Shown: positions 1 to 64,000 of the stretch, in pieces
Layout of the letters: every line of letters begins with the position of its first letter
Position numbering within the stretch: position 1 is the stretch's first letter
DNA from: an uncultured Christensenella sp.
GTDB taxonomy: Bacteria; Bacillota; Clostridia; Christensenellales; UBA1242
DNA: 64,000 nt
Direction: 5' to 3'
NCBI GenBank assembly: GCA_964579205.1
Contig: CAZOFH010000002.1
Location: 21,108-85,107, forward strand
Notes under the pieces: model-generated
Told to the model about the DNA's origin: nothing
Databases searched by the model: none
Seen by the model: the letters and a program-made list of their open reading frames with translations, nothing else
Program-made: the position numbers and the translations under genes

Positions 1-1
1 C

Positions 2-1045
2 ATAGGGCAGGACGCCGCAAAACGCGTGATGTCGGTCGCCGTGTACAATCATTACAAGCGCCTGAGGTACAACTTGAGCAAAAAACAAAAGCCCGTCGTG
101 CTGGATAAAAGCAATATTTTGCTCATCGGTCCTACAGGGGTGGGCAAGACCCTGATAGCCAAGACGCTAGCCAATATCCTGCGGGTGCCTTTTGCCTGTG
201 TCGATGCGACAAGCCTTACAGAAGCGGGGTATGTGGGCGACGATGTCGAGAGCGTGCTCACAAAACTCCTCATCAATGCCGACTATGATGTGCGCCGCGC
301 CGAAATGGGCATAATTTACATTGACGAAATCGACAAAATCGCCCGCCGTGTGGATGCACGCAATATGACGCGTGATGTTTCGGGTGAGGGAGTACAGCAA
401 TCTTTGCTAAAAATCCTAGAGGGAGCGACGGTAGAGGTGAGTGTCAACACGGGCAAAAAGGGCACGCACCAAGAGACGGTCACTATGAATACCGATAACA
501 TCCTGTTTGTGTGCGGCGGCGCATTCGTAAAACTAGATAACATCATCCTAGACCGCCAAAAGAAGAAAAAACTAGGCTTTGTGAGCGAGCCAGTAAATGC
601 CGATTTGTGTGACAAAGTCTGCGTGGAGGATTTGGTGCAATTTGGGCTGATACCCGAGTTTGTGGGCAGGCTACCGATAGTGATTGCGCTGCAAAAATTG
701 GACAAATCAGGACTCATCGACATCCTCACTGTGCCCAAGAATAACCTCGTCGACCAGTACAAGACCTTTTTTAGGCTGGACGGCATCGAACTAGAGTTTA
801 GCCCAGCCGCTCTCGATAATATCGCAGACCGCGCACTCAGCCTAGGTATTGGGGCGAGAGGGCTGAGAAGTGTGATTGAGCAGACGATGCTCGACACGAT
901 GTTCGCTAGCCCTAGCGAGGACGGATTGCAAAAGGTCACTATCGACGGTGATTGCGTGACAAAGGGCGCCGACCCTCAGTACGAGTACAAAACAAATGCC
1001 CAAAAGTGTGCCAAACGGCAGAAAAATTGCCTCAAAAATCATTGA
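2..1045 (+). CDS. clpX: ATP-dependent protease ATP-binding subunit ClpX, 5' end cut by window edge
   Basis: Frame is open from nt 2 (IGQDAAKRVMSVAVYNHYKRL). Walker A LLIGPTGVGKTLIAKTLA, ClpX-typical ATSLTEAGYVGDDVES, Walker B IIYIDEIDKI, GLIPEFVGRLP, GARGLRSV. Confidence 0.93.
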   Translation: MGQDAAKRVMSVAVYNHYKRLRYNLSKKQKPVVLDKSNILLIGPTGVGKTLIAKTLANILRVPFACVDATSLTEAGYVGDDVESVLTKLLINADYDVRRAEMGIIYIDEIDKIARRVDARNMTRDVSGEGVQQSLLKILEGATVEVSVNTGKKGTHQETVTMNTDNILFVCGGAFVKLDNIILDRQKKKKLGFVSEPVNADLCDKVCVEDLVQFGLIPEFVGRLPIVIALQKLDKSGLIDILTVPKNNLVDQYKTFFRLDGIELEFSPAALDNIADRALSLGIGARGLRSVIEQTMLDTMFASPSEDGLQKVTIDGDCVTKGADPQYEYKTNAQKCAKRQKNCLKNH

Positions 1046-1071
1046 CATCCGCAGCAATTTTGTGCTAAAAT
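1042..1071 (+). promoter_or_regulatory. sigma-A-type promoter of paralog A (TTGACA-18-TGcTAAAAT)
   Basis: TTGACA at 1042-1047 (overlaps the clpX stop), extended -10 TGCTAAAAT ending at 1071, SD AAAGGAGG before ATG 1098. Confidence 0.6.
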
Positions 1072-1097
1072 GTGCCAAATGATAAAGGAGGCTGTTT

Positions 1098-1994
1098 ATG
1101 GCTAAAATCAGTAATGCAGGACAAAAAGGCGGTACCCCTGATAGCGATAGAGATTGGAGTGATCAGATTACTCTGTGCGACGGGGAGGGTGCACGCCCTA
1201 CTGCAGCAGTACTCGCTGCAGAGCAGGCGTTCGTCGCCAAAAAGATGAATTTGCGCAGGCAGAATATTATCGAGGGGCGCGATTCAATGGAGTGCGTCAT
1301 TACCGACGAAACGGTGGAGAACCTATATTCTTTGGGCGAAATCGGGTGGAAAGACGCTATTAGGCTAGACCATTTTGCTGCATTGAGCACCGAGGACAAA
1401 GAGAGCCTCTTGGTTCATTATTACGAAAAGACGGATGAATATCTCAGGCATTATGAGAATGCAAACAAACTGCTAGCGAGCAATCTCGCCCTTTTTGATC
1501 AGGCGAATAGTCTGGCAGTGACCGCGCTCAGCCACGCGCGCACAATGTCGATGACTGCTACCGAGGTAGACCGCCTCACTCCTGACGCACTCAGCGCCAT
1601 TTTGACCGAAAATTATCGTGATAATAATGCAAAATTCCGCTCAAATCTAGGGATAATAAAGGATTTTGTCAAGCCAAATGACGGCTTTAGTTTGGGTTTG
1701 ACTATGATTGAGGCACTCCGTAAGTATAGCGCGGGCAAGGTGGCGACCTTTTCGCAATACTCAGATTTTTGCGAGTTGATTGTTTTCGGCGAAATGGGTA
1801 GGCTGTATAGAGATGCGCTCACTTCGATGCGCTATGGCAGTTTGCCACGCGCCGCTATCAAGAGGGCAAAAGAGTGCGACGATGTCTACACCTCGCGTAT
1901 GCACGAAGTGGTGGCTGATGCTGTATCTTGCCTCAATGAGTCGGACTTGGTCATCCTCGATGACGCCGAGACTGCTATGCAGCCGTCTGCCTAG
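1098..1994 (+). CDS. hypothetical protein, tandem paralog A (unrecognised family)
   Basis: 298-aa ORF with strong SD. Aligns full-length with the next two ORFs (FVAKKMNLRRQNI..RDSM, GEIGWKDAIRLDHFAAL, YGSLPRAAIKRAKEC, SDLVILDD...QPSA). Confidence 0.85.
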   Translation: MAKISNAGQKGGTPDSDRDWSDQITLCDGEGARPTAAVLAAEQAFVAKKMNLRRQNIIEGRDSMECVITDETVENLYSLGEIGWKDAIRLDHFAALSTEDKESLLVHYYEKTDEYLRHYENANKLLASNLALFDQANSLAVTALSHARTMSMTATEVDRLTPDALSAILTENYRDNNAKFRSNLGIIKDFVKPNDGFSLGLTMIEALRKYSAGKVATFSQYSDFCELIVFGEMGRLYRDALTSMRYGSLPRAAIKRAKECDDVYTSRMHEVVADAVSCLNESDLVILDDAETAMQPSA

Positions 1995-2065
1995 CCGTTG
2001 TCGAGATAACCTCGGGGCTACTACTCGAGACTAATAACTGATGTGTAATATTTGACAAAACAATT

Positions 2066-2096
2066 ACGCTCGTATTTTGGGGCGTTTTTGTTTTTG
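2066..2096 (+). terminator. intrinsic terminator after paralog A
   Basis: Stem ACGCTC/GGGGCGT (one G-U pair), 8-nt loop, then TTTTTGTTTTTG. Confidence 0.55.
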
Positions 2097-2136
2097 TTAA
2101 TCCTTGTATTTCGCGTGCCTAAAATATAGATAAGTA

Positions 2137-2165
2137 TTGACAAACCGCTCTCAGTGTGATAAAAT
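2137..2165 (+). promoter_or_regulatory. sigma-A-type promoter of paralog B (TTGACA-17-TGaTAAAAT)
   Basis: TTGACA 2137-2142, TAAAAT 2160-2165 with TG at 2157-2158. The -10 through SD region is nearly identical to that of paralog A. Confidence 0.65.
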
Positions 2166-2191
2166 GTGCCAAATTATCGAGGAGGGCTGTA

Positions 2192-3034
2192 ATGGCTGAT
2201 TTGAGAGAAAAAGAGCAGGGCGGCACAGGGCTAGAGGAGTACTTTGCTCCAGTACTAGAGCGCAAGGAGGATTTTGTCGCGCAAAAGATTGCCTTGAGGC
2301 GCCAGAATATCCGCAATAATCGTGATGCGATGGACGGCGTGATTGATTGTGAGATTGCCAGAGATATGTATGACGAGGGTTTTATCAAATGGCGCGACGC
2401 GCTAGTAGTAGACCACTTCGCCACGCTAAATAGAGGGGTGCAGGATGAGTTGATAGATTTGTTTCGCCTCGAGATTGAGGATTTGTTTGCCGAGTACACC
2501 AATATCAACGACTGTATCGAGTTGGTGCTGTCAAACTTTGACTCATCGAATAACCTCGCTATCGACGCGCTAAAGCAGGCGCACACTGTACAGATGACCC
2601 CAAAAGAGGCAGCGCAATTTACTACGACTGAGTTGAATACCTTTTTGACTACCAATTACCGCGAAAACAAGGAGTTGGTTGCCGCGTTTTTGGACGAAAT
2701 GAGGATTTTCGTTAATCAAAACGACTACCTAAACATCTCTTCACTCGACGCTATGCGCAAGATGACTGCTAGAGAAATCGCCCAAAATTCGCTCATTTGC
2801 GACGCTTTTGAATATGTGGCTCGTGGTGAGGCGAGTGGGCAGTATATCGACAGTTGCTTCGCGATGAGCGAGAGCGGTTTGTCGCGCGATGTTATCCAGC
2901 ATATGCAGCAGTGCAAGGTTAGTTATGCCTGCCGTTTGCAAGATATGGCACAAGACATTTTGACCGACCGCTCACACTCTGATTTGGTCATTGTAGAGGA
3001 TGGCGCTGCGCTCTCTCAGGGTAAAACTGCATAA
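2192..3034 (+). CDS. hypothetical protein, tandem paralog B
   Basis: ORF-track start 2156 lies inside the -10 box. ATG 2192 follows SD GAGGAGGG. Shares FVAQKIALRRQNIRNNRDAM, IKWRDALVVDHFATL and SDLVIVED...GKTA with paralogs A and C. Confidence 0.85.
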   Translation: MADLREKEQGGTGLEEYFAPVLERKEDFVAQKIALRRQNIRNNRDAMDGVIDCEIARDMYDEGFIKWRDALVVDHFATLNRGVQDELIDLFRLEIEDLFAEYTNINDCIELVLSNFDSSNNLAIDALKQAHTVQMTPKEAAQFTTTELNTFLTTNYRENKELVAAFLDEMRIFVNQNDYLNISSLDAMRKMTAREIAQNSLICDAFEYVARGEASGQYIDSCFAMSESGLSRDVIQHMQQCKVSYACRLQDMAQDILTDRSHSDLVIVEDGAALSQGKTA

Positions 3035-3050
3035 AATAATTTTTGACAAA

Positions 3051-3092
3051 ACAGCGAGCAATTCTATTCATAGAGTCGCCCGCTGTTTTTTG
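3051..3092 (+). terminator. probable intrinsic terminator after paralog B
   Basis: ACAGCG...CGCTGT outer stem with an imperfect inner stem and large loop, followed by TTTTTTGTTTTTG. Confidence 0.45.
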
Positions 3093-3115
3093 TTTTTGTA
3101 GAATAAATTTTGGTA

Positions 3116-3144
3116 TTGACATTTGGCTGCGCGTGTGCTACAAT
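3116..3144 (+). promoter_or_regulatory. sigma-A-type promoter of paralog C (TTGACA-17-TGcTACAAT)
   Basis: TTGACA 3116-3121, TACAAT 3139-3144 with TG at 3136-3137. Confidence 0.65.
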
Positions 3145-3172
3145 TTGGAGCAATTTCATCGAGGAGACTATT

Positions 3173-4063
3173 ATGGAAAAATTGAGAGATGAAGAATTTA
3201 TTATCAATGAGCCAGTACAGCACTTGCAGACCAATCTGCTGTCTGCTGTAGTTATGGAGTTGGGGAGCAAGGACAAGTTTTTTGGTTTGATGCAGCAAGA
3301 GCAGGCTTTTATTACAAAAAAAATGGCGCAGAGGCGTCAGAATATCCGTGTCAACCGTGATGCGATGGCTGGTGTTCTCGACAATGCCACCGTGCAGGGG
3401 TTGTACGATATGGGCGAGATTGGGTGGAGTCAGGCGATTACTCTTGACCACTTTACCACACTTTGCCGCGAGGACCAAGAGGAAATTATCGGGCTAATAG
3501 ATCACGACATTGACAAGTTGTTGGACAAGTATCAGGAGACGAATGCCTGTATGGCGATGATGATGGCTACCTTTGATTCGGCGAATATTATGGCAGTCAC
3601 CGCTTTGCAAAATGCTCAGACTATGGCTCTGCCAAAGTCAAAGGTGGCTACCCTATCGAGGGACGAATTGGACGATGTGCTGGTGAATAATTATATCGAG
3701 CATAAGCAAAAATTCGACAAATGCTTTACCTCAATGGAGACCCTGATTCGCGGTGAAGATTGCGCAATATACGCTGCCAACGACTTGCGCAAGCGCACCG
3801 CTCGCGAACTGGTGACTACAGCCCACTATGTCGATATGTGCTGTATGATTACCCACGGCACGGCGTGCAATCACGTCCGCAGTATTATGGGTATGGTCAA
3901 GTATGGCAGTCTGCCTCGCGACACTATCAACCACATTGCCGAGTGCAAACTCAAGTACGATATGCGCCTATTCGACGATGTAATGGAGATATCTAGCGGG
4001 CGCGGGCGCTCTGACTTGATTGTCATAGATGACACCGAACGCGAAATGCAAAAATCTGCCTAA
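3173..4063 (+). CDS. hypothetical protein, tandem paralog C
   Basis: ORF-track start 3110 runs through the promoter. ATG 3173 follows SD GAGGAG. Shares FITKKMAQRRQNIRVNRDAM, GEIGWSQAITLDHFTTL, YGSLPRDTINHIAEC and SDLIVIDD...QKSA. Confidence 0.85.
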   Translation: MEKLRDEEFIINEPVQHLQTNLLSAVVMELGSKDKFFGLMQQEQAFITKKMAQRRQNIRVNRDAMAGVLDNATVQGLYDMGEIGWSQAITLDHFTTLCREDQEEIIGLIDHDIDKLLDKYQETNACMAMMMATFDSANIMAVTALQNAQTMALPKSKVATLSRDELDDVLVNNYIEHKQKFDKCFTSMETLIRGEDCAIYAANDLRKRTARELVTTAHYVDMCCMITHGTACNHVRSIMGMVKYGSLPRDTINHIAECKLKYDMRLFDDVMEISSGRGRSDLIVIDDTEREMQKSA

Positions 4064-4170
4064 TCGCGATGATTTTCGGCACCTTTGTAGTAAAAATGTA
4101 AACTTATCAAAAAAATGTATACCAAAAAATGTAATCAAAAAAGAATTTAATCAAAAAAATGTAAACCAAG

Positions 4171-4196
4171 ACGCTACTTTCGGGTGGCGTTTTTTG
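4171..4196. terminator. intrinsic terminator, possibly bidirectional (paralog C / uppP)
   Basis: 7-bp stem ACGCTAC/GTGGCGT, 6-nt loop, TTTTTG on + strand. Lies between convergent genes. Confidence 0.6.
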
Positions 4197-4276
4197 TTTG
4201 GGGGAATAGGGTAGGCGAGCCTTACTCAATCCGTCCCATTGCGCGAGATATGGTGGTCGGGTGGCAAAGGGGGGGG

Positions 4277-5044
4277 TTATGCGAATATAATCGTCAGCAC
4301 ACCGATGACTATTAGGTACGGCACAAAATAGATGAGGTTGATTTTTTTGACGATTTTTTTCATAATCACTAGCCCGAGGAGTGCGGAGAGAAATGCGGTA
4401 ATAGTAGAGCAAATCACGCCCCAAATGTCGATATTTTCAAAAGCGGTGGAAAAATCGCAAAAAATCAACTGATACACTAGGCTAGCGAGGATAATTGGGA
4501 TGCTCATCAAAAAACTAAAATCCAGCGCAGTTTGGCGTTCAGCCCCCGCGACTAGACCAAATGATAGCGTAGTGCCGCTCCTGCTGAGCCCGGGGAAAAT
4601 CGCCAGCGCCTGACTGATGCCCATAATGGTCACATTGCGGTAGTTGAGCGGCTGCGGATTGCGATTTTTGTTTGTGCAGTACACCGCCAGCCCCAAAAAC
4701 AGCGCCGATATCAAAAAGCCGACCCCCACGAATACCAGATTATCAAAAGTTGTGTCAATAAAACTACCCAATAGCAGCACAAAAATCACCGCAGGTATGG
4801 TGGCGACGACTAGATATTTGTTCATCCGACATAGTGGGTGCGTAATGAGGTATAGGAGAGTCTTTCTGTAATATATGATGACCGCCAGCAGGGTGGCGCA
4901 ATGCAGCAGCACATTGAGAAAAACGAGGTCGCACGAAATGCCAAAGAATTTTTCTACCAGCACTAGATGCCCGCTCGACGAAATCGGCAAAAATTCCGTG
5001 ATGCCTTGCACCAGCCCCAAAAATATCAATACAAGTATGTCCAT
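4277..5044 (-). CDS. uppP: undecaprenyl-diphosphate phosphatase (BacA/UppP)
   Basis: 255-aa polytopic membrane protein with GITEFLPISSSGHL and SRSGTT motifs typical of UppP. Confidence 0.92.
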   Translation of the reverse strand: MDILVLIFLGLVQGITEFLPISSSGHLVLVEKFFGISCDLVFLNVLLHCATLLAVIIYYRKTLLYLITHPLCRMNKYLVVATIPAVIFVLLLGSFIDTTFDNLVFVGVGFLISALFLGLAVYCTNKNRNPQPLNYRNVTIMGISQALAIFPGLSRSGTTLSFGLVAGAERQTALDFSFLMSIPIILASLVYQLIFCDFSTAFENIDIWGVICSTITAFLSALLGLVIMKKIVKKINLIYFVPYLIVIGVLTIIFA

Positions 5045-5201
5045 TTTGTCCCTTTTTACCTCATTTTTTGATTATTATATACCTTTTGCGCATCAAAAAT
5101 ACTAGATTTTATTTTGACGGCTGAAAAAAGTTGATAAAAATTTTATTTTTTGTTATACTTTGAATGTGAGAAAAACTCGATGAATTTTGACAGGAGGAAT
5201 T

Positions 5202-6089
5202 ATGGCTTTTAGATCAGGTTTTGTCGCCGTAGTCGGCAAGCCCAACGTGGGCAAATCTACGCTCATCAATGCCCTCATCGGCAAAAAAGTGAGTATCGTC
5301 AGCCCCAAGGCGCAGACTACGAGGAATAAGATAATGGGGGTGTGGAATACGCCTAACGAACAGGTGATTTTTATCGACACCCCGGGCATCCACAAGGCAA
5401 AAAACAACCTCGACAAATATATGCAGGACGCGATTTCGTCGGCTACTGCCGATGTCGATTTGCTGCTGTATGTGATGGACGGGAGCAAGGATTTTGCCGA
5501 GGATGATATCAGGAATTTAAAGGGCTACTGCGGGCAAGAATATCCTGTGTTTGTAGTGGTCAACAAGGTCGATTTGGGCGATTACGTTAGTATTTATCCG
5601 CGGCTAGCAAAACTAAACGAAATCGCTGGGATTACCGAGATTTTTGGCGTTTCTGCACTAAAAGAAAAAAATCTCGACGACCTAAAGAGCGCGATTTTGA
5701 GTAAACTTTCCGACGATATAAAGTACTTTCCAGATGACGAGTTTACCGACAAGAGTCTAGAATTTCGCGTGGCTGAGACTATAAGAGAAAAGATGCTGTG
5801 GGCGCTGAGCGATGAGGTGCCGCACGGTGTCGGGGTGGTGGTCGAGCGGATTGACACCACGACCCCTAGTATCAAAATTAATGCGACGATATATTGCGAG
5901 CGCGAGTCGCACAAGAATATTATTGTTGGGGCAAAAGGTGCTGGGATAAAAGAACTCGGCACAAAATCTAGGCTCGCGATAGAAAAAATGCTAGGCAAAC
6001 CTGTTTATCTTGATTTGTTTGTCAAAGTGAAACAAAATTGGCGCAATCGTGTCAATTTGGATGAGTTTGGCTACGGGCAAGACGGCTAA
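5202..6089 (+). CDS. era: GTPase Era
   Basis: G1 GKPNVGKST, G3 DTPG, G4 NKVD, C-terminal KH domain. AGGAGG SD sits just upstream of ATG 5202, so the ORF-track start 5187 would place the SD inside the ORF. Confidence 0.93.
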   Translation: MAFRSGFVAVVGKPNVGKSTLINALIGKKVSIVSPKAQTTRNKIMGVWNTPNEQVIFIDTPGIHKAKNNLDKYMQDAISSATADVDLLLYVMDGSKDFAEDDIRNLKGYCGQEYPVFVVVNKVDLGDYVSIYPRLAKLNEIAGITEIFGVSALKEKNLDDLKSAILSKLSDDIKYFPDDEFTDKSLEFRVAETIREKMLWALSDEVPHGVGVVVERIDTTTPSIKINATIYCERESHKNIIVGAKGAGIKELGTKSRLAIEKMLGKPVYLDLFVKVKQNWRNRVNLDEFGYGQDG

Positions 6090-6141
6090 TTTGGGTAATA
6101 ATTATCCCTCGAGGTGTATACAATAACGCCTAGAGGTGATT

Positions 6142-6312
6142 ATGAGCAAAAAGAATAAAAAGATGGACGGTGAAAATATGGATATCAGAGATTTGGCGTG
6201 GAAGAATTTTATGGAGACGGGCGAAATCGGGGCGTATATGTTTTACAAAAAATTAAGTGAGGATGACAATGCGAGAATTGATAACGCAGGGGATTGTGCT
6301 AAAGGCGATTGA
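6142..6312 (+). CDS. YqzL-family small protein (56 aa, below the ORF-track cutoff)
   Basis: ATG 6142 after GAGGTG. Peptide MSKKNKKMDGENMDIRDLAWKNFMETGEIGAYMFYKKLSEDD... has the W..F..TG.I..Y...K pattern of YqzL. It sits in the conserved era-yqzL-recO position and its 3' end overlaps the recO start. Confidence 0.6.
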   Translation: MSKKNKKMDGENMDIRDLAWKNFMETGEIGAYMFYKKLSEDDNARIDNAGDCAKGD

Positions 6313-7003
6313 TTATGGCGAAAAAGACAAAATAATCAGCATTTTCACTGCAGAAAAGGGGCGAGTGAGTGCCATTCTCAAAGGGGTGCGGAGAGTCACC
6401 TCCCGTCTGAAATACGCGAGCCAGCCTTTTTGTTATGCCAATTTTTCGCTGTCGGGGCGTACCGAATTGCTGACCGTTACCGATGTCAGCGAAATAACCA
6501 ACTTTTTTGACATTACGCAGAGTTATGCAAAGATGATTTGCGGAAGTGCGATGCTCGAAATGGTGGACAATGCCGTCGCTCTCGACGAGCCTGATCCTAT
6601 ACTTTTTGAGGCGCTGCGCCGCGCTCTAGGGCTGCTATCCGATACCGATATTAGCCCCGATTTGGTGCTGATGCGCTTTGCAATCGGGCTATTCAAGGTG
6701 TCGGGGTACGCGATGAACCTCAAGACCTGTCACGTGTGTGGCAAGCCTCTCAATCAAGACAAAGTCGTCTTTGACCTAGATGCGGGGCAGTTTTGCTGCT
6801 ACAAATGCCCTGTGCCCAAATACATAACCGTTTCGCCACGCGCGATGGAAATTATCCAAAAAATCGCCCGAATGCCACTATCCGAACTAGAGGATATCTT
6901 TGTAATGGAGGAGGAGGCGACCGAGTTTCGCAAAATCGTCCGCGCCAACTTTGATTTGCGTTTTGGCGTAAAGTTGCGTAGTCTAGACCACTCTTTATCA
7001 TAA
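6257..7003 (+). CDS. recO: DNA repair protein RecO
   Basis: N-terminal OB-fold region GIVLKAIDYGEKDKIISIFT, Cys4 motif CHVCG...CYKCP. True start may be ATG 6263 or 6269. Confidence 0.9.
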   Translation: MRMTMRELITQGIVLKAIDYGEKDKIISIFTAEKGRVSAILKGVRRVTSRLKYASQPFCYANFSLSGRTELLTVTDVSEITNFFDITQSYAKMICGSAMLEMVDNAVALDEPDPILFEALRRALGLLSDTDISPDLVLMRFAIGLFKVSGYAMNLKTCHVCGKPLNQDKVVFDLDAGQFCCYKCPVPKYITVSPRAMEIIQKIARMPLSELEDIFVMEEEATEFRKIVRANFDLRFGVKLRSLDHSLS

Positions 7004-7198
7004 TAGGGTATGGTGCTCAATTTTTTACCTGTCCTTTGCCTATAATATGCTACAATCCAGTGCATTTTCTTTTTGGGGTATTACTGCCTCAAAAATCTCA
7101 AATTTTTGTTTCGGCTCGGCAATGGGGCGGCTGATTTTTGTGGGTACTTTGGATAGTGAAATGCACCTTTCAGTAGGGCAAAAGCAACAAAAAAAGGA

Positions 7199-8293
7199 CT
7201 AGTCATAGCCCATTTTTGCGGTAGGGGTCTCCGCATTTTTGCGGTATTTTAGGATGATAGCCATTATGCGCTGCAGGCTGTCCGTCGGGGTGGCGAATTT
7301 GTTCGCCGCGCGTATAGCAGGAGCCGTTTTGATGAGTTTTGCGAATAGTTCTATCAGTTTTTCGTCACTCATCTCGGGCTCGAGCATAGTAATAGCGTAT
7401 CCCTTTTTCTCAAAATAAAGGGCGTTTTGCTCTTGGTCACCGCGTGAACCTCGGTGCAGCGGGATGATGAGCATCGGTATGCCATAACTGAGTAACTCGT
7501 ACAGGGCGTTGCTGCCGCCGCGTGTGATAGCAAGGTCACAAATGCTCATAATGAGGGGGAGTTCGTCGCTAAATTCTAGCGGATGATAGCCGTCTTTTTT
7601 GATATTGGTCATCTTACCTTTGCCCGTCAGGTGGATGATTTGGTGCGTTTTGAGTAGGTAGTCGAGGTTTCGGCATACCGCGTCATTGATGCTTTGCGCG
7701 CCTTGACTGCCGCCTAACACTAGGCAAATAGGCTTGAGCGAGTTGACGTTTAGTTTTTGTCTCAAACGCTGCTTTTGCGCATCGGTAAAGTCTTTTTTGG
7801 CGAATGGCGACCCGACAAATACTCCGTTATTGAGAGTGTCGGCGGTTTCTCTAAAAGTGGTGCAAACGGCGCAACAATGTCTGCTGCCCAACTTGTTGGC
7901 TAGCCCCATAGTGTAGTCGCTCTCGTGGCAGATGATCGGGATATTTAGTTTTTTGCCCGCCTGAGTCACAGGGAGTGCGACATAGCCGCCTTTGCTAAAA
8001 ATTATGTCGGGCTTGAGGGATGCGAGCAGTTTTTTCGCCTCACGCTTGCCGCGATGCATTTTGAATGGAATCAGCAAATTTTGGGGACTAAGACTGCGTA
8101 AAAGTCGTACAGTGGTCACTGCATAGTATTGGATTTCGGGGTAGGCTGAGACGAATTTTTGCTCTAGCCCACTGTCGCTACCTATGTAGATTATTCGGTC
8201 AAAATGCTCCCGAAGATAGGGCACGAGAGCGAGATTGGGGATAATATGACCAGCAGTTCCGCCGCCAGTTAGGACGATAGTAGACATACGCAA
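7199..8293 (-). CDS. murG: UDP-GlcNAc:lipid I N-acetylglucosaminyltransferase MurG
   Basis: LTGGGTAGHIIPNLAL N-terminal G-loop, GGSQGAQSIN, C-terminal Rossmann half with EQNA. Confidence 0.92.
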   Translation of the reverse strand: MRMSTIVLTGGGTAGHIIPNLALVPYLREHFDRIIYIGSDSGLEQKFVSAYPEIQYYAVTTVRLLRSLSPQNLLIPFKMHRGKREAKKLLASLKPDIIFSKGGYVALPVTQAGKKLNIPIICHESDYTMGLANKLGSRHCCAVCTTFRETADTLNNGVFVGSPFAKKDFTDAQKQRLRQKLNVNSLKPICLVLGGSQGAQSINDAVCRNLDYLLKTHQIIHLTGKGKMTNIKKDGYHPLEFSDELPLIMSICDLAITRGGSNALYELLSYGIPMLIIPLHRGSRGDQEQNALYFEKKGYAITMLEPEMSDEKLIELFAKLIKTAPAIRAANKFATPTDSLQRIMAIILKYRKNAETPTAKMGYD

Positions 8294-8450
8294 AAATTCC
8301 TTTTTTTGATATCATTATGTGTGAAAATGCCTCAAAATATGCTTTTTTATGCGAAATTATCAAAAAAATTTTATAAAATTGTTAAAATTGGTTTTTTATT
8401 TTTGCGAATTTGTGTTAGAATAATGTTAAATTTTAAAAGGGAGATTTATT

Positions 8451-10409
8451 TTGTCTAAGGAATATGATTCAAAAGATATAGTAGTTTTGGAGGGGTTGGA
8501 TGCCGTTCGTATGCGTCCCGGTATGTATATCGGTACAACGGGTACCAAAGGTCTGCACCACCTCTTGTGGGAGATTGTCGACAACAGTGTGGACGAAATT
8601 GCTAACGGTCACGGCGACACAATTACTGTTACGCTAGAAGAGGATGGTAGTGCGCAGGTAGAGGATAACGGCCGTGGTATTCCTGTGGACATCCACCCGC
8701 AGATGAAAGTCAGCGGTGTCGAGGTCGTGTTTACCCAACTCCACGCTGGTGGAAAATTTGAGAGCGACAATTACAAATTCAGTGGTGGTTTGCACGGGGT
8801 AGGTGCGTCGGTGGCAAACGCTTTGTCACGCTGGCTGAGCGTTACCGTTTATCGTGAGGGCTACGAGTACGAGATGCAGTTTGAGAGTCGCGGCTCGGGT
8901 AAGAATATCAAGAGTGGTGTGCCTGTCGCTCCGCTCAAAAAGGTCGGCAAGACTACTCGTCAAGGGTCGCTAGTGCGGTTTATGCCTGATGACCGCGTGT
9001 TTGAGGATATCAACTTTGACCTCGAAACAGTGTCAAAGAGACTGCGTGAGATTGCCTTTTTAAATAAAGGTATCCGCATCATTCTCATTGACGAGCGTAG
9101 GCTAACCAATGGCGAACCGCTCACGTTTGAGTTTAAATACGACGGCGGACTGGCAGATTTTGTCAAGTATCTCAACGAAAACAAGAGCGTAGAACACGCA
9201 AAGCCGATTTATTTTGAGGCAAAGAGCGACTTGTGCCAGATTGAGTGTGCGATGCAGTACACCAATGGTTATACCGAAAACACTTTTAGTTATGTAAACA
9301 ACATCCCGACTAGCGAGGGTGGTACTCACGAGGCGGGGCTAAAATCTGCCTTGACCAAAGCCTTGACCGAACTCGGCAAAAAGGCTGGATTTATCAAGGA
9401 CAAAGACCCTGCTCTCACGGGCGAGGACTTTAGAGAAGGGCTGACCACCGTGCTGGCTGTCAAGATGCGGAATGTGCAGTTTGAGGGGCAGACCAAGACA
9501 AAACTCGGTAATACCGAGATAAAGCCTGAGGTAGATGCGCTCAGTTATCAAAAATTGATGGAGTTTTTTGACAAGGGCGCCAACAAGCAAATTCTCGAAC
9601 TCGCAGTAGGCAAGGCAAAGCAGGCTGCAAAAGTGCGCGAGGCTGCGAGGAAAGCAAAGGAGATTACTCGTGCCAAAAACAGCATCGAGAATAGCAACCT
9701 TATCGGGAAACTCAGCAGTTGTAGTGGTAGAAAGCCTGAGCAAAACGAACTCTTTATCGTAGAGGGTGAAAGTGCGGGCGGTAGTGCAAAACAGGCTCGT
9801 GACAGGTCTTTTCAGGCGATTTTGGCTCTGAGAGGTAAACCGCTAAATGCCGAGAAAAAGAGGCTCGCGCAGATTTTGGCGAACGAAGAAATCAGGACAA
9901 TTATTAGCGCTTTAGGTACGGGTATCGGCGAGGACTTTAATATATCCAACCTAAAATATCACAAGGTCATCATCCTCAGTGATGCCGACCAAGACGGTGC
10001 GCACATCCGCGCGATTTTGGCGACATTCTTTTTCCGCTATATGCGAGAGTTGATACTCAATGGGCACCTATATGTAGGGTTGCCACCATTGTACAAGGTG
10101 TCAAAACGCGACCAAGTAGAGTATGTGTATTCTGACGCGGAATTGCCTGACGCAATCGCGAGGATGGGCAAGGGCTATGCAATTCAGCGCTACAAAGGTC
10201 TAGGTGAGATGAACCCTGAGCAACTTTGGGACACTACTATGGACCCTGCCAAGAGGTCGCTGATGCGTGTGACACTCGACGATGTGGCGAATGCAGAATT
10301 GATGATTACCACTCTGATGGGCGACAATATCGAGGCGCGCAAGGCGTACATTAGCGAATATGCCAACTTTAATAAAGAAGAAACTTTTGTAGGCAAGAAA
10401 GAGGCGTAG
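8451..10409 (+). CDS. gyrB: type IIA DNA topoisomerase subunit B (GyrB/ParE family; labelled gyrase B, ParE not excluded)
   Basis: TTG start 7 nt after AAGGGAG. GHKL ATPase ([42 protein letters not shown]), Toprim [30 protein letters not shown]. Confidence 0.9.
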
Positions 10410-10419
10410 GAGGATAAAA

Positions 10420-12876
10420 TTGAGTAAAGAAATAGAAAAAGACAAGCCAGCAAAATCGGCTAAAAAAGAGCAACTCGCGTCTAGTGGGGCGATTATCGAG
10501 AGAAGCCTCGACGAAGTGCTACACATCAGTATGATTCCGTATAGTGAATGCGTTATCCTCGACCGTGCGTTGCCTCGAGTGGAGGACGGGCTAAAGCCCG
10601 TGCAGAGAAGAATACTGTATGATATGCTCACCTTGGGGCTAGAGCCTGACAAACCTTTCAAAAAATCTGCCCGTATCGTGGGTGACTGCTTGGGTAAGTA
10701 TCACCCTCATGGCGATACTTCGGTATATGATGCGATGGTGCGTATGGCGCAGCCGCACAATATGCGTGAGATTTTGGTGCAAGGTCACGGCAACTTCGGT
10801 AGTAATGACGGAGACTGTGCTGCTGCGATGCGTTATACCGAGGCGAGACTGGCTCCACTTGCGCTAGAACTACTGCGTGATTTGGACAAAGACACTGTCC
10901 GCTGGAGTCTCAACTTTGACGACACTATCAAAGAGCCTGATATGCTGCCAGGGCGTTTCCCAAACCTGCTAGTCAACGGTGCTAGTGGTATCGCGGTAGG
11001 ACTGGCGACCAACATTCCGCCGCACAACCTAGGCGAGGTAATCGACGGCGTGGTCGCATACATCGACAACCCCAAAATTACCCTAAAACAAATGATGAAG
11101 CACATCAAAGGTCCTGATTTTCCTACAGGTGGCTTGATGACTATTGACGAATTGCAAAAGGCGTACGAGACTGGTAAGGGCAAAATTATGATGACTGCCA
11201 AGTACCATATCGAAGAGGGCAAAAACGACAAAAAGAATATCGTCATTACCGAACTGCCTTATCAGGTCAACAAGTCAAAATTGCTCCAAAACATAGCAGA
11301 ACTGAGCGAGGAAAAGGCGGGCATTCTCGCCGACATCGCCGAGGTGCGTGACGAGTCGGATAGGGAAGGTATGCGTGCAGTCATTTCTATCAAAAAAGAC
11401 GGCAATGTCAATGCGGTATTAGAGCAACTGCTCAAGAGTACCGATATGCGCTGCAGTTTCGCTATCAATATGGTAGCAATCGCTGGGGGCAAACCGCGCA
11501 CCTTGGGGCTACTCGACATTATTTCGTACTATGTGGAGTATCAGCGCGAGATAATTTATCGCCGCAGCAAATACGACCTCGAGGTTGCAAAAGAGCGTAG
11601 TCACATTTTAGAGGGCTTGCTCATTGCTATCAAAAACATTGATGAAGTCGTCCGCATCATCAAAAAAGCTGTCTCTCCTGCTGATGCAAAGATGAAGTTG
11701 AAGGACAAATTCTACCTGTCCGAGCGTCAGGCGCAAGCGATTTTGGATATGCGTCTAGCGAGATTGACTAGTCTCGAGGTAAACAAAATTACCGACGAAC
11801 TCAAAGAACTCAAACTTTTGATAGAGAAACTAACCGCCATTGTCAAGAGCAAGGAATTGCAGTTTGGCATCGTGCGTGAGGAAATCTTGGAGATAAAACG
11901 CAAGTACAAAAACCCTCGCCGCACCCAAATCGTGGGCGCTGATGAGGTGCTGGATATTGAGACGGTCAAGGTGGATGTCGCCGTACCTTTTGTGCTGGGG
12001 CTCACTGCGCAAGGTAATATCAAGGCGATGGACGCAAAGAGTTATCACAACGCCTCAAAGGACTTTAAGGATGGAGCGAGCCTCGCACAAGTGCATACCC
12101 AAATCCTCGAGGTCAAGAGCGACAGCGAGATTTTGGCATATACGAGCAAGGGCTACAGCATCCGCTTTAATATGGCAGATATCAAGCCGTGCAAATTCCG
12201 TGATAAGGGTGTCGTGCCGCAAGATGTCTTTATGGAATTGTCGGTCAACGAGCATATCGTGGGCTTTACTTTGGCAGAGTTTGAAGAGGAGGAAAAGAGG
12301 GAATTGCTCTTCTTTACCAAACTCGGCTTTGTCAAAAAGACAAATTACGGCGAGTACAACACTGTCAAGAGTTATTTGCAGGCTATCAAGGTGCGCGACG
12401 ATGACGAGTTGATTGGCGTGACTTTTGAGGACGCTACCCAAGACCTCGTGTTCGTCACTGAGCAAGGGCAAGTTTTGCTCGCGACCAAGGATGATGTGCC
12501 AGTGCAGGGGCGTGTCTCAGGTGGTGTACGTGGTGTCAGCCTGTATGACGGCGACAATCTCATTTACGCAAATATAACCAATGCAAAAGGCGAGGTGGTG
12601 ATTGCGACCGAAAAAGGTCTCGGCAAGCGTGTCGTCAAGTCCCAAATTCCAAAGACTGCGAGATACCGCAAGGGTGTGAGATTGATTTTGCTCAACGCAG
12701 GCGATAAAGTCACATTCGCTGATTGCGTGAGCGAACCTAGCGAAATCGTGCTGGTGACCGACCTCGAAAACAAAGGCATCGCATCAGACAAGATAAGTAT
12801 CGTGCCTCGTGAGAAAAAAGGTGTCGCCATTCGCGGCGTCGGCAAAGTCATCACAGGCTTTGTAAACAAAAAATAA
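10420..12876 (+). CDS. gyrA: type IIA DNA topoisomerase subunit A (GyrA/ParC family; ParC-like features, see findings)
   Basis: TTG start after [55 protein letters not shown] catalytic Tyr region, coiled coil, beta-pinwheel CTD. Confidence 0.88.
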
Positions 12877-12881
12877 GATAT

Positions 12882-12906
12882 GACCCCAAGGCGGGTCTTT
12901 TCTTTT
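12882..12906 (+). terminator. intrinsic terminator after topoisomerase A gene
   Basis: GACCC/GGGTC stem followed by TTTTCTTTTTG. Confidence 0.6.
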
Positions 12907-13104
12907 TGCGTGGCTGTCGATTTTTTTGTGTGGGGTAATTATACCACGCGGAGACAAAATTTTGCCGCACAACAATTACTCAAAAAATTTATCAATAAAA
13001 ATCAAAAAAATTCCGAAAAAATACTCAAAAAATAGCAAAAAAATGGTCAAAAATTCGTTGTAAAAAAAATATTGCAAAAAATAAAAAAAATTGTTTAAAT
13101 TTAG

Positions 13105-13133
13105 TTGACACCGTGGGGACGAATACATATAAT
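13105..13133 (+). promoter_or_regulatory. sigma-A promoter (TTGACA-17-TATAAT) of DUF1538 operon
   Basis: TTGACA 13105-13110, TATAAT 13128-13133. Preceded by roughly 140 nt of A-tracts. Confidence 0.7.
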
Positions 13134-13140
13134 AAAAATG

Positions 13141-13267
13141 AAAAAACGGGTTGCAGTTCTTTTGGTAGATTTTTGTTTGAGATTGGTCGGGGTAGTTTTA
13201 TTTTAGCGGTTCAGTGAAATTCGGCAAAGCAAAGCACAAGGCGGGGTAACCCACGAGGGGGGATAGT
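13141..13267 (+). promoter_or_regulatory. about 125-nt 5' leader, candidate cis-regulatory RNA (class unknown)
   Basis: Long leader between a consensus promoter and ATG 13268. CGGGGTA occurs twice. GGGGTAACCC hairpin whose CCC could alternatively pair with the GAGGGGGG SD. Confidence 0.3.
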
Positions 13268-14788
13268 ATGCAAAATGCTTTGCTAATCAAATTTAAAGAA
13301 TCGCTGGTTTCTATTCTGCCGATAGTGCTGATAGTATTGATTTTGGCTGTCACTATTGTACCTCTAGACTTTGTACTGGTGGTGCAGTTTTTGGTCGCAG
13401 CAGTATTTTTGATAATCGGTATGACGCTATTTACTCACGGCGCGGATACCGCGATGCTGCCTATTGGCAAAAATATCGGGTCGTATCTCTCAAAAACTGC
13501 CAAAATTTGGCTGATGATGATAGTCGGTTTTTTCTTGGGCGTGGTCATCACCATTGCCGAGCCTGACCTAATGGTGCTAGCGGAGCAAGTGGCTAGTATC
13601 AATACGTGGCTATTTATCGCAGTGGTCGGTATCGGAGTGGGGCTATTTATGATGTTGGCGATGCTGCGTACCGTCCTCAAAATTCCGCTCAATATTATAT
13701 TGTGCGTGTCATATGGCTTGATTTTTGTGCTGTCGTTTATTATTCCTAATAACTTCGTTCCGCTTTCTTTTGACTCGGGCAGTGTGACGACTGGTCCTAT
13801 TAGCGTGCCCTTTTTGATGGCGTTTGGGCTGGGGTTCGCTGCAGTGCGTGCCCAGAGTAGCAAGCAAGACGACTCGAGTTTTGGTATGGTGGCGCTGGGT
13901 AGTGCTGGTCCAATCCTCGCCGTGATGATAATGGGATTTTTTGTCGACCCGAGCACGCTCGCAGGGTCTAGCGAAGTGGCTGTCGAATGTGTGACAGTAG
14001 GTGAGGGGCTGATGCAGTTTTTGACCTGCCTGCCTACCTACATTGGTCAAGTGGCGCTCGTCATCACACCGATTTTGGTTATCTTTTTGCTATTCCAATT
14101 TTTCGCTCTCAAACTCCCAAAATCTGAGGTTTTCCGCGTGCTAACAGGGCTTTTGCTCGTGTTCTTTGGGATTACGCTATTCTTTACAGGGGTAAATGTT
14201 GGATTTTTGCCAGTTGGGAGCGCTTTGGGTCACGCTCTGGCGGAGTGCGGGAGTAATTGGATACTCATCCCTGTGGCGGTAGTTATCGGTTTTGTAATCG
14301 TCTTGGCTGAGCCTGCCGTCCACGTTTTGGCGGAACAGGTGGAGAAAATTACCGAGGGCAAAATCGCCAAAAAGACCATATTCTTTAGTATGTGTATCGG
14401 GGTGGCGATTAGCCTCGGGCTGTGCGCAATCAGGGTGTTGTGCCAGTTTAGTATTTGGTGGGTGCTAGTGCCTGCGTACCTAATCGCGATTATTCTGTCA
14501 TTTATTGTGCCAAAGATTTTTACAGGTATCGCCTTTGACTCGGGCGGCGTGGCGACGGGCGCGATGGCTACCACTTTTGTGATGCCGCTATTCGTCGGCG
14601 CGTGCGGGGCGCTAGGGATAGATACGATGCTGTACGGCTTTGGGACGCTGGCATTTATCGCGGTTACCCCACTGCTGACTATTCAAATTTTGGGTCTAAT
14701 CGTCGGCATCGCGAACCGCAAAAAAGAGCGTGCGTTGGCAGAGGAATATGTCGGCAACAAGCGTGTAGAAATTATTGATTTTGATTGA
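13268..14788 (+). CDS. DUF1538-family integral membrane protein, fused two-repeat form
   Basis: 506 aa, about 12 hydrophobic segments. Internal duplication: ITIAEPDLMVLAEQV/SFDSGSVTTGPISVPF in half 1 and VLAEPAVHVLAEQV/AFDSGGVATGAMATTF in half 2. Confidence 0.85.
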   Translation: MQNALLIKFKESLVSILPIVLIVLILAVTIVPLDFVLVVQFLVAAVFLIIGMTLFTHGADTAMLPIGKNIGSYLSKTAKIWLMMIVGFFLGVVITIAEPDLMVLAEQVASINTWLFIAVVGIGVGLFMMLAMLRTVLKIPLNIILCVSYGLIFVLSFIIPNNFVPLSFDSGSVTTGPISVPFLMAFGLGFAAVRAQSSKQDDSSFGMVALGSAGPILAVMIMGFFVDPSTLAGSSEVAVECVTVGEGLMQFLTCLPTYIGQVALVITPILVIFLLFQFFALKLPKSEVFRVLTGLLLVFFGITLFFTGVNVGFLPVGSALGHALAECGSNWILIPVAVVIGFVIVLAEPAVHVLAEQVEKITEGKIAKKTIFFSMCIGVAISLGLCAIRVLCQFSIWWVLVPAYLIAIILSFIVPKIFTGIAFDSGGVATGAMATTFVMPLFVGACGALGIDTMLYGFGTLAFIAVTPLLTIQILGLIVGIANRKKERALAEEYVGNKRVEIIDFD

Positions 14789-14803
14789 TTTGGGAGGTAA
14801 AAA

Positions 14804-15151
14804 ATGGCTAAGACAAAGGCGCCCTTCAAAATGCTCGTCTGCATCGTGGACAAATCTATGGAAGAATTGGCTTTGCAGATATTGAGGAATGCACACGAAA
14901 ATTTGGGCATCAGCAATATTGTCCTCGGCGCGTCAAAATTGGGTACTATCGACCTAATGGGCTTGGCTCGCAAAGAGCGGACAATGATTACCACACTGGT
15001 GCGCTCTGCTAATGCCGCCCGTACTGTCCAAGCGCTCGATTTGCTGCTGTGCCCAGACGGTGAGGAGAGTTTTGGGCTGGCGTTTACTATACCGATGAAT
15101 AGCGCGAGTCGTGACACAATCAACTATTTTACACCCAAAAAGGAGAATTAG
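14804..15151 (+). CDS. P-II-fold signal-transduction protein (divergent)
   Basis: 115 aa, SD GGGAGG. FKMLVCIVDKSMEELALQIL...TTLVRSANAARTVQAL beta-alpha-beta pattern. Sits in the position typical for P-II genes after DUF1538 genes. Confidence 0.65.
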   Translation: MAKTKAPFKMLVCIVDKSMEELALQILRNAHENLGISNIVLGASKLGTIDLMGLARKERTMITTLVRSANAARTVQALDLLLCPDGEESFGLAFTIPMNSASRDTINYFTPKKEN

Positions 15152-15154
15152 AGT

Positions 15155-15658
15155 ATGTTTTTAAAACAGGATATGAATGTAATTGTCACCGTGGTAACTC
15201 GCGGGTTCGCTGACAAAGTGTTAGAGGCCGCAAAGTCCGCAGGCGCCGAGGGCGCGACGATGTTTAATGCGCGCGGCAATGGTATCCACGAAAATGATTC
15301 GATTTTGGGTGTCAGCATCCAGCCCGAAAAAGAGGTAGTGTTGATAGTGGTGCGCAAGAATATTCGCAAGAAAGTAATGCGTGCGATTTGTTTAAATTGC
15401 GGTATGAACGAAGAGGGTAGGGGGCTGTGCTTTAGCCTGCCTATAGAAGAAATCGGTGGCGTACATCACTGGATGGAACTGGCAGGGAGCAAGCGGGCAG
15501 CACCTACCAAATCCAAAAAGCCGATCACTCAGCCAGCCGCTGCAGAGTCTGCAAAAACAGAAAAATCCGCCGAAAAACCTGCCGAAAATGCCGAGACTGA
15601 AAAATCATCAGAAAATAAAGAAAAAATCGAAAAAAATCAAGAAAAAATAGAAAAATAA
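15155..15658 (+). CDS. P-II family protein with K/E/S-rich C-terminal tail
   Basis: VIVTVVTRGFADKVLEAAKSAGAEGATMFNARGNG...VVLIVVRKNIRKKVMRAI is a GlnB-like fold. About 55-aa low-complexity tail. Confidence 0.8.
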   Translation: MFLKQDMNVIVTVVTRGFADKVLEAAKSAGAEGATMFNARGNGIHENDSILGVSIQPEKEVVLIVVRKNIRKKVMRAICLNCGMNEEGRGLCFSLPIEEIGGVHHWMELAGSKRAAPTKSKKPITQPAAAESAKTEKSAEKPAENAETEKSSENKEKIEKNQEKIEK

Positions 15659-15775
15659 AAATTAAATAACAAAAATCAAAAAATTGGGCAGTTGCATAAA
15701 TATTTTTATGTCTGCTCATTTTTATTTTTTTGAGGATGATTTGTGATAGGGGAATGAGTGTATTTTTACAAAATT

Positions 15776-15881
15776 TGTGGGTAAGTAGTAGATTTTTGTG
15801 TGGGTAAGTGATAGTTTTGTGCGGGATAATGCCCAAAAAACACTAATTCGCCCCCAAAATAAAATGCGTCATTGTGGATAA
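15776..15881 (-). promoter_or_regulatory. DnaA-box cluster upstream of dnaA (oriC-type / dnaA autoregulation)
   Basis: Perfect TTATCCACA (read as TGTGGATAA on +) at 15873-15881. TGTGGGTAA at 15776-15784 and 15799-15807. GCGGGATAA at 15821-15829. All in one orientation, with an AT-rich stretch at 15660-15740. Confidence 0.7.
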
Positions 15882-16015
15882 CTTACGAATTTTAATAAAA
15901 AATTTTTGAAAAAAGAGTGTCGCGATACTTTACTTTTTTTATTTTGTGTGCTAGACTTGTCTTATCACAAAAATAAAAATGTGCAGAAGATAAAATTTGA
16001 GAAAAGGGGGAAATT

Positions 16016-17389
16016 ATGCAGGAGTATATCGACAAACAATGGGCAAAGTGCCTAGATGATTTTCCCAAAAAAATCAGTTCTTGCGCGATGGATTTGTGGA
16101 TAAATACATTGCAGCCTATCAACATTGAGGACAACACGCTCGTGCTGGTCGCTCCGAATGATATGTGCCGCCAGATGATTTATGACACCTACCTAGTGCG
16201 TATGCAAGAGGTCTTGCGTGAGCATTTTAATCTCGAGAATGTCAAGGTGCTGCTGCCGCAAGAGCGTGACGAATATGTCGATGATTACAATCGCAGCCAT
16301 TCGAGGGGCGACACCGTGCTAGAGAATAAAGACGCTACTATTCAGAACCCATTCAATCCGAGATACACTTTTGACAACTTTGTCGTAGGTACGACCAATC
16401 AGGTGATTTATGCAGCCGCTCGTGCCGTCGCTGAGTCGCCTGCGATTAGGTTTAACCCGCTGTTTATCTACGGGGCGTCGGGGTTGGGCAAGACTCACCT
16501 GTTGCACGCGATTGGTAATTACATTTGGGCGCACAAGACCAGCAACCTAAATATCGTCTATGTGACCTGTGAGCAGTTTACTAATGCCTTTTTGGAGGCA
16601 ATTCGTGTCAGCCGCGAAAAGGGGATGGATGCCTTTCATCGCAGATACCGTCAGGCAGATGTTTTGCTAATCGACGATATTCAGTTCATCAGTAGCAAAA
16701 AAGGTGTCCAAGAGGAATTTTTCAACACCTTTAATGACCTTTACCAAGCGGGCAAGCAGATTATCATCAGTAGTGACCGTCCACCCAAAGATATCGAGAC
16801 GCTCGAGGAGAGGCTGCGTTCGCGTTTTGCAGGAGGATTTATGCAGGATATCCAGCCGCCAGACTTTGAGACGAGGCTGCTCATCATTCAGAAGAAAATC
16901 GAGTTGGAGCGCTTTGAGTTTGAAAAGGGCGTCGACTACGAGTTGGCAGAGAGGTTGTGCAATCTCAATATCCGCGAGATGGAGGGGATTTTGCGCAAGA
17001 TTTACTTTTTGGCGAATTTCCACGGCAAAGTCGTGGCGACCAAGGCTGATATGGAGGAAGTGCTGCAAAAAGAGGGCAACCAGCCTCCTGTGCTCGACTC
17101 AAAACTCACTCCTGAGCGTATCATAGAGGCTGTCTGTGAGTACTTTACCATTGACGAAAAAGACCTCACAGGGCGCAAGCGCAACAAAGAAATTGTCGAG
17201 CCAAGGCAGATTTGTATCTACCTAATGTGGTCGCAGCTCGCTATTCCGCTGATGGCGATTGGGCAGATTTTCGGCAGAGATCACACCACAATTATTCACG
17301 CGCGTGACAAAATTATGGAGCAGGTCAAGACCAGTGGGCAACTCAAGAAAATCTTGAGTGACATCACCGCAATGCTCAAAGACTATTGA
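16016..17389 (+). CDS. dnaA: chromosomal replication initiator protein DnaA
   Basis: Walker A GASGLGKTHLLHAIGN, Walker B LLIDDIQF, RSRF, domain IV IGQIFGRDHTTIIHA. Confidence 0.96.
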   Translation: MQEYIDKQWAKCLDDFPKKISSCAMDLWINTLQPINIEDNTLVLVAPNDMCRQMIYDTYLVRMQEVLREHFNLENVKVLLPQERDEYVDDYNRSHSRGDTVLENKDATIQNPFNPRYTFDNFVVGTTNQVIYAAARAVAESPAIRFNPLFIYGASGLGKTHLLHAIGNYIWAHKTSNLNIVYVTCEQFTNAFLEAIRVSREKGMDAFHRRYRQADVLLIDDIQFISSKKGVQEEFFNTFNDLYQAGKQIIISSDRPPKDIETLEERLRSRFAGGFMQDIQPPDFETRLLIIQKKIELERFEFEKGVDYELAERLCNLNIREMEGILRKIYFLANFHGKVVATKADMEEVLQKEGNQPPVLDSKLTPERIIEAVCEYFTIDEKDLTGRKRNKEIVEPRQICIYLMWSQLAIPLMAIGQIFGRDHTTIIHARDKIMEQVKTSGQLKKILSDITAMLKDY

Positions 17390-17433
17390 TAAAATGTATT
17401 TAGTTTTGCATTTATGATTATATTTGACAAAAA

Positions 17434-17459
17434 GCACCCCAAAAATTGGGGTGTTTTTT
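17434..17459 (+). terminator. intrinsic terminator after dnaA
   Basis: CACCCC/GGGGTG stem, 7-nt loop, TTTTTT. Confidence 0.75.
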
Positions 17460-17620
17460 GCCTTTATTATTTTGTTTTGCTCGTGTTTGGCGTCGGAATG
17501 AGAAAATTTTTTATCAGGAGAGCAGGGGGGGGCGGGCTCTCAAACCGAGCAAAAATGCCAAAAATCACATCATTTTGGGCAACTTTTTATAAAAAAAATC
17601 AAAAATATCCACAAAATTAG

Positions 17621-17649
17621 TTGACAAATGATTTTCTTTTATATATAAT
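17621..17649 (+). promoter_or_regulatory. sigma-A promoter (TTGACA-17-TATAAT) of tRNA-Gly
   Basis: TTGACA 17621-17626, TATAAT 17644-17649. About 50-nt leader with a GTGCAG/CTGCAC hairpin. Confidence 0.7.
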
Positions 17650-17706
17650 GAGATTGCATCGTTTGAAATAGCGGTGTGTGCAGATTCATCGCTGCACTTT
17701 CCTTTT

Positions 17707-17780
17707 GCGAGAGTAGCTTAGTGGTAAAGCTCCAGCCTTCCAAGCTGGCTATGAGGGTTCGATTCCCTTCTCTCGCTCCA
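17707..17780 (+). tRNA. tRNA-Gly (anticodon UCC), CCA encoded
   Basis: Hand-folded cloverleaf: acceptor GCGAGAG/CTCTCGC, D arm GCTT..AAGC, anticodon stem CCAGC/GCTGG with loop CTTCCAA, T loop TTCGATT, 3' TCCA. Confidence 0.93.
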
Positions 17781-17795
17781 TGCGTTTTGCCCCTC

Positions 17796-17816
17796 AGCCC
17801 GTGGGCTTTTTTGTTT
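17796..17816. terminator. terminator after tRNA-Gly (convergent with GT2 gene)
   Basis: AGCC/GGCT stem followed by TTTTTTGTTTTTT. Confidence 0.5.
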
Positions 17817-17844
17817 TTTACGGGCTTTTTTTGCGTATGGGCAA

Positions 17845-18897
17845 TTATTTATCAAAAAACTGCGAGTTATATAGAATTTCGGGCGTGGAGGGATGGATGG
17901 ACTTCGCGAGGTCGTGATATTCCTTTGCCTTGCCCCGATTATTGAGAAAATAGTAGCAGATGCTCAAATCCAAATATGGGCGGTAATTATGAAAATCCGG
18001 CTCAATCCACCCAAAATCTACGCGCGGCAGCGTTGTCGCCAAATTCAACCACTCGACAGCGTACGTGTACGATTTTTGTTGCATCAGAATTTCGGCGAGC
18101 AGGCAAGCCACCTTGGCTCTAGGAGCGGCGAAAATGAAGGACTGGATGAGGGCGGATTGAGCGAGTTTGAGTTTATTCAACCTAATATAGCAGTCAGACT
18201 TTAGCACGCACGCATCAATCTTATTTTCCACCCAGCCGCTCGAGGCAAGGAATTGGTCAAAGGCGGTAATAGCCTTTTTGTAATAGCCATTGTAATACAG
18301 TTCCCGCGCGTAATAATATTGCGCCCGCGGAGAGAGTGCCTTGCCTGATTTTAGGATTTTGCGATAAATATTTAGGTTGCGTTTTGCTGGGGTGGGGTGT
18401 ACCTTTTTGTGCAAAATCTCCACATCGCAGTACTCAATTTTGCCTGCAGGGGTGATGACCTCGTGGACAGGTTCTTGCCAAACATAGCCAACAACTCTGC
18501 GTAAAATCCGCTCTCGATAGTAATAGAACTCGTTCGGCACCTCTGAGACTACATACTTTGCCATTACGCAGTCGGGCGAGTCGGGGAGGCTGAGCCGCTG
18601 CTTGAGCCGCAGCATCTTTTGCTGATTTTCGGTGTCGATAAAATCGTCCGCATCCAGCCACATAATGTAGTCTGCAGTGCTCTTTGAAAAACTGAAATTT
18701 CGCGCCTTGCCAAAATCATCGCACCACGCAAAATCAAAAATCAAATCGGAGTAGCGCGCAGCAATTTTTTTGGTCGCATCACGGCTGCCCGTGTCTACAA
18801 TGACGATTTCGTCCGCAAAACTCTTGACGCAATCCAGACACCGCGCGAGCACAGCCTCTTCGTCGCGCACAATCATACATACGCCTAGTGTAATCAT
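17845..18897 (-). CDS. family-2 glycosyltransferase with C-terminal TPR-like repeats
   Basis: GT2 core VCMIVRDEEAVLARCLDCV...EIVIVDTGSRDATKKIA...WLDADD. Helical repeat C-terminal half. Start set to ATG 18897 because the ORF-track TTG 18945 lies inside the upstream gene's terminator hairpin. Confidence 0.85.
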   Translation of the reverse strand: MITLGVCMIVRDEEAVLARCLDCVKSFADEIVIVDTGSRDATKKIAARYSDLIFDFAWCDDFGKARNFSFSKSTADYIMWLDADDFIDTENQQKMLRLKQRLSLPDSPDCVMAKYVVSEVPNEFYYYRERILRRVVGYVWQEPVHEVITPAGKIEYCDVEILHKKVHPTPAKRNLNIYRKILKSGKALSPRAQYYYARELYYNGYYKKAITAFDQFLASSGWVENKIDACVLKSDCYIRLNKLKLAQSALIQSFIFAAPRAKVACLLAEILMQQKSYTYAVEWLNLATTLPRVDFGWIEPDFHNYRPYLDLSICYYFLNNRGKAKEYHDLAKSIHPSTPEILYNSQFFDK

Positions 18898-18930
18898 AAT
18901 CTTTTTATATGCGGCGGGGATGTTTCTTGT

Positions 18931-18954
18931 TAAAAAAAACAGCAAAACTGCTGT
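18931..18954 (-). terminator. intrinsic terminator of lipoprotein gene 18973-19980
   Basis: On the minus strand, ACAGC-AGTTTT-GCTGT followed by TTTTTTTT. Confidence 0.6.
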
Positions 18955-18972
18955 TTTTGTTTGTTTTTATGC

Positions 18973-19980
18973 TTAGTCTTGTTTGTTTTGCTGCTCATTC
19001 GGCTTGATTTCTATGACGATAGAGCCTTTGTCATCGGTTTGGGTGGTGTGAATGTCAAAACGCTGATTGGTCGTTTCGTCCGTCGTGCTGCCAGTATCTG
19101 AGCCAGCGCTAGATTGCTGCGCGTTTTTATTCTTGAGGCACAGCACTAGAGTGAGTATCAGCCCGAATATTATGGTGAGAACTATTGCCAAAGTGTACCA
19201 AGCGACGCGGTTTTGATAAGTGATATAGTTTTTGTAAACTACCATTTCAGCAGGCGGGTTGAGTAGAGTCCCTTGCCAAAAGAATGCTGAATAAGCGACG
19301 TTGTTTTCGGTCGCGTTGACCCCTTTGGGCATCAGAATAGTGCCTGCTTCGCTCGCGTTGGCACGGTAGCCATATTCGTGCGGGAAGCACTTTACAATGC
19401 CTAGCACAATAGAATCCATCAAATCATTGCATTTTGCGGTGTCACCGCCGCAGAATGTAGCCAAAAAGTCATTATAAATCGTCTGATACGGAATGTAGAT
19501 GCCGAGGGTAGAGGTGACCAAATTGCCTGCGTCATCAGTCAGGCAGGTGCGCTGTACGATGTATTGTGACACAAACAGCCCCTCTTCGATTTCGGGCTCA
19601 GAATTCTCTATCTCTTCCGCTGTAATGCCGAAAAATGTGCAATAATCAGCGAATGATGCAAAGTACAAGCCAAAATTGTACTCATACGAGTCCGTCGTGC
19701 CGAACCCGTGCTTTATGCTGACGCCAGTCATACTGCCGCCGTGCGCTCGCAAAAAGTCCTCCTGCTGGTCGGCGTAATTTTTGATTTTGAGCATCACTAG
19801 ATTGGGATTGATGCCTGCGCTTTGGCACGCCGCGCTGTCGACTTTGATTTGAAATTCCGTGCTACGCGAGCCGTCCAAATAGTATACAGAGTATTGCGAA
19901 GTCGTGCTGCACCCAGCGAATAGCAAGATAGAGCATAGTAATAGGCAGCAGCAACAACTCCAAGTCCTTAATTTTTGCAC
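18973..19980 (-). CDS. hypothetical lipoprotein with C-terminal TM helix and S/T/Q-rich tail
   Basis: GTG start 8 nt after AGGAGA. Signal peptide with lipobox LLFAGC. TM WYTLAIVLTIIFGLILTLVLCL near the C-terminus. Confidence 0.8.
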   Translation of the reverse strand: MQKLRTWSCCCCLLLCSILLFAGCSTTSQYSVYYLDGSRSTEFQIKVDSAACQSAGINPNLVMLKIKNYADQQEDFLRAHGGSMTGVSIKHGFGTTDSYEYNFGLYFASFADYCTFFGITAEEIENSEPEIEEGLFVSQYIVQRTCLTDDAGNLVTSTLGIYIPYQTIYNDFLATFCGGDTAKCNDLMDSIVLGIVKCFPHEYGYRANASEAGTILMPKGVNATENNVAYSAFFWQGTLLNPPAEMVVYKNYITYQNRVAWYTLAIVLTIIFGLILTLVLCLKNKNAQQSSAGSDTGSTTDETTNQRFDIHTTQTDDKGSIVIEIKPNEQQNKQD

Positions 19981-20130
19981 TCAATTCATCTCCTACAAGT
20001 ATTATTAACAATAATAGCAAGAATACGCAAAAAAATCAAACATTTTAATTAAATTTGCCACAAAAATAGATATTCCGCCGATATATTATGCTCGCAAATG
20101 CCAAAATATCAAAAAACAGGGCAAAATTGT

Positions 20131-20160
20131 TTGACACTGCGGGTCGTTTTTTTGTATAAT
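20131..20160 (+). promoter_or_regulatory. sigma-A promoter (TTGACA-18-TATAAT)
   Basis: TTGACA 20131-20136, TATAAT 20155-20160, upstream of ORF 20236. Confidence 0.65.
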
Positions 20161-20235
20161 TAAACAAACTGTAGTATAATCTTTGTTTTTTCTACAGAAA
20201 ATAAGATGAAGCTATAAAAAATTTGGGAGGGAGAA

Positions 20236-21147
20236 ATGCACGGGAATACCAAATCAAAGTTTTGGGTAATTCTGGCTATCGCGTGTGCGCTCGTTTTGAC
20301 CGTTGCGATGCTGTTTTGCGGCTGTGCTGCTAGTACTGGGCAGATGAATGCTGACCAAAATGGTGGCAATGGGTCTCTTGATACTACTGTCGTGGAGGGG
20401 AATAACAAACTCGTCAATGGCGGCTCTACTACCACCTCGGGTGGTGTGGTGACTGCTGTGCCTGACTCTGGGTACGAATTGGCTTATTGGACTCGTACCA
20501 AGAGTAGCGTGGCTAGCAAGTTCGCTACTACCAAGACTGTGACCCCGGGGACAGGGGAGACTTTTGCGCCTACCTTTTTGTCGACCTCTAGTTTTACCCT
20601 AGTTAGCACGGCAGCCCAACTCAAGACGGCTATGGCTGGCGGGCAGAATATCAAACTTACAGCAGATATCGTGACTACTACGTCTACATTTACTCCTGCT
20701 ACTACATACGGGGGCGTGCTGGATGGTGCTGGGCACAAAGTAACGCTCAACTACTCATCTAGCGATGCGAATATCGGCGGCTTGTGCGTTACCTTGACCG
20801 GTGTCATCAAAAATCTAGTACTAGCAGGCAAGGTCACTGGTAGTGGTACTAGTGCTAGTCAGGCAGTCGGCGGATTTGCATCTGCTATCAATGGTGGGCT
20901 GATTTCGCAATGTGTCAACGAAGTGGCTGTTAGTTCAAAGGCGGGAGTCGCAGGTGGTTTTGTCGCAAAGGCGACCAACACGGCTGCTCGTACTAGCACC
21001 ATCAATGGCTGTATCAACCGCGGCTCAATTATCGCTGCTAATGCTGGTGCGGTAATCTTTACCAACGGTACCGCTGCTTCGCCATTGACCAACCTCGTAG
21101 ACAACAAAAACTACGGCGCAATCCAGACCAACACTATTGCATCATAA
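20236..21147 (+). CDS. surface lipoprotein with InlB-B-repeat-like and GLUG-like motifs
   Basis: Signal peptide plus lipobox (LFCGC). VTAVPDSGYELAYWT (Listeria-Bacteroides repeat-like). IGGLCVTLTGVIKNLVLAGKV, AVGGFASAINGGLISQCVN and VAGGFVAKA (GLUG-like). Confidence 0.8.
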   Translation: MHGNTKSKFWVILAIACALVLTVAMLFCGCAASTGQMNADQNGGNGSLDTTVVEGNNKLVNGGSTTTSGGVVTAVPDSGYELAYWTRTKSSVASKFATTKTVTPGTGETFAPTFLSTSSFTLVSTAAQLKTAMAGGQNIKLTADIVTTTSTFTPATTYGGVLDGAGHKVTLNYSSSDANIGGLCVTLTGVIKNLVLAGKVTGSGTSASQAVGGFASAINGGLISQCVNEVAVSSKAGVAGGFVAKATNTAARTSTINGCINRGSIIAANAGAVIFTNGTAASPLTNLVDNKNYGAIQTNTIAS

Positions 21148-21286
21148 AATATTAGTATGTGCCCAAAAAACTGCGGTGCATACTTTTATTTTGCAAAAAA
21201 GTGCACCTTTTCGCCAAAAGTTGTACCATAGAACACTTGATTTTTGCGCCGCTGTAGTATATAATATCCAAAAAACGGGGCAAAAA

Positions 21287-21634
21287 ATGGGTTTTTGGGA
21301 TGTAATCAGCGGCACGGCAAAGGACAAAACTACCTCCAGTACTAGCCAAATCGGCGGGCTGGATATTTCGACTATGGACACTAGCCAAATCGGGATTTTC
21401 GCCCCCGTGACCTTTTACGACATTACGCAATTTGTGCGTAGAATGCGCGCAAATCTGCCGCTAATAGTCAACTTTATGGCTCTCGACCATTCCCAAGCCG
21501 AGCGAAGTCTAGACTTTGTCTGCGGCGCGGTGTGCGCTCTAAATGGTAGGTTCGAGAAAATCGGCGAGGGGATATACTTTTTCGCCCCGAGTAATGTCAA
21601 GTTACAAACAGACAAAAAGCACAAAAGGACATAA
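21287..21634 (+). CDS. sepF: cell division protein SepF
   Basis: MGFWD N-terminal membrane-targeting helix. C-terminal domain IFAPVTFYDITQFVRRMRANLPLIVNFMALDHSQAERSLDFVCGAVCALNGRFEKIGEGIYFFAPSNV. The ORF-track start 21137 runs through TATAAT at 21259. Confidence 0.88.
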   Translation: MGFWDVISGTAKDKTTSSTSQIGGLDISTMDTSQIGIFAPVTFYDITQFVRRMRANLPLIVNFMALDHSQAERSLDFVCGAVCALNGRFEKIGEGIYFFAPSNVKLQTDKKHKRT

Positions 21635-21636
21635 GA

Positions 21637-22113
21637 ATGCAGGTAAAATATTTTTATTTATTGTCGATTTTTATTATCGCTGGCGACTTGCTCACAAAGC
21701 ATTTTTTGGACGGCGTAGTAGCCCCTTTGATACCTAATTTCGTCAGCATCTGCAGCGCGCACAATTACGGCGCTAGCTGGAGTATTTTGAGCGGCGCGAC
21801 GTGGGTATTCATCGTGCTGGCGAGCGTTTTTGTCGTAGGAATGCTGGCTTTTGATATATTTTACAAAAAGGATTTTCGCGCGAATGGCTGGTACAAGACA
21901 GGCTTTGCTCTTCTCTTGGGCGGGATAATCGGCAACCTCGTCGACAGAATCGCGCTCGGCTATGTGCGCGACTTTATCAAACTTGAATTTATCAACTTCC
22001 CAATTTTCAACATCGCCGACATCGCCCTCACAGTAGGCTGCATCTGCATTATTATTTGGATGCTATTCTTCAGCTTTCGTGGCGAAAAAGAAAAAGAAAT
22101 GATAAAAGCATAA
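21637..22113 (+). CDS. lspA: lipoprotein signal peptidase II
   Basis: NYGASWSIL, GGIIGNLVDR, FPIFNIADIALTVG. Four TM segments. Confidence 0.93.
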   Translation: MQVKYFYLLSIFIIAGDLLTKHFLDGVVAPLIPNFVSICSAHNYGASWSILSGATWVFIVLASVFVVGMLAFDIFYKKDFRANGWYKTGFALLLGGIIGNLVDRIALGYVRDFIKLEFINFPIFNIADIALTVGCICIIIWMLFFSFRGEKEKEMIKA

Positions 22114-22128
22114 GGAGAAAATCCTCTT

Positions 22129-23052
22129 ATGGAGATAATAGAAATCACAGAGAGTGAACGCGGGGTGCGGCTGGACACCTTTTTGGTCGAACGTTACCCC
22201 AATTTTTCGCGTAGCGGGCTGCAGCAACTCATCAAAAAGGGTTGTATTCTCGTCAATCAAAAAGCCCAAAAGGCGGGCTATAGCCTGCGAGTCGGCGACA
22301 AAATCGCTGTCGAATTCCCAGAGCCTGTCGTTGTTGACCTCGTTCCGCAAGATATCCCTATCGATATCGTGTACGAAGACTCCGATGTGGCTGTAATCAA
22401 CAAGCCTCAAGGGTTGACTGTTCACCCGAGTCCGGGTCATCCCGACGGCACGCTGGTCAATGCGCTACTGTATCGCATAAAGGACTTGTCGGGTATAAAT
22501 GGCGAACTGCGTCCGGGGATAGTGCATAGACTAGATAAGGACACTAGCGGGCTGATGTTGGTGGCAAAAAACGATACCGCTCACCGCGATTTGGCGAAAC
22601 AAATCGCAGAAAAAACTTGCTTGCGGCGTTATATCGCGCTCTTGGAGGGGCGTTTCCCTTATACTGAGTACACGCTGCAGACCTATTTTGCGCGTTCCTC
22701 TACCGATAGAAAGAAAATGGCGGTGACGGATAACCCTGACGATAGGGTGGCGATTACGCAGTTTGATGTAAAGGAGTATTTTGCAGGATATACGCTGTGT
22801 AATTGTACGCTCAAAACGGGGCGCACTCATCAAATCCGCGTCCATTCTGCCTACCTCGGGCACCCGATTGTCGGCGACTCTGTGTACGGCTACAAAAAGC
22901 AAAAGTTTAGACTAGCAGGGCAGTTGCTCCATTCTGAATATATCGAGTTTACCCACCCGCGGACAGGGGAGAGAATGTCGTTTTACGCAGAGTTGCCCGC
23001 TTATTTCCGTACAGTCGTGGAGACTTTGCGAAAAAAAGAGAATAATTCTTGA
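22129..23052 (+). CDS. rluD: RluA-family 23S rRNA pseudouridine synthase (RluD-like)
   Basis: N-terminal S4 domain (RLDTFLV...SRSGLQQLIKKGCILVN), catalytic HRLDKDTSGLMLVAK, GRTHQIRVH. Confidence 0.92.
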   Translation: MEIIEITESERGVRLDTFLVERYPNFSRSGLQQLIKKGCILVNQKAQKAGYSLRVGDKIAVEFPEPVVVDLVPQDIPIDIVYEDSDVAVINKPQGLTVHPSPGHPDGTLVNALLYRIKDLSGINGELRPGIVHRLDKDTSGLMLVAKNDTAHRDLAKQIAEKTCLRRYIALLEGRFPYTEYTLQTYFARSSTDRKKMAVTDNPDDRVAITQFDVKEYFAGYTLCNCTLKTGRTHQIRVHSAYLGHPIVGDSVYGYKKQKFRLAGQLLHSEYIEFTHPRTGERMSFYAELPAYFRTVVETLRKKENNS

Positions 23053-23078
23053 CAAGAATAGTATTAGTCTAGTATAAT
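23049..23078 (+). promoter_or_regulatory. sigma-A promoter (TTGACA-18-TATAAT)
   Basis: TTGACA 23049-23054 overlapping the rluD stop, TATAAT 23073-23078, then SD GAGGAGG. Confidence 0.65.
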
Positions 23079-23104
23079 GAATTAAATTGATTTGAGGAGG
23101 ATTT

Positions 23105-23410
23105 ATGTCAAATTTAAAGTTTAGACACGCGCTAAATTTTATGGGATTTTTGGCGACAATGCTAATCGCTGTGGCGTTGGTCATCTCGCTTTTGGTGTCG
23201 ATTTTTCAGCACGGCAGCGGAATAATGATTTTCAAAATCAGCGATTTTGTGTCAGCGCTGGTGTTTTGTTCTAGCCTTTTGGCGTACTTTATTACTATAA
23301 TTGCAGGTTTTTCGTATGCCAAGACAAAGAGTAATCGCTGGTTTTTGGCATTGCAAATCGTCGGCACTGTCCTGATTATTGCGGCAATTATCGTCGGTGC
23401 ATTTTTTTAG
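23105..23410 (+). CDS. hypothetical small membrane protein (3-4 TM)
   Basis: Strong SD GAGGAGG. Hydrophobic helices throughout. Confidence 0.75.
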   Translation: MSNLKFRHALNFMGFLATMLIAVALVISLLVSIFQHGSGIMIFKISDFVSALVFCSSLLAYFITIIAGFSYAKTKSNRWFLALQIVGTVLIIAAIIVGAFF

Positions 23411-23419
23411 GATGCGCGT

Positions 23420-23806
23420 ATGAGAGTACAAATTGATATTATCTGCATCCTGAGTGCGGTGGCGCTGGCGATTGCGAGCGCGTGCCTTATCTCTGTGTGG
23501 CAAGGGTTCTCGATTTTTACAGGCGTATTTATGGGGATTGCTAGCGGAATGTTCACCTTTAGGCGGTATCAAAAGATGCAGGCGTACAAAAAGCGAATTG
23601 ATGACCAAAAATATCTGGATGCGTACATTTACGCTGACGAAAATTACGCCGATTTTGACCCAAAGAATTTTGCATATTCCAAAAAAGAGGAAAAGCAAAT
23701 CAACGCCAATTTGCGCAGTCTCAAGAGTATGTTTTGGGCGGGGGCGGTGCTGACCGCTGCATCTATGCTACTCGTAGTATTCGGGATTTTGATGCTGATA
23801 GGATAA
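23420..23806 (+). CDS. hypothetical membrane protein (TM-TM-soluble loop-TM)
   Basis: Follows ORF 23105 by 9 nt. Hydrophobic N- and C-terminal segments. Confidence 0.7.
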   Translation: MRVQIDIICILSAVALAIASACLISVWQGFSIFTGVFMGIASGMFTFRRYQKMQAYKKRIDDQKYLDAYIYADENYADFDPKNFAYSKKEEKQINANLRSLKSMFWAGAVLTAASMLLVVFGILMLIG

Positions 23807-23837
23807 ATGATTGAGCGAGGAATGTCGCTCTTTTTTA

Positions 23838-23866
23838 TTGACAAAGGTTCAAAACTCTGCTATAAT
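23838..23866 (+). promoter_or_regulatory. sigma-A promoter (TTGACA-17-TATAAT) of tRNA-Leu
   Basis: TTGACA 23838-23843, TATAAT 23861-23866. The tRNA starts 9 nt later. Preceded by the GAGCGA/TCGCTC terminator of the upstream gene. Confidence 0.75.
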
Positions 23867-23874
23867 AATAATAT

Positions 23875-23961
23875 GCGGTTGTGGCGGAACGGCAGACGCG
23901 CTAGGTTCAGGTCCTAGTGGGTGTATAACCCGTGGAGGTTCAAATCCTCTCAACCGCACCA
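23875..23961 (+). tRNA. tRNA-Leu (anticodon CAG), long variable arm, CCA encoded
   Basis: Acceptor GCGGTTG/CAACCGC, anticodon stem CTAGG/CCTAG with loop TTCAGGT, long variable arm TGGGTGTATAACCCGTG, T loop TTCAAAT. Confidence 0.92.
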
Positions 23962-23973
23962 TTTAAAAAGCAT

Positions 23974-24006
23974 AGGTTTGATACGATAATTGTCAGACCT
24001 TTTTTC
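23974..24006 (+). terminator. intrinsic terminator after tRNA-Leu
   Basis: 8-bp stem AGGTTTGA/TCAGACCT (one G-U pair), 11-nt loop, TTTTTT. Confidence 0.7.
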
Positions 24007-24107
24007 TTTACAAACATTATGTAGATGGTTGCGGATATATTGAAAAAAATATGGTTTTTGTAGTATAATAAACTCATTGATAAATTGGAATTTATGGAGA
24101 TATTGAG

Positions 24108-24557
24108 ATGATAAAAAAATATAAAGTAGGTTTTGATATATGGGGATTGATGACTTTTATTTTTATTATGATTCCTAATTTTATTTGGTTTGCAGTTCCC
24201 GCCCCGAATGATATTTTAAGGGGAGAGTCAATTACAAAAATAGTAGATGTAATAGCATCTATATGTCAGGTACTAATGGTTATATCGTTATGTATATTCA
24301 TTAACCAAGATCGTAAAAAAATAAGTATCACACGATTTATTATAGCTACAATCATTTGTTGCTTACTGTATTTTGTATGTTGGATGTTTTATTATATCGG
24401 CGTGACGAATGCAATTGTTATATTAGGTTTGATTATTTTCCCATGTTTGGCATTTCTGTTTTTTGCTATTGACAGAAAAAACATGATTGCTGTTATACCT
24501 ATTGTAATATTTATGATATGCCATTTGATTTATGGAATGGTTAACTATATTATTTAA
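24108..24557 (+). CDS. hypothetical polytopic membrane protein in AT-rich islet
   Basis: 149 aa, 4-5 TM, SD GGAGAT. Codon composition is visibly far more AT-rich than the neighbouring genes. Confidence 0.7.
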   Translation: MIKKYKVGFDIWGLMTFIFIMIPNFIWFAVPAPNDILRGESITKIVDVIASICQVLMVISLCIFINQDRKKISITRFIIATIICCLLYFVCWMFYYIGVTNAIVILGLIIFPCLAFLFFAIDRKNMIAVIPIVIFMICHLIYGMVNYII

Positions 24558-24595
24558 TGATACTTGGTTTATCGAACAAAAAAATATAATTTATA

Positions 24596-24674
24596 TGTGT
24601 ACGCACTTTTTCCCTGCTGTACGCAAAATTTTAGAACTATACACACTTTTTACAAGGTGTACACAATTGTATAA
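24596..24674 (+). repeat. four direct repeats (G/C)T(G/A)TAC(G/A)CA(C/A) at about 20-bp spacing
   Basis: GTGTACGCAC (24597), CTGTACGCAA (24617), CTATACACAC (24637), GTGTACACAA (24657). Confidence 0.6.
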
Positions 24675-24737
24675 AAATAGGTAGTGGCACCAAGTTGACG
24701 AAAGGAAAATCCTTATTTTCCTACAACCAAATAAAAG

Positions 24738-24778
24738 TCGCAGAAATGTACATAGTATTGTGGTTTCTGCGATTTTTT
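24738..24778 (+). terminator. orphan intrinsic terminator in non-coding DNA
   Basis: 9-bp perfect stem TCGCAGAAA/TTTCTGCGA, 17-nt loop, TTTTTT. No CDS upstream within 180 nt. Confidence 0.6.
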
Positions 24779-25416
24779 GTTTTGTGAGATTTTTGAGAAA
24801 AATGTGGTTTTGGGCTTTTCAAGTCTTATTTGTGAGACTGGCAGGAGTCCAAAATTTTTGATTTTTATGAAAAATTAGAAAAAATCGAAGCCCATCGCAA
24901 AATCATAATAAAAAATCAAACAATCAAACTGAAAATCAAAAATAATATAATGCGTCCTCGCTTACTTGTGATATTTTGCTGGCAAAATCACAGTTTAGCT
25001 CACTGTATTATCAAAATAATAAAAAATCAATTTTTTATTCAGTTGCTCCGAGTGTTTTAAATATTATGGGATAGTAAGTATAATATAATTGAAGTTTTTT
25101 GAGTGAGAAATATCATATGATAAAAACGATACCTATTAATAACGAAATCGAATAGCCCAATATGCAAAACTAGAGAGCCCAAAACGGGCTTTCTTTTTGT
25201 TCGTCCAAACCGCCAAAAAATAAAAATCAACTCTATTTAATAAAAAACTAAAAAGAAAAAATTATCAAAAAATAATAAAAAATACGCAAAAAAATCAAAA
25301 AATAACCGAAAATGTATACGATTTTGTGTATAGTGTGATATAATAAAAATAGATTTAGCGAAAGGGAGAAAAATCCATTAGGGCTAAATTGGAATAAATA
25401 ATAAAGGAGCGAATGA

Positions 25417-28344
25417 ATGAAGTCTTATTCGACGACAAAATCCGTTTTGTTGACATTTTTTCTGATTGTGACCCTTATGGTTGCCTGCTTCGCTTTTGCG
25501 GCTTGTAGTATGGGCGACGCGTCGGAATTAAAGAACAATAGCGGTTTTGTGGTAAAGGGAGGAGATTTCCCCAAAGATGCGACCCTTGAGACTGAGGCTG
25601 TGGCGCTAGATAGTACCGAAGGGAAGCAGGTACTGAGCGCTATATCAGGGCAAAGTTATGACGAATCGCAGCCTGTTTATGTGTTTGACCTGTCTATCGT
25701 AAGCGACGGCGTCAAGGTGCAGCCTAGCGGCAAGGTCAAGGTCACCATCCCTGTGACCCAAAATCTCTCAGGCTACGATGTTTTGCATATCAAGAGCAAT
25801 GGGAGCATAGAGAGACTCTCTGCCACATATTCTCAAGGCAAGATAACTTTTGAGACGAGCAGTTTCTCAAAATTTGTATTAGTAAAGAAAATAACTCCAG
25901 CAGACGGTAGCGGCAGTAGTTCTGGCGACGGCACAAGTGCTGGAGGCGGTGCTGCTAGTGGGTCGACATTTACACTGTACTCAGTGGCGCGTACGATTAT
26001 CCCTAGCCGTAGTGATGGTGGGACTGTGCGCAATAGTAGCGATACAGATATCACTTATGATACTCAAAACATTGCACAAAACTCGCAGTATACCGTAAAG
26101 GCGCATTGCTATCCTGACTATTCGTTTTTAGGTTGGTATGAGGCGAGCGACTTTGATGAAGCGACCCAAGATACTCTGCTTTCCAAGGACGAAACATACA
26201 CTTTTACGCTCAGCAAAAATCTCAACATTCTAGCACTTTACGCGCACAAAGACGATGTTGTTGAGTTGGTACTGGATGCAAAGAGTTATGGTTTTAGTTA
26301 TAGGAATGGGCAGCCTACTACCACTCTGGTAGCGAAAGGTAGTGCAGACACTCCAGACCCTGACGATGTGGAAGTGAAAGGGTTAAAAGCGAATGGCTTT
26401 ACGATAGATGCCAAAAGTCAGGTGAATATTGACAAGGGTGGATTAGATTTCACCAAAGCCGGTACTTATACGATTACTTATTCGCACAAAAACAACCCTA
26501 ATATCAAGGCAGAACTCAAGATTCAGGTAGTAGAGGGTGGACACATTCTGAGTGTTTCTACTGCCGACAAATTGTATTTCCTTTATAACGGCGTATACAA
26601 TGACGACTCTTTTGAGGCGCTCATCCCTGAGGGAAAACTGATTACTCTCCAAACTAGAGCGAATGACCCATATGGTCAAGGCTATGGCTATTCATTCAAG
26701 GGTTGGTACAATGCGGGTGATGATAGTTTTGTTTCAAAAGATCTAGTATATTGTTTTGCAATGCCAGCCCACGATGTGAGCCTGTATGGCAAATATGAGC
26801 AGAGTTCTGTCTCATTGACCGTTGATATTGGTTATTTTGAAGGTGGGTTGATTGATGCATTCGGCAATACTTACCACGAGAGTGGTGCAATAAAAAGGTT
26901 TTATCAAGTTGGCGAAGAGGTAAGTTTTGCTGTCCAAGAGCGTAGTTCGTACGATTTCTTGGGGTGGTACAAGTACAATCCGACTACCAATTCGTATGAC
27001 GAACTGCTCGAGTCTGAGCGTACGATAAACTTGACGATTAGCGAGGCTATGGAAATCAAGGCTAGATTTAATGAGAAATTTGAGTCGCTAGAGGTTGACT
27101 CGGATACTCTAGCCAAGGCTGGATTTGTGAATGGCAAACTGGTGTATACGATTGGCGACGATGCTGTAGATTATGAGAATTTCGCTGTCAGCGGCGTCGG
27201 CAAATCGACAGGCAATTCTACCAGCCTCGCTGCCATCGATTATACGATTGACAATGGCTCGGTAAACTTTAATGCAGCCGGAACTTATACAATCACTTAT
27301 TCTTACAAACACGATGTGAATGTCGCTGCAGCAATATTGACCATTGTCGTAATCAATCCGCTAGAAGTGCAAATCGAATTTAACAATTCGCATTCGTATC
27401 TCGACCACTGGTACAATGGTAAGGCTGCGTTCATTTCGCTGCGCGATGTCACTGTCAACGGCGTGGCTCTGTATGATTTCCCTAAAAAATCAAAGATTTG
27501 GGAAAAGATTACCTACGCTTGGACGGACAAAAACACGGGCGCAAAAGTCGACACCCAAGACGTTGATGTGACGATTAACGGCACAACGATAGGCAATTTT
27601 GGGCCAACAAACGGAAAATTCACTGTCGGAAATGAATTCTGCGGCCCTGTCCAAGCAGGTCAATACAGGTTTGAATTGAAGTATGACGGCACGACAGCAT
27701 TTACTCAAGATGCGACGATTACGACCCTCGCTTACAAAAAAATTTCGTCAAAAGATGAGTTTAAGACAAATGAAGGTTCAATTTGTATAAACTTCTACTT
27801 GTACTACTACACAATCGTCGGCTATGCGGACGGTGACTACTACATTATGCAAATGCCTGATATTGGTGCAGACAATGTAGAGGTAGAGGCGCGCAAGGCG
27901 ACCCTAGACACCGACGGCAATCTTATTATTGGTGAAGGCAATGACTTTGCATTCGTGAATGCAAAATATTATGCAAATCAGAGTACCAATTATACCGAAT
28001 TCCTGACAGGCTACTATGGTTCATATGTCGATTATTCGTCTGCTAGTAGTACGGTAGGAGAATTTGGCTCGCCATACATCTACAGGACTGGCTACACTTC
28101 GGTGAGCGGCGGTAAGATTTATAGACAATATGGCAACAAGAGTTCATATGGCAACTCGACCGAGTTTGATTCTGAGAGCGGTGCTGTGACGATTTATTGT
28201 CCAAACAGGAGCGAAACCGCCAACACAAGGCTTCGCCTAGTCAAGGACGGCGACAAATATGTATTCACTAGTGTCGCAGCAGATACCGATACTAGAGACT
28301 CTTATGAGGTGTTCATCTACCAGAGCACTCAGACATCTCGATAA
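25417..28344 (+). CDS. large surface lipoprotein with InlB-B-repeat (Listeria-Bacteroides repeat)-like modules
   Basis: Signal peptide plus lipobox (AFAAC). G/S linker. Modules YPDYSFLGWYEASDF...LALYA, GYSFKGWYNAGDD...LYGKYE and SSYDFLGWYKYNP...IKARF. Confidence 0.88.
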   Translation: MKSYSTTKSVLLTFFLIVTLMVACFAFAACSMGDASELKNNSGFVVKGGDFPKDATLETEAVALDSTEGKQVLSAISGQSYDESQPVYVFDLSIVSDGVKVQPSGKVKVTIPVTQNLSGYDVLHIKSNGSIERLSATYSQGKITFETSSFSKFVLVKKITPADGSGSSSGDGTSAGGGAASGSTFTLYSVARTIIPSRSDGGTVRNSSDTDITYDTQNIAQNSQYTVKAHCYPDYSFLGWYEASDFDEATQDTLLSKDETYTFTLSKNLNILALYAHKDDVVELVLDAKSYGFSYRNGQPTTTLVAKGSADTPDPDDVEVKGLKANGFTIDAKSQVNIDKGGLDFTKAGTYTITYSHKNNPNIKAELKIQVVEGGHILSVSTADKLYFLYNGVYNDDSFEALIPEGKLITLQTRANDPYGQGYGYSFKGWYNAGDDSFVSKDLVYCFAMPAHDVSLYGKYEQSSVSLTVDIGYFEGGLIDAFGNTYHESGAIKRFYQVGEEVSFAVQERSSYDFLGWYKYNPTTNSYDELLESERTINLTISEAMEIKARFNEKFESLEVDSDTLAKAGFVNGKLVYTIGDDAVDYENFAVSGVGKSTGNSTSLAAIDYTIDNGSVNFNAAGTYTITYSYKHDVNVAAAILTIVVINPLEVQIEFNNSHSYLDHWYNGKAAFISLRDVTVNGVALYDFPKKSKIWEKITYAWTDKNTGAKVDTQDVDVTINGTTIGNFGPTNGKFTVGNEFCGPVQAGQYRFELKYDGTTAFTQDATITTLAYKKISSKDEFKTNEGSICINFYLYYYTIVGYADGDYYIMQMPDIGADNVEVEARKATLDTDGNLIIGEGNDFAFVNAKYYANQSTNYTEFLTGYYGSYVDYSSASSTVGEFGSPYIYRTGYTSVSGGKIYRQYGNKSSYGNSTEFDSESGAVTIYCPNRSETANTRLRLVKDGDKYVFTSVAADTDTRDSYEVFIYQSTQTSR

Positions 28345-28413
28345 TGTCCCGCACTGCGGTCGCTAGATTGTGATTAACGAGAAACTCAATTTGAGGCAGG
28401 TAGCAACAAAAAA

Positions 28414-28438
28414 AGTCGTAAGTTTTTACGGCTTTTTT
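28414..28438 (+). terminator. intrinsic terminator after 975-aa gene
   Basis: 8-bp stem AGTCGTAA/TTACGGCT (one G-U pair), GTTT loop, TTTTTT. Confidence 0.7.
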
Positions 28439-28680
28439 GTTTGTTTGGGCGCATTTCGCAGGCGCGCGGGGGTGTTGGCTGCTAGTAAAATGCTATGCAA
28501 AACTAAATCACAAAAGCCTCCTTACCAATTAAAATTGAGGCAAAATAGCCGCCCAAATCAAAAAAAATGAGCAAAAAAGCAGTTTTTTCACTAGTTTTGT
28601 CGATTTGAGCGTTGCTATGTGGTAAAATTTGCGCCCGTTCGGCAAACTGTGCTATATTGATATTGTAAAGGAGGGATAAT

Positions 28681-28821
28681 ATGAATTTGGCGGTGGTAAA
28701 TGGGTGTGAAAAGTTGAATTTGAGTAGTGAAAACTACAGATTGCTGTTGCTTTTTATGCGGAATTTTGATGATTATTTCGATTGCAACAATGTGGCGGAA
28801 ACGCTGAGTATTGATTTGTAA
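28681..28821 (+). CDS. hypothetical 46-aa protein (below ORF-track cutoff), translationally coupled to next gene
   Basis: Strong SD AAAGGAGGG 6 nt before ATG 28681. Its stop TAA overlaps the SD (TAAGGAG) of ORF 28831. C-terminal VAETLSIDL resembles the start of an HTH. Confidence 0.5.
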   Translation: MNLAVVNGCEKLNLSSENYRLLLLFMRNFDDYFDCNNVAETLSIDL

Positions 28822-28830
28822 GGAGTAAAA

Positions 28831-29229
28831 ATGCAGAGAAAATTGAAAAAAAGTGAAATTTTAACTTGCATAGTCGTGACTTTGTTGTTGGCGGTCGGCA
28901 GTTTGCTGCTGTTCGCTGCGTGTGGTGGCGTCAGCCCTGACGGCACTTGGAAAGTGGATAGGGTGGTAGTAGACGGTACGACTATTACCTCGACCGCGAC
29001 GGACAAAAAAGGGCAGGATGACATCTTTGGTAATGAGATAAAATTGAATACTGACAAGACGGGCACGGTAAAAATCGGGACAGCCTCCGCAGTTAGCGCT
29101 ACTTGGCGGCAGGAGGGTAATGCGATTGTTATCACTTATGGAGGTAGTGAGAATACATACACGCTGAGCGGTTCGGAATTGACTCGGACTGACGGCACGA
29201 CCAAGATTTTTTACAAAAAAGATGCTTGA
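28831..29229 (+). CDS. small lipoprotein (lipocalin-like beta-rich)
   Basis: Lipobox LLFAAC followed by GGVSPDGTWKVD. 132 aa. Confidence 0.8.
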   Translation: MQRKLKKSEILTCIVVTLLLAVGSLLLFAACGGVSPDGTWKVDRVVVDGTTITSTATDKKGQDDIFGNEIKLNTDKTGTVKIGTASAVSATWRQEGNAIVITYGGSENTYTLSGSELTRTDGTTKIFYKKDA

Positions 29230-29296
29230 GTGAATTGACTGTAGGGCGTGACCAAAAAGTCTACACGCATCAAAAAGTCAAAAATATCTCAAAAAA

Positions 29297-29329
29297 ACGA
29301 GTAAAAACGCTGTTTTTGCTCGTTTTTTT
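29297..29329 (+). terminator. strong intrinsic terminator
   Basis: 12-bp stem ACGAGTAAAAAC/GTTTTTGCTCGT (one G-U pair), 3-nt loop, TTTTTTTG. Confidence 0.8.
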
Positions 29330-29379
29330 GTTGTTTTCAAAGAATTTTGAGCCAAAAATATTTTTCTCTACAAAATTAT

Positions 29380-29408
29380 TTGCATTGTTTTGTAATTTTT
29401 TATATAAT
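29380..29408 (+). promoter_or_regulatory. sigma-A promoter (TTGCAT-17-TATAAT)
   Basis: TTGCAT 29380-29385, TATAAT 29403-29408, upstream of ORF 29436. Confidence 0.6.
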
Positions 29409-29435
29409 TAAAATATACAAAAATGGGGGCAAATT

Positions 29436-30962
29436 ATGACTGGAATGAATAGCAAAAGTTATAGAGAAATTCTCAAAATCGAGCGCGAGGTGGCGCAGGT
29501 AAACGAACCAGAGGACATCTCTGCGCTCGTGACTAGTGGTAGCGGCATTATCGCGAGAGTTCGGGCGAAATTGCATCAACAGATGCTGCAAGAGGCAAAG
29601 AAAGTTCGTCAGCCAAAGTATGAACTGGTGTATGAGGACAGCCGCAAAATCATCAACAAAGATGTTAGCCCCGCTCGGGAGTACACCATTTATCGTATCA
29701 GGGCGTTGCGCAATATCGCTACGCCGTTTGGCAATATCAAAAAGGGCGATTTGGGCGGTTTTGTGCAGCACGAAAACAATATTTATCAATTCGATGATAC
29801 GTGGGTGTTTGACGGCTGCGTTTTTTGTGGCGACAATGCGCAAATTCGTGACAATTCATACATTTGTGACGGTGCGCAGTGCATTAGCAATTCGGGCGTA
29901 ATCAGGAATTCTATCCTAAAAGGCGATGTCAAAGTGGGCGGCAACGGCTTTTTGGTCATTGACGATAGTCTGCTGAATGGGGTCGTGCGTTTGACTGGTA
30001 ATGATATTGATATCAACGGCGCGCTAATCAACGGCAAGGGGAAACAAGGGGTAGTGGCTGAGAATTTGCGCACATTGGACACCGAAACAAGGGGTACTAA
30101 TGCCGCAGGTGCCAAAAAAGGTGTTGAGCAAAAATTTGCCAACATTATCGCTGGCGACGGTATCGTGGTGAAAACTTGGGCGTCGGTAGAGAATACAATT
30201 ATTAGGAATGCGGTCAAAATCCAAGGCGCAAATCTGCTCTACTGTAATGTTTCTGGCAATGTAGAGGTACTGGATTCGGTTATTAGAAATTCCCAAATTT
30301 CTGGCAAGGCAAATATCGTGCAGTCGTATGTGTCGGACGGTTGTTCAATCGGCGACAATGCCCACATCACAAAATCGAATATCAAGGATTGCGAAATGTC
30401 TGGGGGTAGCGTGGTGGTAAACTGCCACCTCGACGGCTCAAAAGTCGCAGACAATGCGCTGCTCATTGATGTTGAGGCTCGTTCTCAATGCAAATTCGAC
30501 AAATCCGCGCAGGTTATCAAGGTAATTACGCAAAAAAGCAGTTTTACCGACAACTGCATTGTCAATTCAGACGCTCGCTACTATGTGTCAAATTCTATCG
30601 TGCTAGGTAATGCAAAAGTCAGCAATAGCAATCTCGATTTTGTAGTTGCGACGGATGACGCCTCGATTTTTGGCTCAAACCTCACAGGTGGCAAGGGCGG
30701 CAGTGCAGTGATAGTAGGAGGTAATGCCGATGTACAGAATTCAATTATCATCGTCGCAAAAGAGGGTGGGGTGATTGACCGTGATGCCACTGTCAAAAAC
30801 TCAACCATCCAAGGCTCATTCATTCTATCAAAAGGTGTCAATATCGACAACTGTATCAAGATTGGCAACTACTTTGCCGACGGCACAGATAATACTTTTG
30901 ACGACACAATGTCGGTAGAGAAGAGGGGGGCAGAGTCAACGCAAATGCAAGCAAAAATGTAG
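29436..30962 (+). CDS. YdcK-like left-handed beta-helix repeat protein, unknown function
   Basis: IYRIRALRNIATPFGNIKKGDLGGFVQHENNIYQFDDTWVFDGCVFCGDNAQIRDNS resembles the E. coli YdcK N-terminal region. It is followed by about 350 aa of degenerate hexapeptide-like repeats (NS.I.G.A.V). Confidence 0.7.
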   Translation: MTGMNSKSYREILKIEREVAQVNEPEDISALVTSGSGIIARVRAKLHQQMLQEAKKVRQPKYELVYEDSRKIINKDVSPAREYTIYRIRALRNIATPFGNIKKGDLGGFVQHENNIYQFDDTWVFDGCVFCGDNAQIRDNSYICDGAQCISNSGVIRNSILKGDVKVGGNGFLVIDDSLLNGVVRLTGNDIDINGALINGKGKQGVVAENLRTLDTETRGTNAAGAKKGVEQKFANIIAGDGIVVKTWASVENTIIRNAVKIQGANLLYCNVSGNVEVLDSVIRNSQISGKANIVQSYVSDGCSIGDNAHITKSNIKDCEMSGGSVVVNCHLDGSKVADNALLIDVEARSQCKFDKSAQVIKVITQKSSFTDNCIVNSDARYYVSNSIVLGNAKVSNSNLDFVVATDDASIFGSNLTGGKGGSAVIVGGNADVQNSIIIVAKEGGVIDRDATVKNSTIQGSFILSKGVNIDNCIKIGNYFADGTDNTFDDTMSVEKRGAESTQMQAKM

Positions 30963-30991
30963 TTTTGACCATTTTTGCGCCATTTTAAGCC

Positions 30992-31034
30992 CACTCACGC
31001 AAGTACTATGCGTTGCATAGTACTTGCGTGAGTG
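30992..31034. repeat. perfect 20-bp-arm inverted repeat (43-nt hairpin)
   Basis: CACTCACGCAAGTACTATGC-GTT-GCATAGTACTTGCGTGAGTG. No flanking T-tract on either strand. Confidence 0.9.
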
Positions 31035-31047
31035 CATAATATATAAT

Positions 31048-31074
31048 AAAAAAAGAAGCAATTTTGCTTCTTTT
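31048..31074. terminator. bidirectional intrinsic terminator
   Basis: A-run, GAAGCA-ATTT-TGCTTC, T-run. Lies between convergent genes. Confidence 0.65.
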
Positions 31075-32407
31075 AGTTTTGTGTAGTGCGATTTTGCTTT
31101 TTGGTGTGGTGAGTATTGCGCAGGGTGCGGCGCTTTTTGCCGAGTTTGCTGCTGCCGTTGATGCTGATTTTGTCATTGTAGCGGCTGCCAGTCGTGCGCC
31201 CTGAGATGATGGCGCGTTTCTCACGAGATTTGATATTGAGTTTTTTACCGCGTGGCTTGTTTTGAGTAGGCTCTCTCTGAGTAGTGGTACCATTTAGTGT
31301 TAGACTAGATGCGGTAATTTTTGATTTTGTTTTTCTTTCGATTTCTAGGATGTCGGCGATTTGTTCAGGGGTATTGAGCAGGGTGTACGCGTTACCAGTT
31401 TTACCTGCACGTCCTGTACGACCGACACGGTGAATGTAGTATTCGTTGTTTTGTGGCAGGTCAAAGTTTATGACGTGCATAATGTCCTTTACATCAATAC
31501 CGCGCGCCGCGATGTCAGTGGTCACGAGCAGGTTATTCAACTCTGCCTTGTACTCGTTCATCACGCGTTTGCGCACGTTTTGCGGCATATCGCCGTGCAG
31601 TGCGAGCGCCATAAAGCCCATTTTCCTCAGATAAACCTGTACGCTGTCCACCATTTTCTTTGTATTGCAAAAAATTATGGTTCTGCCGCGAGGCAACTCG
31701 CTGAGTAGCGCGTGCAAAGCGCGTTTTTTCTTGTCTTTTGGGCATACAAAATAACTTTGCTTGATGCTCGCGATTGTGGTGTTCGGTGAGCCGACTTGGA
31801 TAGTCGTCGGCTTTTTCATAAAGTTTTTGGTAATCGACATAATGTCCTTTGACATTGTCGCACTAAACATTATCGTTTGGCGAGTGGGTGGGGTATTGCG
31901 CAAAATTTCTTCTATATCTGCTCTAAATCCCATATTGAGCATTTCGTCTGCCTCGTCGAGAACGACGCGCTCAACTAGCCCAAGTTTTAGTGTTTTGCGT
32001 TTGATGTGGTCGAGAATTCTCCCCGGTGTGCCGATGACGATGTTTGCGCCACGCTTTAGGTTGTAGATTTGTCGCTGCATATCAGCACCGCCATAAACTG
32101 CCACAGCGCGCACCCCATCGAGACGGCTGGTCACTTTTTTGACCTCTAGCAAAATCTGCTCAGCCAACTCTCTAGTAGGGCACAGCACAATCGACTGCAC
32201 ATACTTTTGTGGAGTGGTGTTTTGGATGAGCGGTAGGGAAAACGCAAAAGTTTTGCCCGTACCGGTCTGACTCAGCCCTACGACATCCTTTCCTTCCAAG
32301 ACCGTAGGGATAGCGCGGGCTTGAATTTCTGTCGGGGCGGTGATTTCCAAATCGCGCAAAATCGCTACGATTTCGTCATTTAGCCCCAAATCGCTAAATA
32401 ATTTCAT
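31073..32407 (-). CDS. DEAD-box ATP-dependent RNA helicase with basic C-terminal tail
   Basis: Q motif (PTEIQ), SQTGTGKT, DEAD (VLDEADEML), SAT, TDIAARGID, HRVGRTGRAG. R/K-rich tail. Confidence 0.93.
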   Translation of the reverse strand: MKLFSDLGLNDEIVAILRDLEITAPTEIQARAIPTVLEGKDVVGLSQTGTGKTFAFSLPLIQNTTPQKYVQSIVLCPTRELAEQILLEVKKVTSRLDGVRAVAVYGGADMQRQIYNLKRGANIVIGTPGRILDHIKRKTLKLGLVERVVLDEADEMLNMGFRADIEEILRNTPPTRQTIMFSATMSKDIMSITKNFMKKPTTIQVGSPNTTIASIKQSYFVCPKDKKKRALHALLSELPRGRTIIFCNTKKMVDSVQVYLRKMGFMALALHGDMPQNVRKRVMNEYKAELNNLLVTTDIAARGIDVKDIMHVINFDLPQNNEYYIHRVGRTGRAGKTGNAYTLLNTPEQIADILEIERKTKSKITASSLTLNGTTTQREPTQNKPRGKKLNIKSREKRAIISGRTTGSRYNDKISINGSSKLGKKRRTLRNTHHTKKQNRTTQN

Positions 32408-32721
32408 TTTTTTACCTCTATAATCGTTTTTTTGTACAAAATCGGTCGTTTGATTGATTTACAAAGCAATCATTTGCGCTTTACTTTTGTAAAATCAAAA
32501 AAAACAAATACAGAGATATTTGCCAAGCGCATTAAAATTAAAATTCATTTGTACTCTTTTTATTCTATCATAAGTATTGCCTTTTGTCAATATTTAAAAA
32601 ATTTTTTGCGCCGAATTAGTTAAATTTGGGTTCAAAAAGTAGAATTTTGGGTTATTCGGTTGTAAAAAAATCGAATTTAGTGGTATAATATCTGTATCTA
32701 TCAATATTATAAGGAGTAAAA

Positions 32722-34191
32722 ATGAATAAATTTGCAAAAACGATGTGCTTTATGTTGTTGGCTATCGTGATGCCATGTTGCATATTTTTTGCAGGATGCT
32801 CAGATTCGGTGGCGGTCAAGAATATTGAATATACCAGCACAAACGGGCTGGTGGATACGTATACTATCACTTATACAGATGGCACGACCTCGACTTTTCA
32901 GGTAAAAAATGGTGCCAACGGTGCGAACGGCAAGGATGGCAAAGATGCTGCTGATGTAACTGTAGACGACCTTTTTAATGAGTATTTGACGCTTCATCCC
33001 GACGCTACTTATGACGATTTTTTGCACGAATACCTGACATATGAGAATATCGACAAGACGAGGGTCACTAATGAGTGCCTGCTGTCTAGTATGATTTTGT
33101 ATTCTGAGTTCAAGACGACGGAAACGGTGCAAACAAGTTTTTGGACCACTGCAACCAATGATACCGTGTCTCGTAGCGGTGGCTCGGGCGTGATTTACAA
33201 AATTGAGGACGATTATACCTATATTATCACGAATTACCACGTTGTGTACAGTTCAAGTGTCAATGCTGACAACAACGGCAACATTGCTTATAGGGTGGTG
33301 GGCTATCTGTACGGCTCTGAGGGGGCAAATTCAGTAGTCAAGGATACCAACGGGAATAACGTGCTCAAGGATGGCTATCCTCAATATGACTATGGCAAGT
33401 ATGGTATCGAACTCGAGTACATCGGTGGTAGCGGTGAGAAAGATTTGGCGATTTTGAGGACAAATACCGCAAAATTGAAGCAAATTAATGAAAATGTAAA
33501 GGAAATTACCTTTGCTGACGACTACACTGTGGGCGAAACGGCTATCGCGGTCGGCAATGTCGAAGGTATGGGCTTGAGCGTGACTGAGGGTGTCGTGAGC
33601 GTGGAAAGTGAGTATATCACGCTCGCGATTGACCAAACTAGGCAGTATCGCTCGATGAGAATTGATACTTCGATTTATCACGGTAGTTCGGGCGGTGGTT
33701 TGTTTAACGAAAAGGGTCAACTCATCGGTATTACAAACTCAGGTGACGGCGACGACCAAAATGTAAACTACGCAATTCCGCTGAGTATTGTCAAAAATAC
33801 TGTAGAAAACATCTTATATTATTATAATGACGGCGACGCTGCGACGACTAGCGCATACAAAGTGACTTTGGGTGTGACTGTTCAGGCGAAAGAATCAAAA
33901 TTTGTCTACGACAAAACCATGGGTAGCGGTAGGGTGGTAGAGACAATCGGCGTTATTGAGGTGGCAGACAACACTATCGCGTACAAGATGAATTTGGAGA
34001 AAGATGACGTTTTGATGGCGTTTTTCATCGGTTCGACTAGGTATGACCTCGACAAAAACTACGAATTGGGTGATTTGCTGCTAACGGTGCGCGAGGGTGA
34101 CAAGATTTATTTTGAAGTAAAGCGCGGCGATGATAGTATTAATTCAACACAATACACCATTTTGGCTAGTGACTTAGTCGCTCTGAAATAA
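32722..34191 (+). CDS. trypsin-like (S1/HtrA-type) serine protease lipoprotein
   Basis: Lipobox FFAGC. Short GANGANGKDGKD triplet run. GSGVIYKI..YIITNYHVV (His), DLAILR (Asp), HGSSGGGLFNEKGQLIGI (Ser). Confidence 0.85.
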   Translation: MNKFAKTMCFMLLAIVMPCCIFFAGCSDSVAVKNIEYTSTNGLVDTYTITYTDGTTSTFQVKNGANGANGKDGKDAADVTVDDLFNEYLTLHPDATYDDFLHEYLTYENIDKTRVTNECLLSSMILYSEFKTTETVQTSFWTTATNDTVSRSGGSGVIYKIEDDYTYIITNYHVVYSSSVNADNNGNIAYRVVGYLYGSEGANSVVKDTNGNNVLKDGYPQYDYGKYGIELEYIGGSGEKDLAILRTNTAKLKQINENVKEITFADDYTVGETAIAVGNVEGMGLSVTEGVVSVESEYITLAIDQTRQYRSMRIDTSIYHGSSGGGLFNEKGQLIGITNSGDGDDQNVNYAIPLSIVKNTVENILYYYNDGDAATTSAYKVTLGVTVQAKESKFVYDKTMGSGRVVETIGVIEVADNTIAYKMNLEKDDVLMAFFIGSTRYDLDKNYELGDLLLTVREGDKIYFEVKRGDDSINSTQYTILASDLVALK

Positions 34192-34214
34192 TTACAAACA
34201 AAAAACAGTCTCAA

Positions 34215-34250
34215 ATAGCGTGATTTGAGATTGTTTTTTGTTTGCGGCAA
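34215..34250 (+). terminator. intrinsic terminator after protease gene
   Basis: 12-bp stem ACAGTCTCAAAT/ATTTGAGATTGT (one G-U pair), 6-nt loop, TTTTTT. Confidence 0.75.
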
Positions 34251-34557
34251 GAAAGTAGAGGCGGCTTTTTTGTGGTGGAATTTGGCACGATTGATTGTAG
34301 GGTGGTTTTGCATAAATATAAGTTTTGATGAATAATCACCATTTGCTGTAATAGGGCATATAATACTTGTATTGCGAGTAAATTGAGTAAATTATGTTGC
34401 ATAATCGAAATTTGCTTGACCAAAGTATATATTTTTTGATATAATTATGGGAATTGTGTGCGGTTTGCGTAATTTCTGTGAGTTTTTCGTAAGTTGGGTA
34501 AAATGTATAATTATGCAAAATCGCTGCAGAGCAAAACAAAAAATCGGGGGTGATGTA

Positions 34558-35043
34558 ATGAGAGTTTGTCATACGCAGGCTATGAAAATGATTAAGGAAT
34601 ATGAGGAGCAAAAGAGGCTATTGCTTAGGCGAGAAGCAGAGAACTTTAGAGTGTCGTACAAAGAGGGGGAACAAAAAATCGCTACCGATTATGACTACGC
34701 GGCTGTACGGGCTGAGATTACACGCCTCGATGCTGAGGTGCGCAAAATAAGGTCAGCCTTGGCAAAAGCGAACTGCTCGGTCAAAATCGACGGCTTTGAT
34801 TTGACTATTGGCGAAGCGCTGGTTTATTTGGCGCAGTTGTGTAACGAAAGGCAGCATTTGGACGGAATGGCAGACAACAATCAGTTGTCACGCCGCTTGA
34901 CGACAAATGGGGTAATAGAGTACACTGAGTGTCTATTCGATGTCGCAAAGGTCAAAAAGGATGCTGGCGACTTGAGACAAAAGATTAGCGAATTGCAAAT
35001 CGCTATTGATAGGGCAAATTTGGTTAATTTTATTGAATTTTAA
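34558..35043 (+). CDS. DIP1984-family (septicolysin-like) coiled-coil protein
   Basis: ATG 34558 after GGGGGTG. About 161 aa. TIGEALVYLAQL...EYTECLFDVAKVKKDAGDLRQKISELQIAIDRANLVNFIEF matches my recollection of the DIP1984 family pattern. The ORF-track start 34447 lies at the predicted promoter and transcription start (-10 at 34440-34445). Confidence 0.5.
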   Translation: MRVCHTQAMKMIKEYEEQKRLLLRREAENFRVSYKEGEQKIATDYDYAAVRAEITRLDAEVRKIRSALAKANCSVKIDGFDLTIGEALVYLAQLCNERQHLDGMADNNQLSRRLTTNGVIEYTECLFDVAKVKKDAGDLRQKISELQIAIDRANLVNFIEF

Positions 35044-35576
35044 TTGATTTTTCTGCGATATGCGCCCGTTCGAGCCGATTTTTCGTTCGCAAGAGCGATT
35101 TTGAGGTGACAACATCTTTTTTTGAGTGGTAAATTTGTTAGCCGTTCATTCGTTATGCGCTTGAGTAGTTGTGAGAATTGTGGAGTATTAATTTATTGTT
35201 TATTGTTAATTTTTGAATAATATTTATTAGCATATCGGAAAACTTTTTTGAGGCGGTGGAAGTTCAGTTTCAGACTGTCTCTTTTTTGTTATCTGAGATA
35301 GAATAGTAGTTTTTTGGCGTTTGTGTAGAGTGTAAGGTTGCTGTTTTTTGTATTTAGGGAGAGAAGTTGATTTGAGTGGTATATTATTATGGCGATAATT
35401 GAGTGATTTGCCGCGTTTTGTGATGGAATAAGGGGGATAATCACCAAAATTCTGTAGAATTATGCAAGTACTATGCAGGTATTACGCGTTGAATAGTAGC
35501 CAAAAACTTGTTGCATACCAAATCTTAAAGACCAAGGAAAGAAGTCAATTCAATCCCCGCAAAAACACAAACAAAA

Positions 35577-35600
35577 ACCACCCACCGAAACGGTGGGTGG
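35577..35600 (-). terminator. intrinsic terminator after tRNA-Asn
   Basis: On the minus strand, CCACCCACCG-TTTC-GGTGGGTGG followed by TTTTTGTTTG. Confidence 0.75.
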
Positions 35601-35605
35601 TAAAC

Positions 35606-35681
35606 TGGCTCCCCAAGCAGGACTTGAACCTGCGACCTGCCGGTTAACAGCCGGACGCTCTACCGACTGAGCTATTGGGGA
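35606..35681 (-). tRNA. tRNA-Asn (anticodon GUU), CCA encoded
   Basis: Minus strand TCCCCAATAGCTCAGTCGGTAGAGCGTCCGGCTGTTAACCGGCAGGTCGCAGGTTCAAGTCCTGCTTGGGGAGCCA. Anticodon loop CTGTTAA. One U-C mismatch at the top of the anticodon stem. Confidence 0.9.
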
Positions 35682-35977
35682 ATAATGTTTTTGCCTTGGG
35701 GTGCTCGCTAATACGAGCGTGTGAAGGGATTGGTCAATAAAAGAGGAAGGTACTCTCAGTTTTTATTGATACCCAAGACAAGAACAATCATAGTTTAGCA
35801 AATTTTTTGTGATATGTCAATAATTTTTACCAAAAATTTAAAAAAAATTCGCAAATTTTTTGTTTCGGGAGGTTTTTGGGGCGATTTGGGGCAAAAATCG
35901 ACAATTTGGGTATTGTCAAAGCCGCAAAAATGTGATATAATCTATATATAAGGAAAAAGGTGAAGGATAAGTGTATT

Positions 35978-36811
35978 ATGGAAAACAGGAATATTTATGA
36001 GGAGTTTGGCGACCTCGTCGCCGAATACGAGGCGCGAGGGCTGGTGCCTATGCTGTATATCGATTTTGGGACTTCGATATTGATGCGTGGGATAAAAAAT
36101 ATCGGTCCTGCTGGGAGATTTTTGCCTACTGAGTACGAGTTGGTGCCGAGCGGAGAGACGGGGACATTCAGATACTGCGACACTGCGTCATACATACTAT
36201 TCGCGCAAAATGAGCAAGATGCGATGCTAGGATATAGGATGCGGATGTCGCTGGTGAGTAAATTAAATAGGAATATCCCAAAGTGGTATACAGAGTCGCG
36301 GGTGTACGGTATCGATGCTGCGGGGGACTTGCACGATATTTTTGATGTGCCGCTATTCGTGATAAAGGATATCAAAAATCGCGAACTAGAAGAACTGGTG
36401 GAATATTCAAACAATTTGGTAAGTCGGTACGGATGTGGCGGAATTATGGCTAGCAAGTGTGGGGCTGGTGGTAGAGATGCGACTATAATCTTGCACGCAA
36501 ACAAGATAACCGCGGCTCATGACAAGACTGTCACTGCGCGTACGTGTATAATGAATAGAGTATGGGCTAAGGTGGCTCGCTATTACGACACGCAGATACT
36601 AGACGACCGCGGCGGGTCAAATCAAGAGAATATTTGCAAGTATATGAGCCCGACTACACGAAAACTCTATGCTGAGCATCGCACTGAGCAAATGCTAATT
36701 AACGGAGAGATTGGCGACGGCGCCGAGGCTAGGTCTGCAAAAATTAATAAGGAAAAGACATTTTCTGATCCGATATTTGTGGCACAACGCGAGTTGCTAT
36801 TCAGACAATAA
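35978..36811 (+). CDS. hypothetical cytoplasmic protein (no recognisable domain)
   Basis: 277-aa ORF from ATG 35978 (alternative GTG 35960). No signal peptide or TM. Confidence 0.75.
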   Translation: MENRNIYEEFGDLVAEYEARGLVPMLYIDFGTSILMRGIKNIGPAGRFLPTEYELVPSGETGTFRYCDTASYILFAQNEQDAMLGYRMRMSLVSKLNRNIPKWYTESRVYGIDAAGDLHDIFDVPLFVIKDIKNRELEELVEYSNNLVSRYGCGGIMASKCGAGGRDATIILHANKITAAHDKTVTARTCIMNRVWAKVARYYDTQILDDRGGSNQENICKYMSPTTRKLYAEHRTEQMLINGEIGDGAEARSAKINKEKTFSDPIFVAQRELLFRQ

Positions 36812-37211
36812 AACGTTCAATAATTGCGCCTCAAAAAAGCAATCTTGATGAGTAAAACTACTAGCAAATCGCCCCAGAAAAACCACTACCAAAACAATAG
36901 CGATAGGTCTCTACAAAGTAGGCTAAAGCAGTAGTAAAACAGCCCTCACAAACTCGCCGTTTTGTCCAAAAGAAAGGTGGCAAAAAACGAAAAATAGTAG
37001 CGCTGTGAGTCGGGATAAAATCGCGAAAACCGTGAAAGTCGAAATAGGACTATTCGTAAAACGCGCAAGACAGATATTAAATTTGGTAAAATACCACTCA
37101 AAAACGCGCGTAAAAAATATCACAAAAATTAATAAAAAATCGACGACTAATCAGCAAAAAAAATTTGTGTAAAATTTGACAAAAATATAGGTAAAAGTAA
37201 GGAGAAAACAA

Positions 37212-38642
37212 ATGGAAAAACAAAAATCAACGCAATATATGCTCAATGCTTATGATAGGTTATTTTTAAAGGAATTGGACTTCGGTGAGATTATGCCAGT
37301 GGCGGTCATCAAAAATGCTACCCCTGAGGTAGAGGCTAGTTTTGAACATTGGGTGCAATTTTTCAACGCAAAGCACGAGAATCAAGACATCGACTTTGGC
37401 AGAGTGTCATTTAGGGGGAACAACTACTGCATTTTGGCGGCGCAGGATGCGTCTGTCCGTGCTAATTTGATGAGTCAAGGTATGCTCATCGAGCATTTTG
37501 TATCTAATGACGACCCTGATGTAAAATGCTACTTTTTTGACTGTAACAACAATCTTTTGGATGCTGGTGTGGCACCTGTGGTGTGCTTTAGTGTAAACAA
37601 CCGTCTGTCGGGTGTGGCGCGCAGAGATGGGCTAATCAATATCAAGCGCGCGCTAGCAGCGTGTGGCTCTAGCAATGTTGATTTTGAGTTGTTTCTCCAG
37701 CCAGAGGAGGAGATTAATGTCATCTATATGCGGCAGAGAGCAGGGGCTGAGATGGCTATGACCAATGATGTGGTAAAGGCGAGATATATGGCGCTCAATG
37801 TATTGGCACAGAATAGGGATACTGCAGTCAAAGTGTTTAGGATGAATATGTTGGGCGTGCAGAGAGTATCGCCGTTGACTCGCGAGGACTATGTGATTGC
37901 GGAAAAGAATACCGACTACTCGCAGCAAAATTTTGACTATGCGAGCAGTGCTATGAGGCGTAATCACGAGATAACCGACCTCGATGTTGAGCTTATTGGG
38001 CAGGAAAAAATCGACGGGAATAAGGTCGTGGTGAGTATTCTCAAAAACCCAGCGCTCAGAGATGTGAGTTTTGGGAAGTTGTGTGAGAAAATTGCGTCAC
38101 GTAGAAAGATACCTGTTTGCGAAATAAAGCAAATCATCAATGCTGACGGTGATAGGTTGATGTACCTCGTATCGGACAAGCGCTATGCTGGTGAGTATGC
38201 TATGAGTGCGTCATATATCCAAGGGCTGCTGTTGGGCGGTAGGGCAAAGAGTTGCTCGATTGTTATGATGAACCTCGACAAAGACGGGCGTCTTGTGTCT
38301 GTCGATAGGCGTCTAGTAGCCAAGTTGAGTGCTGGTGACCCACAGGTAATCAAGGCATTTGAGCGCAATCTCCAAGAGAATGAGCAATGTGCAAAACTCA
38401 ACCCGAGCCTGCAGTATTTCGGCAACAAAGAGTACGGCTTGTACATTGATAACTGCGTGATGACTTCGCGGAACAACCGCCCTTATGCCAATGCTGCAGT
38501 GTCGCCTTTGATAAAAGAGGTCAAGTCTTGCGGACTTAGGTACAGCCTCACCGACGCGTATGGCGAGGTGACCAAGACTGGCGGCTCGTACAAGACTGCC
38601 GAGCGTGCAGCGTCAAAGTTGTTGGAGCAAGAAAAGCAATAG
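37212..38642 (+). CDS. hypothetical cytoplasmic protein (no recognisable domain)
   Basis: 476-aa ORF, SD TAAGGAGA. No signal peptide or TM. Confidence 0.8.
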   Translation: MEKQKSTQYMLNAYDRLFLKELDFGEIMPVAVIKNATPEVEASFEHWVQFFNAKHENQDIDFGRVSFRGNNYCILAAQDASVRANLMSQGMLIEHFVSNDDPDVKCYFFDCNNNLLDAGVAPVVCFSVNNRLSGVARRDGLINIKRALAACGSSNVDFELFLQPEEEINVIYMRQRAGAEMAMTNDVVKARYMALNVLAQNRDTAVKVFRMNMLGVQRVSPLTREDYVIAEKNTDYSQQNFDYASSAMRRNHEITDLDVELIGQEKIDGNKVVVSILKNPALRDVSFGKLCEKIASRRKIPVCEIKQIINADGDRLMYLVSDKRYAGEYAMSASYIQGLLLGGRAKSCSIVMMNLDKDGRLVSVDRRLVAKLSAGDPQVIKAFERNLQENEQCAKLNPSLQYFGNKEYGLYIDNCVMTSRNNRPYANAAVSPLIKEVKSCGLRYSLTDAYGEVTKTGGSYKTAERAASKLLEQEKQ

Positions 38643-38867
38643 TTTGTGTAAAAATCGACTAGGAATAAAGACCTAGTCTTTTTTTGTGCAAATTTCTCCA
38701 AAAAATTATGCTACAAGCCTCATTTTATTTGCTTTATTTGGCAAAATATATTAAAATTAGACAAGGTATTTTTTATAGTCGCGTTTTTGAGCAAAAATAT
38801 AACTTTTTTTGACATAAAAATACTTGCTAATACGCAAAATAAAAAGGAAAAATAGGGGTTCGGAGCA

Positions 38868-41800
38868 ATGGCGATGAGTAAATTACGTTACTTGTGGTGC
38901 GGGGTCTTGATTTTGCTGCTGGTCTGCGGGCTATGCTTTGCGGGATGTGGTAATAATATCGACAATCTGTCTATCAAGTTGAGCGCCTCAGGGCTAGTAG
39001 AGAGTGAAAAAGAAGGAGAATATGACCTAACATTGGTCAAGACGACTGGGCAAGACGACCTATCGTGGTCTGCGGTCGTCTCGGCAGAAGTGCTGGGTAT
39101 CTCGGGCTCAATGTCGCCCAAAATCGAGTGGAGCAGCGACAGCCGATATGTGGTAGTGACGCCGAATGCCGACGGCACGAGGGCTACTATCACGGGTGTC
39201 ACCTCGACTAGTGCGCCTACCGTGGTCACGGCATACAGCATTGAAAACCGCAACGCCGAGGCTAGGATCAATGTCACCAATATTGTTACGCCGCAAAGGA
39301 TAACGGGGAGCAAATACGCCGCTGGTGAATTGGGTATCCCGCTAGGTACGCCGTTTTCGCTCTTGCCGGGGGATTTGTTTCAATTTTACCCTAGCGACGC
39401 CACCGTGCCAGTATATGAGTACAAGATTGACGGGGTGACCGTTTCGTCGGATGAGGAGTTTACTCTCCAAAATCTCACCGACGGCTACGCTACTCTCTCC
39501 GCTGCGCCATTGGACAAGTCTGGATATACCACAGAGCAGTTGGCTGCGCTGAGTTATACTATCCAGAGCGTCAGGATTTATAACCCGTTGACAGATCAAA
39601 ACACTACTCTTACTATGGCGGGGCAAGAGGGTGACGTCAGCGAAATTACCCTCATCAAAAACGCGAAAAACAAAAACAAAGCCATTCTCACCGTCAATGC
39701 GCCGTCTAGCATCGAATACTCGATTACTAGTGAAAACAATATCGTTTTTGACGAAGAAACCAACAAAAGAGGCGTGTTGAGCGTTACTTTTGACGCAAAG
39801 ACAAAGCAGTTTACCTTGGTTGGTGTGGAGGCTTTGGACGAATTTTGCGATGTGAATATTCACTTTACTATCGCAGGGGTAAAGAATTCTATAGTATTGA
39901 CCAAGACTTTTGCAGTGCGCATAGTCGACTATCCAACAGCCATTTCGGTCAACGGCGTGGCAGGGAGTACCGATGTGCATCTGAGGGTGTTTGATCAATA
40001 TCAGTCAGGGGTAAAAGGTACGCCGTTGCGCCTGAATATCTCGCCTGACAGTATGCTCTTTACCAATATTAGCATTGCAGTAGACACCACCACTCAGGCG
40101 GAAAACTTGACCCTAATGAGTAGCCTGCTAATAGACAACAAGCCATTCACGGGCAGCCTCGATAATATCAAGAGCGGCACGACAATGTACTTGACTAATA
40201 GTAAGGGGTATGGTGAATTTGATATCCTAGTGTATGCTGCGGATACTCGCGGTACCGAGGATGAAGTGGTGCGTAGGATAACCATTAGCCTAGAGCAGAG
40301 CGTTACCTCAATGACGGTGGACAGTGCCGTGTTAGATAATGCTACCAGTCATCTAATACTCGAGGTGGATGAATACGGCAGCGGTGCAGTCATCAATACG
40401 CGTGACCTCACTGTCGCTATCACTCCGCAAACGGCATCTTTTGATACAGTCACAGTCGCTAGTGAAGATGAGGATATCGTGGATGTGTCTATCACTGATT
40501 ATACAGACTGCGTGATTACCGTCCGCGCGAAGAAAATCGGTCAAACGCGCATCACCTTGCTCGCTGAGAGTGGGGTGCGACTCAATATCTCGGTGCGTGT
40601 AGTCGCTCGGTACAAGACGATGTCTATTTCGCTCGACCCGAATATGTCGTCAGTAATGTATTGTGCAGACTTGACTGTGACAAAGCCTGTAGAGGGTGTC
40701 TCTGATGTAGAGACATTGTCGCGGGCGTACATTGCCAAAACAGGTAGTGGCGACGGTGTGTACCTGATGAGTGCCTTTTATCCACAGGCGGCTATTACCT
40801 CAGAAATGGTATCGTCGATAGAGTTTATCTCGAGTGACAATTCAATCGCCAGCCTATATAATACCAACTCGAGCTTTTACCGCAATGTGCTCACTACCGA
40901 ACGTGCTGGTGTGGTAAGTTTTGATATCAAGGTCAAGTATTATAGGCTAGTCGGCAGCAGTCTAGTGCTGCAAGAAGAAGTGATGAATAGCGCCTTTACT
41001 ATCCAAGTATTCGAGCGCGTGGCATCACTTAGTGTCAATGAGTCTAGTGTAGAATTGCTCGCCGAAGTACAGAGTTTTGGTGTAGGCGGTAGTAAGCCTG
41101 CCAGTGTATACGACACTGCCAACAATAGCAAAACGCTCAAAGTGACAGTCAACCCGTCAAACTCAAATATCACGGCAAATGACGCGATTTGGTCAGTGGT
41201 GGGGAATACTTCAAAAATTACTCTCAGCACCACTAGAGGTTCTGAGACGGTGGTCAGCGTCAGCCCTCTCGCGGGTAACAGTCTGCGAGTGACGGCGACT
41301 ATAGTAGTTTCGCTTACCGACCTAAATGGCGTGACTTTTACTCAAGAAGTCAAGATAGTAGCCAACAAAATCCAGCAAATCACCGATGTTTATATCAACA
41401 ACTACGAGAATTCGCTCAAAAACAACTCACTATACTTTGAGTTGTTTAAGGATGACGGCTACACGCTAGATGTTTCTGTCGCACCTACCACCGCTACCAA
41501 CAAAAAGTTGGAGTACATTATATACGATGCAGAATTGCTCCCAGCGTGGACGGCGGGGCAAGATGTCATCCGTGTGTACGCGGGCAACAATAAGTATCAG
41601 TATTACAATGTATTGCCGCGTACTGCAGGGGATAGCGCTTATGCGACGCAATATCAATGTAAGACTGCCGACCTAATATACAACGAGGCAGACGGCACAT
41701 ATTCTATCAAGCCAAAACGCGCGGGCTATGCATTCGTATTCATTATTCCGCAAGATGTCGCGAACCAAAAAGTGGATGAAATCACCGAGGGCTTGACACC

Positions 41801-44800
41801 GCAGTTGCGTAACGTAACCGATAGGTCGACTATCAAGCGTATACCTATTACGGTGGCTGACGGTGAGAGCGTGTATTATCAACTATACACCGCGGACGAT
41901 GTGGCGAGTATTGGGTCTACCGATGCGGGTTTGACCAAGAATTATTACCTGATGAACACTATCGATATGAGCGCGTATATTAATAAGCAACTCAACAAAG
42001 ATAGTAGTTGGGAATGGACTCCTATCGGGAGCCTAAGCAAGCCATTCAGTGGTACAGTGCAATCAATGGTTTACGGCGGCGAAAGCCCTGCACAGAGTAT
42101 AGTGGGCTGGTCGCTGTCGAGGAATTTTGACAGCATCGCCTCGGGTAGTACTACCGACTATCGAAACTACGGTATTTGGGGGGTGGTGACTGGTGAAATC
42201 AAGAATATCAATATTTATATCAACAATTACACCGTTAGCCAAGGCGTCTTTGTGGCGTCTGGTACTACCGCTCTCAACAACTACAATTACGGTCTAGTCG
42301 TCGGAAGGTTGGGCACTCGCCAAATTACTGTCGAGGGTACCGAAGATACTATTACGCAGTATGGTCGCCTCACAAATGTGACTGTGTACTGCTCAAATAT
42401 GACATACATCTATGCGCGCGCAGGCAACAATCAAAATACGCTAGTCAGCGCAAATCTCGGTGCTGTGGGTATGCTGGACGCTGGTACGACGGCTGATAGC
42501 ATCAATGTCAGCATCAATTCGGCTAGCATCTCTAGTGACGATCTAATCATCAACTTTGGTGGAATTGTCGGCAAAAACTACGGTATAGTCGGCGGTTCGG
42601 CACAAATCAACAATTATCGCAATTCAGCCTCAGTGACTGCCTCGGTATCGGTGACATACAATACGCCGAAAGCTACGCAGTCGACCTTGGGTGGGGCGAT
42701 AGGTCTCAACTTTGGTGAGGCAAGGCATATTTCGGCACAAGGCAGCCTGTCTAGCGACTCGCAAATCGCAATTCTCGGCGGCGTAGTGGGTAGAAACTAC
42801 TACAATGCAGAATATGAGATAGTCGATGCCGAGGGCAATACGATGCAGAGTGCTGCGCTGATAAGCAATGTATTGAGCGCGGTGCGCATCAGCACTACCG
42901 CTGCAGGAACGATAGTCGGTGGTGTAGTAGGTAGCAGTGTGGGCGGTGAGATAAGTTTTGCTTATTACGATATCTACACAGTACTCATCAACGGCACAAA
43001 TAGCAGTCTCGGGCTATCAGGCTCAGGCTATACTGGTGGTATTGCTGGTACGATAGAGAATACCGACATTTCGTATGTAATCGTGCAGTCGTACTACATT
43101 GATAGTGATGTCGCTAATATCTCGAATGCTCGGGATAGCAATGGTGCTATCGGTGGTTTGGTAGGGCGTGCAAAGGGCGGTAGCATCTCACACAGTTTCG
43201 TAAACGCTGGGTTAAAAGCCTCTACTGGTGTAGTCGGTGGTATTTTGGGTGAGGCGCAGAGTGGAGCAGATAGCGCTACTCAGATTAGCGATGTGTTCGC
43301 TCGCGGGTATTTGACCGCGCCTAGTGCAAATTCGGGCTACGCATTCGTCGGCAGATACGCAAGTTTTGTGTCGATAAAGGATGCATATGCGGATTTTGAG
43401 AATGACTCACTAGACGCCTTTTATCAAAAGAACGGCACGGTAGAGAATATTTACCTCGTCCGCAGTACCGAAACTACTACTGATACCACCAATGCAGAAA
43501 TCAAGATTATCAACCGTACTGAATTGACAGGCAAATCGGTCGCCGAACTACTATTCGAGGTAGACTCTTGGGCAATAGATAGCAGTGCTACTACTCCTAT
43601 AAACGGCGGCTTGCCATACTTGCTCTACGACGGTGCGCCATTCGTGCGTATGGTGCCGAATAATGTAGAGGTGTCGGCTAGGACTTTTGAGACTATGCAC
43701 GAGGGCAAAATTAACACCGTCCTCAATGTCGGCACAGATGACAAAAAATTGATTTTGGCATATCAAGAGGACGCTATATATACGTTAAGCGATTTGTTTG
43801 ACCTCAGCACCGACCTTAGCCTTGGCGCGGATAGCATCAGCATCAATTATTCGCTAAACAACACTAGCGTCATCCAACTGTTGACTACAGCCAATTTTGT
43901 GACTACTCAGTTTAAAGTCATCGGCACAGGTACGGTGTGTATGCGGATTAGCAGTAGTCAAAACGCGAGAGCGTACGATGTGGTGCAGATTTGCGTAATA
44001 GAGAGTTTTGATAGCGTGGACATTCTGGATGAAAACCGTGATAGCATCATCGAGAATAGTGCTTTGGGCAATTATACCACTCTCAAAATCAAGCACAACG
44101 GCAGTACCCAAGTATTCGCAGAATACACCTTTGACGGGCAAAAAATCAGTAATTTCTCTGGTGGTATAAAATTTGTCACCGGACTAAGATATGATGCTAG
44201 CCTTGATGCACTAGAGACGGTGAGAGATACCGAAGGTGCTATCCTCACGAACTACAATATCAGCATTCAGTCGTGGCAAGCGGGCGCATACGGCAGTCTC
44301 GACGTACTATATCATTATGTAGCCAACAATGACAAGATCGCTCTCGTGAGTGTCGGGAATGACAGGACTACTCGATTTGTGACCATTATTATCCCTTATA
44401 TAGATGTGCAATTTTATGCGCTAGATGCGGACAAAAACATCACCGCGCTCAATAGTTATCGCTACGAAATCAGCGAATTCGGCGAGTTGAGTTTTGAGAC
44501 GCAGATTTATTACGGCGTAAGTGATATCGTAATGGGCGTGGGTGACGGCACCCAAATCCAGTCGGGCGAAAAACTGCAGGCTGGCGTGACAATATTCAAT
44601 GACGCTTATGACGACAGTATGACGATAGATGACCTGCTGTATTATCAACTATATCGTGTGCTCGACGGCGGCGATACCGAAGAATTGGTCGCGTACTTTG
44701 ACCCAACTCTACCAGCCGCTCAGAGCGTGCTGGGGAGTAATGACATCTATGTCAACTTTACCGATATTACCTTTGTCGCCGAGACCAACGCAGTGATAAT

Positions 44801-47800
44801 CGACTACAATGTAGAATTGTCACAGACTATGCGCAAGAATTTGACCAAAAATCAAGTCTACCGCATAGTTATCGGTGCGATTGACGACAATGGCGAAAAA
44901 ATCGCCAAGACAGTTTCGCTGCAATGGACATTCACTCCTCAACAAGTGACGCGTATGGATATCGCGCATTACAGTGATGCAATCAATAGCGGCGCAAAAC
45001 TGACTCAAGCAGGCGATACCCCTACCAACACAATAGTAGCGGGTGAGTACGGCTTGCTCAAGATTAGCATTTCGCCAGACTATGCCAACTTTGAGCGCAT
45101 CACCCTCACTAGTAGCGAGGTAAACGGCAGCCCTATGGCATTTGACCAAAGAGTGCTAGAGGTGACTACCGACCGAACGACTGGTGAGGAGGTGTACAAT
45201 TACCTCACTTGGCAACAGGGCGTCGGGGTAATCACAAATGGTATTTCGCTACACCGCGTGAGCCTAGCGAATGGCGCTTTTGACGGTAATTTCTATGTGC
45301 GTACTATCTGCTTGCGCACCTTGCCCACAGGTACGCAATTTACCGTCACTGTGACTATTACGCAGAATGGGCAGCAGTATAGTTTCGCGAGGACACTCAC
45401 CGTGTACAAGACAGATACTCTGTCGCTAGAGGGGGAGAATTATAGCGACATTTTGGGGCATTATATCGTGGCAGAGGGTACGGGGTATGTATCGCCTAAT
45501 ACTTGGGTGCAAAACCAAAACCCTCTGACTGTCCAAATCGGTGCCGCATATTATGATACCGAAATCTCAGTCGATTCTGCTAGTGCTGCTCTCGGTGCTA
45601 GCGTGGTACGAGAAAACGGCAAATACTACCTCTACACAGGTAGGGTGAGCAAGAATAACCTCATCACCGTGACCTTGACCGCAAAGCAAAATATAGGCGG
45701 CTTTACATACCGCGCGACTAGGTCGATAACCTACGAGGTAGTGGACTTTTATATCCGCACATTGCGTGCTGACGAAGTAATGCCTACGACCAAGAGATAC
45801 GCGTTTATCGACGAAAAGTACTATGACTTTGATTTGTTCATCGGCATAGATGCGACGAATATAAACAAACTCACCGTCATCACTTTTGACCCGAGCAATG
45901 TGGCTACGTGTCAAAAAGTGCTCGACACTATCAATAGCCTAAATGGTATGGGGGTCACCCCGTACAATGGTTGGCTACGTAGGGTAGTAGAGTCGGACGG
46001 GAGGATTGCGTTCGCAGCGATTCAGCCGAAACTCGTTGCTGATGACCAATGGATAGACAACAATTATCAATTCCTCACCACCGCCACTGGGTACAAAGTA
46101 TTGAGTAGTGGCATCAGCACGGGCAACATTTTGCGCTACGAAATGCTATTCTATTACGACGCAGGTTCGTTTACCTTGACTGATAGCCAGTCAGACGCGA
46201 CATTCGGAATGTCGACCGACAATATAAACCTAGAATTTTATCAGGTGACTAGCCAAGAGCATCCTCAGCCTATCAGGACGCTAAACCAGTTTATGTCGAT
46301 GCAGGCTGATATCGACTACATTCTGCTCAACGACCTGACTATCACCGATGCGTGGACTCCGCTCAACGTGGCTGTCAAGAGTTTCAATGGTAATGGCTAC
46401 AGTATCCATTTTGACGCGACTAGCATTACGCCTGCTGGCGAGGACGCAAACTACGGTTTGTTTGGTACCATTGATGCAAAATCCGTCATCAAGAATGTGC
46501 GGATTGTACTAGGGGCTGATGGCTTGGCAATCAATGACGGTGAGGCGGCTCTAGGCAAACTAAACTTTGGTATCCTCGCAGGTACCAACAACGGTACCGT
46601 ATACAACTGTGAGGTATACGGGCTCAATAACAAGCAGGCAGCGATAGCGATGTCAGCCAACCCTGCCTCGACCTCTGTGAGTCACAATATCGCGGGTCTA
46701 GTCGCTATCAATACTGGCGGCATCAGTAATAGCCGTGTGCAGTACACCAGCCTAAGGGCGGGGGGTAATGTGGCAGGACTGGTAGTAGACAATAGCGGTA
46801 CTATCGCAGGTTCATTCTACTCGGGCGGTACTATTACCAACCTATCAGAGACAGAGACTTTCGCTACCTCGGGACTGGTAATCAACAATGCTTATGACGG
46901 CAAAATCACCTCTAGTTATGTAGGTGGTACATACACCGTCACCGACGCAGAGGGTAATACCTCTCTAGACACTCGCACCGCGGTAGCCAATACTAGAGAC
47001 GCGACTATTCAGTCAGGTGTGACCTCGGCAGGCTTTGTATACACAAACTACGGTAGCATCGCAGACTGCTATTCGGCAGTAGAGATATTCTCGACCAAGA
47101 TGAGCGGTTTTGTATTCACAAACTACTCATCAGGTACGATAGCGCGCTGCTATTCGACTAGCGACCTATCAGGTACGGGCTCAATCATCGCTAGTTACCC
47201 ATTCATTGGTGCGAATAGCGAGAATGCTAGCACAAACAACAACCTAAACAAAACCAACGGTATCACGAATTGTTATTACTACGACTCTGGCTTTGCGAAT
47301 ACTAGACTAGAGGAGGCGGCTCCGCTCGGCATCGACGACTTTTGCGGCGCGAATGGCAGCACAGTCTTTGCAGACTATATCTTCTCACGCGATGGCGAAG
47401 CGGGCTCAGAATTTACAGGAGTATGGGTGTTCGCCCAAAAAGACCACTTGTACTTTACTCCACAACGCTTTGTGTCTACTCTGCAAGTCGCCGCAGATGC
47501 AAGTATTGACAAATTGTATACCAACTTTGGACCGAAATTGGTCAGTGCGAGCCTCATCGCAACTCCAAGAATGCAACTCGTCAAATCTGAGGAAAATGCC
47601 GCTGGCGAAATCGTACACACATATGCCAACAAGTACACATCGGTGTTTACTTTGGAGGAAAATGGCGACTACTTTACCGACTATAGTTATGACCCAATCG
47701 TAGTCAGCAATATGGAGCAATTCAATAGCGCTTTTGACGCTGAGAGCGACAATCTAGTAGTCAAGGGCGAGGGCAGTGGTGCTATCATCTTGAGTAATAT

Positions 47801-50800
47801 TAGGATAGTCAGCGACCTCAACCAAAGCAACCTCGCTAATGGCGAAACGCTGCATTCACCTAGCGCAAACTATGCGGGCATTCTGGCTGGTAATGGCTTT
47901 GAATTCGGCGACATCTCGCTGGCTGTCAATAGCCAAGATATCGAGGCATACGGGCTCATCGGTCGCTTGAGTCGTGTGACTGCTACGGTAGACGACACGA
48001 CTAACTACATCGGTACTATCAAAAATTACTCTGCGACAGTATCGAATATCGCCTGCTCGACCGTGACGTATGTCGGAGGCTTGGTCGGCTGGGTAGACAG
48101 TGCCAACCTCTACGATGTCGAGGTAACCAATCAATATGGTAGAGTAGTGGGCAACAATGTCGTCGGTGGTATCGCAGGATACGTCACTGGTACTAGTAGG
48201 ATACACACTGCTTTTGCCAATGTCGGTGTCACAGCCAACTACCGTGCGAATACCGAAAAAATCTACAATCACGACCTCGTGAGAGTATACGGGCTAGAGA
48301 CTGCGCGCAAGGTGAATATCGACCTCGTAGGCTACGCCGGTGGGCTATTCGGAATAATCGACCTCACGCCATTTGACCAGACGAATCCTAGTTCGTCGGA
48401 CCCATTTGAGGCGCGCGTGTACAACATTAGCAACAATTCAAATGCTAGTGTCGTCGGCAAAATTGCTGGTGGTCTCATCGGTGGTGTCGGCGAATATTCA
48501 GTGATTTATAAGGCAAAAAAGACTGTTATCACAGGAGCACTGGTCAAGGGGTACGTCTTTGCCGGTGGTATCGCTGGACAAAATAACGGCTTTATCAAAT
48601 ATGCATCAGTAGAATACACTAGCGACATTCAGGCGATAGTAGATGCTGCGCGCACTGGTGAAACAGTGGCAGATGCGTACCTAGACTACTTTAATGCGGG
48701 CACTTCACCTCTAGCGATAGGTGGTATCGTTGGGCTGAATATCGGCTCAAACAACATAAACTGGCCGGGTGGTACTATCCAACTCAGTAGTACCAAGATA
48801 GCCATTCGTGATAGCACCGCTGGCAATGCTGGTGGTATCGCGGGGGCGGTCTATGGCGGAGACTTGAGGGCGTGTCTGGCTACTGGCGGCATAGTGGCGA
48901 GCAATCGTGCTTATGTCGGCGGCATCGTCGGATACCTGTCAGACTTTAGCGCGGACAATGCGATTCTCATCGGTATGGACAATCCATTCGGCGAGGCAAA
49001 GACTTGTGGCACCACGCTAGACTACCTAGTAGGTATGAATAACTACCTCGCGTCGGATTATAATTACTATTATACCCTATATACCAACGATACCAAGGGT
49101 ATCAATGGCGCTATCGGTGGAATAGTGGGCTATGTGCTAGACCGTTCACTCATATACACTACACACACAGTAGCCAATGGCTCGGATGACCCATACGCGT
49201 ACCTTACGCATCCGTCAAACTACTTTGTGTCGCAGATTAGCAACCGTGTGCTCTCTACCGCGCTCACTACACCGCTCAATAGTGGCACTGGCTACTTTGA
49301 CTTGTACCAAGAGGATGACTTGGGCGTGATGACCTTTAGCCGAGCAGTGGGCAAATATGGCTCAGATACCACGCTAAACCTCGCTCAAGGTAAGACACGC
49401 GGCTATATGATGCAAAATCGCGCTACCATCTTTGACGGGTGGGACGAATACAGCCTAGACACTTCGTCGGGCACCCCTAGCATAGTAGAAAAGGATTTGC
49501 CTGACATTATCGAGATAAGTACTATCCAAGACCTCAGCATTATGTACTGGCACCCTGACAAAGACTATGTGCTAGTCGATGACATCGATTTTCAAGACCA
49601 TACCGCTCCTGCAGGGGAAAAGAGGATTTTGGCACCATTCTATGCTATCGGCTCTGAGAGTTCGCCATTTACAGGTAGTTTTACGAGTCGTGCAAAAGCA
49701 GACGGCTCTTTGCCAGTCATCAAGAATGTGTATATTATCAACTCTGACGCGTCGAGCATAGGCTTCTTTGGGGCGATTAGTAATGCGCACATCTCGAATA
49801 TCATTATTCAAGACATCCATTACAACACCGCGCTAAACAAAAATGTAAAAGCGTGGGTCGGCGGTCTCGCTGGTGTCGTAACTAATAGTACGGTGCAGAA
49901 TGTGTCTATCCGCATTACTGATACGGCTAACTCAGGGATTTTTACCAACGCAAATGTCGCTGGTGGAATGTTTGGGCTAGTCAGGTCGCTCAATGACGGC
50001 GAAACGCTGATTGAGGCGTGCTATGTAGAGAATAACCTAATCTTGGGTGACAATGTCTACTCAGCGGCACTGCAGACTGGTGCTGTGGCAGCATACTACG
50101 GTGGATTTGCTGGTCAAATCACAGGCGATGTGACCATTTCGGGCGCAATGGCTGTGGGCGATATGACGGTCAATTACACCGATATGACTACTACCACAAT
50201 GACTGCGCAAAACGCTAGTGAAATCGAGCATATCGTAGGAGGCTTTGCTGGGCAGATTTCGGGCGAAGATGTCACCGAATCGGCTTGTGTCAGCGCAGTA
50301 GATGTCATTCTAAATAATGTCCTGTCTCATACACGGGCAGGAGGCTTTGCGGGAGTCATTGGTGGCACAAAACTTACCAAAGTCGACTCTCATAGTAACC
50401 TAAATATCAACTTTGCCAACCTAAACGATACCAAGATTTTGTATGTCGGCGGTCTAGTCGGCGAGCAGCGCAATGCTAGCACGCTCACAGGGTTTGTATC
50501 GGCAGGCGATATCCGCCTAAACGGCACCTATGGTATTAATACACTCAATACGACCGCTACGCACCACTTTGTGGCAGGTATTGTAGGACACTTGGGCGAC
50601 TCTGCACAGGTATCTAGCGGATATTCGGTAGCGTCGATTATCAATAATACTATGTTTGCCAACCTCGATATGGGCTTTGCTTCGGGCGACATTAGCGGGG
50701 TGAGCAACACTGGCTCTGTCAAGGTGGATCGCTCATACGCACTCACCGCTGGTGATAGAGCGAATGTCGGCACTACTAGTAGTGCTGTCCAAGGCGGGGG

Positions 50801-53489
50801 TGGACTGGATATCGGCACGGGCTTGTTTGTCCGCGACGACGCACAACTAGGTTATTATCGTATCAAGAATACCGCTACGCAAAACGAGTACTTTAATACC
50901 GCTTATGCAGCGCTATATGCTATCAATACGGGTTCGGGCAAAACTGCTCCTATCCGCATTGCCAATAGCACCGACTTTGCTACCAATATGGCATCGGCTA
51001 GTGATGAGTACCAGTATTATCTACAGATTACCGACATCACTTTGGGCAATACCAACAAATTGTACGGTACTGGCACGCAGGTGAGCGAATTCATCGGTTC
51101 GTACAATGGTGGCGGCAGCAAACTCATTCTGCCTGCACACTTTGACCTAGCACACGTGAGTACGCCTAATTGCGGACTATTCGGCACGGTGACTTCGACC
51201 GCTAGCCAGCCTAGTATGATTTTGGGCGTGGTGATGACCGATGTGATGATTTATGCAAATCTGATGAGTACGGTGGAGAACTTCGGTATCATCGCGGGCG
51301 AAACTACCGCCAATACGATTATGGCTAATTGCTACATCTCGGGCGAACTCAATCTCAATGTCGGGGGTACAACCGCTATAGGTGGGCTGGTCGGTAGTAG
51401 CGGCGGAATATTCATCGGCTGCGCAACTGATATTGATGCCAACCTCGACGGTAGTAGCGCATATCGCTATGGTGCGATTTATGGCGTGGCGAACACTCAA
51501 AATTCCCACATTACGCTATTTGATGTGCAATCTGCTGGTAAAATCACAAACTCAGGTAGTCAGGCGATAGTAGCTGGTATAATAGCGGACAATTCCGCCT
51601 CGACACTATATGCAAAGAATTGCTACACAGCGACCGAGATTGCTAGTGCATCGACTACTACCGCAAATGTAGTATACGAATTGGGTACCAAGGCTCACAA
51701 TGCAGCGGGCATCTGGTACGACCCTACCAATTCGCTCGACAAGACAAAGGACGCCGTGTGGGAAATATACGACTATTCGACCAACCGCGGTCAAAACTTC
51801 GTCGGGTCGAATTATGTCGCGCGTAATGATAGGAATTATGGCTTGCCAATCCTTAAGTGGCTCAACGACTCAAATCTCGCTACCGAGACTGGGGTAGGTA
51901 CCGCTACCAATCCGTATATTATCGACACCGCCGCGCAATTCGGCTGGATGCTCGAGAATAATACGAGCAGCAGGTACTACATCCTCAATAGCGATATTGA
52001 CTATCGTCTAGTCGCTGGTATCTCGGGGTATTCGGCGGGCGCATTCGCAGGCACGCTCAATGGTAACTATCATTATATCCGCAATATCAATAGCACACTG
52101 TTTACCACTATCGGTGGCAGCGTGACCAAACTCGGCTTTGACAATGTGTCAGTCGCTGCTGATACCGCGATTTTGGCGAATTCTACCACGAGTGCGTCTA
52201 CCGTGAGCCAAATTTACGCTGCAGCAACTACAGGCAAAGTCATTGGCTCAGGGCTGATAAGTAATAGTCTGTCGAATGGTGCAACTTTTGGCGAAGACGC
52301 TACGAATTGCTTTGCTACCGTTATCACTGACGAGGTGTACAACGGGCTAGATACTACGATTTGGGCATACAATGGTCAAGGTTATACTTTGAGTGGCTTT
52401 ATTAGCGACTGCAGGACTTTGGCAAAACCTATAGGCACGATGACAGTCGGCGCGCTCTCGAGTGGCTCGAGGACGCTCACCGCGCAAAATGCTCAAGACC
52501 TATACAATGCGCTATTCTACGCGACCCATTACTCAGGTCGGTACAAAATCAACTGTACCTTCACCACCCTAGACCTAGACGGGTACGCGCTGAATGTGCC
52601 TAATTCGGTCAGCGAAATTACTGGGCTAACGACTATCCAAGACGGATATTTGAGTGCCAACGCTATGGCAAAAATCAAGAGTACTAGCCTCAGCATCCAA
52701 AACTGTGGCTTGGCTAGCGACACTACCAATCCGCTCCTAGGTGATAGTAATGCCTCAGCCATTACAGTTTCGCTTTCAAATTGTCGAGTAATAGCGAATA
52801 GGGCAGGAGGCTTGCTCTACACTAGCATCACTGCGCCATTCACTCTCAATATCACCAATACGCGAGTTTTCCTCAATAGTCAAAATGTTGACCTCGTGGC
52901 TGGCTCTCGTGCCAATGCTACTGGCACCGTCACTATCAATGTGACCAATCTCGGCATTTACGGCGGCAAAATCCGCTCTGTGATAAATACGATTGATGGC
53001 GGCACGACCGATATGACTCTCAGCAATGTGTCGGGCACTGGCAGTATAGAGAATGTGGTCTCTACCAACGCAGGCACCGTGACTATCGACCTAAACACAG
53101 GTGTGTCGCTCGACTCAAATACTAATAGTATCATCGGCACAAATAGCGACACCGCGAATATCAACGTAAATAGTGTCCTGACGGCGACTGGGCTAGAGAA
53201 TTTTGCATTCGTGCAGAATAGCAGCGGGGTGGTCAACCTAACTATTTCTGCTGCCACTAGTCTCAGCGGTACCACAATCAGCGGTGTGGTAGGTACGTAT
53301 TCATGTCAAAACGCTACTACGCCCACGATCACAGTTACCTTGAATGCGAATTATGCAATCACCGCGACGACAAGCAACGCAATCATCGGCGGCTGTGCTA
53401 ATGGCGTAACATTTGACGAAGAGACGAACCTAACCTTTACACCGAATACTTATCAACTGACGGTCAACGGCGCAGCCTTTGGCGCGTAA
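38868..53489 (+). CDS. giant (4873 aa) surface lipoprotein: Ig-like (Big_2-type) modules plus multiple GLUG-motif blocks plus beta-solenoid-like C-terminus
   Basis: Uninterrupted 14,622-nt ORF. Signal peptide plus lipobox LCFAGC. Big_2-like IEWSSDSRYVVVTPNADGTRATITGV. GLUG-type repeats such as IAGLVAINTGGISNSRV, VAGLVVDNSGTIAGSFYSGG, VGGLVGWVDSANLYDVEV, IGGIVGLNIGSNN and VGGLVGEQRNASTLTGFVSAG. T/N/S-rich C-terminal repeats. No LPXTG or C-terminal TM seen. Confidence 0.9.
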   Translation: MAMSKLRYLWCGVLILLLVCGLCFAGCGNNIDNLSIKLSASGLVESEKEGEYDLTLVKTTGQDDLSWSAVVSAEVLGISGSMSPKIEWSSDSRYVVVTPNADGTRATITGVTSTSAPTVVTAYSIENRNAEARINVTNIVTPQRITGSKYAAGELGIPLGTPFSLLPGDLFQFYPSDATVPVYEYKIDGVTVSSDEEFTLQNLTDGYATLSAAPLDKSGYTTEQLAALSYTIQSVRIYNPLTDQNTTLTMAGQEGDVSEITLIKNAKNKNKAILTVNAPSSIEYSITSENNIVFDEETNKRGVLSVTFDAKTKQFTLVGVEALDEFCDVNIHFTIAGVKNSIVLTKTFAVRIVDYPTAISVNGVAGSTDVHLRVFDQYQSGVKGTPLRLNISPDSMLFTNISIAVDTTTQAENLTLMSSLLIDNKPFTGSLDNIKSGTTMYLTNSKGYGEFDILVYAADTRGTEDEVVRRITISLEQSVTSMTVDSAVLDNATSHLILEVDEYGSGAVINTRDLTVAITPQTASFDTVTVASEDEDIVDVSITDYTDCVITVRAKKIGQTRITLLAESGVRLNISVRVVARYKTMSISLDPNMSSVMYCADLTVTKPVEGVSDVETLSRAYIAKTGSGDGVYLMSAFYPQAAITSEMVSSIEFISSDNSIASLYNTNSSFYRNVLTTERAGVVSFDIKVKYYRLVGSSLVLQEEVMNSAFTIQVFERVASLSVNESSVELLAEVQSFGVGGSKPASVYDTANNSKTLKVTVNPSNSNITANDAIWSVVGNTSKITLSTTRGSETVVSVSPLAGNSLRVTATIVVSLTDLNGVTFTQEVKIVANKIQQITDVYINNYENSLKNNSLYFELFKDDGYTLDVSVAPTTATNKKLEYIIYDAELLPAWTAGQDVIRVYAGNNKYQYYNVLPRTAGDSAYATQYQCKTADLIYNEADGTYSIKPKRAGYAFVFIIPQDVANQKVDEITEGLTPQLRNVTDRSTIKRIPITVADGESVYYQLYTADDVASIGSTDAGLTKNYYLMNTIDMSAYINKQLNKDSSWEWTPIGSLSKPFSGTVQSMVYGGESPAQSIVGWSLSRNFDSIASGSTTDYRNYGIWGVVTGEIKNINIYINNYTVSQGVFVASGTTALNNYNYGLVVGRLGTRQITVEGTEDTITQYGRLTNVTVYCSNMTYIYARAGNNQNTLVSANLGAVGMLDAGTTADSINVSINSASISSDDLIINFGGIVGKNYGIVGGSAQINNYRNSASVTASVSVTYNTPKATQSTLGGAIGLNFGEARHISAQGSLSSDSQIAILGGVVGRNYYNAEYEIVDAEGNTMQSAALISNVLSAVRISTTAAGTIVGGVVGSSVGGEISFAYYDIYTVLINGTNSSLGLSGSGYTGGIAGTIENTDISYVIVQSYYIDSDVANISNARDSNGAIGGLVGRAKGGSISHSFVNAGLKASTGVVGGILGEAQSGADSATQISDVFARGYLTAPSANSGYAFVGRYASFVSIKDAYADFENDSLDAFYQKNGTVENIYLVRSTETTTDTTNAEIKIINRTELTGKSVAELLFEVDSWAIDSSATTPINGGLPYLLYDGAPFVRMVPNNVEVSARTFETMHEGKINTVLNVGTDDKKLILAYQEDAIYTLSDLFDLSTDLSLGADSISINYSLNNTSVIQLLTTANFVTTQFKVIGTGTVCMRISSSQNARAYDVVQICVIESFDSVDILDENRDSIIENSALGNYTTLKIKHNGSTQVFAEYTFDGQKISNFSGGIKFVTGLRYDASLDALETVRDTEGAILTNYNISIQSWQAGAYGSLDVLYHYVANNDKIALVSVGNDRTTRFVTIIIPYIDVQFYALDADKNITALNSYRYEISEFGELSFETQIYYGVSDIVMGVGDGTQIQSGEKLQAGVTIFNDAYDDSMTIDDLLYYQLYRVLDGGDTEELVAYFDPTLPAAQSVLGSNDIYVNFTDITFVAETNAVIIDYNVELSQTMRKNLTKNQVYRIVIGAIDDNGEKIAKTVSLQWTFTPQQVTRMDIAHYSDAINSGAKLTQAGDTPTNTIVAGEYGLLKISISPDYANFERITLTSSEVNGSPMAFDQRVLEVTTDRTTGEEVYNYLTWQQGVGVITNGISLHRVSLANGAFDGNFYVRTICLRTLPTGTQFTVTVTITQNGQQYSFARTLTVYKTDTLSLEGENYSDILGHYIVAEGTGYVSPNTWVQNQNPLTVQIGAAYYDTEISVDSASAALGASVVRENGKYYLYTGRVSKNNLITVTLTAKQNIGGFTYRATRSITYEVVDFYIRTLRADEVMPTTKRYAFIDEKYYDFDLFIGIDATNINKLTVITFDPSNVATCQKVLDTINSLNGMGVTPYNGWLRRVVESDGRIAFAAIQPKLVADDQWIDNNYQFLTTATGYKVLSSGISTGNILRYEMLFYYDAGSFTLTDSQSDATFGMSTDNINLEFYQVTSQEHPQPIRTLNQFMSMQADIDYILLNDLTITDAWTPLNVAVKSFNGNGYSIHFDATSITPAGEDANYGLFGTIDAKSVIKNVRIVLGADGLAINDGEAALGKLNFGILAGTNNGTVYNCEVYGLNNKQAAIAMSANPASTSVSHNIAGLVAINTGGISNSRVQYTSLRAGGNVAGLVVDNSGTIAGSFYSGGTITNLSETETFATSGLVINNAYDGKITSSYVGGTYTVTDAEGNTSLDTRTAVANTRDATIQSGVTSAGFVYTNYGSIADCYSAVEIFSTKMSGFVFTNYSSGTIARCYSTSDLSGTGSIIASYPFIGANSENASTNNNLNKTNGITNCYYYDSGFANTRLEEAAPLGIDDFCGANGSTVFADYIFSRDGEAGSEFTGVWVFAQKDHLYFTPQRFVSTLQVAADASIDKLYTNFGPKLVSASLIATPRMQLVKSEENAAGEIVHTYANKYTSVFTLEENGDYFTDYSYDPIVVSNMEQFNSAFDAESDNLVVKGEGSGAIILSNIRIVSDLNQSNLANGETLHSPSANYAGILAGNGFEFGDISLAVNSQDIEAYGLIGRLSRVTATVDDTTNYIGTIKNYSATVSNIACSTVTYVGGLVGWVDSANLYDVEVTNQYGRVVGNNVVGGIAGYVTGTSRIHTAFANVGVTANYRANTEKIYNHDLVRVYGLETARKVNIDLVGYAGGLFGIIDLTPFDQTNPSSSDPFEARVYNISNNSNASVVGKIAGGLIGGVGEYSVIYKAKKTVITGALVKGYVFAGGIAGQNNGFIKYASVEYTSDIQAIVDAARTGETVADAYLDYFNAGTSPLAIGGIVGLNIGSNNINWPGGTIQLSSTKIAIRDSTAGNAGGIAGAVYGGDLRACLATGGIVASNRAYVGGIVGYLSDFSADNAILIGMDNPFGEAKTCGTTLDYLVGMNNYLASDYNYYYTLYTNDTKGINGAIGGIVGYVLDRSLIYTTHTVANGSDDPYAYLTHPSNYFVSQISNRVLSTALTTPLNSGTGYFDLYQEDDLGVMTFSRAVGKYGSDTTLNLAQGKTRGYMMQNRATIFDGWDEYSLDTSSGTPSIVEKDLPDIIEISTIQDLSIMYWHPDKDYVLVDDIDFQDHTAPAGEKRILAPFYAIGSESSPFTGSFTSRAKADGSLPVIKNVYIINSDASSIGFFGAISNAHISNIIIQDIHYNTALNKNVKAWVGGLAGVVTNSTVQNVSIRITDTANSGIFTNANVAGGMFGLVRSLNDGETLIEACYVENNLILGDNVYSAALQTGAVAAYYGGFAGQITGDVTISGAMAVGDMTVNYTDMTTTTMTAQNASEIEHIVGGFAGQISGEDVTESACVSAVDVILNNVLSHTRAGGFAGVIGGTKLTKVDSHSNLNINFANLNDTKILYVGGLVGEQRNASTLTGFVSAGDIRLNGTYGINTLNTTATHHFVAGIVGHLGDSAQVSSGYSVASIINNTMFANLDMGFASGDISGVSNTGSVKVDRSYALTAGDRANVGTTSSAVQGGGGLDIGTGLFVRDDAQLGYYRIKNTATQNEYFNTAYAALYAINTGSGKTAPIRIANSTDFATNMASASDEYQYYLQITDITLGNTNKLYGTGTQVSEFIGSYNGGGSKLILPAHFDLAHVSTPNCGLFGTVTSTASQPSMILGVVMTDVMIYANLMSTVENFGIIAGETTANTIMANCYISGELNLNVGGTTAIGGLVGSSGGIFIGCATDIDANLDGSSAYRYGAIYGVANTQNSHITLFDVQSAGKITNSGSQAIVAGIIADNSASTLYAKNCYTATEIASASTTTANVVYELGTKAHNAAGIWYDPTNSLDKTKDAVWEIYDYSTNRGQNFVGSNYVARNDRNYGLPILKWLNDSNLATETGVGTATNPYIIDTAAQFGWMLENNTSSRYYILNSDIDYRLVAGISGYSAGAFAGTLNGNYHYIRNINSTLFTTIGGSVTKLGFDNVSVAADTAILANSTTSASTVSQIYAAATTGKVIGSGLISNSLSNGATFGEDATNCFATVITDEVYNGLDTTIWAYNGQGYTLSGFISDCRTLAKPIGTMTVGALSSGSRTLTAQNAQDLYNALFYATHYSGRYKINCTFTTLDLDGYALNVPNSVSEITGLTTIQDGYLSANAMAKIKSTSLSIQNCGLASDTTNPLLGDSNASAITVSLSNCRVIANRAGGLLYTSITAPFTLNITNTRVFLNSQNVDLVAGSRANATGTVTINVTNLGIYGGKIRSVINTIDGGTTDMTLSNVSGTGSIENVVSTNAGTVTIDLNTGVSLDSNTNSIIGTNSDTANINVNSVLTATGLENFAFVQNSSGVVNLTISAATSLSGTTISGVVGTYSCQNATTPTITVTLNANYAITATTSNAIIGGCANGVTFDEETNLTFTPNTYQLTVNGAAFGA

Positions 53490-53577
53490 CCACACCGACT
53501 CTGCCTGCGTCCACTCCGTCAGAACCAACTCCATAACAAACTCAATAATACTCGAACGGAATGATACAATCTCCCCC

Positions 53578-53602
53578 AAAAGCGACCTCGCGGTCGCTTT
53601 TC
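53578..53602 (+). terminator. intrinsic terminator after giant gene (AGCGACC/GGTCGCT stem)
   Basis: AAAAGCGACC-TCGC-GGTCGCTTTT. Confidence 0.65.
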
Positions 53603-53628
53603 GGCGTTGCGGTAAATTTAGCAACAAC

Positions 53629-53681
53629 TCATTCAGAGGCAGGCATAGCCTGCCGTGGAATCTGTGAGGCATCGCCGAACC
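53629..53681 (+). repeat. intergenic repeat, copy A
   Basis: TCATTCAGAG-[GCAGGC ATA GCCTGC]-CGTGGAATCTGTGAG-N8-GAACC. Confidence 0.85.
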
Positions 53682-53763
53682 TAATACCGAAACAACTTTT
53701 ACATAGTCCAAGAGGAGGGCATCCCACGACCTACAAAATAAACGCAATAATTATCAAAACTAC

Positions 53764-53792
53764 TTGCAAAACGGGGGCAAATACGGTATAAT
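53764..53792 (+). promoter_or_regulatory. sigma-A promoter (TTGCAA-17-TATAAT) of GlyRS gene
   Basis: TTGCAA 53764-53769, TATAAT 53787-53792. Short leader, SD TAGGAGAG. Confidence 0.65.
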
Positions 53793-53832
53793 AGACACAT
53801 AAAACTTTTTCGGCAATGATTAGGAGAGAATT

Positions 53833-55239
53833 ATGAAAGAAGATTTGACAATGACCGATTTGGTCGCCCTTTGCAAAAATCGCGGCTTTGTATTCGCGAG
53901 CAGCGAGATTTACGGCGGCTTGAGCAACTCTTGGGACTACGGCCCTCTAGGTGTAGAACTCAAGAATAACCTAAAATCTGCTTGGTGGAAGCGTTTTGTG
54001 CAAGAGGAGCCCCACAATGTCGGGCTAGACAGTGCCATTATTATGAACCCCAAAGTGTGGAAGGCGAGCGGTCACCTAGACGGATTTAGCGACCCGCTCA
54101 TCGATTGCAAGCAGTGCAAGACCCGCCACAGAGCGGACAAACTCATCGAGGAGTGGCTGCACGAGCGCGAGTTGGCTGGCGAAAAAATCGAGGTAGGTAG
54201 CGTCGAGGCGATGAGTGACGAGGCTCTCGAGCAGTTTATCCGCGACCACAATATCGTCTGCCCAAATTGTGGCAAGTGCGACTTTACCCCAATTAGAAAG
54301 TTCAACCTGATGTTCAAGACTTTTATCGGTGTGACCGAGGACAATGTAAATACTGTCTACTTGCGCCCAGAGACGGCAGGGGGGATTTTCGTCAATTTCA
54401 AGAATGTCCAGCGCGCTACCCGTAGCAAAATGCCTATGGGTGTATGCCAGATTGGCAAGGCTTTTCGTAACGAAATCACTCCGGGCAACTTTATTTTCCG
54501 TATGCGCGAGTTTGAGCAAATGGAGATGGAGTTTTTCTGTCATCCGGCTACCGCGCAATCTTGGCACGAGTACTACCGCAAGGAATGTTACAACTTTTTG
54601 TTGAGTCTCGGCATCGACCCGCAGTTGTTGCGTTTGCGTGACCACAGCCCTGAGGAATTGTGCTTTTACTCTGCTGCGACTACCGATATTGAGTTCAAAT
54701 TCCCATTCGGTTGGGGCGAATTGTGGGGTATTGCCAACCGTACCAATTACGACCTAACGCAGCACCAGACCGTGAGCGGGGAGGATATGAGTTACCTCGA
54801 CCCATTCACCAACGAAAGTTATATCCCGTATGTTGTGGAGCCTAGTGTCGGGGTGGATAGGATGTTTTTGGCAGTGCTGTGCAGCGCGTACCGCGAGGAA
54901 AAACTCGCCGACGATGATACCCGTGTAGTGCTAGGGCTCGCTCCTGCTATCGCTCCTATCAAGGTGGCAGTCCTGCCGTTGAGTAAAAAACTCGAGGAGC
55001 CTGCCTACGACCTGTTTAGACGCCTGAATAGCAAATTCCGTTGCGAATACGATGTCACAGGCTCTATTGGTAAGCGTTACCGCCGCCAAGACGAAATCGG
55101 TACGCCACTCTGCGTGACCGTCGACTTTGACACCGTCGAGGATAATTGCGTTACCGTCCGCGACCGCGACACAATGACCCAAGAGCGTATCAATATCGCC
55201 GACCTCGACACCTACCTTTTCAAAAAAATTTACGGCTAA
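53833..55239 (+). CDS. glyQS: glycine--tRNA ligase (alpha2 homodimeric type)
   Basis: LCKNRGFVFASSEIYGGLSNSWDYGPLGVELKNN, class II motif 2 (FRNEITPGNFIFRMREFEQMEMEFF), C-terminal anticodon-binding domain. Confidence 0.95.
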   Translation: MKEDLTMTDLVALCKNRGFVFASSEIYGGLSNSWDYGPLGVELKNNLKSAWWKRFVQEEPHNVGLDSAIIMNPKVWKASGHLDGFSDPLIDCKQCKTRHRADKLIEEWLHERELAGEKIEVGSVEAMSDEALEQFIRDHNIVCPNCGKCDFTPIRKFNLMFKTFIGVTEDNVNTVYLRPETAGGIFVNFKNVQRATRSKMPMGVCQIGKAFRNEITPGNFIFRMREFEQMEMEFFCHPATAQSWHEYYRKECYNFLLSLGIDPQLLRLRDHSPEELCFYSAATTDIEFKFPFGWGELWGIANRTNYDLTQHQTVSGEDMSYLDPFTNESYIPYVVEPSVGVDRMFLAVLCSAYREEKLADDDTRVVLGLAPAIAPIKVAVLPLSKKLEEPAYDLFRRLNSKFRCEYDVTGSIGKRYRRQDEIGTPLCVTVDFDTVEDNCVTVRDRDTMTQERINIADLDTYLFKKIYG

Positions 55240-55279
55240 TCTGCAATTATATAGTTCAGCAATAACAAAAACAAAGAAC

Positions 55280-55306
55280 AAAGCGACCTCAATCGGTCGC
55301 TTTTTC
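55280..55306 (+). terminator. intrinsic terminator after glyQS (AGCGACC/GGTCGCT stem)
   Basis: AAAGCGACC-TCAATC-GGTCGCTTTTT. Confidence 0.7.
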
Positions 55307-55451
55307 TCTTTGCATCTTGTTGTAATTCCTAAATGCACCGCCTCCCAAAAAGAGAACGGTCATCCTGAGTGTGGCATCCTCGCGCCCTCTTGCGTGAGGG
55401 TCTCATCTGCCTTGGCAACGGCAGTGCAGACAGAGACAAATAAAATCAACA

Positions 55452-55478
55452 AAGCGACCTTTTCGGGGCGCTTTTTTC
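55452..55478 (+). terminator. second terminator-like hairpin with related stem
   Basis: AAAGCGACC-TTTTC-GGGGCGCTTTTTT (one mismatch), about 150 nt after the first. Confidence 0.5.
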
Positions 55479-55484
55479 TTTTTG

Positions 55485-55536
55485 GGTTCGCTAACTCTCA
55501 CAGATTCCACGGACACCGTTGGCGCCCTCTGAATGG
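55485..55536 (-). repeat. intergenic repeat, copy B (inverted)
   Basis: Minus strand: CATTCAGAG-[GGCGCC AACG GTGTCC]-GTGGAATCTGTGAG-N6-GAACC. The hairpin pairs only on this strand, through two G-U pairs. Confidence 0.85.
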
Positions 55537-55639
55537 CAGCGGAGTGGCGGTGCCACAATTAATTTTATTAAGGGGTTCAGGGGGTCGCAATGTGTCTTGC
55601 CGTTGTGTGTGCCTCTGCACACAAAACTCCTCCCTCTTG

Positions 55640-55695
55640 TCATCCAGAGCAATCGTAAGGTTGCGTGGGAGCTGTGAGGCACGTAGTTCCGAACC
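55640..55695 (+). repeat. intergenic repeat, copy E (degenerate)
   Basis: TCATCCAGAG-[CAATC GTAA GGTTG]-CGTGGGAGCTGTGAG-N12-GAACC. Confidence 0.7.
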
Positions 55696-55869
55696 AAAAA
55701 ACGCAACAACTCGCATACTGCTCCAAAAGAATAGCCCCGTCCGAGCCTCCTAGACTATTTTTTTACCCCCAAAAAACTACCGAAAACCTTGTGGATAACT
55801 TTTTACATAAAAATTATCCAAAAACCTCTAAAAGAGTCGAAAATTGTGGAAAAATATGGTCAAAAACAC

Positions 55870-55900
55870 TTGACATTTTCGTCGGGGGGGGGGGTATACT
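55870..55900 (+). promoter_or_regulatory. sigma-A-like promoter TTGACA-19-TATACT with G11 tract in the spacer
   Basis: TTGACA 55870-55875, TATACT 55895-55900. Homopolymer G11 at 55884-55894. Lies 48 nt upstream of ATG 55948. Confidence 0.6.
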
Positions 55901-55947
55901 TGTTTGGAAAATATTGTTGTAAAATTCTCGTGGTGGTAGGGTAAAAT

Positions 55948-57474
55948 ATGATAAAACACATTATTGTACAGGCAGGCGGTCAGGGCTCCCGTCTCAAAAA
56001 ATTGACACGAAACAAGCCCAAAGCGCTGGTGTCAATCGACAATTTGCCTATTATTTTTCACCTGTTTAGGCAGTTCCCTGATGCGCACTTTGTGATAATA
56101 GGTGATTACAAGTGTGATGTGTTGCGCAAGTATCTCGACGCGTTTGCCGAGGTGGATTATGAGATAGTCGAGGCAAAGGACGGATGCAAAGGGACTTGTT
56201 CAGGGCTCAGCGATAGCCTAAAAATTATCCCTGCCGCTACGCCTTTTATGCTGATTTGGTGTGATTTGATTTTGGATAAAAATCTAGATTTCGCCTCTCT
56301 CGATTTGACCCGCAATTACTTGGGCTTGTCACAGGATTTTGAATGTCGCTGGATGTATCGAGAAGGGGTATTTAGTCAATATCCGTCTCGTGAGTACGGG
56401 GTGGCAGGGATGTTTTTGTTTCACGACAAAAATATTCTCAGCGCAGTGCCTAGCAGTGGCGAATTTGTGCAGTGGCTCAGTACGCAGAATATCGATTTTG
56501 AGACTATGGGCATACACGGGGCACAGGAGTACGGGCTATATGACTTTGTCAACTCGCTGGACAAGCCAAAGTGCCGCCCTTTCAATCAGATGATTTTTGA
56601 CGGCGACAAAGTGACCAAGGTTGGTATCGATGACCAAGGTCGGTCGCTGGCGAGACGGGAGCGGAATTGGTACAGTGTGGTGCAGTCGCTTGAGTTTGAG
56701 TCGCTCCCCAAGATTTATAGCCTCGAGCCACTCATCATGGAGCGGATAGATGGCAAGCCTATTTATGAATACGGCACACTCTCGACCGAGCAGAAAAAGG
56801 ACATTTTACGCAAAATTGTAGCCTGCCTAGACAGGTTGCACGGCATCGCGTCCGTGCCTGCTGATCGTGAGAGTTGCGAGTCAAACTATATCCAAAAGAC
56901 TCTCGACCGCCTGCAAAAAGTGCGTAAAATGATACCTTTCGCTGACCGTGAATATATCACTATCAATGGCAAGTCGTGCAAAAACTTCTTTTTCTGTATT
57001 GACGAGGTCGCAGAGGCTATGCGTCAGTACTATCCGAGCGAATTTCACTTTATCCACGGCGACAGCACATTTTCTAATATATTATTAAATAAGGATAATA
57101 CCCCTATTTTGATTGACCCGAGGGGGTATTTTGGTAGTACCGAATTGTACGGCGATGTAGCATATGATTGGGCGAAAGTCTACTACTCACTGGCGACGAA
57201 TTATGACGCGTTTAATCTCAAAAATTTTGACTTGCAGATTAATGCTGATGATGTCGAGCTGACCATTCCTGAGAACGGGTGGGGCGAGTTGCGTGAGTTT
57301 TACCTCGATTTGATAAAGGACGACTGTACGGTCGAGCAAATCAATCTGATTTTGGCGCTGATTTGGCTGTCGCTCACCACTTACGCGTGGGATGATTATG
57401 ATTCGATTTGTGGCGCCTTTTATGAGGGGCTGCTGGTGCTCAATGAGTGCGAATTTATGAGGGAGAAAAATTAA
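55948..57474 (+). CDS. bifunctional sugar-phosphate nucleotidyltransferase (N-terminal) / APH-ChoK-fold sugar kinase (C-terminal)
   Basis: N-terminal VQAGGQGSRLKKLTRNKPKALV (NTP-transferase signature). C-terminal FIHGDSTFSNILL...ILIDPRGYFG...YGDVAYDWAK (Brenner/APH motifs). Confidence 0.8.
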   Translation: MIKHIIVQAGGQGSRLKKLTRNKPKALVSIDNLPIIFHLFRQFPDAHFVIIGDYKCDVLRKYLDAFAEVDYEIVEAKDGCKGTCSGLSDSLKIIPAATPFMLIWCDLILDKNLDFASLDLTRNYLGLSQDFECRWMYREGVFSQYPSREYGVAGMFLFHDKNILSAVPSSGEFVQWLSTQNIDFETMGIHGAQEYGLYDFVNSLDKPKCRPFNQMIFDGDKVTKVGIDDQGRSLARRERNWYSVVQSLEFESLPKIYSLEPLIMERIDGKPIYEYGTLSTEQKKDILRKIVACLDRLHGIASVPADRESCESNYIQKTLDRLQKVRKMIPFADREYITINGKSCKNFFFCIDEVAEAMRQYYPSEFHFIHGDSTFSNILLNKDNTPILIDPRGYFGSTELYGDVAYDWAKVYYSLATNYDAFNLKNFDLQINADDVELTIPENGWGELREFYLDLIKDDCTVEQINLILALIWLSLTTYAWDDYDSICGAFYEGLLVLNECEFMREKN

Positions 57475-57475
57475 T

Positions 57476-58066
57476 ATGGTAGAATACTTTGAGAAAAATA
57501 TGTCCGTGCTAAACGACTCTATTGGGTCGCTGAGTGACGAATTGTGGGAAACTGTGGTCGCCGAGTGCGTGCGTACTATCAAAAACGGTGGCAAAGTCAT
57601 CGCTAGCGGCTTGGGCAAAAATGTCCCAATTTGCGAAAAGTTCGTCGGCACGCTAAACTCTTTTGGCATCCCTGCGGCTTTTTTGCACTCAAACACCGCT
57701 ATTCACGGCGATTTGGGTGTGGTAGGGGACAAGGATTTTGTCTTTGTGCTCTCAAAAAGTGGTAATACCCAAGAGTCAGTGCTTTTGACTGCGTTGCTAC
57801 TTGATTACGGAGTGAATACTTGGCTACTCAGTTGCAACGGGGTTTCGAGACTTACCGATATGCTAAAAAAGAAAGTTATCCTAAAACTTGCCCACGAGGG
57901 CGACTTGTGGGATATCGCTCCAAACAACTCTACGACAGTGTTTTTGATATTCTTGCAAGGTCTCGCTGTGCGTCTGTGCCAAGAGTTGGGCGTCACTTTG
58001 CAACAATTCCAGCGTAATCACCCAGGTGGTAGTATTGGCGAAAAATTGCGTGGCAAAAAAGCGTAG
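57476..58066 (+). CDS. SIS-domain sugar-phosphate isomerase (KdsD/GutQ-like core, no CBS pair)
   Basis: GGKVIASGLGKNVPICEKFVGTLNSFGIPAAFLHSNTAIHGDLGVV...VLSKSGNTQES. ATG lies 1 nt after the upstream stop. Confidence 0.8.
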   Translation: MVEYFEKNMSVLNDSIGSLSDELWETVVAECVRTIKNGGKVIASGLGKNVPICEKFVGTLNSFGIPAAFLHSNTAIHGDLGVVGDKDFVFVLSKSGNTQESVLLTALLLDYGVNTWLLSCNGVSRLTDMLKKKVILKLAHEGDLWDIAPNNSTTVFLIFLQGLAVRLCQELGVTLQQFQRNHPGGSIGEKLRGKKA

Positions 58067-58100
58067 GTGCATAGTGGCGAATATTACTTTATCATCAGAT

Positions 58101-58469
58101 ATGCAAAAAACGTGGATTTTTGACCTTGACGGCACTTTGGTCGAACACAACGGCTACCTAAAATATGGCGAGGATGTGCTGCTGGACGGGGTAAAGGAGT
58201 TTTTTGACACTATTCCTGAGGGCGATATGATAGTTATTCTCAGTGCCCGTTCCTCGGCGTACGGCGCTCAAACTGTTGAGTTTTTGCGCAAAAATGGTAT
58301 CAGATACAATCTTATTATTTTTGACGCGCCCAAAGGGGAGCGGATTTTGGTGAACGACAAAAAGCCTGACGGGCTAAAATGTGCTTATGCAATCAATGTC
58401 GATAGGAACGATTTTGGTAATGTGTGGAGCGAGTTGGGCGATAAAAGAGGGGAGAGCGAGAACAAATGA
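58101..58469 (+). CDS. HAD-superfamily phosphatase
   Basis: Motif I WIFDLDGTLV, small cap, motif III-like VNDKKPDG. Start uncertain (ATG 58101 or GTG 58073; ORF-track 58026 overlaps the SIS gene). Confidence 0.7.
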   Translation: MQKTWIFDLDGTLVEHNGYLKYGEDVLLDGVKEFFDTIPEGDMIVILSARSSAYGAQTVEFLRKNGIRYNLIIFDAPKGERILVNDKKPDGLKCAYAINVDRNDFGNVWSELGDKRGESENK

Positions 58470-59404
58470 GTTTTTGGAGAAAAGTCAAGCACGGTCTATT
58501 CATCGGCGCCAGTTTCGCTGGTGCTTTTTTGTCGTTTCCGTTGCTTTTACGCAGACTTCGTAAGCAAAAAAGGGACGATGAGGTGATTATCGCGCTGTTT
58601 CCTCATTTCGGCGATGTGGTTTATGGGATGCTGTACGCCGAGCAATATCACAAGGAAACAGGCACAAAAGTCAGCGTCTATTGTGGTGACAATGTCGCTC
58701 ATATGATGAAAAAGTATCCCTTTGTCGATAGGGTCATCACATATCGCAAAAACTCGCTCGAGCAATTTAGAGTGATTTTGTTTTCGCCTTTGCGCTATGC
58801 TACTATAAAAAAGGAAAATTACGACGGCATTATCGCCACCGTCCCACCCAAGCACCATTTTAGGGGACGTGCGGTCGTCGAGGTTTACCGTGACTTAATT
58901 TATAAGGTGCAGGAGGACAAAATGGCTCTCTTTATCCCCGATACCGTGCCGATTACTTCGATACCTGATTTTGAGAGTAAAAAAGATAGGATAATCGTCA
59001 TCAATCCGTACTCGTTTTCGCACGGCTACAATAGGGAGTTGTTTGAGAAATTGGTAGTTGCCTTGCGAGGTAAAGGCTACATAGTCTATACCAACGCTGT
59101 GGCAAAATTCGGTCAACAGCCTATCAAGGGTTCTCTGCCTCTCGACTGTTCTGTCGAGGAATTGTATGCCATTGTCAACAAAATCCCGCTGTTTATTTCG
59201 GTGCGTTCGGGGATTTTGGATGTAATGGTGAGCGGACAAGGCAATCTCTTTGCCCTCCACTTCAAACGTAATCATTGGATGCGCACTTATTTCCCGTTGC
59301 GTGATTTGCGTCCTAATAATGTTTATGACGCTGTTTGGTTCAAAAAAGCCGACACCCCGCGCGTCATTCATAGAATAGAAACCGTGTTGCAAGAAATAAA
59401 ATAA
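58466..59404 (+). CDS. putative glycosyltransferase, GT9 (heptosyltransferase)-like, with N-terminal anchor
   Basis: ATGA start/stop overlap with the HAD gene. Layout VIIALFPHFGDVVYGMLYAEQY...VDRVITY and IIVINPYSFS...LFEKLVVALRGKGYIVYTN...FISVRSGILDV resembles the GT9 two-Rossmann pattern. This is a by-eye assignment only. Confidence 0.5.
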   Translation: MSFWRKVKHGLFIGASFAGAFLSFPLLLRRLRKQKRDDEVIIALFPHFGDVVYGMLYAEQYHKETGTKVSVYCGDNVAHMMKKYPFVDRVITYRKNSLEQFRVILFSPLRYATIKKENYDGIIATVPPKHHFRGRAVVEVYRDLIYKVQEDKMALFIPDTVPITSIPDFESKKDRIIVINPYSFSHGYNRELFEKLVVALRGKGYIVYTNAVAKFGQQPIKGSLPLDCSVEELYAIVNKIPLFISVRSGILDVMVSGQGNLFALHFKRNHWMRTYFPLRDLRPNNVYDAVWFKKADTPRVIHRIETVLQEIK

Positions 59405-59514
59405 AAGATAAAATCCGTCATTACGAACTCACTTTCATTGTTGGTTGTTTGTATGACGTTTTTTTGTTACATATTATTTTTATACGGCGATATTATTGCG
59501 TTTTATAATAAAAG

Positions 59515-59543
59515 TTGACTAATTCGGGAAATTGTGATACAAT
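59515..59543 (+). promoter_or_regulatory. sigma-A promoter (TTGACT-17-TGaTACAAT) of helD-nrdR
   Basis: TTGACT 59515-59520, TACAAT 59538-59543 with TG. The ORF-track GTG 59534 lies inside this promoter. Confidence 0.65.
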
Positions 59544-59569
59544 TAAATACTAAAATTCGGGGGTGTGCG

Positions 59570-61606
59570 ATGATTGACAAGCAAAGCAAAGAATGGTCAA
59601 AAGAGGTGGATTATCTTGCGAAAACGGGGCAGGTAATCGCCCAAAAAATTGACAAATTAAATTTTGACATCGGCAAATCCAAAGACACGGTTGAGGATTT
59701 GCGCAAGTATTACATCGACGGGACGCAGGTTTTCGGTGATTTTGACGATGCGGAAAAAGTTACTGTCAATCAGGTCATCAACGAAAATATCGACCTCGCC
59801 AACAATAACATTGACAAACTCAATGCCTTGGTGCGCAATAGCCCTAGGCCTTATTTTGGACGCGTGGATTTTGTCTCTGACGGTGAGACGACCGAGGCGT
59901 ATATTGGCTTGACGGGGATTGAGGACGGCGAAAAATTTTATGTCATCGACTGGCGTGCACCCGTGGCTGAGTTGTTTTACGAGGCGGGCAAGGGCAAGGC
60001 GAGTATCGCTATCCCAGACGGCAAGTTGAATTGCGAAGTCACCCAAAAGCGCCAATACGACATCCAAAACGGCGAATTGCTCGATGTTTTTGAGGTAGAT
60101 GCCGATATGTTTGACGAATATTTGCAAAAAGTTTTGTCCAAGGTCAACTCGGGCGAATTGCACAACATTGCAGGCACGATCCAGCGCGAGCAGAACGAAA
60201 TCATTCGCAACCTGCACGATGACCTAATCGTGGTGCAAGGGTATTCAGGCAGTGGCAAGACGACGGTGGCACTCCACCGTATCGCTTATGCGCTGTACCG
60301 TCTCCGCGACCTCAAATCAGCGAATATCCTGCTTTTCACCCTCAACGAGGCTTTTATGTCACATATCAATGGCGTTTTGCCTGAGTTGGGCGAACAGAAC
60401 GCAAGGAATGCAACTCTTACCAAATTCGCTGGTCGCTTGCTCAAAATTACCCGTGAATTTGAGGAAAATGACGAGTTTTTGACCCGTTATATTGTGAGTA
60501 GCGAGGCAGAAAAAGAGCAGATTCGGGCGAAATTGAGTATGGATATAAAGCCTGTCGTGCGTGAGTTCGCTGCCACTTTTACCGCTTCCCGTGTGGCAAA
60601 GAGCGGTTTTAAGATAGAGAACAAAGGCTTTACCGCCGATGTATTGAATGGCTTGATGCAGAAACTCGATGACGGCGGGATTTTCGCAAAACTCAACGAA
60701 ATCACCGCTATCATCGTACGCAAACTCAAATTGGACAAGTTCGCCGCCGCAAAGCGCATCATCAGAGCCAAAGTCTATGAGTGTTTTAACACTCCAATGA
60801 CTATCGAGGGGCTGTATGACGAATTTTTGCAATTCGCAGGCTTTGGTGCTGTCGACCGCACGCAAAAGGTCGCTACCGAAGACGCGATTTTGATGTGCCT
60901 GCTCAAAGAGGCGACTAGCGAAATGAATGTCAAAATGGATATCCGTCATATTGTCATTGACGAGGCTCAGGAGTATCCGCTACTTTTTGTCGACCTGCTG
61001 CTGAGGCTTTTCCCTCGTGCACAATTTAGCATTTTCGGTGACAAATATCAACGCACCAATCCGACAGGTATCGCAGATTTGCAGGAGATTATCGACCTAA
61101 ATGCGACTTTTGGCACGAGCAAACTCTACACGCTAGACAATACTTACCGCAGTAGTGAGGAGATTGTCGACTATTGCTCAAAAATCATCGGCAACCCTCG
61201 TCACAATGTTTTTAGATATTCAAATGGCGAGCCTGTCGAAGTGATACAAATGGCGGACGGGGATTTGACTGTCGCTAGCCAAGTCGCTACAATTCTCGAG
61301 AATTTGATAGCAGAAAAGGGCTCAATAGGGGTGATTACGGGGGATATCGATTCGGCGAAAAAATTGTACCGCAATCTGCAACCAATTTGCGGTAATAGGC
61401 TTAGTTTGGTGGAAAATGCTCAGAGTAGCGCCGTCGAGGATATCCAGATTGTGCCAGTCGGGCAGTGCAAGGGGCTAGAGTATAATACCGTCATCGTGTT
61501 GCAAAATGGCGGACTTTTCGATAGTTTCTTGGGCAAAAATCTCCAATATATCGCTGGTACCCGTGCTATAAATAAGCTGTATGTTTTCAAAAAGGATGTG
61601 GATTAG
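59570..61606 (+). CDS. helD: UvrD-like helicase, HelD (helicase IV / RNAP-recycling) type
   Basis: Walker A QGYSGSGKTTVALHRIAY, motif II VIDEAQEY, TYRSSEEI, KGLEYNTVIV. About 230-aa N-terminal extension. Confidence 0.85.
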   Translation: MIDKQSKEWSKEVDYLAKTGQVIAQKIDKLNFDIGKSKDTVEDLRKYYIDGTQVFGDFDDAEKVTVNQVINENIDLANNNIDKLNALVRNSPRPYFGRVDFVSDGETTEAYIGLTGIEDGEKFYVIDWRAPVAELFYEAGKGKASIAIPDGKLNCEVTQKRQYDIQNGELLDVFEVDADMFDEYLQKVLSKVNSGELHNIAGTIQREQNEIIRNLHDDLIVVQGYSGSGKTTVALHRIAYALYRLRDLKSANILLFTLNEAFMSHINGVLPELGEQNARNATLTKFAGRLLKITREFEENDEFLTRYIVSSEAEKEQIRAKLSMDIKPVVREFAATFTASRVAKSGFKIENKGFTADVLNGLMQKLDDGGIFAKLNEITAIIVRKLKLDKFAAAKRIIRAKVYECFNTPMTIEGLYDEFLQFAGFGAVDRTQKVATEDAILMCLLKEATSEMNVKMDIRHIVIDEAQEYPLLFVDLLLRLFPRAQFSIFGDKYQRTNPTGIADLQEIIDLNATFGTSKLYTLDNTYRSSEEIVDYCSKIIGNPRHNVFRYSNGEPVEVIQMADGDLTVASQVATILENLIAEKGSIGVITGDIDSAKKLYRNLQPICGNRLSLVENAQSSAVEDIQIVPVGQCKGLEYNTVIVLQNGGLFDSFLGKNLQYIAGTRAINKLYVFKKDVD

Positions 61607-62077
61607 ATGAAGTGTAAATTTTGCGATAGCCTCAATAGCAAAGTCATCGACAGTCGCCTCAACGAAGACGGTACTAGCATTCGTCGCCGCCGCGAATGTA
61701 CCAAATGTGGCAAGCGATTTACCACTTTTGAGGAGTACGAGACTATCCCGACGCTTGTCATCAAGTCGGACGGCTCTCGCCAGCCATTCGATAGGGAAAA
61801 AATAAAGCGCGGCATCATCAAAGCGTGCGAAAAACGACCCGTCACTATCGTCCAAATCGAGCAGGTAGTGGACAATATCGAGCGAGAAGTCTACAATACT
61901 TTGGCTCAAGAAATCAACTCAAAAGCAATCGGCGAATTGGTGATGAAGAGTATCAAGCAACTCGACCAAATCGCGTATATCCGCTTCGCTTCCGTATACC
62001 GCCAGTTCACCGATGTCAGCAATTTTATCGAGTTGCTCGACGACTTTAAAAATGAAATCAAAAAAGAAAATCTCTAG
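61607..62077 (+). CDS. nrdR: transcriptional repressor NrdR
   Basis: MKCKFCDS...RRRECTKCGKRFTTFE zinc ribbon plus ATP-cone. ATG immediately follows the helD stop. Confidence 0.95.
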   Translation: MKCKFCDSLNSKVIDSRLNEDGTSIRRRRECTKCGKRFTTFEEYETIPTLVIKSDGSRQPFDREKIKRGIIKACEKRPVTIVQIEQVVDNIEREVYNTLAQEINSKAIGELVMKSIKQLDQIAYIRFASVYRQFTDVSNFIELLDDFKNEIKKENL

Positions 62078-62125
62078 TCGACTTTTTGGGTCGGCAGGGA
62101 ATGAAACGGCAAATAAAGTAAAATC

Positions 62126-62150
62126 AAAAAGACCTTGCTAGGTCTTTTCC
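62126..62150 (+). terminator. intrinsic terminator after nrdR
   Basis: AAGACC-TTGCTA-GGTCTT followed by TTCCTTTC. Confidence 0.55.
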
Positions 62151-62156
62151 TTTCTG

Positions 62157-62207
62157 TCATTCAGAGACGGACGCTGTCCGCCGTGGAATCCGTGAGCGGA
62201 GCGAACC
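62157..62207 (+). repeat. intergenic repeat, copy C
   Basis: TCATTCAGAG-A[CGGAC GCT GTCCG]C-CGTGGAATCCGTGAG-N6-GAACC. Confidence 0.85.
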
Positions 62208-62271
62208 CCAAACCGCAAAAGCTCGCACATAGCAAAAAGAGGCAGGGAATGCCTTTATTGTTTTAATTTTG

Positions 62272-62327
62272 GGTTCAGAACTTGCATTCTTCACAGATTC
62301 CACGCAACCTGTGGTTGCTCTGAATGA
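62272..62327 (-). repeat. intergenic repeat, copy D (inverted)
   Basis: Minus strand: TCATTCAGAG-[CAACC ACA GGTTG]-CGTGGAATCTGTGAA-N13-GAACC. Confidence 0.85.
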
Positions 62328-62427
62328 TAAGAGGAAGAAATTTGCCTTAATATGGTGTGGGCGCAGTAGCACACACAACGGCAAAAGGTGGGTGGGGTAG
62401 CCACTCTCAAAAAAAAGAAAAGTACGG

Positions 62428-62904
62428 TTAGTCCTCGATAAGTTTGCGATGCTCGATGATTGGCTCGCCGTCGGTAGGCAAGGTGATGACTGCGTAAGTG
62501 GCGGTCATTCGGTCGTGGATAGAACCAGGGCAGACAATTTTTACCCCATTTTGCTCAAAATAGGCAGGCTCGTCATCACAACCAACCAGCAGAATAGTAG
62601 CGCCTTGACCCAAGGCAAAGTCAGTCAGTTTCTGCTTGTTTTTGAGCGACATTCCGTCACCGTGCGCTAGCAAAAAGACCTCTTTGGCATAGTTGATTTT
62701 GCTGGCAGTCGGCAAGCGTTTGCCAAATTCACCACCACTGCGGACGGCAAAAATTCTACCGCCAAAATTGAGTTCGCTTAGGTCACGGATACCTCCCCCC
62801 AAGTGAAAAATTATGTCGGGCTTTTCCTTGTCAAGAGCAGTGAGGATGGGACCCGTATTACCCAAAGAATTACTAATAACCAAAATTTTTATACTTTTTT
62901 CCAT
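62428..62904 (-). CDS. YfcE/MJ0936-like metallophosphoesterase-fold protein with all metal-ligand motifs substituted
   Basis: Collinear with the calcineurin-like phosphoesterase motifs but ISNSLGN (for DxH), HLGGG (GD), VRSGGE (GNxD), LAHGDG (H), VGCDDEP (GHTH) and CPGS (NPGS). Confidence 0.7.
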   Translation of the reverse strand: MEKSIKILVISNSLGNTGPILTALDKEKPDIIFHLGGGIRDLSELNFGGRIFAVRSGGEFGKRLPTASKINYAKEVFLLAHGDGMSLKNKQKLTDFALGQGATILLVGCDDEPAYFEQNGVKIVCPGSIHDRMTATYAVITLPTDGEPIIEHRKLIED

Positions 62905-63253
62905 AACATAATTATAATATATTCAGTCGCCAAAAAGCAACTAATTTCGCGCAAAAATCAAAAAGCAAGTTTTTTGTACCGATGCAGCGGGTAAAAATTC
63001 CGTTTCGGTGGGCGTTTTGGCGTAGAATTCAGCCGATTTTATCCTAAAATTTACACAATTTCCCACATTTTGATGCATTAAATGCCAATCTTTGGGCAAA
63101 ATTAGATTAAATACAGTATGAACCGCAAAGTTTTTTGGATAATGTGACCTATTTTGTTTGACATTTGGGATTTTTATATTGTATTATTTTATTAGGCTTA
63201 ATTGTGGCGATACTGCAATTAGCTAAATACGAAAAAGGATGGTACACGACTTG

Positions 63254-63529
63254 ATGAAAATTACCGACATTCGCATTCGTATCGTCAAGAAAGATGACAA
63301 CAAATTGAAAGCAGTTGCTTCTCTAACTATTGACGATTGTTTCGCAGTCCACGACATCAAAGTCATCGACGGCAATCAGGGTTTGTTTATCGCAATGCCT
63401 AGCCGCAAGACTCCAGAGGGAACTTACAAGGACATTGTTCACCCTCTCAACACCGAGACAAGGGAGAGTATCAAAGAACTCATTCTTGCTGAGTACGAAA
63501 AGGCATTGGCAGAAGCACCTGCTGAGTAA
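63254..63529 (+). CDS. spoVG: septation/regulatory protein SpoVG
   Basis: [66 protein letters not shown]. Start ATG 63254 preferred over 63239. Confidence 0.93.
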
Positions 63530-63553
63530 TTAGCAGCAGAAATGCCAAAAGGG

Positions 63554-63588
63554 TAAGGGCGCGATTTTTTCGTGTCCCTTATTTTTTT
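63554..63588 (+). terminator. probable terminator after spoVG
   Basis: TAAGGG/CCCTTA stem, 16-nt loop, TTTTTTT. Confidence 0.45.
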
Positions 63589-64000
63589 GCTCAAATCGTG
63601 TATCATCCTGTGTTTTTGTATGAATATGGCGCGCATCTTTAAAACTTTTGTGCGTTTTTCTGTGTGAAACGGTGCGTTTTCTGCGCATATATGGCGCGTT
63701 TTTGCGGGAAATGGGGCGGAATATCGCTGCGACTCAATGATGGGGCGTATCGATTATTTTCGCTTGTTTTTGCGGGTGTGTGGGGGAGGCTCGTACAGGA
63801 GGGCTAGTGCGGAAAAATGCTAGTTTTTTGGGCTTGACTGGGGCAATGAGTGCTGCTAGTCGCGGCGTTTCGTCTCTCGCGGCTGCAAGGTAAAAAGTGT
63901 GCAGTTGTACGGCGGCTGTGGCGGGAAGCTGGGGAGTGAGCGGGATTGTGTATTGACTTTCAAATATTACTGAGAGTGGGGGATAGATGATATTTTGCAA

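Follow-up and report, generated by a model that had tools for sequence, protein, structure and literature searches.

The spacer in front of glyS in this uncultured Clostridia bacterium carries a short hairpin unit that recurs nearby, each time with much the same flanks and another stem. This raises the question of whether the unit is a true repeat, whether it acts as RNA or as DNA, and whether it belongs to a described family. The window, i.e. the whole stretch of DNA that was analysed (64,000 nucleotides), is core chromosome; its Pfam matches include ClpX, Era, RecO, GyrB, GyrA, DnaA, SepF, LspA, GlyRS, NrdR, and SpoVG.

A modular intergenic repeat with five copies

On the element strand, the core unit of the five copies is TCATTCAGAG-(5-6 bp stem, 3-4 nt loop)-CGTGGAATCTGTGAG-N6-13-GAACC. 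Taken block by block, the core of ~55 nt is composed of UCAUUCAGAG, the stem and loop, CGUGGAAUCUGUGAG, a linker of 6-13 nt, and GAACC. A covariance model (R1) was built from the five copies, and its scores are given with the features below.

Copy A core, 53629..53681, + strand: TCATTCAGAG, GCAGGC-ATA-GCCTGC, CGTGGAATCTGTGAG, 8-nt linker, GAACC; 76.1 bits
Copy B core, 55485..55536, - strand: stem GGCGCC-AAC-GGTGTC with two G.U pairs; 71.2 bits
Copy E core, 55640..55695, + strand: variant CATCC...GGGAGC, stem CAATC-GTAA-GGTTG with one U.G pair; 64.9 bits
Copy C core, 62157..62207, + strand: stem (A)CGGAC-GCT-GTCCG(C); 67.4 bits
Copy D core, 62272..62327, - strand: stem CAACC-ACA-GGTTG, end of the 3' flank GTGAA; 65.2 bits

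The pattern CATTCAGAG-N10-22-GTGGAATC has four exact matches in the window, compared with none in 100 dinucleotide-preserving shuffles, and a fuzzy search of the 64 kb gained copy E and no other. R1 scored the five copies at 65-76 bits, and the next best place in the 64 kb reached 11 bits with filters off. All five copies are in the last 10.5 kb of the window, where they fall within 2.1 kb of spacer sequence (the intergenic total of the window is 9.3 kb), and gene callers put no ORF in the spacers that bear them. Reading of the sequence and the fuzzy search agreed on the coordinates and strands of the five copies, all of which a sequence-only reading had already listed. The five stems of that reading (GCAGGC/GCCTGC, GGCGCC/GGTGTC, CGGAC/GTCCG, CAACC/GGTTG, and CAATC/GGTTG) are also correct, as is its description of an interspersed, modular intergenic repeat that occurs singly or in inverted pairs and is interleaved with other modules. 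Those modules are as follows.

T module, 53579..53600: hairpin AAAGCGACC-TCGC-GGTCGCTTT, terminator-like, 28 nt upstream of copy A
T module, 55280..55303: AAAGCGACC-TCAATC-GGTCGCTTT, after glyS, terminator predicted on both strands
T module with one mismatch, 55451..55474: AAAGCGACC-TTTTCG-GGGCGCTTT, 3' of copy B on B's strand, ~10 nt past GAACC
Candidate hairpin-less core relic, 55359..55385, + strand: GTCATCCTGAG TGTGGCATCC..., low confidence
Hairpin GTGGC-ACC-GCCAC, 55544..55556, - strand: 7 nt 5' of copy B
H module, 55597..55623, + strand: hairpin TTGCCGTTGTGTGTGC-CTCT-GCACACA followed by CT-rich CTCCTCCCTCTTG, 5' of copy E
H module, 62358..62384, - strand: 5' of copy D, followed by the CT-rich tract TTCTTCCTCTTA
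3' tail module of copy A, 53686..53707, + strand: ACCGAAACAACTTTTACATAGT
3' tail module of copy E, 55700..55721, + strand: AACGCAACAACTCGCATACTGC
3' tail module of copy C, 62212..62233, + strand: ACCGCAAAAGCTCGCACATAGC
Central hairpin of the C/D pair, 62238..62256: AGAGGCAGGGAATGCCTTT, terminator predicted on both strands

The AAGCGACC-loop-GGTCGCTT hairpins that had been picked out as shared terminators were found at 53580, 55281, and 55452 (the last with one mismatch), and the TGCCGTTGTGTGTGC module was found at 55598 (+) and 62383 (-). The tails of A, C, and E are related and can be aligned for ~40 nt past GAACC. B (-) and E (+) form a head-to-head pair with a 103-nt spacer, and C (+) and D (-) form a tail-to-tail pair with a 64-nt spacer. 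The copies fall into two sub-families: one (A, B, and C) is marked by a 6-bp stem with a 3-nt loop and by an inner C-G pair that does not vary, the other (D and E) by a 5-bp stem and by the H hairpin and CT-rich tract that its two copies share upstream.

The borders of the unit are fuzzy. No terminal inverted repeats were found at its ends (TCATTCAGAG or TTGCCG... against ...GAACC or the tail), and no target-site duplication is visible where similarity ends. With such borders, the unit seems to lack both features that define a MITE. It does not look like an intrinsic terminator either: the core hairpin is followed by CGTGGAATC and not by a U-run, and the terminator scan, which did detect the T modules and the central C/D hairpin, skipped the core hairpins.

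Two further observations concern sequences close to the cores. The stretch 55359-55410 (+) contains GTCATCCTGAG-TGTGGCATCC followed by a CCCTC/GAGGG hairpin and may be a degenerate core relic, which the covariance model did not detect. CT-rich tracts stand 5' of E (55624-55639, CUCCUCCCUCUU), D (62328-62345 on the minus strand, UUCUUCCUCUU), and C (62149-62156, UUUUCCUUUCU), and they resemble anti-Shine-Dalgarno sequence.

Almost invariant flanks around a stem that keeps its pairing alone

At the 30 flank positions, any two copies are identical at 26-29 (87-97%). The stems are identical at 0-7 of 12 positions (~27%), save for D and E, which agree at 9 of 10. Even so, each copy has a 5-6 bp stem at its centre that spans the whole variable segment, and shuffling of the stem copy by copy gave p values of 0.002, 0.005, 0.05, 0.001, and 0.04. 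When the copies were aligned in register, with D and E padded with N so that the stems line up, 95.8% of stem cells paired and both sides had changed in 6 of 10 pairs; none of 500 shuffles matched the observed pairing or covariation score. When the partners were slid by 1-3 columns, pairing fell to 25-52%. These covariation statistics rest on five sequences, and a DNA palindrome would score the same as an RNA helix. The claim that the stems differ in sequence yet always pair passed the covariation test (95.8%; 0/500 shuffles). The flanks are almost invariant and the stem keeps its pairing alone, so the conserved blocks are under constraint.

The fold may extend below the hairpin. AUUC in the 5' flank can form four base pairs with GAAU in the 3' flank, closing a 4x4 internal loop (AGAG/CGUG) below the 5-6 bp hairpin, and from its sequence this loop could stack as G-C, A.G, G.U, and A.G pairs. 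This pairing, proposed earlier for the family as a whole, holds in four copies; in copy E, one pair shows a compensatory change (C-G for U-A) and another is an A.G mismatch. Beyond the internal loop, the 3' side runs CUGUGAG, a variable linker, and GAACC. Between GTGAG and GAACC there is no second hairpin with a consistent fold, just 2-4 bp in differing registers. As an observation apart, the CT-rich tracts 5' of E, D, and C could form, with GGAA/GGGAG in the 3' flank, a helix that would take the place of AUUC/GAAU, and in copy E a U-to-C change is matched in both of these possible partners, the AUUC helix and the CUCCC tract.

Which strand folds, and whether as RNA, is harder to read from the stems. 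G-U pairs had been taken to point to an RNA-level structure. The pairs do exist (two in B and one in E), but the argument for RNA is weak because the opposite strand would gain a G.U at the outer A.C of copy C, and because G.T wobble is tolerated in single-stranded DNA hairpins too. The tally is three G.U pairs on the element strand versus one potential pair on the other, and the longest stems of the five copies are 6, 6, 5, 5, and 5 bp on the element strand versus 6, 3, 6, 5, and 2 bp on the opposite one. On this sequence evidence a single-strand fold on the CATTCAGAG strand, either RNA or DNA, is favoured. RNA folds of single copies had z scores of -0.55 to -1.9 against shuffles, i.e. their stability was not significantly higher.

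Genomic setting and distribution of the copies

Copy A lies between the T hairpin of a 4873-aa ORF and the glyS promoter TTGCAA-17-TATAAT (53764-53792). B and E share a 708-bp spacer after glyS, upstream of the promoter of the next operon (55870-55900). C and D lie past the stop codons of the convergent nrdR and Metallophos_2 genes, C downstream of nrdR and D downstream of the minus-strand Metallophos_2 gene, so that each is co-oriented with its own upstream gene, with a bidirectional predicted terminator between them. The copies are outside 5' leaders, as the promoters of glyS and of the next gene lie downstream of A and E. Copy B is antisense to both of its neighbours. A promoter-like site, TTGCGA-17-TAAAAT (55590-55562, minus strand), stands just upstream of its GTGGC hairpin, so that by consensus scan the layout on B's own strand is a promoter-like site, hairpin, core, and T hairpin. 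The consensus promoter scan gave no convincing promoter for A, C, D, or E. A predicted terminator follows C and D each, and a terminator-like hairpin follows B. The Pfam-scanned ORFs of the 64-kb window include no transposase, integrase, or RAYT gene, the last of which the earlier reading had suggested looking for.

Several features of the surroundings were noted in passing. The 4873-aa ORF (38868-53489, +) has no Pfam match at E up to 1e-4, and its stop is ~140 nt before copy A. The region before glyS (53764-53832) has no T-box leader by Rfam at E up to 10 and a promoter-like site ~40 nt before the start codon; a missing T-box leader is unusual for a Firmicutes-type glycyl-tRNA synthetase gene. 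In the promoter at 55870-55900, the spacer between TTGACA and TATACT is an 11-G run (55884-55894), and a 10-G run is found at the same place in relatives with 92% identical GlyRS (L027/L029, about 11640-11660). This promoter precedes an operon of NTP_transf_3/APH (LicC/LicA-like), SIS, and HAD genes (55948-59404), and to judge by its sequence the G-run looks like a slipped-strand, phase-variable promoter of a surface-decoration operon. Three tandem paralogous ORFs of ~300 aa (1098-1994, 2156-3034, and 3110-4063, all +), ~1040 nt apart, have no Pfam match. Spacers in the first 38 kb (12980-13098, 15598-15692, 25216-25315, and others) are AT-rich with periodic A-tracts of AAAAAATCAAAAA type, one of them just upstream of dnaA, and the three element-bearing spacers are GC-richer (0.45-0.46).

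Outside the window, the strict pattern had no match in 185,579 species genomes (one genome per species). A relaxed pattern that covers all five copies had 23 matches in the same genomes, compared with a rough estimate of ~30 by chance; since none of the 23 has the hairpin or CATTC, they are chance matches. Pattern scans of JGI metagenomes gave two matches, both chance, and those of viral contigs gave five, which were coding or chance. Blastn against plasmids and phages returned nothing relevant. No copy was found in the other organisms scanned, and therefore the element is not a broadly conserved family.

Around glyS, up to 21 kb were covered in five relatives with GlyRS identities of 83-92%, and none has a copy there; the accessory modules are absent at the glyS loci of three relatives and at two spoVG loci. 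The element is missing from the spoVG loci too; over all, the loci retrieved from seven relatives have no copy, and R1 had no match at two further glyS loci. After glyS there are 708 bp of spacer here, against 282 bp in the closest relative. Between these two spacers, the promoter-proximal end alone aligns convincingly, poly-G tract included, and the terminators differ in sequence; the rest does not align convincingly, so ~430 bp of modules are lineage-specific. The spacers of the relatives are too diverged to offer a clean empty site. By these comparisons, the copies were evidently added to terminator-to-promoter spacers and to convergent 3' regions after the split from the sequenced relatives. 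In a closer spoVG relative (L035, positions 1-180; 95% DNA identity over spoVG), different GC-rich hairpins stand downstream of Metallophos_2 in the place of D, and that relative has no recognisable copy of the element.

Short-read contigs of the same strain, four in all and drawn from three read sets, match the window at 100% identity. The three independent Logan contigs that reach upstream of glyS (L001, L032, and L042) all begin inside copy A, at 53639 or 53652, and one same-strain contig stops in the C/D region, at ~62361. Contig breaks in copy A fit, as indirect evidence, near-identical copies elsewhere in the genome, at which the assembly graph would branch. Logan contigs also stop at a tRNA gene ~670 bp beyond the window.

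Explanations and comparison with known families

The mosaic modules, the two orientations, the inverted pairs, the placement, and the absence from relatives favour a spreading element. Our leading explanation, to which we give a probability of roughly 0.5, is a lineage-restricted, non-autonomous mosaic repeat that acts in a REP/BIME- or BOX-like way and has a single-strand fold. Its core is joined variously with the T hairpin, with the H hairpin and CT-rich tract, and with the 3' tail. The element might be read single-stranded, as DNA during mobilisation or as read-through RNA, by a recogniser for which sequence would matter in the flanks and the internal loop, and shape alone in the stem. Its spread would rely on a factor encoded elsewhere in the genome, and any effect on the host would then be secondary, e.g. 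3'-end RNA structure or insulation between transcription units. Against this explanation, the stems are saturated with change and the flanks are not. Recently spread mobile repeats normally have common stems, and saturated stems beside frozen flanks rather suggest that purifying selection has long acted on a functional structured molecule. The small number of known copies (five) and the lack of a transposase, RAYT, or integrase gene in the 64 kb also count against a mobile repeat, as do ends at which neither terminal inverted repeats nor target-site duplications could be made out and the lack of a clean empty site in the relatives.

A functional structured molecule might be an RNA, and the copies might be a family of 3'-UTR elements or sibling small RNAs; we regard this main rival as possible and hold it tentatively. 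Protein binding, or a catalytic or tertiary core, would then fall to the invariant internal loop and the 3' strand, the stem would be purely structural, and the CT-rich tract found 5' of three copies (C, D, and E) could be an anti-Shine-Dalgarno seed or the alternative partner of GGAA/GGGAG. Conserved blocks with a covarying stem are the classic signature of such RNAs, although the element has no Rfam match, all ribozyme classes included, at E up to 10, and no conservation outside one strain lineage. The setting is likewise divided. On the one side, A, C, and D run in the direction of the gene before them and occupy its 3' region, a predicted terminator comes after each of C and D, and B is gene-like, with a minus-strand promoter-like site, hairpin, core, and terminator-like T module. 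On the other, A and E, for which no convincing promoter was found, are placed after a terminator and ahead of the next promoter, and B is antisense to both neighbours. The G.U pairs of B and E favour the element strand, an asymmetry of three pairs against one counter-example, and the U-to-C change in copy E is matched by an A-to-G change in the 3' flank, for the AUUC helix and for the CUCCC tract. The single-copy folds (z -0.55 to -1.9, not significant) count against an RNA. A bolder version, in which the core is a new small structured RNA whose AGAG/CGUG loop, CUGUGAG, and GAACC form a protein-binding or self-processing fold and which is mobile in 3' regions, seems to us unlikely.

The same flanks might instead be read in DNA, as an attC-like recombination site recognised as a folded single strand or as the site of a host DNA-binding protein. 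The conserved flanks would then be protein-binding boxes, and the variable palindrome a spacer or cruciform. A centre of changing sequence and slightly changing length, always paired and set between conserved boxes, follows attC-like logic, and the copies are intergenic, in both orientations, and in regions unlikely to be strongly transcribed. However, they have no attC R box (GTTRRRY / RYYYAAC) and bound no gene cassettes, the window contains no integrase or recombinase gene, and the two flanks do not mirror each other as inverted repeats. Most dimeric DNA-binding proteins need inverted-repeat flanks. We consider a DNA-level site quite improbable. Chance similarity or an assembly artefact, for which one could cite that the five known copies all come from one metagenome-derived sequence, is scarcely credible and effectively excluded by the zero pattern matches in shuffles, by copies above 64 bits against a best background of 11 bits, and by four contigs from three independent read sets (L001, L032, L033, and L042) that span B-E and part of A and are 100% identical.

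Other candidates were rejected. A T-box leader of glyS has no Rfam match, and copy A is found ahead of the glyS promoter. Small coding ORFs on either strand were dismissed since their frames are not conserved between D and E. A DGR hairpin after the giant gene would come with a reverse transcriptase and a template repeat, and neither was found by Pfam or by the repeat scan, respectively. LexA, NrdR, and parS boxes have consensus sequences unlike the element, and for group II intron or TnpB/IscB guide-RNA remnants there are no Rfam model matches and no partner genes.

The significance of the element depends on its nature. As a lineage-specific REP/BOX-like repeat alone it would be of modest value, as a record of this kind of element in an uncultured lineage of Clostridia. 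It would account for the breaks in this organism's short-read assemblies at element spacers, and it would show intergenic spacers growing by several hundred base pairs through modular insertions. Frozen flanks with a free but pairing stem are the signature expected for folded single-strand recognition, and if behind it lay an RNA fold not seen before, or a novel system of single-strand transposition or recombination, the element would be a compact, testable substrate.

Comparison with structured RNA families was made with Rfam 15, at the gathering threshold for the whole window and at E up to 10 for the last 11.5 kb and for two pieces of 200-280 nt. No family fits the element and no ribozyme class appears, even at E up to 10. 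Three tRNAs are the sole matches at gathering score in the window, and the matches at E up to 10 were chance matches far short of threshold (MicX, which had 26 bits where the cutoff is 75, and snoRNA and miRNA models). With the small self-cleaving ribozymes (hammerhead, twister, twister-sister, pistol, hatchet, and hairpin) the element shares ~30 conserved nucleotides in three blocks, variable stems, several copies per locus, both orientations, and no fixed gene association. Some small ribozyme classes have multiple scattered copies in Firmicutes genomes. The element differs from these ribozymes in having no known catalytic core and no cross-species conservation.

Integron attC sites have RYYYAAC ... 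GTTRRRY boxes and are recognised as a folded single strand, by shape over sequence. The element resembles them in its short conserved boxes around a centre that is variable in sequence and length and always paired. The R''/R' boxes are absent from the five copies and an integrase is absent from the Pfam-scanned ORFs of the window; unlike attC, the element has no cassette organisation and its stem is much shorter.

BOX of Streptococcus pneumoniae, RUP, SPRITE, ERIC, and Correia are modular intergenic repeats. Like these BOX-type repeats, the element has modules in varied order and number, is intergenic and non-coding, has a predicted RNA fold if transcribed, and occurs in a narrow lineage. A relationship in sequence would not be expected; the units of the element are shorter, and neither terminal inverted repeats nor target duplications could be seen in it. 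To our knowledge, a hypervariable stem that is always paired is not a BOX feature.

The closest parallel in organisation is with REP, BIME, and REPIN sequences (PMC3733652, PMC2817692, PMC3116915), which are likewise short, GC-rich, hairpin-forming intergenic repeats. They too occur as single copies or as head-to-head or tail-to-tail pairs, mostly after genes or between convergent genes, have sub-families marked by complementary stem changes, and are associated with other motifs in mosaics. REPs are defined by an unpaired GTAG or CGTC tetranucleotide tag adjoining the stem (PMC3733652), in a survey in which Firmicutes and Clostridia are not mentioned. The element has inverted dimers as REPs do (B/E head-to-head and C/D tail-to-tail), but the tag is absent, as the stems are flanked by AGAG (5') and CGTG (3'), or by CACG and CTCT on the other strand. 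The conserved part is the flank of 10 + 15 + 5 nt and not the stem: stems, nearly unrelated, agree at 0-7 of 12 positions (D/E 9 of 10) and flanks at 26-29 of 30. Within one genome, a REP family keeps the palindrome itself and has tens to hundreds of copies; the count of five here covers the 64-kb window plus ~1.8 kb of this genome. REP-type repeats flank, and are mobilised by, a RAYT gene (an IS200-like Y1 transposase), and the Pfam-scanned ORFs in the 64-kb window of this Clostridia MAG include no RAYT gene. With the tag absent and the palindrome not conserved, the element falls outside the REP super-families. The original assessment as BIME/REP-like in organisation but of no described family is thus borne out by the absence of an Rfam match and of the REP tags (PMC3733652). 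Since no described family matches, the element is a new family of a well-known kind, the small structured interspersed intergenic repeat.

Follow-up and report, generated by a model that had tools for sequence, protein, structure and literature searches.

A length-variable G tract within the promoter spacer of a putative sugar-activation operon: a candidate volume-control promoter in an uncultured Christensenellales-like lineage

The 64-kb stretch of DNA analysed here (hereafter the window) carries, downstream of a gene identified as GlyRS by its domain and family matches (glyS, 53833-55239), four genes on the plus strand that are tightly packed or overlapping (57474/57476; 58466-58469) and are treated here as one operon. 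The terminator-like hairpin found behind glyS (55280-55303, plus strand; a 9-bp stem, 5 of its pairs being G-C, with a T-rich tail) implies that this operon needs a promoter of its own. The original prediction had proposed one, made of the hexamers TTGACA and TATACT held 19 nt apart by a spacer containing eleven G, and its coordinates are confirmed by direct reading of the window: on the plus strand, the -35 hexamer TTGACA occupies 55870-55875, the spacer (ttttcgtc followed by G11) 55876-55894 and the -10 hexamer TATACT 55895-55900, both hexamers being recognised by consensus match as well as by conservation. The stretch spanning these elements reads cacTTGACAttttcgtcGGGGGGGGGGGTATACTtgtttgg, and the promoter lies 47 nt 5' of ATG 55948, the start of a 508-aa open reading frame. 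By run count, the G11 homopolymer (55884-55894, plus strand), which we propose to be a hypermutable simple-sequence repeat, supplies 11 of the 19 spacer nucleotides.

With regard to the host, the nearest named relatives of the GlyRS are labelled 'Clostridia bacterium', one syntenic relative (L001) stands in GenBank as 'Christensenella sp. UBA4651', of the order Christensenellales, and the presence in the window of a Bacillus-type HelD together with a CshA-like helicase fits a Firmicute. The gene order common to the close relatives is glyS, the operon, a helD-like gene and nrdR; the label 'Alistipes finegoldii' borne by one relative, which is syntenic with the others, is regarded as a binning error. 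Since two relatives had been binned as Alistipes or Bacteroidales, a Bacteroidetes-type promoter (TAnnTTTG) was considered and rejected: the motif is unmatched, canonical TTGACA-17-TATAAT sites are abundant in the window, and both the Clostridia names of the GlyRS relatives and the Firmicute-type HelD and CshA further disfavour it. As to the wider neighbourhood, gyrB and gyrA (8451-12876) are located upstream of dnaA (16016-17389), and it is tRNA-Gly, instead of dnaN, that comes after dnaA; such an arrangement is unusual against the common order dnaA-dnaN-recF-gyrB. A giant ORF of 4873 aa (38868-53489, plus strand), almost devoid of recognisable domains apart from a single sub-threshold match to Big_2, lies 2.5 kb upstream of the operon. 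The idea that its product is the target of glycosylation was set aside as unsupported, the ORF not being next to the operon in one of the clades of relatives described below (clade B).

The first gene of the operon (55948-57474, plus strand; Pfam NTP_transf_3 plus APH) encodes a fusion of 508 aa in which an N-terminal sugar-1-phosphate nucleotidyltransferase is joined to a kinase domain with the APH (aminoglycoside-phosphotransferase-type) fold at the C-terminus. Its family matches are weak (HddC, NF049965 at 2.8e-6; MurU; AglF), as are its best sequence matches in the PDB, namely Yersinia HddC 5xhw (6e-5) and 6jq8. The kinase domain is an APH (Pfam PF01636), neither a GHMP kinase like HddA nor a PfkB kinase like HldE/RfaE, and its role may be analogous to that of a heptose kinase though the family differs. 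The second gene (57476-58066, plus strand; Pfam SIS) encodes a single-domain SIS sugar-phosphate isomerase that is closest to the arabinose-5-phosphate isomerases KpsF/GutQ/KdsD (E = 1e-27 to 1e-28), with PDB matches to 3etn (2e-21) and 2xhz (KdsD, 1e-14), while family and PDB sequence searches returned no match to GmhA at E < 0.01. The third gene (58101-58469, plus strand) encodes a small phosphatase assigned to the HAD type by its family matches, which carries MQKTWIFDLDGTL, containing HAD motif I (DLDGT), after ATG 58101. This ATG is probably the true start; the mechanically called ORF, from GTG 58026, overlaps the second gene, and the corresponding genes of relatives are called at 121-129 aa.

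The fourth gene (58466-59404, plus strand) encodes a 312-aa protein for which no Pfam or NCBIfam match was found, nor did any of the 16 sequences of its family yield a glycosyltransferase Pfam match at E <= 1. Its assignment as a GT9-like GT-B fold protein comes from an AlphaFold2 model built with 16 homologues (pLDDT 91.7, pTM 0.88) and from Foldseek, where PDB ranks 1-21 are all GT9 enzymes (3tov, WaaC, WaaF, TibC) with a probability of 1.00 and a query-normalised TM-score of 0.46-0.59. The best match of the family profile against the PDB is likewise 3tov, a Veillonella GT9 structure, at a marginal E = 0.0015. At the N-terminus, a hydrophobic helix precedes a basic cluster, which on the predicted structure suggests a membrane anchor with a cytoplasmic catalytic domain. 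Homologues of this gene adjoin homologues of the first gene in most of the distant loci fetched, which span several phyla.

The claim that these genes make and transfer an activated sugar is backed by the fusion protein, the SIS isomerase, the HAD phosphatase and the GT9-like fold. Judging from its domain content, the synthesis of a nucleotide-activated sugar by the operon is supported, and the transfer of this sugar is very probable; we infer that the product is a surface glycan, while the sugar itself may be a heptose, a pentose or something else. The same four activities as in the GDP-D-glycero-alpha-D-manno-heptose pathway (GmhA, HddA, GmhB, HddC) are followed here by a GT9-like transferase, and the HAD phosphatase and the sugar-1-phosphate nucleotidyltransferase of an NDP-heptose pathway are present at the domain level only. 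Unlike in that pathway, however, the isomerase is nearest to arabinose-5-phosphate isomerases, with no GmhA match, the kinase has an APH fold rather than a GHMP or PfkB fold and is fused to the nucleotidyltransferase, and the transferase, in contrast to GT9 heptosyltransferases, has no Pfam GT9 match.

When the plus strand of the intergenic region (55240-55950) was scanned for sigma-70-type consensus sites with spacers of 15-20 nt, TTGACA-19-TATACT scored 11 of 12 consensus positions and no second site reached 10 of 12 within these roughly 700 bp; the sole other site scored 9/12, its -10 box abutting the ATG. The view that this is the only recognisable promoter of the operon is thereby borne out, and from their sequence the two hexamers presumably act as its functional promoter. 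Over the whole window, 18 intergenic sites reach 10 or more of the 12 consensus positions, among them eight with a 17-nt spacer, five with an 18-nt spacer and a single one with 19 nt, which is the operon promoter itself. Four sites are perfect 12/12 matches to TTGACA/TATAAT, with spacers of 17, 17, 18 and 17 nt, and one of them precedes the tRNA-Gly gene. The statement that good promoters of the window have spacers of 17-18 nt is thus in line with the tally. A further strong promoter-like site, TTGACA-16-TATGAT (58204-58231, plus strand, 11/12), lies within the HAD gene, 235 nt 5' of the GT9-like gene, and to judge from its sequence it could allow expression of the transferase independently of the tract.

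Upstream of the -35 box, a motif scan detected three 9-mers resembling DnaA boxes (55790-55853, unstranded), namely TGTGGATAA at 55790, TTATCCAAA at 55814 and TGTGGAAAA at 55845; this cluster spans 64 bp and comprises one perfect TTATCCACA and two boxes with one mismatch. The motifs TGTGGATAAC and TGTGGAAAAA are retained in clades B and C (alignment A3), and the only other cluster of this kind in the window (15776-16103) is found at the start of the dnaA gene (16016-17389). A replication origin at the upstream cluster was rejected, GC skew being positive window-wide with no switch. From its motifs, the segment 55790-55853 is a possible regulator-binding region where DnaA may act as a transcription factor, and the conservation of the motifs suggests additional, non-stochastic regulation. 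Downstream of the promoter, an invariant block of alignment A3 in the presumed 5' leader corresponds to a conserved TTGTAAAA(T/A) element (55917-55925, plus strand). The conserved TTGTAAAAT was rejected as a second promoter, given that its -10 reads TAAAAA in clades B and C and that it has no -35 box. A non-coding RNA was likewise rejected: no Rfam family reached its threshold in the 700-bp intergenic region (best score 26 bits against a gathering score of 75), and no tRNA was found nearby.

These conserved elements raise the question of whether the operon is transcribed mainly under other control, with only a small effect of the tract, be it through a regulator at TGTGGATAA or TGTGGAAAA (possibly DnaA), a promoter that is not of the sigma-70 type, or read-through from glyS. 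The three conserved DnaA-box-like 9-mers within 64 bp upstream of the -35 box and the TTGTAAAA element of the leader speak for it, as does the restriction of our scans to sigma-70-type sites. We nevertheless hold it to be improbable, because the hexamers are invariant across clades and match a consensus that the genome clearly uses (the four 12/12 sites), a terminator-like hairpin stands behind glyS and the intergenic region offers no rival candidate at 10/12 or better. Moreover, an upstream regulator would add to control by spacer length and not replace it, and PMC2791445 describes such a combination, an upstream regulator acting together with spacer-length control, for meningococcal nadA.

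As for the tract itself, a homopolymer of at least about 8 nt between the -35 and -10 boxes of a sigma-70-type promoter is a defining trait of phase-variable promoters of the porA class, and the locus displays it. The G11 is the longest run of G or C in the window; the remaining long G runs are two G8 and all C runs are at most 6 nt. From the base counts of the window, runs of G or C of at least 11 nt are expected about 0.013 times per 64 kb. Neither of the two G8 runs lies in a promoter spacer: one (4269-4276) directly follows the stop codon of a minus-strand ORF (4277-5044) and the other (17525-17532), located between dnaA and tRNA-Gly, sits within a hairpin loop flanked by gagagc/gctctc.

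A single window was inspected initially, and two-colour Illumina chemistry is able to create poly-G, so that a run of this kind could in principle be a chance or artefactual homopolymer. This explanation can hardly be credited. Apart from the low chance expectation, the tract is found at the same position and between conserved flanks in 14 assemblies obtained from different samples and by different pipelines, and on these comparisons a pure artefact may be considered effectively excluded.

Relatives of the locus were gathered by a scan of genome collections, by a protein search with cluster listing and by look-ups of contigs encoding the exact protein. The resulting comparison of tracts rests on 14 independent assemblies (NCBI, ENA, JGI, Logan) that fall into three clades with about 70-100% identity of the first-gene protein: at least 96% to the window in clade A, about 72% in clade B and about 70% in clade C. 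Across 10 aligned relatives from the three clades (alignment A3), the columns holding cTTGAC, the G tract and TATnnT are invariant, while the mean column identity of the alignment is only about 66%; the -10 box occurs as TATACT, TATAAT or TATGCT. At a per-site identity of about 65%, the chance that ten sites survive in two further lineages can be roughly estimated at 0.65^20 = 2e-4. Beyond the three clades, the nearest relative (L044, with 64% identity and no synteny) shows an ordinary-looking TTGTCG-17-TAGAAT site and, by eye, no tract. The matches listed in a metagenome scan (three-sequence alignment) were all at most 54% identical and without the operon promoter.

The length of the tract, in contrast to its position, is not uniform. 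Within clade A, the window and L046 (whose -10 box is TATAAT) have G11 and a 19-nt spacer, L045 has G10 and 18 nt, and L039 has an interrupted tract, G6AG3, with 17 nt. Most members of clade B have G10 and an 18-nt spacer (L047, which is the same as L001 and to which L048 is 100% identical; L040; L042; L051; L052), the two others being L041 with G9 and 17 nt, and L050 with G11 and an inferred spacer of 19 nt, its contig beginning 7 nt before the tract. Clade C comprises L002 (G10, 18 nt), L043 (G8CG2, 19 nt) and L053 (G11, 18 nt, with a left part of 7 nt). Over the 14 assemblies, this amounts to one G9, seven G10, four G11 and two interrupted tracts, and to spacers of 17 nt in two cases, 18 nt in eight and 19 nt in four, the most frequent state in relatives being 18 nt (G10); nearly the whole range of 17-19 nt is due to the G tract. 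A uniform tract length across strains had been named beforehand as the observation that would speak against phase variation; it was looked for, and the relatives carry G9, G10 and G11 instead. Likewise, the spacers of 18 and 17 nt that the loss of one or two G was expected to give are both present among them.

Three pairs of near-identical sequences (99.8-99.97% identity) are especially informative, the tract being the sole indel in each: L040 and L041 differ over 5539 nt by 1 mismatch and 1 gap, L047 and L050 over 3045 nt by 0 mismatches and 1 gap, and L045 and L046, whose first-gene proteins are identical, over 1999 nt by 3 mismatches and 1 gap. Tract length differing between close strains with unchanged flanks is a further hallmark of the porA class, and it is what these pairs display. 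It should be kept in mind that the consensus of an assembly is error-prone at homopolymers of G9-G11. The two interrupted alleles, G6AG3 and G8CG2, involve base substitutions, however, which homopolymer miscounting cannot produce, and they resemble the stabilised alleles of contingency loci. One further sequence was left out of the tally: in L049 (positions 42-88; contig coverage 4.9x), the 47 nt covering the -35 box, the spacer and the tract diverge, for the most part through A-to-C and G-to-T changes, and the apparent promoter-replacement allele was rejected as a probable base-calling artefact.

The main rival to phase variation is that the tract is a conserved but static promoter element, such as a regulator site or a structural motif, its one-G differences reflecting noise from sequencing or assembly, or else slow neutral drift. 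The prevalence of G10 (7 of the 14 assemblies) is compatible with this, and points to a tract that may be rather stable; errors are known to arise at homopolymers, L049 illustrates that badly miscalled reads may occur around the tract, the G11 of L050 sits only 7 nt from a contig end, and conservation across three clades would equally be expected of a protein-binding site. Yet each of the three clades shows length differences, and these run both ways (9, 10 and 11), G11 recurs in two independent clade A samples (the window and L046), alignments of 2-5.5 kb contain no indel other than the tract, and a binding site is unlikely to tolerate changes in length in addition to the substitutions of G6AG3 and G8CG2. 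We therefore judge a static element unlikely. Retention of at least 10 G through this divergence, at what is nonetheless the most indel-prone spot, is the pattern expected of a selected contingency locus.

Additional evidence comes from the distant homologous loci, in 260 kb of which six G or C runs of at least 9 nt were observed against 1.39 expected. L012, a Clostridia MAG of 28.5% GC, has a G11 (5351-5361) with a frame break inside the homologue of the first gene, and its tblastn match is split between residues 3-126 and 125-506 in different frames; read from this sequence, the gene loses its frame at the tract, a situation known from classical intragenic phase variation. L003, a Selenomonadales MAG, has a C10 (2051-2060) that splits the GT9-like homologue into two frames. 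The other runs comprise two G9 in L008 (7629 and 9212), each at the 5' end of an unannotated ORF that lies downstream of the operon, a G10 in L035 (258) close to the 5' end of a reading frame for a hexapeptide acyltransferase that shortly precedes the GT9-like gene, and a run in L021 (1514) that is among those of 9-10 nt. Their distribution suggests that the sugar pathway has repeatedly been placed under repeat-mediated switching, and the occurrence of coding-region repeats in the same gene set of other lineages argues for selection on switching itself, against the view of a merely G-rich motif.

The closest parallel is the porA promoter of Neisseria meningitidis, where a G homopolymer of 9-11 nt likewise lies inside the spacer of a sigma-70-type promoter and where 11G gives full surface expression, 10G a 2-fold drop and 9G a 13-fold drop (PMC3639595); the original report on spacing is that of van der Ende et al. 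(1995), as cited in PMC5084427. At porA, single-G changes shift the spacing and grade expression, as is proposed for the present operon. The target of porA control is a cell-surface trait, and the likeness presumes that the product here is a surface glycan; the differences are that the regulated unit would be an operon of four genes for sugar activation and transfer instead of a porin, and that the host belongs to an uncultured Gram-positive-type Clostridia lineage instead of being a proteobacterial pathogen. Poly-C tracts within the promoter spacer are also found at opc and fetA of N. meningitidis.

Other systems share part of these features. According to PMC8437040, PMC8355987 and PMC6321876, Campylobacter jejuni and Helicobacter have poly-G/C tracts (8-11 nt) in their genes for capsule, LOS and glycosylation, heptose-related capsule genes included, and these tracts create surface-glycan heterogeneity. 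As in these loci, a poly-G tract is here tied to glycan-modifying genes; most Campylobacter tracts, however, are intragenic and act as ON/OFF switches by frameshift, whereas the tract of our operon is placed in a promoter spacer, and the intragenic type is encountered in the distant homologues L012 and L003. Homopolymer length near or within a promoter also tunes transcription at the tpr promoters of Treponema pallidum (poly-G) and at Helicobacter pylori sabA, a poly-T "rheostat", according to PMC7864442 and PMC4081817, and the same is proposed here. Those tracts lie 5' of the -35 box or the transcription start, or adjoin it, in contrast to the position between the -35 and -10 boxes observed here, and the organisms and target genes differ as well.

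In light of these comparisons, we regard it as probable that the G tract constitutes a slipped-strand "volume-control" promoter in the manner of meningococcal porA. According to this model, a hypermutable G homopolymer would lie in the spacer of a housekeeping-sigma promoter of canonical type (TTGACA ... TATACT), and slipped-strand mispairing during replication would add or remove single G residues. The number of G would set the distance between the -35 and -10 boxes at 17, 18 or 19 nt and thereby alter promoter strength, resulting in a graded, heritable yet reversible "volume control" of expression, with switching presumably frequent within a population. That transcription depends on tract length is presumed from the preference of window promoters for 17-18 nt together with the porA precedent; the effect of 18- and 19-nt spacers in this host is assumed from E. 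coli and Bacillus-type promoters. With a 19-nt spacer, the window would be caught in a state predicted to be weak or OFF. Under the control of such a promoter, the isomerase, the kinase, the phosphatase and the nucleotidyltransferase would deliver a nucleotide-activated sugar, which the putatively membrane-anchored GT9-like glycosyltransferase would pass on, presumably to an acceptor in the cell envelope.

The sequence comparisons support the view that a known mechanism, a spacer homopolymer of the porA class, acts on a new target in a host group new to it. Among pathogens, phase variation driven by repeats is familiar from Neisseria, Haemophilus, Campylobacter and Helicobacter, for example, and the switches described in gut commensals for the most part rely on invertible promoters (Bacteroides, Clostridioides difficile) or are epigenetic; to our knowledge, a random expression switch of the homopolymer type has rarely been described in the Clostridia group. 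If the volume-control model is correct, a spacer homopolymer of varying length shapes surface-glycan heterogeneity in commensal Firmicutes too, a heterogeneity that bears on phage resistance, immune recognition and strain persistence. For those who build MAGs, it would mean that the consensus length of the homopolymer at this promoter is biologically variable and not simply an error. The locus also draws attention to an uncharacterised pathway, widespread among phyla, that combines a nucleotidyltransferase/APH-type kinase fusion with an SIS isomerase, a HAD phosphatase and a Pfam-less GT9-like transferase.

It is tempting to go one step further, albeit as a speculation that we consider rather doubtful in its full form. 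Christensenellales-like gut Clostridia would have kept a contingency promoter since before the split of the three clades, stochastically tuning an uncharacterised NDP-sugar (possibly NDP-heptose) pathway and a new, Pfam-less GT9-like family, and the same pathway would have come independently under repeat control in other gut Firmicutes by way of tracts in the kinase/nucleotidyltransferase gene or in the transferase gene. Should this hold, bet-hedging in commensals would recurrently act on the glycan or the soluble NDP-sugar, with phage or host immunity as the plausible adversary; PMC11461863 and PMC11573728 present NDP-heptoses as agonists of ALPK1.

Finally, a second G run is present about 300 bp upstream of the first. 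It reads aGGGGGt in the window (55580-55584), and at the same site the two closest relatives carry a G8 (L045:98-105 and L046:825-832). Clade B lacks the roughly 440 nt of intergenic DNA (55310-55750) in which this run sits, its intergenic region measuring only about 280 nt.
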